Origin: Macrostomum hystrix
Taxonomy: Eukaryota > Animalia > Platyhelminthes
Reading direction: 5' to 3'
NCBI GenBank assembly: GCA_950097015.1
Contig: CATNEN010000039.1
Coordinates: 15,376,001-15,440,000, forward strand
Length of the DNA: 64,000 bases
In this document: positions 1 through 64,000 of the stretch, one piece after another
Position numbering within the stretch: the first letter of the stretch is position 1
Layout: each line of letters begins with the position of its first letter
Notes under the pieces: model-generated
Told to the model about the DNA's origin: nothing
The model's database searches: none
Seen by the model: only the letters and a program-made list of their open reading frames with translations
Translations under genes and position numbers: made by a program

Positions 1-43
1 GAAGTTGCGACCTGAAAATTTTAGGAACATATCCTCAGGGTAA

Positions 44-263
44 CTGTACACAGGCTAGCTGTACACAGGCTAGCTGTACACAGGCTAGCTGTACACAGGC
101 TTACTGTACACAGGCTAGCTGTACACAGGCTTACTGTACACAGGCTAGCTGTACACAGGCTTACTGTACACAGGCTAGCTGTACACAGGCTTACTGTACA
201 CAGGCTAGCTGTACACAGGCTAGCTGTACACAGGCTAGCTGTACACAGGCAAGCTGTACACAG
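44..263. repeat. 15-bp minisatellite (GCTAGCTGTACACAG / GCTTACTGTACACAG), left part
   Basis: Directly visible tandem units; the same array resumes at 3054 after the LTR element. Confidence 0.95.
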
Positions 264-3053
264 TGTAATAAAGTCAGCGTGGCTTGCAGAGAGAAAAGAT
301 TTTCAGAGTAGGCCAAGCCTAGCTATCTAAATAAATATAAGTTTATTTCTCAGCCTGACCAGGCTGACAAATCAGCCGCTACCTCTGGGCGTGCACGCGC
401 TCCAGAGTACGCACATGCGCGAGTACATTCCGAGAGAGAGAGAGAAAAATAACACCCTCAATCCCCTACACTGCACTGATAGCGAAACGCAGTCACCACA
501 TCCCTCCACACGTAGACAAAAAGGAAGCAAAACAAAGGAACAAAAAAGAAAATAAAATACTTCCCAGCACCACGACAACAATAACAAAAAAATCAAAGGA
601 GCAAACACCACGCGAAAGCTGTAAGAAAAGTCTGTCAAGAAAAAACAAAAAAACGCATTCAGTTGTACGTCAACCTGTCCGGGCATTTTCGGCTCCTCTG
701 TGAACGCCGCGCCTGTGGAGTCGGAGGAAACGGCGGCTGCATGGGCGGCGGCGGCGCGGTCGGTGGCTGTGCGGGCGGCGGCGGCGTGGGCGGCAGTAGC
801 GGCGGAACCTCTGCCTCAGCCGATTCGTAGCTCAGATCGTCATTTATTGGCAGTTCCGTGCTTCCTGAGGTCCGCGGTTCGATGCCTGCAGAGGCTACAT
901 GGTCGGCGTGGCGGCGTACAATGCGATCATCAGGCAGCCGGCACTCGTAGGACAAAGGCGCCGTTTGTCGGCTGATGCTGGCCGGCAGCCACTTCTGCTG
1001 AACCGTGAAATCCCGCACTACGACGTCGTCGCCTTCCGCGAAGGACCTCGGTCTGGCACGCCTGTCGTGTTGTAGCTTCTGTGCTTCCTGTCGCCGCGTG
1101 ACCACAGCCGAGACGTCCGGACGTACCAGATCCAGCAGCGTTCGCAGAGGCCGGCCCATCATCAGCTGGCTCGGCGGAACGCCAGTCGTGCTGTGCGGAG
1201 TCACCCGGTAGGTCAGCAGGAACCTAGCGAGCCGAGTCTGCAGAGCCGCCGGCCGTCCCTTCACCAGAGCCGCCTTCACTGTTTGTACCGCGCGTTCTGC
1301 CAGGCCGTTGGACGCTGGATGATAAGGCGACACCTTGACATGCCGGATGCCGTTGCTGCTCATGAAGCCCTCCATCTCCTGGCTCACGAAGTTGGGACCG
1401 TTGTCCGTCACCACGACCTCACCTCGCCTTCTTCTGCTCGATCTCCCGGTCAAGTTGCTCCTCCACCTTGGACTTCAAGGCGAACGGCACCGTCCGAGCT
1501 TTGAAAAATTTGGGCTGTGCACCTGGTTTCGTCCGCAATTTCAGTGGTTCGCCTGTGTAGCAACCGAGTCCGTCCGAAAATACTGCGCTGTACTTTTGCA
1601 CCAGCTGCTCCACCTGCTGATTGCCCTGAGCCGGCAGTTCTCGCTCTCGCAACTCCTTGATGCTTCTCAAGAACAAGGTTAGTTAGACAGCCAGTTCCGT
1701 CCGATTAAGCTGGAGCCGCTTCCTGAGACCACCACCAGAGGCAGGAGTTTCTGTTCATTTCCTGGAACTTCCACAGTGACGCTCAACTGTCCCAGCACGT
1801 TGACAGGTTGGCCGCCGTAGTTCCGCAGCCGAATCGTGGTCCCACCGAGCTTAGGGATACCACCGAGAAGATCCTGGTAGACTTTGGCTGAGATTAGCGA
1901 CACCGCGGCGCCCGTGTCGATCTCCATCTGGCAGGACACGCAGTTGATCCGTACCGTGGTCAAGTAGGGTGGCACCTTGGCTGCAACGCTGGGCACAGTG
2001 TTAAGGGAGCTGCAGTCCTCGTCTTCTGCTTCTTGCACGGCGCCCATGCGGGGCTTGGAGTCCGCACCCGATGCTCCGGCGCCTCTACGGCAAGCAGCTG
2101 CGGTGTGCCCGAGCTTGCCGCACTTGAAGCATCCCTTCTTGATGAACGGGCACCTGTCCACCAGATGTCGAGTCGACAAGCACCGGAAGCACTTCTGTGG
2201 GGCTTGACCGGATTGGCCTGGTCGACTCGATCGGCTGAAGCAGCCGCCGCTGGGCCAGCCGCCTCCTGTGAGCTCCTGACGACCGTGCAGCCTTTTGCCG
2301 CCAGCTCCACCGCTTGAGCGATCTTCAGCGCCTTCTCGAGATCCAGCCCCGGCTCCGACAGCAGTCTGCGCTGGATCCGATCGTCCTGAATGCTGAGCAC
2401 CAGCCGATCCCTGAGCATCGACTGCAAGCTGTTTCCGAACTTGCAATCCACGGCCAGACGCCGCAAACTGGCCAGGAAATCCGCCACTGACTCGGTGCTG
2501 GCCCTCACGCGCTGATAGAAATGAAAACGCTGCACAATTTCAGAAGGCTCCGGCTTCCAGTGCTCCTTTAGTTTTTGGCAAATGTTTGCGTAGCTCGTCT
2601 CCGATGGCTTTTCCGGGGCCAGCAGGCTGCAAATCAGCTTGAATGTCTCCTTGCCACAGACACTGAGGAAGACAGCTCGCTTTTTGTCTTCGGACTCTAT
2701 GTCGCTTGCAATGAAAACTTGCTCCACTCTTTCCTTGTACTGCAGCCAGTCCTCATTTTCAGGCTCAAATGGACCGATGCTACACAGTAGGCCCGTGACC
2801 ATTAGTCACCTCGTCGCTACTGTAATAAAGTCAGCGTGGCTTGCAGAGAGAAAAGATTTTCAGAGCAGGCCAAGCGTAGCGCTCTAAATAAATATAAGTT
2901 TATTTCTCAGCCTGACCAGGCTGACAAATCAGCCGCTACCTCTGGGCGTGCACGCGCTCCAAAGTACGCACATGCGCGAGTACATTCCGAGAGAGAGAAA
3001 AATAACACCCTCAATCCCCTACACTGCACTGATAGCGAAACGCAGTCACCACA
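264..3053 (-). mobile_element. Internally deleted Ty3/gypsy (Mag-like) LTR retrotransposon
   Basis: LTRs 264-500 and 2821-3053 (TG...CA, about 5 substitutions plus a 4-bp indel); 5-bp TSD CACAG at 259-263 and 3054-3058; PBS-like GTAGCGACGAGG next to the right LTR on minus; purine tract next to the left LTR. Confidence 0.95.
659..2802 (-). pseudogene. Disrupted gag-protease-(RT/RNase H deleted)-integrase C-terminus
   Basis: gag EIVQRFHFYQR/LRDRLV; two CCHC knuckles; protease IDTGA; stop at 1679-1681; RT start (PKFFKARTVPF) joins integrase TDNG...LAERAV near 1425. Confidence 0.9.
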
Positions 3054-3305
3054 CACAGGATATCTGTACACAGGATAGCTGTACACAGGCTAGCTGTACA
3101 CAGGCTAGCTGTACACAGGATAGCTGTACACAGGCTAGCTGTACACAGGATAGCTGTACACAGGATAGCTGTACACAGGCAAGCTGTACACAGGCTTACT
3201 GTACAAATGCTTGCTGTGCACAGGCTTGCGGCATTTAGGCTAGCTGTACACAGGCGTGATGTACATTGGCTAGTTAACTGCTGTACTCGTGGTGATTGTA
3301 CACAG
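3054..3305. repeat. 15-bp minisatellite, right part, degenerating
   Basis: Units G(C/A)TAGCTGTACACAG. Confidence 0.9.
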
Positions 3306-3370
3306 GAGATGACTCCAATACGAGTAGTACAATGATTCCGTTTGGCTACTGAGGCACCACTACCGCCTAC

Positions 3371-4738
3371 CTTGGCAGCTAGATTGGCATTGATGACGTC
3401 ATCGCCTTTGGAAATACTAGATGGCAGTTCCTGTCCACCAGTGGCCTTGCGATAGGCCACTTGCAACTCCGCTGTCACGTGACCGTGAGTAGCCAGCCAA
3501 TCAGAAGCCACCCTGGAGCCAGTAAGGTATAGACTGATATAACTGGCCATGTCCTTTGTCTTCAGCACCGGCCGATCCAGCTGGCTCAGGTAGGACTCGG
3601 TGCGCAAGTTCACCGCCTGAGTCACCGGATAAATCAGCAGCTGCAGCTTCGGCCTTCGCCGCCTGTCCCGTCCATCTGATGACCTCAGCAGCGCCTGAGC
3701 CACCGAGGCCGCCAGCTGACCTCCGGCGCTGTCGCCAGCCAAGCCGATGCGATCGACGCTGACGCCGAAGTCGGCGGCCGAGTCGAAGACGGCCCGCACA
3801 GCCGATAGGCAGTCATCGAAGGCTGCCGGGAACGGCTGGACAATCGACAGACGGTAGCTGCGGGGTGAGACATGATCATTGAGTTCAAAGGATCATTGAG
3901 TTAATGGGATCATTGAGTTCAAGGGATCATTGAGTTCATGGGATCATTGAGTTCAAGGGATCATTGAGTTCATGGGATCATTGAGTTCATGGGATCATTG
4001 AGTTCAAGGGATCATTGAGTTCATGGGATCATTGAGTTCATGGGATCATTGAGTTCATGGGATCATTGAGTTCATGGGATCATTGAGTTCATGGGATCAT
4101 TGAGTTCATAGGATAATTGGCCACACCTTATAGCAAAGACAGTGACTCCGGCTCGCTCAGCCATTTCTGTGATGAGCCTGACATTGAATTTCGGAGCTCC
4201 GAACGCCCAGCCTCCGCCGTGGATGTAGATCAGCCCGGGCTTTTTGTCCGCTGATAAATTAAAACAAATTTTAGTAAGGCTCCGAGCTGTGCCATTCGAT
4301 TAACTATCTATCTGAATTATAAATGTATAGATAATGGCTTTACTCGTAGCTACTTCATCCAGTCTCCAAGCGACTGTGGTAGGCGACCTGGCAAATTTCA
4401 TCTCCCGAACAATGAGCCGGCTTGAGTTGCCCAGAGCTGGCACAATGGTGTGCATGGTTCGCTGACGGAGCCTCTCGGAGGTTGTCAAGCCAGAGAGCTC
4501 AAAAAGTTTGCCCTGTATAGTTTTTGATAAACGGTAAACTAGAATCTGTATTAGGATTAAAAGTTCTCAACTTTATTATTTATATATAAATCAGGCTTAC
4601 CAGCCTATCAAGCGCATAGGACACTGAGTGGATAAAAGTTAGCAGGCCTTTATCTTGCACATAGCCTGGCACTGGCTCGTAACATCGATAAGCCAGAATT
4701 ACAGCTAATATTCCAAATACTGCTACAGTTCGAAGCAT
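3371..4738 (-). CDS. Arylacetamide deacetylase / NCEH1-like alpha/beta hydrolase (HSL family), first four exons; gene continues beyond the window start
   Basis: Exons 4738-4601, 4512-4344, 4250-4127, 3857-3371 with GT-AG sites and consistent phases; N-terminal hydrophobic anchor MLRTVAVFGILAVILAY; motifs IYIHGGGW, YRL, PFPAAFDD, GDSAGG, QLLIYP. Confidence 0.92.
3873..4110. repeat. 17-bp minisatellite GGGATCATTGAGTTCA(T/A) filling intron 3 of the esterase
   Basis: About 14 visible tandem units. Confidence 0.95.
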
Positions 4739-6173
4739 AATTTAGCAATGGTGAGGCCGGCAAAGAGCTGAAAGTAAATTAGGTTAAAAAAATTATAAGG
4801 AAAATAAACAAAAAATATCTGACAACTTTTATTTGTTTCCGTACAAAAAATCCATTCTTCTATATGCTGCAAACTTCCTAGCTTATCAAGTTGTCAGAAA
4901 TTTTTTGTTAATTTAAATTTTCATTTTTGCCTGACTAGGTTACTTCAAAAATTGACTTAACAGCAGCTATTTCACTTTACCTGGAATTATCTGGAAAAGA
5001 AGCTCAATAATTTTTCATTTCTATGAAATATTTTAGCAAAAAATGTAAGTATTTTAAATTTTTTACTTTGTATATTTTCTTATGTTAGCAACTGTAGTAG
5101 GCGTCTATAGTGTATTCAGAAAGTATATCTTAACATACTAGTAGATTGCATGTTAGTTTCTTAAACTCTAAAACTATTTATTATATAAAATGTAATTGCT
5201 CATAAAACGTAAGTCTTGCCAGCTTTATTTCCCGAAATTTCTTCGGATTTCGAGTTAAATTTAAAAGAATGGTATAAATCTGCAAATATCATATATCAAC
5301 TCTACAGATTTGTTTGTTTAACACTTTAATACACAACACAAAGATTCATTAAGATTCAGACAAATCGCAAAAGTTGAATGCAGAGTTTATTTTTAACATT
5401 TACATCGTGGTTTAACTTCTATCCATCTATCTTTTAGTACTAAAGGATATAAAGCATGCGATAGCTCTACTTGTTTCGTCGAAAGTCAGGAATTTATTTT
5501 ACTGCGAAATTTTATTTCTTTACAACAAAAAATAATTTTACGAGCACTGTGTAAAATATTTAGGCGAAACAGAGTGTCAACTAATACAGCACAAATATAA
5601 ACCCACAAAAAAATTGTCCTGCGGTTTTTACTAATTTTAAACTAATTGATGGTTTTAACTTTGTGGATTTACGTTAATCATGATCGATCATAAATATAGA
5701 TCTTCGCACATAAATATTATTCTAATAGCTATGAAGATCATAATCGTTTTGACAGATAAAAGAAATAATTATAATTAGTGACTACATGTTAAAGAAACCA
5801 CACTTTGCAATTATATAATGGTGTCCTTAAAAAGGCATTATATCAATATTTGGTTTTCGGATGTATAAATTGTGAATTTGTTAAACAAATTAATTGCTGA
5901 GATGTAAAATTAATTGTTGTTTGCAACATTTTCAACTGTCGTTTTCCTGTACACTGCACTGACTGCAGCAATCAGAGTTCTTTATTTGGCCAATATTATT
6001 CGAAAGGCTGCATTATGTAAACGTAATTACTTTTTTTATTTCATTTTGAATATTGAATAATATCAAAGACACAAATTTATAACAACTTTACAATGGAATG
6101 TACTGGCCCGTTCGATGGCAGTGTGTGTGAACGTGCCTTGAGAGTGCAGGGCTTCAAGGAAGTCCACAAGTTA

Positions 6174-6627
6174 CTATGCTGTCCCTTCATAATTATTTCT
6201 ACTTGTAGTAGTTTCACAGGAAGAAGAACCATCGTCACTACTATCAATTTCGTGAACAGCGGCCAGCCAATGATCGTCGTCAGACTTTAACGGTCTAAAA
6301 ACTGTAGCGCTGTCCAGCGATTTCACGCGGCGGCCACCGCGAAGTGTCGATCGACGATTGCGTCGATGCAGCGCGTAGGCCAGAACGAGCAGCCCGATGG
6401 CTAGCGACGAGGCAGCCAGAACAGCGCTGGCTCGACGACCGCTGATTGTGAAGCCGAGTCGACCTTGAAGACTGGCTGTAGCATTTCTAACGAGGTCATC
6501 AGCGTTTGCTTCGTCTGTTAGCTGGTCGACTTGATCAGGCAGAGCCGCTGATTTCGTCGAGTTTGACTGCGTAAATTGTTGAGCTTCGTCTGAATTTCTC
6601 TTATCTATTTGACGCCTCTGTTGACTT
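6174..6627 (-). CDS. Probable last exon of a single-pass membrane protein; possible upstream exons near 7800-7863 and 10061-10153
   Basis: Hydrophobic segment AVLAASSLAIGLLVLAYAL followed by basic HRRNRR; AG acceptor at 6628-6629; upstream exon assignment ambiguous. Confidence 0.55.
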
Positions 6628-6869
6628 CTACAGATGGGATTCATGAAATAGATAATGATTGTCATAGATTCTTAGTAACTGAAATATCATGTCTGATATT
6701 CAATAACTTAAATTATGTGACCTACTTAATTTAAGGGACGCAATATATTTTAAGCGAAGTGCGTTGAAGAGATAAATGCTTTTTCTGGTAAATTTTTACC
6801 ACATGACATCTTGTGACCTGTCAAATAAATTAGGTTATCAAAAATCTGGCAGAAATCGGTTCATTTAGA

Positions 6870-7068
6870 AACCCCAGGTGTTTATTTCAGGAACCCTAGG
6901 TGTTTATTTCAGGAACCCTAGGTGTTTATTTCAGGAACCCTAGGTGTTTATTTCAGGAACCCTAGGTGTTTATTTCAGGAACCCTAGGTGTTTATTTCAG
7001 GAACCCTAGGTGTTTATTTCAGGAACCCTAGGTGTTTATTTCAGGAACCCTAGGTGTTTTTTAGGAAC
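6870..7068. repeat. 22-bp minisatellite TTCAGGAACCCTAGGTGTTTAT
   Basis: About 8-9 near-perfect units. Confidence 0.95.
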
Positions 7069-7186
7069 CACGCGCGTGTGCTTTTTCAGGAAATTCATGT
7101 GTTTTTTGCGGCATTCGAGGTATTTTTTCAGGCACCCTTCATGTTTATTCCAGAAACCAAATCGTCCATTTTGTTTTTTCGTCCGA

Positions 7187-7598
7187 ATTCAGGAACCCAG
7201 TTGTCTATTCAGGAACCCAGTTGTCTATTCAGGAACCCAGTTGTCTATTCAGGAACCCAGTTGTCTATTCAGGAACCCAGTTGTCTATTCAGGAACCCAG
7301 TTGTCTATTCAGGAACCCAGTTGTCTATTCAGGAACCCAGTTGTCTATTCAGGAACCCAGTTGTCTATTCAGGAACCCAGTTGTCTATTCAGGAACCCAG
7401 TTGTCTATTCAGGAACCCAGTTGTCTGTTCAGGAACCCAGTTGTCTATTCAGGAACCCAGTTGTCTATTCAGGAACCCAGTTGTCTGTTCAGGAACCCAG
7501 TTGTCTATTCAGGAACCCAGTTGTCTATTCAGGAACCCAGTTGTCTATTCAGGAACCCAGTTGTCTATTCAGGAACCCAGTTGTGTATTCAGGAACCC
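7187..7598. repeat. 20-bp minisatellite AGGAACCCAGTTGTCTATTC
   Basis: About 20 near-perfect units. Confidence 0.97.
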
Positions 7599-8079
7599 AT
7601 GCAGTTTTCTACTCAGGAATATCGTGCTGATTAGACGCTATTGTCATAAAACAGGATTTACATTCCCTCCTATCGGTCCTGCTACTGAGATCTGGCATTT
7701 TATCAATTTCCTGTTTTACGAAGCTATTCTTCTCAAACATTCAGCGCTGTCAACTAGGTAAGAAATTTCTGACCAAGAGAAGCGAGTGGGCCATGAGTGA
7801 TTTACCGATAGATTTTCGCGTAGCGCAGATAGTACGTGATCAAGCCACACCGGAAGCGACAATCTGCAGCAAAGCTACAGTCAGCAGAACCCGTGAAAAT
7901 AAATGCGAAGTGAACCATTTTATGACATGCTCCTAGGTTCATTGCCTTTTAGCTGGGGTTAGTTAGCCAGAGAAGGAATTTTAAAGACTACAGTGAGTTT
8001 AGTTGCTTCAACATTAGAGAAAGGACGAGATTGAAAGTTGAGACAGGAATGAGATAAGGCACGGTAAAAATGAGCCAGG

Positions 8080-9325
8080 ACACGGGAGAGATGAGGCAGG
8101 AGAGAGATGCGACAGGAGAGAGATAAGACAGGGGAGAGATAAGACAGGGGAGAGATGAGACAGGGGAGAGATAAGACAGGGGAGAGATAAGACAGGGGAG
8201 AGATGAGATAGGGGAGAGATGAGACACGGGAGAGATGAGACAGGGGAGAGATAAGACAGGGGAGAGATGAGACAGGGGAGAGATAAGACAGGGGAGAGAT
8301 AAGACAGGGGAGAGATGAGACAGGGGAGAGATGAGGCAGGGGAGAGATAAGACAGGAGAGAGATAAGACAAGGGAGAGATGAGACAGGGGAGAGATAAGA
8401 CAGGGGAGAGATAAGACAGGGGAGAGATGAGACAGGGGAGAGATGAGGCAGGGGAGAGATAAGACAGGAGAGAGATAAGACAAGGGAGAGATGAGACAGG
8501 AGAGAGATGAGACACGGGGGAGATGAGACAAGAGAGAGAGAGATGAGACAGGGGGGAAATAAGACAGGGGAGAGATAAGACAGGGAAGAGATAAGACAGG
8601 GGAGAGATAAGACAAGGGAGAGATAAGACAAGGGAGAGATGAGACAGGAGAGAGATGAGACACGGGAGAGATGAGACAGGGGAGAGATGAGACAGGGGAG
8701 AGATGAGACAGGGGAGAGATGAGACACGGGAGAGATGAGACAGGAGAGAGATGAGACACGGGGGAGATGAGACAAGAGAGAGAGAGATGAGACAGGGGGG
8801 AAATAAGACAGGGGAGAGATAAGACAGGGAAGAGATAAGACAGGGGAGAGATAAGACAAGGGAGAGATAAGACAAGGGAGAGATGAGACAGGAGAGAGAT
8901 GAGACACGGGAGAGATGAGACAGGGGAGAGATGAGACAGGGGAGAGATGAGACAGGGGAGAGATGAGACACGGGAGAGATGAGACAGGGGAGAGATGAGA
9001 CACGGGAGAGATGAGACAGGGGAGAGATGAGACAGGGCAGAGATAAGACACGGGAGAGATGAGACAGAGGAGAGATAAGACACGGGAGAGATGAGACAGG
9101 GGAGAGATGAGACAGGGGAGAGATGAGACAGGGGAGAGATGAGACAGGGGAGAGATGAGACAGGGCAGAGATAAGACACGGGAGAGATGAGACAGAGGAG
9201 AGATGAGACACGGGAGAGATGAGACAGGGGAGAGATGAGACAGGGCAGAGATAAGACACGGGAGAGATGAGACAGGGGAGAGATAAGACACGGGAGAGAT
9301 GAGACAGGGGAGAGATAAGACAGGT
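8080..9325. repeat. 16-bp purine-rich minisatellite (G/A)AGACAGGGGAGAGAT
   Basis: Long variant array; source of spurious LSPVSSLPCLIS ORFs. Confidence 0.97.
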
Positions 9326-9725
9326 TAGAGATCATATGGAAGAGATTAGGCGATCGTTTGTAAGTCCAGATGAAAAGAATAGCAGTAGTTAATTTTCTTT
9401 GATGCGCCTGCACTAGGAAATACAGAGTTGATTTTAATCCCGACGAAGGTTAAACAAAAATTGATAAGCACTGAAGATGTGTTTAAGTATTGGTAAAGCC
9501 AAAACCAAAGCAAAAAAGTTAATTGCTAATTAAACAAAGTATTTTAAGGCGGCTGATCATTTGCATTGGTTACCTTTTAGCTGACACTTCCAAAACAGTC
9601 TGAAAAATGCCAAGTTTAGTTTTTTGAGAATCAATACTTTAAAGTTATGATAGCTGAATTCTTTCAATTATATGTTGCTCATGTGTCTGAACAACAAGCC
9701 GTTTAACTTTAACAGGGTTTAATTT

Positions 9726-9973
9726 GTCTAACAGGTCAGCTGTCTAACAGGTCAGCTGTCTAACAGGTCAGCTGTCTAACAGGTCAGCTGTCTAACAGGT
9801 CAGCTGTCTAACAGGTCAGCTGTCTAACAGGTCAGCTGTCTAACAGATCAGCTGTCTAACAGGTCAGCTGTCTAACAGGTCAGCTGTCTAACAGGTCAGC
9901 TGTCTAACAGGTCAGCTGTCTAACAGGTCAGCTGTCTAACAGGTCAGCTGTCTAACAGGTCAGCTGTCTAACA
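9726..9973. repeat. 16-bp minisatellite GTCTAACAGGTCAGCT
   Basis: About 15 near-perfect units. Confidence 0.97.
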
Positions 9974-11214
9974 GTTAGCCCGGAGTGAAAACAGCGAAAC
10001 GTTATCTCCCTTTTACGCGTGATAGTATTATAATTTTATCAACAAAAAATAATATTTTACCTGCTGATGCATCGCGCAGGTTAAACGCTGCAGTCCAACA
10101 AAGAGCGACAGCAGCAGCGACAGCAGCTTGTGTGTATCCAGGTGCCAATTCATGCGTCAATGCTAGTAAATTGTTCATTTTAAGAGGTTTAAAATTGCGA
10201 TGCAGTTCATCATGGCTTAAATCTAAAACTTATAAAACTTAAAATTTACTTTTACGATTACATAAATACTGTACTACATCCGTAGAGATGTTAAATATAC
10301 TTAAATGATAATTAAACTTATAAATAATTTAATTATCTAGAATTTATAATATTAAAAAAACGTTAGAAATTTCAGATTTTTTCTGTCTGGGCATACTGAA
10401 CATGTATAGTACGCTCGTAGTTGATTTTCGCGTCGCTATAAAAATTCATTTGTAATAAATAACTTACGTAGGTAGATTTTAATTTCTCGTAACTTTTTAT
10501 CACAAAAAATTTTCAAATGTATTACAAATGCTCGTTTAAAAAATTAGAGATTACTTTGTGAATCTGACACTCTATTTAGTATGTTTCCATAGGTGCATTC
10601 GATATGCTTAATCGCTAAATTTAATCTGGAATTAGATTCCAGTTATTCAAATACATTTTATTTTTAATCGTGCAAAGAGAACTGCATGAAATCACTGAAA
10701 AGATTTACCCAATTTAAATGGTTCTTTCTTTTACACATAACCAGTCGACTTTATAAAAAAACAAGCGATTTGCAAAAATAATGGATAGCAAGTTTGTTTA
10801 AACAATTCAAACCCGGAAGTTTTCGCGACTGCAGAAACGTTAGGGTTTCACTGAAGTTGTATCCCTCAGTAAATTTATTTCGTCAAAAAACTATTTTTAT
10901 CTTCACGTTCAACGAAATCTATTTCCCTGTAGGCTTGTTTTACTTATGTTTTTACCCTTATGTTGATACATCGAAGGCTCGAGGGTATTAAGTAAATTGT
11001 GCCCGGAAAACAACGTGCTTTATCTCTTATAGAGCATGGTGATGCCTCATTGAATTTGCGGGCTTTAAGTAAATAATGCCCGGAAAATTTTGATGTCGTC
11101 TATGGACAAAGCTGCTGCTTCTTCTTCTGCTGCCTTCTGTTGAAGACGAAGGCTAAATCAGCCATCAAACTAACAGCCATTTTTATTCTACAGCGTGTGC
11201 CCTATTCTGCAGCA

Positions 11215-12453
11215 ATGAATTCACGTATTACAAATCCGCTAGTTGACTATACCGACGATTTCATCGGTGGATTCGATCCCAATGCATTGCTTCAATCTGA
11301 CATCGAAACTGTGTTAAATGCTGGTGGTTACCTTCGCAGCCACCATGACATCGCCAGAATAATTGGAGCAGCGGCAGCAGAGGAGTCGAATGGACCGAAT
11401 GTGCCGAGTGCCAACCGCTTTGGCCCGCCTTTGACGTTCAACGATGCCATGGTGCTTAACAGCAGCACAAATTCGAAGAAGACCAGAGAAAGAGACAATT
11501 AAATGGGCTAGTAACGTTTTCAGCGCGTGGGTGACTGCCCGATTCCCCCAACTTCCAACAACAGTGGGTGAACTGAGCTACGACCAACTGCGTGAGTTGC
11601 TGCCGCTCTTTTTTCCCGAAGTGCGCAAACAAAATGGAGAGCGCTATCCTGCTGGGTCGCTCGTCTCTCTCGCGGCTGGACTACAGCATGGTGCGAGTAG
11701 CTCCCAGTTGTCGACCTCCGGTCGACTTTTTCGTAGTCCCGACTTTGAAGTAATTACGGAGTCCATTGATGCTACAATGAAGATTTCTACGAAGGAAGGA
11801 AACGGCTTGAAGCGCAAGAGTGCTGAGCCAATTTCCTTAGACGAGGAGGCTCAACTCTGGGAGCAAAAACTAGGTGACAAAACACCTGACCAACTGACTC
11901 GAACCCTGTTCTATCTCGACGGTCTATATTTTGCGCTACGGGGCCGCGATGAGCATTGTAATCTCACTGTAGAACAATTTCATGTGGAAATCAGGGACGG
12001 TTTCCGAGTGCTTAATTTACCAAGAAAGAAATTCTAAGACCTTTACTGGAGGCCTGAAGGAGCCTGAAGCCTGAAGGCCTTTACTGGAATCCTAGTGCGA
12101 AATGCTGGTATACCGAGCGTCCACTTGGTAAGAACACCCTGTCGACCATGGTGAAACGTCTGTATGAGGAGTCCGGCATTCAGGGTAACAAACGCAATCA
12201 CAGCCTGCGAGCGTCTTGTGCCACGAGACTGTACCGCGCTGGAGTCGATGAGCAACTTATCATGGAGACAACTGGTCACAGAAGCATCGTCGGCGTGCGT
12301 CAGTACAAACGAACAAGTGACATACAACTTCAGGACTGCTCCGCAGTGATCGACGGTCGGCAGGTGCGGCGAGCAGCTCAAGAACAATCCGGCAGTGGAG
12401 AAGTCTCAATTAAATTTTATCTGACGAACTGCAGTGTGGTGATCAATAATTAG
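11215..12453 (+). pseudogene. Frameshifted/deleted Crypton-type tyrosine recombinase (ZMYM/QRICH1/DUF3504-related)
   Basis: EVRKQNGERYP, FALRGRDEH (catalytic R), NHSLRAS (HxxR), TGHRS...RQYKR (H, Y); frameshifts near 11490 and 12020 and an apparent internal deletion near 12050-12080. Confidence 0.88.
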
Positions 12454-12504
12454 GCGGAAAAATGATTTCAGCTACTCCATATAGTTGTTTCTCACAGTTG
12501 ACAT

Positions 12505-12728
12505 ACTGACGTAAACCTAGCCTCATGCCATCCTCACGCCATCCTCACGCCATCCTCATGCTTTCATATTTTAGAGCCATTCACACGCACGACCATGGCA
12601 TATATCGATGCAAAAACAGGCATTGCATATTTGTCTTCATCGTATCTGCTAATTTTAGGCAGTATCGCAGCCATCGCACGTTGTTTTCAAATATCGTGAG
12701 GATGGTATGAGGCTAGGTTTACGTCAGT
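12505..12728. mobile_element. 224-bp MITE nested in the Crypton-like element
   Basis: 34-bp TIR ACTGACGTAAACCTAGCCTCAT(G/A)CCATCCTCACG with 1 mismatch; 9-bp TSD AGTTGACAT at 12496-12504 and 12729-12737. Confidence 0.9.
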
Positions 12729-13349
12729 AGTTGACATACCCTTTGCTATCTCGTTTTTCTAATATGTGTACTTTTTTCTGGTATATAGCGTCAGCTAAAA
12801 TTCCGAGCACTATTTCAGTGCCATAGACGTTAAACACGAAATATAAAGCCCGCAGCTTCATAGAACGCTTGCAGTTGTGAGCACCATGAGGCTCCACCAT
12901 ACTCTATTGTCGACTAAAAGAGCGGCTACTTTGATTTTTCAAACTCGATATTTTAAAGACCGAGAACTAATCTATTTTTTACGGTTGGCAATTTAAAGAA
13001 ACAAACAATATTTAATCTACAAAAGTTTTCGTAAATAAGTCGCTTTAGTCTATATTGAAGTTCAGAGTTCATCTATCTAACTGGGTATTTCATAACTCCA
13101 GACAGTTGTCAAAAGTACCATGTCGGGACCACTACAACTAGCTGGCTTAGTACTCAACGGTTTTACTAGTGAAATTTTTATTGAAAGTATCCCAATTAAT
13201 CCCTACTAATCCCACTCTACATAAGCTATAGATGTTAAAAATATATCACTTACGATGCTTTGAAGCATATCGCGCTTACTTAAAGTAGTACTTCGCTATC
13301 TTAAACATCTGAAATGGCAGGATCGGATATCGCAAACAAGCACTAATGG

Positions 13350-15429
13350 TTAGCGCCTTCTCTTTGTCTGCCTAATAGCGGCCTCATAGTTGCAGCAGCA
13401 GTCCAAGCAGCAGTGTCTCAGTCCCCTTGCAAAACAGCTGATTAGAGCGAGGCGGTACTCCGGCACCAGAGCGCAGCGCAGCATTGGTCTCCAAGCGCAG
13501 CCGCCAACCGCAAGCCAATAGGTGTAGAATGCCACCTCAGGCAGCAAAGCAACCTGCGACTCGATAGCCTGAGCGGCGATCCAAACCAACCAGAGGAACA
13601 GTTGAACAAACGAAGCGAAGAATGCCTCTGTATAATAGTGCTCGCGACTCGCGCCTCGCCAGCCAATCCGAGCCGTTTGACGCAATCGGCTGGCTTGAAA
13701 GCCGTCAGTCAGCATGTAGAAATTGGCGGCTGCTAGCGCGCATAGGGCTGGCGCATAGATCACTGCAAACACTGCGGCGTGGTAGCCGGGCTCCTGAAAG
13801 GGGTGGGGGTTAACGGAGAGATCACTTAGTGAAGTCCCCGATTTCCCCAACGAGATTTAAACACCAAGGTTTTCCCAAAGGGAATGGCCAACCGAGATTT
13901 CTTCATGGAGATTTCCCCACTTGGATTTTACCGCCGAGGTTTCCCTACCGAGATTTCCTCATCAATATTTCCGCGTCGAGAATTTCCACCGAGAATTTCC
14001 ACCGAATTTTACCTACCCAGATTTCTTCACAGAGAATTCCCCACTAGGATTTCCCTATCGAGATTTTCCCACCGAGATTGCCACACCGGGATTTCCACAC
14101 CAGGATTTCCACACCGGGATTTCCCCACCGAGATTTCCCCACCGAGATTTCCATACCGGGATTTCCACACCGGGATTTCCACACCGAGATTTCCCCACCG
14201 AGATTTCTTCTCAGAATTCACCACTAAGATTTCCCTATCGAGATTTTCTCACCGAGGTTTCCCTACCGAGATTTCCCCACTTAGATATCCCTGCCGATAT
14301 TGCCCTTCCATATTCTCTTGCTCAAGCTTCCAGAGCAAGAATCAACGAATCTATACTCGAACAATCTAGCTGCGATTCCATAGATGATTCTATTAACAAT
14401 CTACGATTCTTGAGTCGATTCCAAAGCCACGCACAGCCAACCAGTCGACGAAGCAGGCCGCGGTGGCGTCTTGAAACGCGGCCGGAGTAGGCGACACGGC
14501 AGTCGGCAGGCAGATGGCGACGGACAGATAGGCGCCGGCGATGACCCAGCAGGTGGATCGGACAGTGGACACGCCGCCACCAGCATCGGCTGCTGCACCT
14601 CGGGACCAGCGCCGATCTGCGCCTAATGAGTGGGGCCGTCGAAATGCGCCGAAATGGTCGCAACTGATTACAATCAACAGGTAACAGGTGAAATGAATCA
14701 GCCAGCTACCAGAGTAGGCTGCCAGCTCGCAGGGCAGGCGCCAACTCATTGGATGCTGCGCGAAATTGGAAAACATTAACAATCCCATAATTAGTTAAGC
14801 TATTGAAGCTTCATTTGCTAGATAAGGCTAGTAAAGGGTAAATGAATGGGAATCACGATAAAAAGGCTTAAGATATAAGCTAATTCTTATATCGTTGATT
14901 TAAGGAATTCGTTGTTGCCACGATTCCAACAACGATTCCAGCTAGGATTCTTGAGATGATTCCAGGGACGTTTCTTAAGGCGATTCCAGCTACGATAATT
15001 AATGTAATTTTAGCTACGATTCTTAAAGCGATTGGTTCTAGCTACGATTCTTGCGGCGATTCCAGAACGATTCTTAAGGCGTTTACAGCTCTGTCTAAAA
15101 CACCCGCGCTACCATTTAAGAGGTATTCTGTGAGTAAGTATTAACTAGCTTACATTTGTCACTGGCTGCTGCTGCTGCTGCTGCATTAGTCGAGTTGCCA
15201 GCGATAGACCAGGAAGCAGAAAGCCGGTTGCCAAGTCGGCAATGGTCAATGCGCCAAGGAAGACCCGATTGACGCAGCGATTGTGCCGGCAGGCGGTGCT
15301 GGCAGGCCGACTGCTGGGTAGCAACAGGGCAGCAACCGTGGCCGAGTTGATTAGCAGGCTGACGAGGATCAGGCCGAGTAGGAAGGCCGGCTCAAAGCTC
15401 GGCTTGCTCAGATCGATGCTTGACGACAT
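13350..15429 (-). CDS. Divergent rhodopsin-like GPCR, 3 exons, about 356 aa
   Basis: Exons 15429-15154, 14755-14405, 13793-13350, all phase 0; TM1 LINS, TM2 LTIADL, conserved Cys before TM3, DRY replaced by CDHF, seven hydrophobic segments. Confidence 0.8.
13830..14295. repeat. Degenerate ~14-bp intronic repeat GAGATTTCCCCACC
   Basis: Recurrent GATTTCC cores filling GPCR intron 2. Confidence 0.85.
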
Positions 15430-15487
15430 TGGCTAAACACACAGACGATTGGCAGTTGGTTGATAGTGAGCAAATTGATTGACAACT

Positions 15488-15630
15488 TTATTCTATTCTA
15501 TTCTATTCTATTCCATTCTATTCTATTTTATTCTATTCTATTCTATTCTAGTCTATTCTATTCTAATTCTATTCTATTATGTTCTGTTCTATTATATTCT
15601 ATTCTATTCTATTCTATTCTATTCTATTCT
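15488..15630. repeat. (ATTCT)n microsatellite
   Basis: Directly visible. Confidence 0.95.
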
Positions 15631-16336
15631 TCTCCTGGCATGGACTGAACAGATGCTTGCTGTGGCTGCAGCCCTGGCTGCAGTTCTGGTCCAGCTGAGC
15701 TAGGTGTGATTTCTCTCTGCTTTCCTCCCTCCTATAATAGGCTGCACAGTTACTAAATTATAAGGGCTTAAGTTGCCCTTCAATTAGGAATTTCCAGGAA
15801 ATCAAGCACTACTCACGAAGCTATTCTCGATAATCCGTTAATGGCCAGGTCACGCCACGGAACAAATTAATTGGCAATTAGTAACAATAAACTAACCAGC
15901 CACTTAAGACTGGTTCACTAGGCCATCAAACTAGGCCGGGAACACGATTGCGCATTATTATTTTATGACTATATCAAAAGCGAGACATTTGATGGCTACT
16001 CGGAAGAGACTAACTAATTAACACAAGAAAATGATTTGCGACTTTATTACGTTACTACTCGACCGTACATGTTTTTACTAGTTACTAGTACATGTCATAG
16101 TCAGCTACACTAGAGTTGACTAGATTAAAATAGATTAGATTAGATTAAATGTCTAGATTAAATTTCCTAAGGCAAACAGGTAAGACTGTGAATAATTGGT
16201 TCAGTTTTTTGCAACAGCCCTGTTCACATTTGAGAAATGGGCTCACATGTCAATAAAAATCAATCATAACGCTTAATTAAAAAAATTCAGTTTTTCATTT
16301 TTGAATCTGTTTAACAGCACTCAGGTATATTCTACC

Positions 16337-16379
16337 AAACTAACTAACAAACAAGAAACAAACGAACAAACAAACAAAC

Positions 16380-16411
<32 letters not shown>

Positions 16412-16451
16412 AAACAAACAAACAAACAAACAAACAAACTAACTAACTAAC

Positions 16452-16491
<40 letters not shown>

Positions 16492-16492
16492 C

Positions 16493-16527
<35 letters not shown>

Positions 16528-16568
16528 CAACTAACTAACTAACTAACTAACTAACTGACTAACTAACC

Positions 16569-16611
<43 letters not shown>

Positions 16612-16612
16612 C

Positions 16613-16649
<37 letters not shown>

Positions 16650-16692
16650 CTTAACCAACTAACTAACTAACAAACTAACTAACTAACTAACC

Positions 16693-16781
<89 letters not shown>

Positions 16782-16848
16782 ACTAACTAACTAACTAACC
16801 AACTAACTAACTAACTAAGGAACTAACTAACTAACTAACTACTTAACC

Positions 16849-16897
<49 letters not shown>

Positions 16898-16919
16898 CTT
16901 AACCAACTAACTAACTAAT

Positions 16920-16967
<48 letters not shown>

Positions 16968-16968
16968 C

Positions 16969-17000
<32 letters not shown>

Positions 17001-17012
17001 GACTAACTAACC

Positions 17013-17055
<43 letters not shown>

Positions 17056-17056
17056 C

Positions 17057-17093
<37 letters not shown>

Positions 17094-17136
17094 CTTAACC
17101 AATTAACTAACTAACAAACAAACTAACTAACTAACC

Positions 17137-17199
<63 letters not shown>

Positions 17200-17240
17200 C
17201 AACTAACTAACTGACTAACTAACTTAAATAACTAACTAAT
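16337..17240. repeat. (AACT)n/(AAAC)n microsatellite, about 900 bp
   Basis: Directly visible. Confidence 0.97.
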
Positions 17241-17532
17241 TTGTAACTGAAGTACTTACATCGTGTGCTAGCAAAATTTACAGCTCAGGCACGTTTTTTC
17301 GCAGGGCTACAGTACAAAATTGACAAGAATTTAATATTGCAACCAACCACAAATAGTCCTTTTATATTTTTGCGACTTCAAAATCTATACTTGTCATATG
17401 GTTGGCTGCAACAACTCAGTGCCAGCTTTGACCAATTATTTTGCTGTTATAGAAGTCATCAAACCAAGGAGACTACTTTCATGAGCAACTTTATAAACAG
17501 ACTGCAATTTGAAACAGATTTAGTCAGCACAG

Positions 17533-18120
17533 TCAGATGGAAGCATTTCCAGTGTTGAATCCGCGAATGCCGTTAGGTTTATCTTCGCACCGCCTGGCGC
17601 AGCAAATCAGAAAGCAGCTGGTGAGCATCAGGACAAGCGGTAAGCCAGCCAGGAGTCCTAAGCCCAGCCAGTTGAGCTGGTCAGCACGCCGAGCATTGCT
17701 AGTCAGACGGTGGCCAGAGTACAGCAAGCTGACGTAGGCCGCCAACAGCACGCAGAGACCTAAAAACTTCAGCGCTAGTCCTGCGCTACGCCGACAGCAG
17801 AAAAAACAGCCGGATCGAAATCTTTGCAAGTCGACAACTCTGACGACAATCAAACCCGCCGAGGCGCCAGCCGCTGTTGTCGCTGGACCAGCCGTCGCTG
17901 CTGCGCCCTCTTCCACCTGTCTTGACCGCGACGAAGACGACGAGACTGGCGCCTCGCAGGTTGAATCGCCGGACACAATGACAATGGAGGCTCCTGCCCC
18001 GCTGCCTTCCACTAAGCCGGTTCGATTCGGAGGACTTGTGCTGCTTTGAGCAGTTTCAACGCTGTTGGCGGATAACCCCGGCTGCTGCTGCTGACTATTG
18101 ATGCAGTTGTAAGAAATCAT
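17533..18120 (-). CDS. Unknown protein with low-complexity N-terminus and two C-terminal TM helices
   Basis: 195-aa GC-rich ORF in AT-rich context; hydrophobic LALKFLGLCVLLAAYVSLLY and WLGLGLLAGLPLVLMLTSCFLICC; juxtamembrane Cys clusters. Confidence 0.6.
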   Translation of the reverse strand: MISYNCINSQQQQPGLSANSVETAQSSTSPPNRTGLVEGSGAGASIVIVSGDSTCEAPVSSSSSRSRQVEEGAAATAGPATTAAGASAGLIVVRVVDLQRFRSGCFFCCRRSAGLALKFLGLCVLLAAYVSLLYSGHRLTSNARRADQLNWLGLGLLAGLPLVLMLTSCFLICCARRCEDKPNGIRGFNTGNASI

Positions 18121-18343
18121 TAGATCCTTATAGAAGCAAGCGTCTTATAACAGCGTTTTCTTCTGTCTAAGCGTATTTTTGTCAAAAAAAATGACTGCGA
18201 CAACCGATCTAGTACTTTCCGATTACCAATCAAACACTGGACATTAAATTTTATGCACTTTTGCCATAGACAAAACATATTATTATTATCTTTGCGTTCG
18301 GGTAGTCAGTTCTCATGCATGCGCTTGCTATGCCTCTAAAAGT

Positions 18344-18703
18344 GGGCCAGTGGCTGAGCGGTTAACGCGGTTGCCTCTCGAACCAGGGTCCCTAAAAATT
18401 CGATTCCGCAATGAGGCCATATTTATTTGGGGCGCAGCCGCGGAGAGAAGGCTTGGGGGCTTGTTGTGCAATTTACGCCCTTAATGGCCAACATCAAAGG
18501 CACACTGAATTTGTACACTGCCTGACGATGAGAAAGTCAGGGCAGATGTACACACCTGTGTGAGCCTGTGCCTGCGTACAGTATCTGTGTGCATGTGCTC
18601 AGGAGTCAGCGAAATAGGCAGAATTGCCTCCTCGCTGGCTGCGGGTCTAGTGTCACCAAATGATGCGCCATTGCCCACAGCCCTCTTGCAATTATTATTA
18701 TTT
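18344..18703 (+). mobile_element. tRNA-derived SINE, family A, full length
   Basis: A box TGGCTGAGCGG, B-box-like TTCGATTCC, (ATT)n tail, 16-bp TSD CTATGCCTCTAAAAGT at 18328-18343 and 18704-18719; four more related copies in the window. Confidence 0.92.
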
Positions 18704-18753
18704 CTATGCCTCTAAAAGTAGGAATGTAAGAAAATCATTCATATTTAAATACT

Positions 18754-19350
18754 TTTGCGTGCGCAAACCTTTGATATGGAATAGGGTTGATAAGATTTTA
18801 ACTGGTTCTTTGCGTGTGGAAACCTTTGATACGGAATAGGGTTGATAAGATTTTAACTGGTTCTTTGCGTGCGGAAACCTTTGATACGGAATAGGGTTGA
18901 TAAGATTTTAACTGGTTCTTTGCGTGCGGAAACCTTTGATACGGAATAGGGTTGATAAGATTTTAACTGGTTCTTTGCGTGTGGAAACCTTTGATATGGA
19001 ATAGGGTTGATAATATTTTAACTGGTTCTTTGCGTGCGGAAACCTTTGATAGGGAATAGGGTTGATAAGATTTTAACTGGTTCTTTGCGTGCGGAAACCT
19101 TTGATATGGAATAGGGTTGATAAGATTTTAACTGGTTCTTTGCGTGCAGAAACCTTTGATACGGAATAGGGTTGATAAGATTTTAACTGGTTCTTTGCGT
19201 GCGGAAACCTTTGATATGGAATAGGGTTGATAGATTTTAACTGGTTCTTTGCGTGCGGAAACCTTTGATATGGAATAGGGTTGATAGATTTTAACTGGTT
19301 CTTTGCGTGCGGAAACCTTTGATATGGAATAGGGTTGATAGATTTTAACC
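18754..19350. repeat. 55-bp minisatellite, about 11 units
   Basis: Unit TTTTAACTGGTTCTTTGCGTGCGGAAACCTTTGATACGGAATAGGGTTGATAAGA; the last units are 54 bp. Confidence 0.97.
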
Positions 19351-19756
19351 AGTACCAGCTAAAATTCCAACTGTGGTTCCTTCTACGATTCTAGTTCCTG
19401 CTGGGGAAACAAAAGTAAACATGTGGAAACATCGTACACGCTACTATAACGTTATATACATTTTTATTCTAGTAAACTTAGCAGAGTACCTAGTCTTTAT
19501 GATTCCCTGGAGTTTTATGTCTTACGTCTATGGTTAAAAGTAATCGTTTGGCTTTAATAATTTTTCTGGCTCTCTATGAAATATTTTCTTTCGTTAGCCT
19601 AAAGAAAGCGTTGTCTATGGCCTATTTGTGGTGCCGTTAGTAGAGAAGTATTTATTAGCAATCAGGCAAAGAATCAGAAGCAGAATTGTCCATTCAGTTG
19701 TTTACTGTGTTTAAAAATCTTTAAAGTGCATTCGAGCCACAAGCAGACAAGCTGCA

Positions 19757-27277
<7,521 letters not shown>

Positions 27278-27296
27278 GGCCTGAATGACTCACAGC

Positions 27297-27790
27297 ATGA
27301 CCAACTGACTATAAATGACTGGCTGTATGACCAACTGACTATAAATGACCGACTGTATGACCAACTGACTATAAATGACCGACTGTATGACCAACTGACT
27401 ATAAATGACCAACTGTATGACCAACTGACTATAAATGACCGACTGTATGACCAACTGACTATAAATGACCGACTGTATGACCAACTGACTATAAATGACC
27501 GACTGTATGACCAACTGACTATAAATGACCGACTGTATGACCAACTGACTATAAATGACCGACTGTATGACCAACTGACTATAAATGACCGACTGTATGA
27601 CCAACTGACTATAAATGACCGACTGTATGACCAACTGACTATAAATGACCGACTGTATGACCAACTGACTATAAATGACCAAATGTATGACCAACTGACT
27701 ATAAATGACCGACTGTATGACCAACTGACTATAAATGACCGACTGTATGACCAACTGACTATAAATGACCGACTGTATGACCAACTGACT
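27297..27790. repeat. 30-bp minisatellite CCAACTGACTATAAATGACCGACTGTATGA
   Basis: About 16 near-perfect units just after the stop codon. Confidence 0.97.
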
Positions 27791-28239
27791 GAGTAACTAA
27801 CTGAAAGACAAATTTAGTCACTAGTTGAATAAATAACTCGCTGACTGACTGCATTTGGTCAAATGACTGGCGAAATGGCCAAATGCATGACTTAAATAGT
27901 AATAGACTGTATTAATTATTGTACCAATTAAAATAGGGTATTTCTTCATTCGGTGTGGTCACTAGTTAGTTTTCTGTTGCAGTTTCCTGTTTTGTTAATA
28001 TGCGGCTAAACTACAAAGAAATAAAAAAGTTCGTTTTTGTGATTGATTTTATGTGAAAATTTGCTTTTTCTATTACCAAACAAAGGCTTTCACAACATGT
28101 GATGTTATGATAACAAAGCAAATCAAAACGATGAGACTAGGATAAAACAAAACAATATACAAGCAAACAATGATTTGATTGATGCAGATAACAAACAAGT
28201 CGGTGGAAGTTTCTGGATAAAATTGTTTTCTAAAATGAA

Positions 28240-28606
28240 GGGAAGTCGGTGGCAGAGCGGTTAACGCGTTTGCCTCTCGCACCAAGGTCCCTGAGCTCTC
28301 GATTCCGCGGCGAGGCCACATTCATTTTGGGGCGCAGCCACGGAGGGAAGTTTTGGGGGCTTTTCGTGCAATTTACGCCCTTAATGGCCAACCTCCATGG
28401 CACAGTGAGAGTTTGCGCTGTATGACGATGAGAAAGTCAGGGCAGATGTACACACCTGTGTGAGTGTGTGCCTGCGTACAGTATCTGTGCGCGTGTGCTC
28501 AGGAGTCAGCAAATTGGCAGAATTGCCTCCTCGCTGGCTGCGGGTCTAGTGTCACTAAATGATGTGCCATTGCGCACAGCCCTCCTGCAAGAATAATAAC
28601 AATAAC
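28240..28606 (+). mobile_element. tRNA-derived SINE, family A
   Basis: Colinear similarity to 18344-18703; AAT/AAC tail. Confidence 0.9.
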
Positions 28607-28735
28607 TTCATAAAATGTACAAATAGATTTCTGGAAGATGTATCAATCGATTCCTGGAAAATGTATAAATAGAAATCAGTTAAACCAATTAGTGATCCCT
28701 AGTTAATTAGATCTTGGATAAAAATGTTTTATAGT

Positions 28736-29211
28736 CTATAAAAAGTCTCGCCCATTTTGCTGCTTCTTTTTGTTTTTCGACTTGCGGCTCTTCTGCTTCC
28801 GGTGCAGCCACGGCTCAACTGGCGCGCCGCGCCCGCCCCAGAGTCCCCGGCTTGACCTCCTGGCTGCGTCCTGCTCGGCCTTGTACTCTGGGCAGCAGCG
28901 GCCCCGGTAGCACCAGGCAAGTCCGTTGGCCACCAGCCAGCGGTTGATGTCCGCGTTGTCGTGACAGACGAAGCCCAGAACGCGGCCGTACAAGTCCAGG
29001 CCTGGCGAGACAACGCACACCCGGCTGCCGACTGGCAGGCGTCGCGCCAGGGCCGACGTGGCTTCGGCACCGAACGGCTGGTCGAGCTCCGGGGCGTCGA
29101 TTTGGGCTAGCCGAATTCGAGTTGTCGACGACTTTGTTGAAGCTCCGTCAGCCTGCAGTCGCAGGGTATCGGCGTCGTGGATTGAAGCAACTCTGCCGCA
29201 CATGTACTTTT
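28736..29211 (-). CDS. Standalone thermonuclease (staphylococcal nuclease-like) domain, probable last exon
   Basis: HDADT, RIRLAQIDAPE, QPFG, DLYGRVL, INRWLVANGLAWCY, AARRSSRGLWG, EPWLHR; CAG acceptor at 29212-29214 or ATG at 29203. Confidence 0.9.
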
Positions 29212-29935
29212 CTGCGGATTCCGTAGAAAAATTAGATTTTTCCTTTCTAATTATTTCTCTTCTCCCATTCGTCTCTGATTGGCTCACACTTCGAGATAAC
29301 GATGGGGGCATGGAAGTGTATAATAAGGAGTGAGGACGGGCCAGAGGGTAAGGAATGAAAAGAAGGGGTTAGGAATAAGAGACGATTTGTGAACCAATCA
29401 GTGGCCAGAGAGAAATTTGGCAGTATTCGCAGCCAACAGCACAGCCGCAGCTATTGCGTGGCGCATCTGAAGAATGCGTACAGCTGTTCAGTCCATGGAC
29501 TGGGGGGACACCTCACGAATCCAGGGTTAAACAAAGAACAAGCTGTTGCTATGTTTTGCTTTATTTATTCTAACGTGTTTTTATAATTTTAATCAAACTA
29601 TAGTGCCTTTTTAATGTATATTTTTATACATTCTAATAGAGCATAACATCCTATGAGAACTTCTCTTATTAAAAAAACATAACAATTTTTCGGATCAGAT
29701 GTAATTTCTTGAAAATTTAGCCACAATTTAAGTAAAAGAAGTTTTCCAAAAACTTCAGTCCTGTTACACTCAACCATAGTGCTGCTAAAAAACTTTGAGA
29801 GTATGTAGCAAAACTTTTCTAAGTTAAAATCAGTCTTGTTTGACTTGGGGAGGTTGTTTTCGAAGTTGTAAATAGACTGCAGGTGAAACAGTCTTGTCCT
29901 GGGTAAGCTTGTTCAGCGAGTTACCCAATGTCTAA

Positions 29936-30363
29936 AGTGGAGGCTACAGTTGCACATGCAACCTCTAAGATGGGGGTGCTGCAGTTGCACATCACACCTC
30001 TAAGATGGGGGTGCTGCAGTTGCACACCACACATCTAAAATGGGGGTGCTGCAGTTGCACATCACACCTCTAAGATGGGGGTGCTACAGTTGCACATCAC
30101 ACCTCTAAGATGGGGGTGCTACAGTTGCACATCACACCTCTAAAATGGGGGTGCTGCAGTTGCACATCACACCTCTAAAATGGGGGTGCTGCAGTTGCAC
30201 ACCACACATCTAAGATGGGGGTGCTGCAGTTGCACATCACACCTCTAAGATGGGGGTGCTGCAGTTGCACATCACACCTCTAAGATGGGGGTGCTGCAGT
30301 TGCATATCACACCTCTAAGATGGGGGTGCTGCAGTTGCACATCACACCTTAAAAATGGGGGTG
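29936..30363. repeat. 35-bp minisatellite GTTGCACATCACACCTCTAAGATGGGGGTGCTGCA
   Basis: About 12 units. Confidence 0.96.
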
Positions 30364-31400
30364 TTAAAAATGTATAAATTTTAGACAATGCTGTTGTCGC
30401 ATATCACAACCCAAAAGGTATTACAAATTTCAAAGCCCATATGGCAGTGACTGTTTAAAATGTCACTAGACAAGAAAAATCATTCGATTTGGCTAAAAGA
30501 GGAATTCGGGTGCACTTTTTCCAATTGTTATTTTTCCTTGCAAGGCAAACTCTCCAAAAATCGCGCCTCCAGCAATTGAACACGGATCAATTTGTGTTTA
30601 CAGCCATGCAGCAAAGGCTAAGAAAAGATCTATCTATTGCACGCAAGATCCTCAACAACCTAATTGCTGCAAGATTGGTCCTCTGACAAAGCTTTGCCGT
30701 GTAGGAGAAATATAATCTATGAGCATCGTTCACTGTTTCCTGAGCAGACTGAGCAGTGGCGCTCAGCGTGTCAGAAATTTAAAATCGAAGCAAGCACAGA
30801 AGCAAACAAAAGAAAGATAATTACACCGATAAAGCTGCTTCATCGACTCGCTCATCTGCGTCTGAGTCAAATAAATACATTTTAATCAGGCCTAATTCAG
30901 GTTTAATCAGGATTCGCTTTTATTTTCTGATTAAATTTAGCGAAAAGAATAATTTTTTTTATTTTCAGATTTTACAATCTTCTTAGCAATAACAGTCGGA
31001 TTATTGTTGACAAGTTTACTTCTAGAACTGAAAGTCAGGATTAGCTGTCTTCATAGCGTTATTCGGGCCTACAAAGGAAGGCCTTGTTGGTGGGGATCGG
31101 AAGCGTGGGAGAAATATGGGAAGGGCGACAGACGATACATGAACACGGGATGGAGAAAGAGGGAAGTGAGAGAAAATATGAGATGTGGGAAAGGAAGAGA
31201 GGGGAGAGCGAGATATGGTTGAAGAAGAGGGAGGAGAAAGGAAGAGAGGGTGAGGAAAATATGAGAGATAGGAAGAGGTTAGAGTGAAGGAAATGGGAGT
31301 GAAAGAGGTGGGAGAGGAAGAGATAGGAGAGACGAGAGACGATTAGAACTCATAGTAAATTGCCAATGCTGAAATCTGGTATTATTTTGGGCAATCTCAC

Positions 31401-31542
31401 TTGCAGAGGCGCAATCAATGGCCATTTTAGACTCCTGCCAGCTGATCTTTCTTCGAGCAGCCGAGTTGCACAACTCGACTTCGATTGCCAATAGCAACAG
31501 CAGGCAGGCCGACAGCTGCCACAGACTCAAGCAGCTGGGATG
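31401..31542 (-). CDS. Candidate upstream exon of the thermonuclease encoding a hydrophobic signal/anchor
   Basis: TTTCAG acceptor, GTGAGA donor, phase 1 end matches the nuclease exon; encodes HPSCLSLWQLSACLLLLLAIEVELCNSAARRK; no ATG, so another exon is needed. Confidence 0.4.
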
Positions 31543-32340
31543 CTGAAATGCCGTTTGCAGAAACTTAATTTGTGTTAACCAGTTAGACTGGGATACAACC
31601 TGTGACCTGTTAGACAGAATTCTGTGGACTGTTACAATGGCGTGTCCACCTGATAAGACAAAACCCGGAAATGACTGCCACAAACTTTGTTCCAATTTGT
31701 TCGAGTCAGTTCGCTGAAATTTTTTAAAATCAAAACAGCTTTGTTCATTTTCGAAAATACTTCAAAGCTTTTTTATTTTTGTAATTTATTTAGCAGCAAC
31801 TGACTGAAACTTAAATAATTAATGCTAAAGGAAACAATGAACGGAACAGGTGCGTTGCTACATTAACTAGAAGCTAAAATGCTAACTGATGGATCTACAA
31901 AGGGGTAGTCAACTATGAATTACTGAGTGCTGGTGAGTAATTAAAAATTTGCACTTTCTACGTTTTTTACTTTTTTTCGTAATTATATTCGTCATTCAGC
32001 ACAGTCTCACACTCAAATAAAGTTCGAGGTAGATTTGATGGACAGGTGACTATTTGAGAAATAGGCAAACCAAGAATAGCCAACAGATAATCAGCTATAA
32101 TTAATATCCAATTAATTCGTCCGTGAGCTAAAACTAAAATCTTTGTTATAAAACAAATGATTGACAGATCAGAGCCGAACTGCTCTGTGTGCGATTATTG
32201 TAACAAATTCATGTGAGACTAAGATAGTTATTAAGCGTCTTGAAAAGTGCGAACTCCACTCCCAGCAGAACCAATTGAAGATCTTCTCAACCGAGAACAG
32301 AACATATGTCGATCGTCAAGCTCTAGCCACTATAGTCTAG

Positions 32341-32535
32341 AGGGGGCTGAGTGGCAGAGGACACGTTCATTAAGGGCGCAGTCGCGGATAGAAGGCCGCC
32401 AAAACTACAAGGAAAGTGAGCACTGACCGCCTCGTGATAAAAAAGCCGGGGCAGATGTACACACCTGCTGTGCTCAGGAGTATGCGGAATGTGGCAGATT
32501 CGCATCCTCGCTGGCTGCCGCGGGCCTAGCCTACC
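32341..32535 (+). mobile_element. Diverged, internally deleted relative of SINE family A
   Basis: Shares GGGCGCAG, GGGCAGATGTACACACCTG, TGCTCAGGAGT and TCCTCGCTGGCTGC blocks. Confidence 0.75.
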
Positions 32536-32610
32536 AAGCTTCCAGAGCTTTTTAGTTCAATATGCCCCCTCCCAACCCTAAAAAAATCCCTGCTTGTCCA
32601 GTAGTTCAAG

Positions 32611-33675
32611 CTACGCAGCAGCTCCGAGTTCATGAGGCCGCGACCGCGCGTCGCCGCTCTTTGATCGAGTCTGGCCGCCGCCACTGCCCGCCAAGCCGCT
32701 GCAGCGCTCGGTCACCGATTCGAGTTTGCGACGAAAGTCAGCATTCAGCGTCAGCTGCAGCAGCGGCTTGACTGTACAGCTGCACAGAGCCAGCCAGACG
32801 AAGACATTGTGCATCGCCTGTTGCGATTCGGCCAGGAAGCGGACAAAAGTCACGTGACAGAAGTAGGGCAGCCACAGCAGGTTGAAGAGCACGTAGTTAA
32901 GCATGACGGAGGCCAGCGAACGCACTAGCTTGCGTTGCTCCGCAATCTGCCTTGCTCCGGCAATCAAGTCGCGAATGCGATTTCGCGATGCCATGACGTG
33001 AGTCAGCACTCGGCAATAGCAGAAGCCGGCCACAGCCGATGGCACAGTCACCATCAGCAGCATGACGGCCACCGCCAGAACCGGATTGCTGTCGCTATCG
33101 TCGCCGAAGAAGCACAGAAAGCTGTCTGGGACGTATCTAAACGCGCGCTGAGAGAAAACAATGCCACTGAGAGCCAGCCAGAGAATCCAGTTGATGCTTA
33201 GCCGGACAATGACGTGGCCGGGGCCCTCCAGGCAGCGATGGTAAGCCGCCTGGTGTAGCACGTACACGTAGCGATTCAGGCCGATCAGGGCGAAACTCGA
33301 ATTGGCCACGCCGACGCAGACAAAGAGGGCGCAGCCGCTAGCCAGGCAGACGTCGCTGCCGAGGATCATGGAGCTTGTGAGACGCTGGGCGAACACCAAA
33401 GGCAGGATTAGGACACAGACTAGAAGGTCACAGACTGCAATGTTGCCGACGCAAGCGTTGATACCACTCTGCAGGCTGTGAAATTTGCCAAGGAGGCACA
33501 GGATGACAATGTTACCAGCGATGCCAATGCAGGCAATCACAATGAGAAACACCAAGGCTCCAATGCGCCAGCCGGGACTGTTCAATAGCGGCGAAATAGT
33601 TGCTATGGGCACAGCCGTTTCTAGGCTGCCATTCACTTCGATGTCGGCCAGTGTGACGCTCAGATTAGCAGACAT
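32611..33675 (-). CDS. Intronless rhodopsin-like GPCR with NRY motif (melatonin receptor/moody/Tre1-like)
   Basis: GN in TM1, IAVCDL in TM2, LNRYVYV after TM3, LWLPY in TM6, N-terminal N-glycosylation sites; probable ATG at 33675. Confidence 0.9.
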   Translation of the reverse strand: MSANLSVTLADIEVNGSLETAVPIATISPLLNSPGWRIGALVFLIVIACIGIAGNIVILCLLGKFHSLQSGINACVGNIAVCDLLVCVLILPLVFAQRLTSSMILGSDVCLASGCALFVCVGVANSSFALIGLNRYVYVLHQAAYHRCLEGPGHVIVRLSINWILWLALSGIVFSQRAFRYVPDSFLCFFGDDSDSNPVLAVAVMLLMVTVPSAVAGFCYCRVLTHVMASRNRIRDLIAGARQIAEQRKLVRSLASVMLNYVLFNLLWLPYFCHVTFVRFLAESQQAMHNVFVWLALCSCTVKPLLQLTLNADFRRKLESVTERCSGLAGSGGGQTRSKSGDARSRPHELGAAA

Positions 33676-33850
33676 GGCAGTCCGGTCAGTCGGTCGGTTT
33701 TCAGAGGCCAACAAGCGGGCTTGAAGATGACAGGACTGGCGCGCGCGAGCTTAAGAGCTTGCTACGAATATCCTCCACCCCAATTCTAAAAACTGCCTGG
33801 CTGACTCACTGATTGGTTGGAAACTGGAATCCTTCATTTCGGAACAAGAA

Positions 33851-33906
33851 GTGGTGAGTGGCGAAGCGGCCCGACCCTCTCATCAAGAGTCCCGAGTTCG
33901 AATCAA
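33851..33906 (+). other. Short tRNA-like fragment (SINE head or tRNA relic)
   Basis: A box TGGCGAAGCGG and B box GAGTTCGAATC; no complete cloverleaf seen. Confidence 0.4.
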
Positions 33907-34514
33907 GAACTGTCGATATTTAAAAAAATTTCTTCTGTTTTCATCTCGCGTTTGTAGCTCGAGTAGCTAGACCGCCATAGTAAAGGGCGGAGAATTTCGA
34001 TTCAATCGGTGGACTTTAACAAAATATGGTCATTCAGTTTGGGAGCTGTCGTAAAATCGGCATCCTTGTTTAAAATCGGTGTTCAATGATATCTTGATTA
34101 ATGAGTCATTGGTTTTAATTAGCAGAGGGACAGGTTCAAATCTGGAGAAATCAGGTTTAGGAACCATCATAATATTATGAATATGAGCAGATTAAATTAG
34201 GCAAATCACGTGCAGCACCAGAGAAGCCAGCTTAAACCATTTTCAATGCAGATGAAAAAGCTTAGCAATATTTTTTAGACCAGTCGACGTGAAAATGATT
34301 CGAATGTAGATTCAGATAAGGTCAAGATTAAGGTCAAAGCAAAGCGTCTAAGGTAAAATTATCGCCTCAAATGATCTGCAGTTTTCCTCATAGAGCAAAG
34401 CTAGATTTTTGCGCAAGCAATGTATAAAATATCAGTGTATAAAAATCACTCGTTAGTATATTTAAGGAGAGCTTTGGGACATGGAGCATCAATCGGTTGA
34501 CGTTGACGGTTTAT

Positions 34515-34654
34515 TTGACAATAGACCCGCAGCCAGCGACGAGGCAATTCTGCCCAATTTGCGGACTCCTGAGCACATACGCATGCTGCACGCAGGCACA
34601 CGCTCACACAGGTGTGTACATCTGACTTTCAGGGCAGACTCGTCAGGCAGGGCA
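34515..34654 (-). mobile_element. SINE family A, 3' fragment
   Basis: Reverse complement matches CAGATGTACACACCTGTGTGAG...GCAGAATTGCCTC. Confidence 0.8.
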
Positions 34655-37177
34655 TTATTATTCCTCCAGCATAAAATAACTTCATTGACGTGCAATGGTT
34701 TTATGTTGGGACAAAAACGCAGATAGATTCGACTCAAAAGAAAACAGTGGATTTTTTCTAACAAAAATATCCAAAAAGTAGTGGCACAACAACCTTAATC
34801 ATAGATGTCAGGCATGTCTCTCACGCGAGCGTGAATATTTATAATTATTAGCTGTGCTTTTTCACACGAGACCTCAATATTTCTGTTCAATTTCCAAACA
34901 ATTTTCAATGGAATCTTGAATTATTTATCATCTGCGCAGGACTACAATTACAAGAAAATAATGGCCAACATCTGCGAGAAAAATAAGCCGTGTTCGCTTA
35001 TAGCCTTATGGCTATCAGCAAGCCAGTGAGAGACAGTAATTACAAATTAACATCTGCGCATGGCTTAGAAAATCTTTAAAACGGCGGTCTCAGCTGTTTA
35101 TAAGAATCATGATCACCTCATTCTATTTAATTGCGCATATTCTACATAAATCTGCCTAAATTCTGATTTCTGCTCTGGATCAAAGGAAATTGCAAGTGCA
35201 AGTGCGTGAGAGAAAAATGCGCTTTGTCTTACTGGGGTTAGACTAGGCGTCTTGTGGGATTAAAAGCTTCAGGGAAGGAACTTCATATGACAGCAACATT
35301 GCCGTTTTTAAATTCTCTTAGCGACCAAAATTAGACAGATTAACAAACAGGAAAGCTTATAATCCGTTAGAGAACAATCTGGTAAAGAGATCATCAAATA
35401 CTTTTGTTTTCGAAGTAGGCTAAAATATCGGAAATTTTCTAGAAAGTGTAGCGATATAGCTCATAACAGCACTAATTTTGATAGTGTACCGAAGACTCTA
35501 CTCATGCAAGGAGTGTCCAGTAGTATGACCTGGACTTCAAGCAAAAGTATAAATTGAATGAGAAATAATATTTGTCATGATGTAAAATATTAGAAATTTA
35601 TATTATGGTTTAATTATTAAAACACTGTTATTAGTCACTTCGAAACATATGTATAATCTGGAAAAGCACAATAGATTGGCTAAAACACCTCTATATATGT
35701 ACCATACAATACAATAGAGTAAGAGTTGTAGCTGCATAGGCCTAGCTACAGCTATGTATTTAATTGCATTGCAGTCATAGCACTGAATTTATAGCGATTC
35801 TTATCCTTAATTTTTCAACTTTCTTATCCTACATTTTTTCTGTTACAATTTTATGCATTACAATGCTGCATACTTGGCATTTGAGTAATGACCAAGCCAA
35901 CTATAAAAGCTTTTGATAACACTTTTACTTCAAATTGTATTAGATATTGAGATATAGAGTCTTAATAATGTTTTAAGTATTGTTTAAAAGTAAAGTAAAA
36001 AGGACACAGGATGACATAACTACTTTTAATAGTGTAGTGGGCTACTACACAAAGTAAAATACATTGGTTTAACTGATAAATAAGTTTAGCTTACAATGTG
36101 CATGCAAAATCATTAAATCCCAATTCGTCATAACTACTACTTGTTTCAGATAAGGCTAAAATCGCCACCCTTCGGAGCGGAGTGATCTTTTATCATCTAA
36201 ATTGTCCTTTAGCTACTTTGTCCTTCAATGTGAATATAAAAATAAACTTAAGAGTCATGAACATGTTTATGGGATAATAAAGAGCAGAGCAGTCAATGTA
36301 TTATAAACTTGCGCATTACAACTGACAAAAGACCGCTTTATTTTTATTTCAGCGGGCTCTTAGCGCAGGTTATCTGTGTTTTAGTGCCTCAAGCTCGGAT
36401 ATGCTTTACATAAAGCTACAATAAAAATGAGTGAAATTGCCACGACAGCAAATACTCGAATATGATAACATTTTAGTTGTCATTACTAGCGAATATAAAT
36501 ATACAAATAAACAATTTATTACGTTAAAAGCAATTTTAATTACATGTGTGCTACTAGGCAATTAAAATCACACATAAAGATACTTTTATATAAGAGCAAA
36601 TGTGTTATACTGCTCAAAACTAAAACAAGGAAGTCTAGTATAGGCTTTTCGGAACAAGAATCGGTTGCGAAATTAAAAAACTACAAGTACACTACAAAAC
36701 TACGAACTTACAAAGCATGTACATCTAAATAACAATTAGAAGTAGAAGTAGAAATGAAACGTCCTGTCACGCGATCTACTTTTAGTGGTCCTTAGGTACA
36801 ACGCTGCAGCGCCTTAGAATAGAACGAGAGCGATGACCTTTTTAGTAGGTCAACTGATAATCAACCCATTGTATTAGATTTAGAATAAATTTACATGCAA
36901 TAGGAAATTCATAACAACTTAATTCTTGTTCTAGAGTCGAATTTATGAAAACTCTTTGGTGGGCCTTTTTTTGGTTGTGCAATATATAAATGTTAATGCA
37001 GCTGGATGACAAGGCTAATGTTTCGTCAATAGTTAGTAAGAGTATAATCTAGCTGTGAGCTAGCTATTAATTTATATAAAGGTGTGAGTCATTAATTCCT
37101 GTTATTACAACAATACAATATCTACAAATCTTCCTGAAGTCGTGTTGCTACAGAACGTGCAGCAAATTAAAGACATA

Positions 37178-39151
37178 CAATACAATACAATACAATAAGT
37201 ACAATGTCCACCGACCACAAGTGGCCTGAAGATGGGGGCATTGTCAAAAAACACGTCTGGTCGCACAGTCTCTGATAAAGGCAGTGCCATTAGCCTGATC
37301 GGGCGCCCTGGTGTCTTCTAACAGACAGTCGATGAACCTCCGGGTTCGCGCCTGACCTCGCCGGTATGGGCCCTGCTGCGTGTGCAGCAAAACCTCCTGC
37401 AGCGGCTCCGGGCAGTAGGTCTCAGCGCGGAGAGCGTGACCCGTCAGCTTCAGGCGCCGTTGTCGCAGGATCACGCTTGGAGGGCTCAGCTTTGCCCGTT
37501 GATAGAGGGCCTGGTTGTGACATGATCGGTGTGGCGGTGGATGCTGAAGGCAGCGCGCAGCAGGCTGGAGTGAGCTGCGTCCAGCTGACGTTGCAGCACC
37601 TCCGTCATGGTCCAGGTTTCGGCATTGTAGAAAAGCACGGTTTCCACAACCGCCTGGAACAGTCGGGTCCTCAGCAGATCTGGCAGGGCGTCGCTTTGAA
37701 GTACGACTCGAACTGAGCGGAAAGCTGCCCAGGCGAGCCCTCTGCGACGTCGCAAATCCTCTTGGACACTGGGCACAAGACCGCAAAGATACCGGAACTG
37801 CTCACACCGGGGTAGGGATGTTGCCGTCGAGCTGTCTATGCTGGGAAGACGGATGTCAGCTGGCAGGTCAGCAGGCACAGTGAGGACCTCCGTCTTCTTG
37901 GCGTTGATTTTGAGGCCAACGCTTGCAGCGGCAGCAGCGAGGCCGTCAAGCAGGCGTTGGGCACCTTCAGCGGTGGAGGCTAACAGGGCCAGGTCGTCGG
38001 CGTAGCCTAGGACTGCCAGCCGCTTCTCTGGGTGCCGGCTGCTTGTTCGCCTGCATAGGATGTAGCCGTCTGAGTTGTCCGGTAGAACTGTCCGCAGCAC
38101 CCAGTCCAGGATGAGGATGAACAGGAAAGGAGCGAGGGTGTCTCCCTGCAGGACTCCGGATGATGTTGTGAATGGGTCAGACAGGCCATCAGGTGTGACC
38201 ACAGCGGTGAGCGTGTCTTGATAGAGCGCCATCACTGCTGCGATCAGCTTCTCTGGTACATTGTGGGCTCGGAGAACCAGTGATATCGCGCCTCGAGCCA
38301 CTGAGTCGAAAGCCTTCAGGAAGTCAACAAACAGACAGAAAAGGTCCGATTGGCGAATGCGCGATTCCTCGATGATTCTCCTGAGCGCCAGAATTTGTGT
38401 GACAGTGCCGCGTCGTGGCCGGAACCCATTCTGCTCATGCCGCAGGTACGGGTCCAGCACAGGCTGCAAGCGCATCAGTAGCAACTTGTTATACAGCTTG
38501 GCGGCGCAGGACATTAAGGAGATGCCTCGGTGTTCTTCGATCTTGTTTGTGCCCGGCTTCTTGGGGATGCCGAGGATTTGGGCTCGAGTCCACTCAGGAG
38601 GTGCGATGCCTGTGTCGAGGACACCATTGATCACCCGAGCTATCTCCTGGGCAACCTTGGGCATTCTGAGCGCCTCGATTGGGAATTCGTCGGGGCCCGT
38701 AGCCTTGCCGCCTGGTGTGTTCTTGGCGAGCTGAGAGACGTCGGTTGCAGTCACATGTCCAGTGCAGAATTTGTGTGGAGGCGGCAGCGATGTGCCTGGT
38801 GGTAGTGCGAGTGCATTGGGGAGTGCAGGAGGCGGCGCGTTCACTATGCTGGAGAAGAAGTCCCGCAGGCTGTTCTTGCGCTCCTCTGGTGTGTCCCCAG
38901 CCAGGTTAAGTGCCGAGCGCTGTTTCCTGCCCGTGAGGGTGTTGATGGCAGTCCACGGTGCCGCTCTTCCTGTTCCTCGCGGATGTGACAGCACGGATGG
39001 CATCGCCCACCGCAGCCAGCTGCTGCTCTTTATAGACAGTGGCAAGAGCATTTTCTGCCTCGTCTGTTGTGCGCCTGCTCCTCCTGAGTCGTTGCAATCG
39101 CTCTTTGGCCTCTCTGATTGATGGGTCGCTCATCCACACTGGTTGCGAGCG
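37178..39151 (-). mobile_element. 5'-truncated RTE-like non-LTR retrotransposon (RT region, frameshifted at both ends)
   Basis: RT motifs RGISLMS, EQNGFRPRR, FVDFLKAFDSV, GVLQGDTLAPFLF, YADD; (TATTG)n tail; 10-bp TSD TAAAGACATA at 37168-37177 and 39152-39161. Confidence 0.93.
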
Positions 39152-39737
39152 TAAAGACATAAAGAACCTCAAATATCCGACAAGACTACATTCTGCTCAG
39201 TGGCAATCAATATTTTTCTTGCATGCACGAGTTTTTTACGATTAGAATTGACACATTGCAAAAGAAGGGAGATCGGTGTCATAAAATGAATGTCCTAGCT
39301 GGAGCGTGAGGAATTTAAAGCTAGCGACTATTCACTATTCACCGGGGTCGGTGTCCTACCAATCGTTTCAATAGCAGCAGGGGAAATCTGAAAATAAATA
39401 GATAGATATAAATAGATAAAGGTAGCGAGCGAAGCGGAATTAGATAAGCGATGAGACCCACGTGTCGTCCTCCGGCCCGGTGAAACTCCCAATGAAAAAG
39501 GAATAACACAGTATGAACACAAAGACTCGAAGAATTTGATTTGAGAGTGATTTAATCAGTTTTGTGACTCGCTAAGATTCCAGATAAGAATTGATTTGAA
39601 TCTCGTTTACTTGCTCAAATTGATTCAAAAGTTACACTGACAGAATGAGGATGTTCACGCGGAGATAAACTATAGCGCGCTCACAGTGAAAAGCAAGTCT
39701 GGTCTAACAAATTGGACATAACAATTTTACTTAAACT

Positions 39738-40327
39738 GGCCTAATCCGCGCCCTACTCTTCCCGAGAGGCTCCGGTTGTCTCTGCTTTCAGCGCTGCCCC
39801 GACAGATCCTATCGGTTGGCACTCCTTTTGCCTGACGGCGGAGTCTCCGAAGAGAGCACGTACTGACTTCGACAACAAGCGCCTATCTAGACCACCCTTG
39901 TCAGCGGCGCACTCTCAAGACGCGTAGCGCCGAAAGCTACCTAACTGAACAAGCGGAGCGTGGTCGGGCGGGGCGAGACAAAACAAAGTGGACTGGTTTG
40001 CACGTGCTTCTCACAGTGTGAGGCGAATTGCGGAGAGCGATAAAAGTCACTGCAAAAACACGCTTCCTTTCATAGAGTCATTTTAACCCCAAATTAGGCC
40101 GATCGGCGAGGTGGATGCCTGGCTGTAGCTTGAGCCAAGGCGACAAATCACAGTAGACTCGCGACCGCCGTTCTGAGCCCCGGGGTCGCTTCTTGCCGAG
40201 GGTAGACAGGTAGTGAGGCCGGGTCGCTCGCTGATTGGCCGGGACTGTAGCCCAGGGGTAGCGCTCGCGGGGTGGTGGGCGTCCGTTCCCCCGGCTGGTC
40301 CGGCCCGGCTTGGCGTGGGTGACTTTT
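39738..40327 (+). ncRNA. Candidate large structured non-coding RNA of unknown family
   Basis: Many manually identified helices with G-U pairs on the + strand, an end-closing helix 39744-39752/40312-40320 and a terminal TTTT; no convincing ORF. Confidence 0.5.
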
Positions 40328-41325
40328 AGCTAGAAAGACACGTGCGTCTAAAATTAGACAATGAGCACCGAATAATAACACGGGGAGATAGGAGGGCAAA
40401 CAAGCTGACACTACATCGGGTGAAAATGACTCTTATAGCTGGCTCTCAAACGAATACGGCTGCGTTGGCGGCAGTCTTCTTCGATTAAAGTCTAGAATGC
40501 TAAAAATCAGGTCCACTGCTGTCACGGATCTCAGAGCTTGCGGACCAATTGGCATGTCACTGACGTCCGTTTTTCAACCTTTAAACTCGTTCAGCCACCT
40601 GTTCCCTGTCATCTTGTTGACGGAATGGTTGCCATGCGCATGCGGTGCAGAGATAGCGGTGAATAACAGCTGGTTTGTACGCGGGGCTTTAAGCTTCAAA
40701 GATAGCGATGCCGCAGATTGATTGCCACTGGCAGAATGCTACTACATGTAGCAGCTATTTGAGGCTCTGTAAGTCTGTGGCTGATCTCCCTCTACTTAAA
40801 AGCACCTTGCTCTTCAAAACATATCGAAATCGATTGCACTTCAAATCATAAAAAAGAAGCGACTTCCCACTTTTAAACAATACCAAATTGTCGTTCCGAT
40901 TCGACTTACAAACATTCGCAACAGGTAAAAGTAGCACTACTTTCCAGCCGGACGAAGCCTCGTACTTAGAAGTTAGATAAATTACATTATAAGGACGTCT
41001 ATTTATTTTTATAGGTTTAAGATCGGCCTATCACATATAAAATTTTTCGAATACGCTCGTACTGTGTAATGATTGATGTTCTTGGCTATCATTTTGCACA
41101 ATGATTAACACGAATTAGTTGTGACGTTCTATTTAGAACGGGCTCTCTAGATTGGCGTTAAATCTACATTATTTACGTCAGCCTATATAACGTACACAGT
41201 AAAGTAATTATAGTTTTTCATTAGCGTGTGTTTGCGCTATGAAAAGAAGCATATCACTTGTCGATACTACATGTCAGTTTTGTTGGAATAATTTTTTTTT
41301 CTAGCTATGGTCGCTTTCATTCGCT

Positions 41326-44184
41326 TTAATTGCATTCGTCTTGGATATCTTGCAAGCGTCTAAGGCGCCTTTCCCGGCGCCGATTCTTGTCAATTAGGCG
41401 GAGAAGTTGGCGAACAGCTCGACTAAGAGACCGGTCGGCAGGGGCGTCGTCTCGCCGACGCGCAGCTCCGACGCTCTGCAGGTGCCAGCGATGATGCCGA
41501 ACTCGGCACAGACGGAGCTCGCGCACCAACCGAATCGCGGGTTGGCCGTGTCTGGCAATTTATAAAAAAAATTTGTGAACTACTGTTGATCCATTTAAAG
41601 AAAAAAATAATTGCACGAGGGCTGCAGGCAATGGCACATCATTTGGTGACATTAGACCTGCAGACAACGAGGAGGCAATGCTGACTCCTGAGCACACGCA
41701 CTGCACAGGTGTGTAAATCTGTCCTGACTTTCTTATAGTCAGGCAGGGTGAGGCAGTGTACACTCTCACAGTGCTTAGGAGGTCGGCCCTCAAGGGCGTA
41801 AATTGCACGACAAGCCCCCAAGCCTTCTCTCCGCGGCTGCGCCAAATGAATGTGGCCTCGCCTCGGAATCGAGCTCAGGGACCTCATGCTTAAAGAGGCA
41901 AACGCGATAACTGTTTGCCACTCACCCCGTAACACAATCGCCATGCAAGTCAATGAATTTCAATTTGATTAACTGCTGATTGTAATTTGGCGCATGATAA
42001 TAAATCACGCTGAGCATGAGGGCAATGGAGGGGCCGATTACTCCCCCCCCCAATTTAGGCGTTATCATACTGTAACCTGCAATAATTTAAGAATGCGCAC
42101 ATCACTTTGAATCATGGACATTTGAAGCGTGCGACTATAGTTTACTCTGAGCGCGCAGCAATTCATCATTGGTGACGCTTCAAATGTCTATGGATCAAAG
42201 TGACGTGCAATTTGGCTACACCAGTTGCACTTGTGCAGTTGTCTATGCATGGCCCCACAGATACTATAATAACAGCGAGGAGGATTCTTTTCCCGCTCGC
42301 CCGGGGCGATAAACGGAACTATTTGTCCTAGACAACTCACAAACACAGGCTTAACTTGACGCTTTGAAACTTAACAGGCAATTATTAATCAGGTCCTTCG
42401 CGCACGATAAACTGCCCCTTTAACTTCCTCAATTACTTTTAACGTTTAGCAAGTGTACCGGTCACTTGTCAGACAAGCTATTCCACCGATTCGGCAACCG
42501 TCCTCACCCGAATGATTAATGATCTCATACATGAACTTGTCAGACAAGCTATTCCACCGATTCGGCAACCTTCCTCACCTGAATGATTACTGATCTCATA
42601 CCTGAACTTGTCAGACAAGCTATTCCACCGATTCGGCAACCTTCCTCACCTGAATGATTACTGATCTCATACCTGAACTTGTCAGACAAGCTATTCCACC
42701 GATTCGGCAACCGTCCTCACCCGAATGATTAATGATCTCATACCTGAACTTGTCAGACAAGCTATTCCACCGATTCGGCAACCTTCCTCACCTGAATGAT
42801 TACTGATCTCATACCTGAACTTGTCAGACAAGCTATTCCAACGATTCGGCAACCGTCCTCACCCGAATGATTAATGATCTCATACCTGAACTTGTCAGAC
42901 AAGGTATTCCACCGATTCGGCAACCGTCCTCACCCGAATGATTACTGATCTCATACCTGAACTTGTCAGACAAGCTATTCCACCGATTCGGCAACCTTCC
43001 TCACCTGAATGATTACTGATCTCATACCTGAACTTGTCAGACAAGCTATTCCACCGATTCGGCAACCGTCCTCACCCGAATGATTACTGATCTCATACCT
43101 GAACTTGTCAGACAAGCTATTCCACCGATTCGGCAACCGTCCTCACCCGAATGATTAATGATCTCATACCTGAACTTGTCAGACAAGGTATTCCACCGAT
43201 TCGGCAACCGTCCTCACCCGAATGATTACTGATCTCATACCTGAACTTGTCAGACAAGCTATTCCACCGATTCGGCAACCTTCCTCACCTGAATGATTTC
43301 TGATCTCATACCTGAACTTGTCAGACAAGCTATTCCACCGATTCGGCAACCGTCCTCACCCGAATGATTACTGATCTCATACCTGAACTTGTCAGACAAG
43401 CTATTCCACCGATTCGGCAACCTTCCTCACCCGATTGATTACTGATCTCATACCTGAACTTGTCAGACAAGCTATTACACCGATTCGGCATTCTTCCCCA
43501 CCTGAATGATTACTGATCTCATACCTGAACTTGTCAGACAAGCTATTCTACCGATTCGGCATTCTTCCTCACCTGAATGATTACTGATCTCATACCTGAA
43601 CTTGTCAGACAAGCTATTCCACCGATTCGGCAACCTTCCTCACCCGATTGATTACTGATCTCATACCTGAACTTGTCAGACAAGCTATTCTACCGATTCG
43701 GCATTCTTCCTCACCTGAATGATTACTGATCTCATACCTGAACTTGTCAGACAAGCTATTCCACCGATTCGGCAACCGTCCTCACCCGAATGATTAATGA
43801 TTAATGATTAACGGTGAGACTTCGTGTGCTTTACCCGGAATAACTTAAGCTTCTATTTAAGTCTGATATCTAATATTCACGGGGGGGCTCACCTCGCCGC
43901 ATCCGCCTTCGCTGCCAGCAGCAGAATCGGTCCGCGAAGCTCAGCAAAGCTGCGATCCCTTAGCAGCACATCCTGCAGCCTGTCGCGCGCCTCATTCCAA
44001 CTGTCCGGATCGGCGAAATCTACGACGTAGATGACAGCGTCAACGAAGTGCAACAGGCGGCTCCAGACGGGCAAGAGGCGTGCCGAGCCGCCAACCTCCA
44101 CGAGGGTGAGGCGTCGGTTGTCAGACAATTCCAGCGTGGTCTCAAGAGTGCCTTGTGTTGGCTCTGGGACTCGATAAGCTAAGC

Positions 44185-44220
<36 letters not shown>

Positions 44221-44368
44221 CTAGACGGTATGCAATCTGCGTCTTTCCAGCATTGCTAGCACCGAGTACCGCCACTCGATACTCGGCCGATCGCCTCCGT
44301 GAATTGCCGCCGGCAAGCCAAGATCCGGCAGATTGTATCAGACTGAGCAGCAGCTGCAGCTCAAGCAT
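41326..44368 (-). CDS. Divergent Arf-like (ARL) small GTPase, 2 exons, about 233 aa
   Basis: Exons 44368-43893 and 41551-41326 (phase 2); VAVLGASNAGKT, PT, LVEVGGS, AVIYVVDFAD, LLLAAKAD, RWHLQSVGA. Confidence 0.88.
41601..41928 (-). mobile_element. tRNA-derived SINE, family A, intronic
   Basis: Reverse complement colinear with 18344-18703. Confidence 0.88.
42097..42208. repeat. Foldback / MITE-like inverted repeat
   Basis: 34-bp arms 42097-42130 and 42175-42208, 30/34 match, 44-bp spacer. Confidence 0.75.
42464..43800. repeat. 71-bp minisatellite, about 19 units, in the ARL intron
   Basis: Unit ACTTGTCAGACAAGCTATTCCACCGATTCGGCAACCGTCCTCACCCGAATGATTACTGATCTCATACCTGA. Confidence 0.97.
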
Positions 44369-45610
44369 GTCTGTCTCAATTCCGAGTAGTTGGATTAGCT
44401 TTTTAATTCTCCAAAAAAGATGTTGCTTGCTTTTTCGCTTCTGTATAACTATATATGGCCCTCAATCGCTGTGTAAATATTGGCGCTACTCAGCCTCCAT
44501 AGGCCTGTACGCCTAGATATGCACGCAGTTTCTTGGTAATATCCTTCTAGGGCAGCTTCAGCTGGGGACAAAAATACGGAAACTATAGAATTGCAATAAG
44601 AAGCATTAAATGGGTAAAAGAGAGAGGAGAGAATTTCCGCAGCCACGGAGTAGAGAGGAACGGATTTGGTCGTGAGGAAGAGACGAAATAGAAGAGAGAC
44701 AGAGAGGGATAGAGTGGGATTGTAGAGGACAGGCAAAGCAAACACGGATTAAGGGGATGCATACAGAATGTACACTTGGCCAAACACAGGCGGCATATAT
44801 ACATGTACATTTTTGCGGCCTGAATTTAGCTTATAGGTTTATCAATTTCTTTTGCTTTGCTTTGTGGCGTGCTTTGCAGCGCCTGAGCTGCTGCAAGTTG
44901 CCCTGCAAGCTTTTTTACTGGCCAATCCCAAACTTTTACCGCTTCCGTCTATATCTGCAGTCCCGCGATGAATTGTGTGATGTAACTGCGACTTTAGGGG
45001 GTATAATAATCTTTTTTAGGATTAGCTTCCCTGCGTCCCTTCCCTTCCCTTCGCTTTCTCCCCTCGATGACTCATCGTCTGTGACCTTGAGCTGTCAAAA
45101 CCCTTCTCAGTCAAAAATCTTCATATTTTTTCTGTCGCATTGCCGTCAAAATGCGCCCACCTCCCTCCTTTTTGAGTAATTCACGACTTCCTCAACTGTC
45201 AAGCGCCACCACCCCACCTCCCTTTCCAATTGCGCACATGGCCATAAAAAATTTCATATTTTTGGATCGCACTACCATCTCACTTCTTTGTTTTTCTTGT
45301 CAACATGCACCCACCCCACTCCATGTAATAAATCACCCCTTTTCCCGGGCCTGCACCCACCCATTACTCCCCGACCAAAAACCGATCGGCAGGCGAGGCA
45401 CGTGATCTGGCTGTCCAAAATCTCGGTCAGGGTCGGGCTGACCACGCGATCACGGCGTGAGCGCGTGACTCTGGGCTCTATTTAAGTGCAGCAAGCGAGT
45501 GGTGCTGCGCGCAGTTCAAGCAGACCTTTCGTTTTCCGTTCGATCCGTTTCGTTCACCTTTTCTTTCGTTGTCGTCACCTTCCGACGTTCCGTTCTCATC
45601 CGATCTCACA

Positions 45611-47420
45611 CGACAAGGCCCTGCTCATCCACTGCCTGGGTGCAGAGGGTCAGAACATCTTCATGTTGATTCAGCCGGTGGACGAAAGAGAAAAGCCGAA
45701 AACCGTGGTGGCGACTCTGCAGCTGCTGGACAAGCATTTCGGGCCGAAGGTCAACGTCGTGGCCGAACGGCACCGGTTCCGGCAGAGAGCTCAGCGGCCT
45801 GGCGAGAAAATCAGCGACTTCATCGCCGCACTGCGGAGCCTGGCAGCCAACTGCGACTTCAAGACTTTCCAGGAAGAGATGCTGAGGGATCAGCTCATCG
45901 AGAAGGTGCTCAGCAACCACATCCGTGAGCGACTGTTGATGGAGCCGAAGCTGACCCTGGAAACCGCCGTTCAGCTCACCGAACGGCTGGAGACCGGATT
46001 GCTCGAAGCCCAGGCCTTAAAGGGAGGCAACCGCGCAGACTCCGGTATCGCACAGGGAGTCCAGAACGTCAACAGTCGACGGCCTGATAGCTGGAAAGGC
46101 AAGGCGACAGCAAAGCGGCAGGAGACACCAAGGCCGGTCTCCGACTCCGGCCGGAACTGTGGCAACTGCGGCAAGGGAGCGCATCAGCGTGGACAGACCT
46201 GCCCGGCAAAAGGCAAGGAATGCAAGGCCTGCGGGAAGCTGGGGCATTTCGCCAGGGTCTGCAGGAGTGGAGGCCAGGTGCGACAGCTTGACGACGACTA
46301 CTCTGTCTGCACAGTGAAAACGGCCGTGGCAGCCAGCAAGTACTGTGAGGTGCTGCTGAACGGACTGCCTGTCAAGCTGCTCGTGGATTCCGCTCCCGGG
46401 TGTCCATCATCACTAAGGCGACCTACGGGAGGCTCTTTTCCAAGGTGCCGCTGCACGCGTCATCTCGGAAGCTGGTTGCGTTCAACGGCAGCAAAATCCA
46501 AGTGCTCGGCGACGTTCTGGTGTCCGTGCAGCTCAAGGAAAAGGTCGTGCCCTACTGCAACATCAGCGTGGTCAAGATGGGCTCCGACATCCTGGGCTGC
46601 GATCTCATGGATCAGCTGGGACTGCAGATCGTTACGGCAGACGGTGAACGGGTGCAGACGTTCGGTGACAGAGCCCTGCCTGACTGGATCCCGAGCCGGT
46701 TTGACCAGCTGACCAGAGGACTCGGGCACATCAAGGGATTTCAGCACAGGCCGCGAGTGAACCCGGCGGTGCAGCCGACTGCTGAGCAGCTGCGCAGAGT
46801 GCCGCTTAGTCTGCGTGACGCGGTGCATAAGGAGATCGACAAGCTGCTGCAACAAGGCATCATTGAGGAGGTCGACTCTTCGGACTGGGTTTCGAACCTG
46901 GTTGTGGTCCCGAAGGCCAACAGCGCGATTCGAATCTGCAACGACCTGAGAGGTCCGAACAAGAGCATCATACCGGACAGGTACCCGCTGCCAACCTTCG
47001 AGGAGCTCTCAGTCGAGTTTGAAAGTTCGCGGGTCTTCTCGAAACTGGACCTCAACTCATCCTACCTGCAGCTGGATCTGGCTGAAGACTTCAGGAACCT
47101 AACAACATTCGTGACTGAGCGAGGCCTGTACCGCTACCGGAGAGTCTGCTTCGGTCTCTGCAGCGCACCAGCCGCATTCCAGAAGGTCCTCGCCAAGATA
47201 CTCGGCGGCATCAAAGGCGCAGTGCACTTCATGGATGACATCGTGGTGCATGCAACTTCCAAGGATGAGCACAATAAGCAGCTGCTCATGGTGTTGCAAG
47301 CGTTGTTGACGCACAACGTGACCATCAACCCGGCCAAGTGCGCTTGGAGGCAGGAAAAAGTCAACTTCCTGGGCTACGAGCTGAGTGCATCCGGAGTCAG
47401 ACCACTGCGATCACACGTGC
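45611..47420 (+). mobile_element. Truncated Mag-like gypsy gag-protease-RT fragment
   Basis: AERHRFRQRAQ, LRDQL, CCHC knuckles, protease motif broken by a frameshift near 46390, RT KLDLNSSYLQ and FMDD; ends before RNase H; no paired LTRs seen. Confidence 0.9.
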
Positions 47421-48249
47421 AGCCAGCGTCAATTCCACTTAAAAGCTCCAGCCCTCCAAAACAGGCGTGCAATGCTTTATATATTTCTCAATCAATGCAT
47501 GTACATTAAAGAGGTGTCATTGGCATGTACATTGCGCAATCACCATTAAGCAATACTAGCAATCGGCCCACAGCACCAATATTAAAGTTCGCAACGTCAC
47601 AACAGCCTGCAGCCAGAGCCTCGCCGTCGGATCGGTGAGTTTCCCTTTTCTTGGGTTTGCTTTTCTCCTATGCGCTGGGGCAACTTCTAATTGTGCCAGT
47701 TTACTAAGCCCGTTACTCGGACTCTCTCCTAATTTACTGTATAATTTATGCGTTAATTGTGGCATTACATAATCGAACAGATTAAACGAATGGGATTATC
47801 AAATAGTCTGTGGGAACAGCTAAATCTTTATGACCAAATCTTTGTTTATCTTCTTTACTTCGTCAATTTGAATGGCGCAGATGGAGTAAGCTATAGTGCG
47901 CTGCTGCGGGGCCAAAGAATGAGGCCATGAGTACTTTTCTTAGATCGGATAATTCCGCAACACACAGCCGAAGTCCATCGACGATAGACCGACGAATAAG
48001 CATGCGAACTTAATTAGAATATCATATGATTTGATACAGTATGTTCCCAACCTAATGCTAATGCAAGACTAATGTAATTATAAATGCACTCTTAGTAGGG
48101 CTAGTTGGCTTTGCACACGAGAAAATATGGAAGCCGAACCTTAACCTATACTTGCATCGTTGGGGCCTGGTGACTAAGAGTAAATACTAATCCTAAATAA
48201 GCAGTGGACACGCTCGACCTTGGGCTGGCCCCTATCTTAGCTGCATCCC

Positions 48250-51200
48250 TGTGAGGCTTTCTTACGTAATATATTTGTACCACCCCGTTTTGGCCAATGG
48301 CTATAAATAGACAATGTGCGCACCGCGCGCGGGCAGATTTCTGCACTCTGGCTCTCAGTAGCCTCAGATAACTTACATCTGTCTTAGACAGAATGTCACA
48401 TGGTGGCAGCGGTGCAGGCTCAACTAAGCCATACAACCTGCGATCCAGAGATACAACAGGCGAATCTGCAGCCTCCAACAGGACGAGCTCGGCAGAGATG
48501 GAGACTGGTGCCACTGAAAGCGAGGAACTGAGCGGAATAGATAGTGCCAACCTCATGGAGACGATGAAGCTGATCTTGACGCACCAGAGTCGGCAACTTC
48601 AGGACATGGCACAGGCTCAGGAGAGACAGTCGGCATTCTATCTGGAGCAGCTAGCACGACAGCAGGCGGAATTCGCCAGACTCATGGCCGAGTCCAAGCC
48701 GAGACCGCAGACCGTGGAGCCGAAGCTGTTCAAGCTGACTGACGCGGACGACATAGAGTCATTTCTGGCGACATTCGAGAGATCGGCAACATCATGCGGA
48801 TGGCAGAAGCAAGATTGGACGATTCGACTTGGACCACTGCTGACGGGCAAGGCGCAAAGTGCATTCTACAGCCTGACGACAGCAGCGAGTGCGGACTATG
48901 AGATGGCAAAGGCGGCAATCCTGGCGCGGTATAACATTGTCGAGGAGACGTACCGGCAGCGATTCAGATCCTTGCGGAGGGCATCGGAGGAGTCGTACCA
49001 AGTGTTCGCCGCGAAACTGGAGGACCTATTCGATCGATGGATGACCGCTGGAGTGGACGAGGATGAGCGTGAGGAGCTGCGAGGAGGCGACACCATCATC
49101 AGACGGAAGGTGCTGCTGGAGCAATTCTCGGACTCGCTGGGGAGAGGACTCCAGGTGTGGATGCGAGAGAGGAAGCCGAAAAACATCAAGGAGGCGGACG
49201 AATTAGCGGACGACTATTATATGGCCCGCAGCAACGACAGAAACGGCGGAACTCACGATCAACGGAGTCAGGAAACACAGGATGTGAGTCATGTTAGGGC
49301 TAGCAATGCCGACCGGCACCGGGAAATTCAGAGAGCCCCAATGTCGAAGACGAAGATCAGCTGCTTTAACTGCGGAGGCCCCCACAAGAAGTTCCAATGC
49401 CCGAATAAGCCGAACAACAGCATCCATCTGGCCTCGGAAGACATGAAAGTCGGCACCAGCACTACAGGGACCAAAATGATTAAGGGGAAGGCAAGTGGCA
49501 AGGATCTGGAATTCCTCATGGACACTGGAGCGGATCGAACGACAATTCGACGTAATTGTCTCCCCGAAGACATCAATTGGACAGGGCGGCATGCACTATT
49601 GCGATGCTTTGGAGGCGATCTACACCGGCTACCTATTGCTAAAGTGGATTTGCACCTAAACGGCTTTGAGGGAATTGCCGATGTCTGCGTGTCTGACTCT
49701 CTACCGGTGAGCGCGTTAATTGGATTAGACTTGATTGGCCGGCTAGCCCCAGGGGTCGAAAACCCCACTGCCGCTGCGGGCGCTGCCCAGACTGCATACG
49801 AGACCCAGGCTGCAGACCCGCACCCTCCGGCCAATCAGGAGAAAGGGGTGGTGGGCGCTCCTGTCTGCCCCATACCCCAGTCCGAGGGGGACAGAGCGCT
49901 CGCGGACGAAGGCATTATGGCTAGCGGCCTAGTCCAGATCGATCCGGAGCCCCCCAGTACACAAAGGCCTAGACTGACCAGAGCCCAAGCGCGTAAACAA
50001 CGGCAAGAGTACAGAGAGAAAATGGAACCCAATATCGGCCAAATGGCTTGGGACTACGAGGCGGCAATCCAGGAGGACGGAGAAATGCTGGAGAAGTTGC
50101 GCGACAACGATGCCATCATAAAGGTTAACGGTCGGCTTTACCGGACCCAAGCAGCAGGCGAAGACCAACTAGTGCTACCAAAGTCTCTCAGGCTGACGGC
50201 GCTGACTCAGGCTCACGAGAGTGCCTTCGCAGGACATTTGTGTGTCAAGAAGACGAGCCAGCGGTTGCTGCAACGATTCTGGTGGCCTACCGTGGCCAAA
50301 GACGTCAAGGACTTCGTGACTACTTGCGACAAATGTCAGAAGACTGCTCGGATCGGTTGCACTCAAAAAGTACCGCTCGTGCAAGTACCAGGAGTAGAAG
50401 AAGCCTTCAGCAAGGTGATCATTGACATCAGCGGACCGTATCCGAAGTCCTCAAGCGGCCACAAGTACATTTTATCCGTGATCGATGCAGCGACCCGGTT
50501 CCCGGAGGGCTTTCCGCAGCGGAATATCGACGCCGAAACGGTGGCCAAGGCGCTGATCGACTGCTTCTCAAGAACTGGCTTCCCCAAAGGAGATCCAAAG
50601 CGACAAGGGCACGAACTTCTCGTCAGCGTTGCTGCAGGCCTTGTACCAATGCACTGGAGTTAAAGGCATTCAGTCAACGCCGTACCACCCGCAAAGCCAG
50701 GCGCTCGTGGAACGATTTCACGGCACACTCAAGACTATGCTCCGAAGGCTACCAGCCCGCGAAAAAAAGAAGTGGGACCTCTACCTGCCATACCTGCTAT
50801 TTGCTATCAGGGAGGTTCCGAATGAGACTACTGGGTTTTCACCATTCGAACTGCTCTACGGCCGGACTGTCCGAGGACCCCTGGATCTGCTGCGACAGAC
50901 GTGGGACGAGAAGCTGACCGCGGAGAAGAAGGACATCATCACCTTTGTCCTGGCCCAACGAGACCGGCTGCAGGCAGGGCTGGAGGCGTCAAGAAGTAAC
51001 GAGGAGCTGGAAAGAAAGCGGTGGAAGCACTGGTATGACCGGAGGTCTCGCGAGAGGGAGCTGGCGCCGGGTGATCAAGTGCTGCTGCTGCTGCCGTCGT
51101 CATCCACGAAGCTGCATGCTGAATGGCGAGGCCCCTATGAGGTCCTGGAGAAGTGCAACGACGTGAACTATCGGATTAGAATCGGCAAGAATACGAATGT

Positions 51201-53016
51201 GTTTCACATCAACCTGCTGAAGAAGTATAACTCGCGAGAGTCAATCTTGTTGGCAACGACCCGGAAGGCAGACCAGATCGACTCAGCACAAAGGAAGTCA
51301 GGCCTGCCGCAGCTGGCCGACACTCTGAACTTCGGGCAGAAGCGGCTCCTAGACAGTCTGGTTTGCGACTTCAAGGATGTCTTCAGCGAGACCCCCGGCA
51401 GGACGAGCCTGATGGAGCATCGAATCCGAACAACGTCTAACCAGGTGGTGCGCATCCGGCCGCGGCGGGAGCCGCAGGCATACCGGCAAGTTCTGCAGGA
51501 CGAGGTTCAGCGTATGCTGGACCTGGGTGTCATCGAACCGTCCGACAGCGACTACTGCTCCCCGGTGTGTCTGGTAGCCAAGAAGGACGGCTCAGTTCGG
51601 TTCACCGTCAACTTCAAGGCGCTCAATGAGCTGGTGGCTTTCGACTCCTACCCGATGAAGAACATCGAGGACCTGCTGGAGAGCGTCGCGAAGGCTAAGT
51701 TCATATCCAAGCTCGACTGCTGCAAGGGCTACTGGCAGATCCCGCTGGCCGAAAACTCCAAGCGGCTGACAGCATTCGCGGCCAATGGCAAGCTGTATCA
51801 GTTCACTGTGCTGCCTATGGGACTGAACTGCAGTAGCGCCACCTACCAGAGGCTGATGGACAAGGTGCTTCTCGGAATCGACAGTGCGGAGTCCTACATC
51901 GACGACATCGCCGTGTTTAGCGAGACGTTCGAGCAGCACCTCCAAGATCTACGGCGAGTTTTCAATCGGCTGAAAGCAGCTGGGCTAACTGTCCAGCCAC
52001 GCAAATGCTTTCTAGGCGGCACCTCGACGGACTACCTCGGATTTAAGCTGGGAAGCGACGAGATCAGCACCAGCGAGGACCGAGTACGGGCAATCAAGGC
52101 GCTTGAGCAACCCCGAACCAAGACTCAGCTGCGATCGGTGCTCGGCGTGCTCAACCACTATCGCCGGTTCATCCCGAACTACGCGGACCAGGTGGCGGCA
52201 CTGACGGAGCTCACCAGGAGAACGACGCCCGAGGACCTGACGGCGGCCTGGGGCGAGAAGCACACGCGAGCATTCGAAGTGGCCAAGGCACTGATGACAA
52301 GCGAGCCGGTGCTGCGCGCCCCGGACTACGGCCGGCCTTTCATCCTGGAGACGGACAGCTCGGAGACCGGCCTCGGAGCGGTGCTGACGCAGGAGTTCGA
52401 GGACGGCATTCACCCGGTGCTCTTCGTGTCTCGGCGGCTGACGGCGGCGGAGCAAGGTTACGCGACCATCGAGAAGGAGTGCCTCGCCGTGCGCTGGGCG
52501 GTCGAGAAACTGCGGCACTATCTGCTTGGGCGCCACTTCATCATCCGGTCGGACCACAAGCCGCTGCAGTACCTGCAACTGGACCACGCCAACCCGCGGC
52601 TGCAGCGATGGGCCCACTACCTGTCGGGCTTCGACTATGCGATCCAGTACCAGCCGGGCGAGAGCAACGGCGCCGCGGATGGCCTGAGTCGGCTTTGGAG
52701 TCCGACCAAGTGATTGATCTTATATGACAAACAGTGACAATGACTTTCAATTCGCTCATGTTGGTTAATTGTTTGAAGTGTTTTTTTCTAGCGTACAGTT
52801 AAATTTTGGTCTGTGTGTTTTCATGCCGTTTGATTTGGAGCGATTTTCGAACTTTTGGTGGAGGGTGTGAGGCTTTCTTACGTAATATATTTGTACCACC
52901 CCGTTTTGGCCAATGGCTATAAATAGACAATGTGCGCACCGCGCGCGGGCAGATTTCTGCACTCTGGCTCTCAGTAGCCTCAGATAACTTACATCTGTCT
53001 TAGACAGAATGTCACA
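48250..53016 (+). mobile_element. Full-length Gmr1-like LTR retrotransposon (gag-PR-IN-RT-RH)
   Basis: Identical 151-bp LTRs 48250-48400 and 52866-53016; 5-bp TSD ATCCC; PBS TGGTGGCAGCGGTG (tRNA-Leu type); PPT GGTGGAGGG. Confidence 0.97.
48393..52713 (+). CDS. Polyprotein with one +1 frameshift in integrase near 50586
   Basis: SCAN-like YRQRFRSL, CFNCGGPHKKFQC, MDTGA, integrase HHCC + D/D/E + GPY, then RT YIDD, then RNase H ETDSS/EKECLA/SDHKPL; the true start codon may lie downstream of 48393. Confidence 0.93.
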
Positions 53017-53478
53017 ATCCCTAAGAATAATCCCCTATGCGTAAGTCCTCTCTCTTCCTGAACCGTCTGCTGGTGGCAGCCATGCCTAGCAGGTCCTACC
53101 ATCCCACAACCCTGGTCCTTCCTATTTGGCTCCTGGGATCTTGGCCACTTCATCGCACTCAAAGCTACTCAATGTCGTCAGATGTGAGGACCGGTTCTCC
53201 CCTTTTCTATCCCTTGGGAGCCGGAAACGCCTCCAGGAGCGTCAAGCTGAAGGGGGCGACATCACACTGCATTTCATTTGCGAGACACTAAAATACGCAT
53301 ATATTTTATGCATGTGTACATGCAGAAGTCCCAAAATTATTTTTTAAGATTTAAAATGATCGCAAAAATATGCATGTAGCTGGGTCTGCACTAAGTGCTG
53401 CATGATACTATAGGTTGTAGCTCGTGTATTTACCTAACTATACTACTTAATATGTTCATAATCTAATGATGTTTAAAC

Positions 53479-53651
53479 CGTGGCGTGCTGCCTGGATTTT
53501 TTCTAGCGGCTTTGCCTCTGAGAGGGGCCAGATATATTACGCCTCGAAGTTTGTCAGCCGATTAGGGCCGGCACCAAATTAGTTTGGTCAGACGTTTAGC
53601 GAGCCCCCTTGCGTCGAACCTCTTCGATCCCCACCGCGGCTACGTCCCCCC
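53479..53651. mobile_element. Possible degenerate hAT-like MITE
   Basis: Weakly inverted GC-rich ends flanked by GTTTAAAC / GTTCAAAC (8 bp, 1 mismatch). Confidence 0.35.
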
Positions 53652-56083
53652 GTTCAAACTCATGATTTCAAACAAGAGAAAATCAAACAATTAAACAATT
53701 AAACGAAATCAGTTTTAATTCTGCATTTAGTCATTCAACTTCATGTATAAACTCCGAGCACATCAGATTCCTATCAATGAAGACCACTGTAGTTTAATGT
53801 AGAATAACTGCAACAGCTAATTATTATAGACTCCGCTGTGTCCCTGATATGTTTCCGTGGCCTGCTTACTGACATGGCTGCTGTGCCCCTACGTCCAGGA
53901 ATTATAGACACGGCTGCAGTGTCCATAACGTTGCATCCATCGAATACGGCTATAATACGGCTGCCGTGCCCCTAAGTGTGGAGATTTTCTAAATAGTTTC
54001 GAATGTAACGTAAGACACACGAGTTATCACATGACATCAAATTTCCCGTAAGGTTTCGTCTTAAAGTCATTTAAAAAATTATATTTATTTGCTAGGCGCT
54101 CCAAGTCCTGGTCAACAATTTAGCCGCAGGGTAAGCGTCCCCATGATAATTGATTTAACGAATGTGAAAATCCGGAACATTTCAAAGCAGCCTATGTGTG
54201 TGTTTTTTAATTTCAATAAATCGCCGTTTATTTGTACACAGAGTTATAAATTTTATTACGAGTACGACATCTTCACATCTTCAACCCGACTCTTTTTTAC
54301 TAATATATTAACTGGAAGTGTTAATGATGATTAAGACTCTTCTTTTCTGTACCATTATCTATATTAAATTTATCATGCCATGGCAAGTCCTTGTTTCTCC
54401 TTTCCAAGCTTGTGTCTATATATATATATATATGTTCATCGCGTAGGCCTAGCCTAACTTATTGCATAAAAAGTAGCTAATATACTTTTCAAGTGCTAGG
54501 CTTAGGCCTATATAAATTTATTGCGTCGATGGTTGTCTATTATGAACTATGAAGTAAAGATATGTGGCTAGCTAGCTAGGCTAGGGTAAGCTATTCTTAA
54601 GCTGGCTATAGGCCTATAGGGCCTAACTTGGCTTTTGATTTATCATCATATTTTAAATAGAAAATCTGTAGCTTAGGTTTGAAGTTGAAAAAATACACAT
54701 TCTTGTTTGGTTGATGATACATTACCCTAGCAGTTCTGCCTAGGCCTAATTATTTCAAGTTTGATTCTGTGCCTAGGCCTACAGTGCTACATATCACATA
54801 GACTTTTAATTTTATCCAAATAGTCATGTCATTTCATCTGTTGAAAGGCCTAAACCATAGAGTTGGGCACATTCAATAATTGGTGTGGCATGACTAATTG
54901 GATAAAATTCAACAATAATTTATACCCTATTGGAGCCAATAGGGGTTTTTGCCGACAGCGTCCAGCACGTTTGTGAAAAATTGCCTGCGTGGCTGCACGG
55001 AAAGAAATTCCTGTCCGCACGGCCACGCCTTGTGTGTAAAGTTGTCGTAAGTATGTAGATGTATAACAAACAGTGCACCCTTGTGCCCCTACACGAAAAC
55101 ATGCTCTGCAGCCCGAGTACAAAGACAACCTTAGCTGTTCTAATTATAGAAATACACTAGGCCTACTGAGATCAAAAAAGGTCATTTGGTATATGTATCC
55201 ATATTTTTGCGAAATCACCATGTACTTGTTCTATTTTTAGAAATACACTACAGATATCAAAAAAGGTCTTTCCACATTTTTTTGTGAAATCAATTACTAC
55301 CTTGACTAAAGATATATAGCGATTGCGGATTTGTGCTCTTTTTCTTGAAAACAACTGCTCACCTGCACGCCTAGCAGGAGTGTCCGCAGCTTTTTTAAAT
55401 TTGTTCAATTTATAGAATTTATATTGGTATTTTATTGTAGGCCTATGATTACTACCAGATGTTGATTATATGTAGGAGCACATATAAAAACAACAAGAGC
55501 AGCACATTTAATCTATTGTGATGCCATGCATGTCATGTTATATACTAAGCTCTTGAAAAATAGCAGCTGCCAGCAGACAAAATGACAATTTTGAAAAAGG
55601 ATGCGAATTGTAAAAACATATTATTCTGAAAGATTTATTTTATTTGCAGAAAGTCTATTTATGATAGTAAAAGTTTTCATAACATTAATATATATGTTTA
55701 GGCCTAATTTTAGTTTTATAGCATCATTTATGCCATAGTCCGGATCATGATAGGGTGTACGCCAAACTAAAACTTAATGGATCCACAGTTTGTAAGCCAA
55801 ATTTTTTCTGCCTTCCCTAACTGTATGCCACCTTTACAGGTTCAAATTTCTTACTTCAAAACTATTCAATGAAAAGTTGAATAGTTTCCAACTCCAAGAT
55901 ACCAATAGTACACTATATACTATAATACACACTATAATACACTATATGGCACATAATGCCAGTTAGTTTCAATTAGCAAATAATCAGTTGATCAGTTAGC
56001 ATTAATCCATGAATTAGTTAATTTAGTTAACAAAAAATGGAGCACATCACAATTTAAATACTTAATTACATCTATGTTATATA

Positions 56084-56676
56084 AGGGGCGAGTGGGTCAG
56101 TGGCTAACGTCGCTGCCTCGCACTCCAAAGGACACTAGTTCGATTCACCCTTCAAGTCACGATTAATTTTGGGACTTGTTGGGGGGGTTTGGACAGTAGC
56201 GACCGGTGGAGGTGCACCATATTTCATGCAATCAAAGCTTGAAATAATAGCCTCGCTCCTACCTTCTGTGTGCCTGTTCTGCATTGTATGAGTTTGTGCA
56301 TTGGCACTGGTACGTTAGACCTTGCGGGGGGTGGCTAGAGGGCGGGTGTACACCGCCAAGCGCTCTCTGGAATTCTGTCAGCGCGATTGGATAAGTGTAC
56401 ACTCATCACCCGCCCCCCTGAGGACTGATTACTTATCAGCCTTCCGCCCTGGCTTGGTCTGCTCTGTGCGTGTGGGGCTGGGGTGGGGGGACACTGCTGC
56501 CTATTCTGGGTGCCTCCTGCCCTCCCCAGCTGGTCTGTGCTGCTGTGTGTGGTGCTTGCTCAGGGGAGGCAGCGCGATGGGCGCTAAAGCGCCTAGTTTG
56601 CCGGTCTGGGGGTGTGCCACTCCGTCACTTGTGTGACAAGTGCCCCGGGCCCCCCTGCAGATAGATAGATAGATAG
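56084..56676 (+). mobile_element. tRNA-derived SINE, family B, about 590 bp
   Basis: A box TGGGTCAGTGG, B box GTTCGATTC, (GATA)n tail, 14-bp TSD ATCTATGTTATATA at 56070-56083 and 56677-56690. Confidence 0.9.
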
Positions 56677-57646
56677 ATCTATGTTATATATATCCCTGTT
56701 ATACTGCAAGCAAGTAAATATATATATTATGCCTTTAGCAGCAGGTTTTATTATAATATTAAAATTATTTATTAGAACAATAGATAGGAATATATTTTGT
56801 TAAAGTGAATGTATTTTTAACATAAATTCCATTTTTAATTATCTTGCAAATTCCTAAAAATACCAAGGTTTATGTATATTACATTGCAAGTTTGCAACAG
56901 TAAAAGCCTGTATGCCACTCACACCAATAGATAAGGCCCAATTTTTTGGTTGTATGCTAATGTACGCCAATAGGGTTAGCAAGGGGACTATGGCATTTGA
57001 GGACTATGGCTTCAAAACTTTGAAGCAGTCTTTCAAGAAAAATATTTTAGTCTTTGTGGCATTAGCTTTAGCTTTCATGGATAATTGTGTTGTTTGTCAT
57101 GCTGTTGTTATAGCTAGGCAGCATGCCTTTCAGTGTGATATGCAACCATTGGCAATGTTTGGAAATGGGAATATTTTGTTCCAGCTTTGTGTATTTATCG
57201 GCTACTTATTGGTTCCTAAATTTCCAGAAAAATCCTAGCATTCTAACCAATTATAAGATGTTTATATAACATTTCAATATAAAGCTTGATGAAATAATTA
57301 GTTATTATGACTAATGCCAACTTAAGCATATGAATGAACTATATTTTATATTGTCAGACAAAACAACTATATCATGTATTGGGAGACAAAAGGTGGCAGA
57401 CAAAAAAGGGTGGACAAAATGATTGTTACACAACTAGCTAAGGTTGAAGTTGCAATGTGAATAATTATAGTCAGTTGTATGTTTAGGGGCTCCAGTGAGA
57501 AAAAAAAATAAATCCATATTTTTGGTTTTCTTGTGTTACAGATCTTGCTTGTCTAAGTTAAAAGACACATCACTCATCAAAATTGGTCAAGTAATAAAAA
57601 GTTATAGCAGTTTTTTAATAAACATTTTAGTTGTTTTTGTAATGTA

Positions 57647-58976
57647 CGAGGGTTGTCCGGCCAAAAATAGGACTGCTCAAATATTACTTCAACTATGTGA
57701 GATATGAATCTGAAAATCGATAATAATATTTTTCAATGTCTATGGACATAACTCCTCAAAAAGCTACAGCAGCGCATTTATGGTTTCTTGACACTGCTTA
57801 AGGCAAGCTTTTGCCTATCGCATACCCCTACGACATTTCCTAGCACTTATCTTACCACTTACGATGGTTAAATAGCGCGAAATCGTTGTTGACTGCTTCA
57901 AGGCCGGGAGATTGGCCAAGGAGTGCATGCAGCACCTGCAGGCCATCTACGGCAGCGAAGCCTTGTCGCGGAGCCAAGTGTATTACATATTTGAACAGCT
58001 TCGTGAAGGTCACGATGGCTCTGATGGCAGAGGTCACCATCGTGATCCAACTGTTAGGACGCCAGCGAATGTGGCGATGGTTGAGGAGCTGATCAGCGAC
58101 GACAGGCGTCTCACTGTCAGGGAACTGTCTGACTTGACTGGCATATCGAAGACAACTGTTGACGAGATTCTGACCAAGGATCTGCAGCTCAAGCATGCGT
58201 CAGCAAGATGGGTGCCGCACCTTCTGACTGAGGAGAACCGAGCTGAGCGAGTTCGCTGCGCCAAGAACTTCTATCGCCTGATGCGCAGCAATCCCGGCTT
58301 CCTTGATCGAGTCATCACTGCTGATGAGACATGGCTGCACTATGTGACGCCAGAGACCAAGGTTCAGTCGAAGCAGTGGGTTCCGCGTGCAGCTGCGGCC
58401 CCAACGAAAGCGCGGGTGTCGCGCAGTGCCAAGAAGACCATGGCCATTGTGTTCTTCGACTCGAGCGGGCTGGTGTACACGCATTATGTGCCAAATGGGC
58501 TGACGGTCAACAGCCAGTACTACTGCGAGGTCCTGGACACTCTGCAAGATCATATCAGCCGCAAGAGGCCGCAGCTGGCGCGAAGAGGCTGGTTCCTCCA
58601 TCATGACAATGCCCGCCCCCACGTGTCAGCGTTGACCCAGCAGTTCCTGGAGAGGCGAGGCATTCAGACTGTGCCACATCCGCCGTACTCCCCGGACTTG
58701 GCCCCATGCGACTTTTGGCTATTTCCTAAAGTCAAAGCCGCGATCGCTGGTGCCCGTTTTGACTCCCTACAGGAGGTCAAGAATGCTTGGGAGGGGGTCA
58801 CGACCCCTATGCCTGCGTCTAGCTTCGCTGAGGCCTTCGACAAGTGGCTGGTGAGGTGGGAGCGGAGTCTGGAGAAAGGTGGCAACTTTGTTGAGAAGTG
58901 ACTCAAGTTTCGTTTTGTTTGCATGCATTGTTGCTGAGTTATTAAAGCAGTCCTATTTTTGGCCGGACAACCCTCG
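57647..58976 (+). mobile_element. Mariner DNA transposon, 1330 bp
   Basis: Perfect 31-bp TIR CGAGGGTTGTCCGGCCAAAAATAGGACTGCT; TA on both sides. Confidence 0.97.
57864..58901 (+). pseudogene. D,D34D mariner transposase with an in-frame TAG at codon 4
   Basis: WVPHLL, ITADETW, HDNARPH, YSPDLAPCD; ATG 57864 is in frame, TAG at 57873-57875. Confidence 0.85.
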
Positions 58977-60117
58977 TATTTTTTCTATAAGGGTTTCCAT
59001 AAGCATATAGTTCATTTTTTGTTATCTACACTATGGAATATTTATATCTTCTATTAACAGTTAACACTCAGTATTTAAGTATTAAATTTAGATTTTACAT
59101 TGAATAGGATTACTATGCTGACAAGATGTTTTTTGGTTACAATATAAAACTCTTTTGGCTTTCAAAGAAGTGGCAAAGTCATACCTATTCCATAGCTTAA
59201 CAAATAGACGTAGCATAGACATCAATTTACTATTTACAGTCAATTGCGAAAGCCATCTGAAATGCGTGAAGGGGGTACATTAGAGAAACATGTTTCTGGG
59301 AGATTCTGCTAAAGGAAAATAAAAAGGTTTGAGTATATCATATTCTACATAAAATTCTATGTAAAATTTTAATGGGATACACTTGGAAAACACTATAGAC
59401 AATGATTGAAAAAAAGAAAAGAAAATTTTAACCAAAAAATTAGCAAAGTAAAAAACTTTCTTTTACTAAAAAGAATTGTTAATATAGGTTTTTATATCCT
59501 CTTTCCTAATTTTTAATTTGTTTATTTCAGTATCAATGTATTAGTAAAATTTTTAAGTTCTATGTAAGGTAGTTTTTTTTTCTAAATTTTGATCACACAG
59601 AATACTAAAAAAATAACCAATTTTGGCACTGAATAACTTTTTCGTTTTTGCACTAATTGTAGCAGTAAATCTAGCTAGTATACTGACAAGTAGCAGAGCA
59701 CTACTACTTGCCATCATGGATGTAGACTCACTAGTATTAGTACTCAGACTCAGAACTGGCACTTGCTTAGTATACTTGGTACTAGTATACTAGGTATACT
59801 TAGGTTAGCTATATTAGGTATACTAAATATACTAGGTATTGACTTTAGTTGTGGCTCATAGTTGGAATCAGCATCTTCATTAAGTTCATCTTCAGAACTA
59901 ACATTTGGACTAGGTTTATCATTACTTAGGCCTATTGCAGGTGACTTCTTAGAAAGGCTATTGGGCTACTCTTTGGCATTGCCTTCTTCTGTTGTCAACC
60001 TAGATCTTGGGCCTGTTCAGTCATGAATCTGTTAGGCTGATAACTTAACCTTGATTAACCCTTGACTGTTGATTCATGTTTATAATTGAGAGTTATTCTC
60101 TTCAATAAAACCATCAA

Positions 60118-61070
60118 TACAAGGGGTGTTCAATAAGTTTCTGGATACAGAAAAAAGATAAAATAAAGAATTAACATTAGGTCTTTTCAAAGTACTTCCC
60201 AGCAGTTTCAGTGCACTTCCACATCCTCTCAAACCAAATAGAAAAGCAGCCATTCCATTTGGACTGAGGGATATTGTATAGGCAACTGTGTAAGGCCTCA
60301 ACAGCCAACTCTGGTGACTTAAACCAAACTCCTTTGAGCAGGTGCTTGACCCAAGGGAAGGAAGGCAAAGTCACACAGGGTCAGGTCTGGACTATACAGT
60401 GAATGTTAAGGCAGCTAGATACATTCTACTCTATAATGTTAATTTGTTGTCCAGTATGGGCTAGGGAATTGATGCAACAGGCCATGAGTTTGAGTCTTTG
60501 CATACCTGTCGTTGATGGCCTGTAGCACCTGCAGTGTGCATTTGGTAACAGACCATCTGGCAGTCATTGTCCACTGTTTTAGCAGTGGGATGAGGGAAAT
60601 AGGACTGCTACAAGCCACAAAAGCAGCAACCATTTCCTTGTCAATGCTTTAGGACTACACCAGCTTTGAAGGTGGTTGGCTGCCAACTGGGGTCCACTGA
60701 GTCGAATGCTGCTTGCTTTTAGGGTTGAAACTGTATACCCAGGTTTCATAACCTAGGTATATCTCCCGGGTGCTGGTTGACCTTACATGTTATATGTTGA
60801 GCATGGCTTGGCACCAATCGACCCAGGCCTGCTTCTGCTCCTGGGTCAGGTGGTGGGGTACCCAATGGGTGGATACCTTGCTCAGCCTGAGTCTTTCATG
60901 CAGAATGATGGTGGTTCCCAATGAAATGCCAATAGCTGTGGCTAATTGCTGAACTATCATTTGTGGATCTTCTTCAATGAGTGCTTGCAATGTAGCACTT
61001 GCAATTTTCACTGGTTGTCAAGCTTGAAGGTCTTCCCTCAATCTTTGTCTTAATGTGACAGCTGACCCCG
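60118..61070 (-). mobile_element. Degenerate mariner relic
   Basis: Fragments WVPHHLT, SPDLTLCD-like and GKYFEK with multiple frameshifts; terminal TACAAGGGGTGTTCAATAAGT. Confidence 0.8.
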
Positions 61071-63236
61071 ATGACACTGGTACCAGTAGTGCTAGTACAC
61101 TGGTACTAGAAGCCACCTAGAAAGAAATAAAAGAGATATAAACCTGATTATTACTGAATTGGCAATTCCATAAGAACTATATTCTTATATTAATAAGCAG
61201 AAAGACAAAATATGTCAAATTTTAGCAAAAATATTATTATGTCAAATCACTTCTATGTTTAGCCATTGTTTAAAGAGCAAACAAATATACTTGAAAAATA
61301 GAAACCAAATGAACAATGTTTAAGTGTCAGATTATTTAAAGGATTGTGAGCATTGTTAAGCATTGATTTTAGTGACTTTGATTTGCCTTAGGCTTCATAC
61401 TGTGATAATGTGATATGAGCAGTTGTAAAATTAATACAGCTATAAATATAGATATCAAATTTACAAAAAGGTTTTAAACAAAAGCTTTACTTTTTATTGT
61501 ACTTAAAAAAATTACAATATTTTTTTATTTCCACCTACAAAGAGTTCCTTTTCTGCCTTTTTATCATGTTTTAAACTTGCAAAATAACTTGACATTTTGA
61601 TTTTTAATATCTAAATGTTTTCAGACAGTTTTCAGACACAATCTACATAAGTAAATAAGAAACCAACAGAAACATAAGAAACTAGTAACTGTAATTTTTT
61701 TTGCTTTTCAAAACATATTACAAGTAAAAAATAAGTCACTTTTCAGAGATACTTTTTAGTTTACTTCAAAAAGATGTCTTAAACTGCTCTTTAAGTCAAC
61801 TTAAGTGGTTGTAGAAGCCAATTAGAAGATAACTTTTAGTCAAAAAAATTTACTTGGGTTACTGGAGGATATAATTTTAGCAAATTTAAGTATTCTGTTA
61901 TCAGAAGGCAAAGGCACAACTTGCACATTGTTGGCAAAACTGCTGGACACAAACTTTCTGTAGCAAAAACACTTTCACAATGGCACTGGTTATGGATGTG
62001 TTAAATTGCATTCTTGGCTTATTGTCAAGAATAGCATATTGCACATTTTATATGCAAATTGATAAAATTCACAGAAGCCTAGCATATGTGCAACACAGGT
62101 GTAATTAAATGTTATCATTTGGATTCTCAAGCTTAGAAATTTGAAATATTTTCTTTATATTCTGGGTTTGTTAAATTATCTCTTGTTTTTTTGCCATGTC
62201 TCCAGTAATATTGAAAAACATTGCTTTAATTTTACTAGTCTTGCTAGATGCAAAATTAACAATTGTGAAAAGAATGCAATAATTTAATGTGTTGTAGGCA
62301 AAAGTACTTTCTGACATTCCTATCAGTTTTGCTTATTGAAATCCATTTTTAAACTCTTCCTGTGTTGGTTTAGAAACTTATTCCCATTGGGTAGCTATTT
62401 CAAAAGGTAAAAATCAGCAGCTTCAGGGCAATACAAGAAGTGAGCCAAAATATAAGCAAATTAGACATATTACTTTTATAATTGTAACTAAAATGGTATA
62501 GCATTTAATTGTAAACTTTTTAAGAAAAACTCTTAATTTTGTCTTTAACTGTAGAACACTAATCAAAAGTTACTTGATGGCACCAAAAGGACAATGGGCT
62601 GGAAAGCACTGATGCTCTAGCAAAATACAAATACAGAAAAGTTATAACCAAAGAGCAGCTGCCTTTAAGCCTAGATAGCCATGCAACAATTCAATACAGT
62701 TGTTTAAATGCTTTATAAATATTATGATGCACTTTTCTTTTTGACAAGGTCATTTATTTTTTTATCAATTAATTTATCAAATTTTTATGTATTTTTTACT
62801 GATTCCTTGAGTTAAGTTTGACAACTAATCAAAATCTTAACCTTCTAACCCTCTGTTTAAAAAAGACAAAGAGGTCTATGATCTGCTGTAACAAAAAATC
62901 TGAAATAAAAAACTGAACCCCTTATAGCATGTGCACCATAATATAAGAAGTAATGATAATAATTTTTTGAATATTTACAAAAAAATAAGATAAGTTCATA
63001 GCTGTTAAAGTCAAAATTTTCATTATTGGTCATTTTCATGATTTAATCATGATTAAAATGAAAATATAAATAGTAAATTGATAAATTGTAACTAATAGTT
63101 TATTATATAATTATTCGATATAAAATTATACACACATTTAAAAAGATATAATAAGTGCTATTTGATAGACATGAATAATAGTTATAATTTTCATTTAAGG
63201 CCACATTTTTTATTTTAATTCCAGCCCATAGCTAAA

Positions 63237-64000
63237 ATGTCTAACCGGCCAACTAGAGGTAATCAGGTTGCAATGAGACCCCACCCTCCACAGAGGACAT
63301 TCGATCCTACAATGAGGCGTCCGATGGGACCTAGGGGCTCGTCTGGACCACCCAGTAGGCCTTTCGGACCACCTAGGCCTAGAGGCTATCCAGAGCCACG
63401 TGGCATGCGGCCTCCATTTTTGCCTGTCCAGCACTTCTATGGCCCGCCGCCGAACACAAGACCTCCGCCTTATTTGATGAGACAGCAGCAGCAACAGCAG
63501 CCGCCCCCGCCACCTTATGAACTGCAATCTGGGTCCTTTCCCATGCAGCAAATGAACCGGTTGATTCTGCAGCAGCCAGGAGGTCAGGGTCCACCAGTTC
63601 AGTCCTGGGTTCCCGAAAATCAGCTAAAGCAGCACGGAGCCGGTCCCGATTTAGGCCAAGACAAAGGCCCCTCAAATTCAAGTGCAGTGCAATTATTGGA
63701 GACTCAGCCTGGTCAAAATAGCACGCCACCGCCGCAGTCTGCTACTGGGCAATGCTCTGCTGAAGATGGCGACGATGTCGTGTCTCTTTTTGGCGGCAGC
63801 GACTTTGGCGATAATGAGAATGCCAATGGTAATGCAAATAATGGCAAGTCTGATTCAGGAGACAAACAGCAGCAACAGCAGCAGTCAAATAATGCAACTG
63901 CCAAAAGGCTGTTGGAGAATCCTACAGATGCTTCTAGGGCGCCAGTCCTTAATTCAACGCTCGACTCTGGCAGACAGCCAGATTTGCGTAGTCAGTTAGG
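63237..64000 (+). CDS. Pro/Gln/Arg/Gly-rich low-complexity protein N-terminus, open to the window end
   Basis: Strong acceptor TTTTAATTCCAG ending at 63224, ATG at 63237, 254 codons without a stop (MSNRPTRGNQVAMRPHPPQ...). Confidence 0.8.
   Translation, partial: MSNRPTRGNQVAMRPHPPQRTFDPTMRRPMGPRGSSGPPSRPFGPPRPRGYPEPRGMRPPFLPVQHFYGPPPNTRPPPYLMRQQQQQQPPPPPYELQSGSFPMQQMNRLILQQPGGQGPPVQSWVPENQLKQHGAGPDLGQDKGPSNSSAVQLLETQPGQNSTPPPQSATGQCSAEDGDDVVSLFGGSDFGDNENANGNANNGKSDSGDKQQQQQQSNNATAKRLLENPTDASRAPVLNSTLDSGRQPDLRSQL

What the first reader, a model, noticed from the sequence alone, without database searches (positions are those of the whole stretch)
39738..40327. Candidate ~590-nt multi-domain structured RNA of unknown class
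Helices seen by eye on the + strand: end-closing ATCCGCGCC 39744-52 / GGCGTGGGT 40312-20, followed by GACTTTT; CTACTCTT 39753-60 / GAGGGTAG 40198-205; TTGTCTC 39776-82 / GAGACAA 39975-81, enclosing TGCTTTC/GAGAGCA with two hairpins and a nested GACCAC-CTTGT-CAG-CGGCGC stem; a three-way junction closed by TCGGCGAGG 40103-11 / TCTTGCCGA 40191-99; and a long hairpin AGGCCGGGTCG 40216-26 / CGGCCCGGCTT 40301-11 plus GATTGGCCGGG 40233-43 / CCCGGCTGGTC 40290-300. Possible long-range or alternative pairings: GCTACCT 39936-42 / GGGTAGC 40256-62, GGCCTAAT/ATTAGGCC, TAAAAGTCAC/GTGACTTTTA. Many non-Watson-Crick positions are G-U on this strand, suggesting selection at the RNA level. I found no convincing hallmark of RNase P/MRP, SRP, 7SK, U snRNAs, group I/II introns or a TTAGGG template. 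Inference: a Pol III-like ncRNA, or a structured RNA carried by a mobile element.
Basis: partly seen in the sequence, partly recalled or inferred. Interest (0 to 1): 0.8.

Follow-up and report, generated by a model that had tools for sequence, protein, structure and literature searches.

The report
Folded 3′ half of flatworm LTR
The 590-base stretch is the better-conserved, GC-rich second half of a 1,139-base repeat that is spread through the genome of what is likely a Macrostomum-related flatworm. The repeat is likely a lone retrotransposon end (solo LTR), not a new stand-alone RNA gene, and its folding has only weak support.

Summary
The listed helices are in the sequence, but the stretch folds no better than shuffles (z +0.24 on +, −0.21 on −) and has no Rfam match (2, 11, 45). 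It is not the natural unit. It lies inside a 1,139-bp element, 39277–40415, that begins TGT, ends ACA and is flanked by a 4-bp direct repeat (38). Contig depth over the element is about 90–380 times that of the flanks in one run (16), and contigs of other runs stop matching at the same two ends (16, 19). The best reading is a solo LTR, probably Ty3/Gypsy-type; the host is probably Macrostomum-related (20). A Pol III gene is not supported. One feature is unexplained: the 16 nt just after the 3′ end are 15/16 complementary to 40074–40089.

The parts
39277..40415 (+). Whole repeat element, 1,139 bp, TGTCA…CTACA; likely solo LTR (orientation inferred, not shown)
   Evidence: depth 7,600–31,800 vs 70–83 in single-copy bins; ends
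39273..39276 (.). Left copy of 4-bp direct repeat TCGG (likely target-site duplication)
40416..40419 (.). Right copy of TCGG; ACA followed by TCGG occurs once in the 64-kb window
39277..39438 (+). Conserved 5′ block (about 92% in X17, X18, X19 over 39285–39438); holds the only AATAAA on + (39393)
39439..39751 (+). Variable AT-rich segment (likely U3 enhancer part). One X17 contig has 311 other letters in place of these 313; lowest depth in X1.
39752..39965 (+). Most conserved block (89–100% in the pieces listed); predicted multi-helix domain (39769–74/39954–59, 39784–89/39932–37, 39791–97/39924–30)
40097..40240 (+).
40117..40141 (+). Hairpin with a double-sided change, U40120–A40137 to C–G (X17, X18, X19; U·G in X12)
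40242..40284 (+). 4-bp helix 40242–45/40281–84, defined after seeing the data; G40242–C40284 becomes A–U in X12, X17, X18
   Evidence: (table 3 and loose ends)
40418..40433 (+). 16 nt just outside the 3′ end, 15/16 complementary to 40074–40089; unexplained (PBS position)
39260..39272 (+). 13-purine run ending 4 nt before the 5′ end (PPT position); unexplained

Best explanation
The stretch is the conserved second half of a 1,139-bp interspersed repeat with TGT…ACA ends and a 4-bp flanking duplication, likely the solo LTR of a Ty3/Gypsy-type retrotransposon. Shown: the ends, the flanking repeat in this copy, the multi-copy depth, different flanks in other runs, and uneven conservation. Inferred: a full-length element was inserted by a DDE integrase, and recombination between its two LTRs removed the coding part. 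The variable 39439–39751 segment would be U3 and the conserved GC-rich part R/U5 (or late U3/R). That part would be present in the element's Pol II transcript and would fold there as a cis-acting signal for its own life cycle (export, packaging or strand transfer), in the way the structured RcRE in the HERV-K LTR serves export. That the fold is under selection is about even odds (0.45); which function it serves is untested.
For: Ends TGTCA/CTACA and TCGG on both sides fit the short inverted repeats of animal LTRs (PMC3601003, passages). 4-bp TSDs occur in the flatworm CsRn1 clade (PMC2582038, passages), and CsRN1 families are reported in M. lignano (PMC12801592, section 5 part 1 of 2). X1 depth is 7,633–31,838 in the six bins over 39258–40439 against 70–83 in single-copy bins. 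5′ end: contigs stop matching at 39277 (X11 record 8, X17 record 6, X19 record 21) or at 39285 with loose letters ending TGT (X17 record 7, X18 record 13), with different flanks where shown. 3′ end: one X19 contig carries the same last 12 letters and then a different flank. No long terminal inverted repeat; no ATG-started frame above 13 codons. [quoted passage not shown] Structure hints: two double-sided changes; one-sided transitions in predicted stems give G·U on + 12 times and A·C 5 times (p 0.07).
Against: No full-length copy with two LTRs, PBS, PPT and gag-pol was seen; no homologous locus was fetched in 7 scans. The TSD rests on one copy (1/256 by chance) and the 3′ end on one foreign contig. 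The only AATAAA on + is at 39393, far from the expected place, and there is none on minus. X1 may be the window's own source, and contig depth is not a copy number. The 15/16 complement after the 3′ end and the purine run before the 5′ end are not expected of random flanks. On structure: MFE is not better than shuffles; C40187G and G40188A break 40161–66/40184–89; G39791A, G39837A, G40004A and G40046C break predicted pairs, with partner changes not visible in the cut table.
Confidence: 0.7

Rival explanations
1. Same LTR, but the conservation is at DNA level (promoter and factor sites) or reflects recent spread with U3 swapping, and the helices are what a GC-rich sequence gives by chance. This rival concerns only the RNA part of the best explanation.
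For: z +0.24. Watson-Crick stems are not enriched. GC-box at 39966, CACGTG at 40001 and 40339, CCAAT on minus at 40238 (motif names recalled). Several predicted pairs are broken in relatives.
Against: Two double-sided changes. Listed changes at 39808, 39828, 39834, 40017, 40071 and 40115 fall in positions predicted unpaired. The GC-box region is deleted or altered in X12 and X18.
Confidence: 0.45
2. A non-autonomous DNA transposon of Ginger or similar type, with TGT ends and a 4-bp TSD.
For: Ginger ends follow TGTNR and make 4-bp TSDs; Ginger1 prefers CCGG/CCGT, one letter from TCGG (PMC2836005, passages). No paired-LTR copy was seen.
Against: Ginger TIRs are 40–270 bp; here the ends match over a few letters only. 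Flanks of other copies show no CCGG preference.
Confidence: 0.1
3. The copy is a 5′ LTR followed by a self-priming site. Transcription would start near 40072, about 30 nt after a TATA-like GATAAAAG, the first ~18 nt would pair with 40418–40433, and the 340-nt loop between them would fold to bring primer and site together, as recalled for Tf1/sushi.
For: 15/16 complement starting 2 nt after the ACA end; 4 of 8,952 control 25-mers score as well against the reverse strand (6 in either orientation). The duplex forms with pair probability 0.64–1.0 at 15 of 16 positions in the predicted ensemble. Hairpin priming by chromoviruses is mentioned in PMC3601003.
Against: The arm overlaps the right TCGG, so the 4-bp repeat would have to be chance. 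DNA beyond 40440 is single-copy in X1, and the + strand stop-to-stop frames there are short (at most 109 codons; not scanned against Pfam). The one foreign 3′ flank is different. Chromoviruses are not among the clades listed for M. lignano. The match was found after the fact.
Confidence: 0.05
4. A stand-alone Pol III non-coding RNA gene, or a cellular RNA captured into the LTR with its own Pol III promoter (Cassandra/Helenus/Ajax-like).
For: One RNA-library run (X12) covers only 39797–40322 and none of the 5′ block, and one of its contigs would start near 39743. A box-A-like 12-mer lies at 39737.
Against: A second RNA run of the same study (X18) has contigs running into the 5′ flank and upstream of 39736. 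No GGTTC box B, 5S box C, tRNA or Rfam hit. Two internal T4 runs; the one at 39826 is private to this copy, while the one at 40081 is the main form in X1. The box-A-like segment is altered in X19.
Confidence: 0.1

Closest known systems
Solo LTRs of animal Ty3/Gypsy (Metaviridae) retrotransposons, e.g. CsRN1-clade elements of flatworms
   Same: TG…CA short inverted ends, 4-bp TSD, no coding frame, variable middle and conserved 3′ half.
   Different: 1,139 bp is long next to PwRn1 (381 bp) and the 151-bp LTRs of another element in this window. No AATAAA at the usual place. Parent element not found.
HERV-K(HML-2) RcRE, a 433-nt structured export element in the LTR U3 (PMC11379458, passages)
   Same: A several-hundred-nt folded cis-element inside a ~1-kb LTR: a 'works like' analogy only.
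   Different: No sequence relation tested; no binding protein or export function shown here.
TRIMp3 elements Cassandra, Helenus, Ajax (PMC10886601, parts 1–3 of 6 read)
   Same: LTR element proposed to carry an RNA-gene-like module; animal Helenus make 4-bp TSDs.
   Different: No tRNA or 5S-like part and no box B; their LTRs are 323 bp or shorter.
Plant LTR retrozymes (PMC4918200, passages)
   Same: Non-coding LTR elements with 4-bp TSDs, many solo LTRs and a structured RNA inside the LTR.
   Different: No hammerhead here (no CUGANGA core, no Rfam hit); their LTRs are 300–400 bp.

Membership tests
Solo LTR (Ty3/Gypsy-type) | TG…CA short inverted ends | tested here: met
   TGTCA…CTACA; ends supported by foreign contigs
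Solo LTR (Ty3/Gypsy-type) | 4–6-bp target-site duplication | tested here: met
   TCGG on both sides, this copy only
Solo LTR (Ty3/Gypsy-type) | Interspersed copies with the same ends and different flanks | tested here: met
   five contigs at the 5′ end, one at the 3′ end
Solo LTR (Ty3/Gypsy-type) | AATAAA and TATA-like stretch defining U3/R/U5 | tested here: inconclusive
   AATAAA only at 39393; TATAAA at 39407 disrupted in relatives
Solo LTR (Ty3/Gypsy-type) | Parent element with two such LTRs, PBS, PPT, gag-pol | not testable with these tools
   no genome held; no homologous locus in 7 scans
Pol III type-3 ncRNA gene (U6/7SK-like) | First T4+ run marks the 3′ end | tested here: not met
   T4 at 39826 and 40081 precede 40324
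Pol III type-3 ncRNA gene (U6/7SK-like) | Conserved upstream PSE and TATA | tested here: inconclusive
   upstream not alignable at 80% in X17 record 7; short motifs could be hidden; no flatworm U6 promoter was at hand
Pol III type-3 ncRNA gene (U6/7SK-like) | Discrete transcript | tested here: inconclusive
   contigs only; X12 and X18 disagree
Helenus/Cassandra/Ajax (TRIMp3) | tRNA- or 5S-derived promoter in the LTR | tested here: not met
LTR retrozyme | Hammerhead ribozyme in the LTR | tested here: not met
   no CTGANGA on either strand; no Rfam hit; the look-alike at ~39449–39515 lacks the core in X17 and X19 loose ends
Ginger DNA transposon | 40–270-bp terminal inverted repeats | tested here: not met
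Metazoan telomerase RNA | Template of about 1.5 TTAGGG repeats | tested here: not met
   no 11-mer within 1 mismatch; only 6-nt pieces (motif recalled)
Tf1/sushi-type self-priming LTR element | PBS complementary to the transcript's 5′ end (recalled) | tested here: inconclusive
   15/16 complement in one copy, start site not mapped
Conserved structured RNA (any class) | Significant covariation | tested here: inconclusive
   hand count on 40 of 106 difference rows plus loose ends; no alignment could be built

The most novel reading that the evidence does not exclude
A flatworm LTR family keeps a ~590-nt multi-domain RNA module, of no described class, under base-pair-level selection across species. 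It switches between exclusive long stems and either is made as its own transcript or primes reverse transcription on itself through the 16-nt complement behind the LTR.
Probability: 0.15. Interest if true: 0.65.

Novelty: new member of a known kind. Interest (0 to 1): 0.3.

Why it matters
As it stands this is a repeat annotation: an LTR-like family, probably of Macrostomum-related flatworms, not found in the papers searched. If deep alignment confirms a conserved 500–600-nt fold, it would be a large cis-acting RNA in an invertebrate retrotransposon LTR, comparable to retroviral export elements. The family's many diverged copies would make that fold easy to solve by covariation and to test in a worm with working transgenesis.

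Tried and rejected
Rfam: 0 hits at gathering score over the whole window. At relaxed E-values: 3 chance hits, none inside 39738–40327, 0 and 0. ARAGORN found no gene. No genome is held. Pattern scans for homologous loci: metagenome contigs 0 and 0; viral contigs 2, 0, 0, 0; prokaryote genomes 1. The three loci match only over the seed, 18–23 nt, and were dropped as chance. No second copy in the window. Earlier-findings look-ups returned nothing. Six motifs were not found in the 5 supplements of PMC12801592; cells over 400 characters are cut there, so family consensus sequences may have been invisible. A GPCR search for host identity gave nothing at E ≤ 1e-30. The adjacent RT frame 37486–39129 (minus) was rejected as part of the element: its depth is about tenfold lower and it lies outside the 39277 end. 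Hammerhead look-alike at ~39449–39515: rejected, core absent. HDV-like double pseudoknot using GGCCTAAT/ATTAGGCC as P1: rejected by eye, as the junction lacks the recalled C/A residues and the 5′ strand is altered in X19. RNase P-like P4 (CCCGGCTT at 40304): no CR-I motif and no Rfam hit.

Full report
Setting. The window is animal DNA rich in minisatellites and mobile elements. One window protein has a Macrostomum lignano protein as its best hit (67% identity over 96%, next hit 42%), so the host is probably a Macrostomum-related flatworm; this rests on one protein. No genome is held.

Observation. All 7 coordinate-given helices and the two named long-range complements are present. The stretch folds no better than shuffles (z +0.24 on +, −0.21 on minus), and no 120-nt window of 40 reached z −2. 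The one signal above chance is an excess of stems of 11 bp or more with G·U on the + strand (10 vs about 3; 0–1 of 200 shuffles). It vanishes for Watson-Crick-only or strength-weighted stems, and many of these stems exclude each other. Rfam gives nothing in the stretch. T4 runs at 39826 and 40081 precede the proposed terminator.

The real unit. In run X1, summed contig depth is 7,633–31,838 in the six bins over 39258–40439 and 70–83 in single-copy bins, about 90–380-fold. X1 may be the window's own source, and depth is not a copy number. The sequence reads TCGG|TGT at 39277 and ACA|TCGG at 40415, 1,139 bp apart. Three contigs (X11, X17, X19) stop matching at 39277. Two more (X17, X18) stop at 39285 with loose letters ending in TGT, and the flanks shown differ. 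One X19 contig shares the last 12 letters and then leaves. There are no long terminal inverted repeats and no ATG frame above 13 codons. These features fit a solo LTR: short TG…CA inverted ends, with R/U5 more conserved than U3 (PMC3601003, 12 passages), and 4-bp TSDs as in the flatworm CsRn1 clade (PMC2582038, 8 passages). CsRN1 is among the clades listed for M. lignano (PMC12801592: abstract, section 5 part 1 of 2 and supplement 1 read). The parent element was not found.

Conservation is uneven (substitutions only, gaps not counted). The block 39285–39438 is about 92% identical in three runs. One X17 contig has 311 unalignable letters in place of 39439–39751. Pieces over 39745–39968 are 89–100%, over 40087–40218 86–87%, and over 40189–40278 94–96%. 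How far apart these organisms are is unknown.

Structure against the relatives' differences. This is a hand count on 40 of 106 rows and 18 of 22 loose ends, plus loose ends; pairs were checked. For: U40120–A40137 becomes C–G in X17, X18 and X19, with U·G in X12. G40242–C40284 becomes A–U in X12, X17 and X18, in a 4-bp helix that I defined after seeing the data. G40105A turns G·U into A–U in the 14-bp stem 40097–110/40227–40. The 3′ strand for 39776–81 is kept with A-to-G changes in X11, X12 and X18 loose ends despite nearby deletions, though the register is uncertain. One-sided transitions in predicted stems gave G·U on + 12 times and A·C 5 times (p 0.07). Two further loose-end changes, one each way, were not counted, and the tally depends on which helices are chosen. 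C40187G and G40188A break 40161–66/40184–89. G39791A, G39837A, G40004A and G40046C break predicted pairs. The 5′ strand of the end-closing helix is altered in X19. With about 13% of positions changed, one double change among 8 pairs is not rare (my estimate is about 0.1).

Expression. Only contigs were available. RNA-library run X12 covers 39797–40322 and none of the 5′ block. RNA-library run X18 of the same study also covers 39285–39438 and runs into flank. No discrete RNA, strand or end can be read from this.

Unexplained. The 16 nt at 40418–40433 are 15/16 complementary to 40074–40089; 4 of 8,952 control 25-mers score as well. A 13-purine run ends 4 nt before the 5′ end (0.17% of window positions). 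The 3′ flank also resembles the element's start (15 of 12,531 controls). The first two are the places of a PBS and a PPT. A TATA-like GATAAAAG lies about 30 nt before 40072, which would fit Tf1/sushi-type self-priming (mechanism recalled; hairpin priming is mentioned). But the complement overlaps the TSD, DNA beyond 40440 is single-copy, and all three were found after the fact. I give self-priming 0.05.

Mechanism. Likely: integrase insertion of a Gypsy-type element, then LTR–LTR recombination, leaving this solo LTR (0.7). The conserved half would sit in the element's Pol II RNA and act in cis, like the 433-nt RcRE in the HERV-K LTR (PMC11379458, 12 of 24 passages); this is an analogy, with about 0.45 that the fold is selected. 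Membership fails for Helenus/Cassandra/Ajax (PMC10886601, parts 1–3 of 6), retrozymes (PMC4918200, 9 passages), Ginger (PMC2836005, 10 passages) and telomerase RNA.

Literature. Nine searches were answered. No listed title or abstract describes this family or a structured RNA in a Macrostomum LTR. The library is limited to open papers, only the top listings were seen, and repeat libraries such as Repbase or Dfam could not be searched, so the family may already be catalogued.

Verdict. A real, conserved segment of a multi-copy LTR-like repeat; not a demonstrated new RNA class. New member of a known kind, interest 0.3, with a 0.15 chance of a more novel RNA module.

Noticed in passing
window 48250–53016 (+): LTR retrotransposon with 151-bp 100% identical LTRs, 5-bp TSD ATCCC, a TGG-starting PBS and a PPT. 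SCAN, protease and integrase lie before RT and RNase H (Gmr1-type order, label recalled), so it is a very recent insertion.
   Followed up: partly
window ~41606–41884: Very high-copy short repeat (X1 depth up to about 730,000 vs 83), with pieces also in X3, X11 and X12; SINE- or MITE-like.
   Followed up: no
window 37486–39129 (−): RT frame of a LINE-like element (RTE-like by eye), X1 depth about 900–3,700, ending about 125 bp from the LTR.
   Followed up: partly
window 28739–29311 (−): Staphylococcal-nuclease-domain frame, 67% to an M. lignano protein. The other named hits are mostly bacterial thermonucleases (one plant) at 30–43%, so possibly a horizontally acquired gene.
   Followed up: no
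window 11444–12037 (+): DUF3504/QRICH1 frame, Crypton-like tyrosine recombinase region (label recalled).
   Followed up: no
window 264–3053: Direct repeats 264–500 / 2821–3053 next to 15-bp arrays, enclosing an integrase fragment on minus: a likely deleted LTR element.
   Followed up: no
window 42464–43801: 71-bp tandem array (18.8 copies) whose minus strand reads like the C-terminal end of a LINE ORF2 (recalled motif).
   Followed up: no
window 45486–47509 (+), 57912–58901 (+), 32611–33714 (−), 43889–44368 (−): PNMA-type gag plus RT of a second Gypsy element; mariner/Tc1-type transposase; rhodopsin-family GPCR; Arf-like GTPase frame.
   Followed up: no
window 40178–40185 and 40098–40107: Self-complementary 8-mer and 10-mer inside the conserved part. 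The 8-mer is unchanged in the two fully listed relatives; possible dimerisation signals.
   Followed up: no
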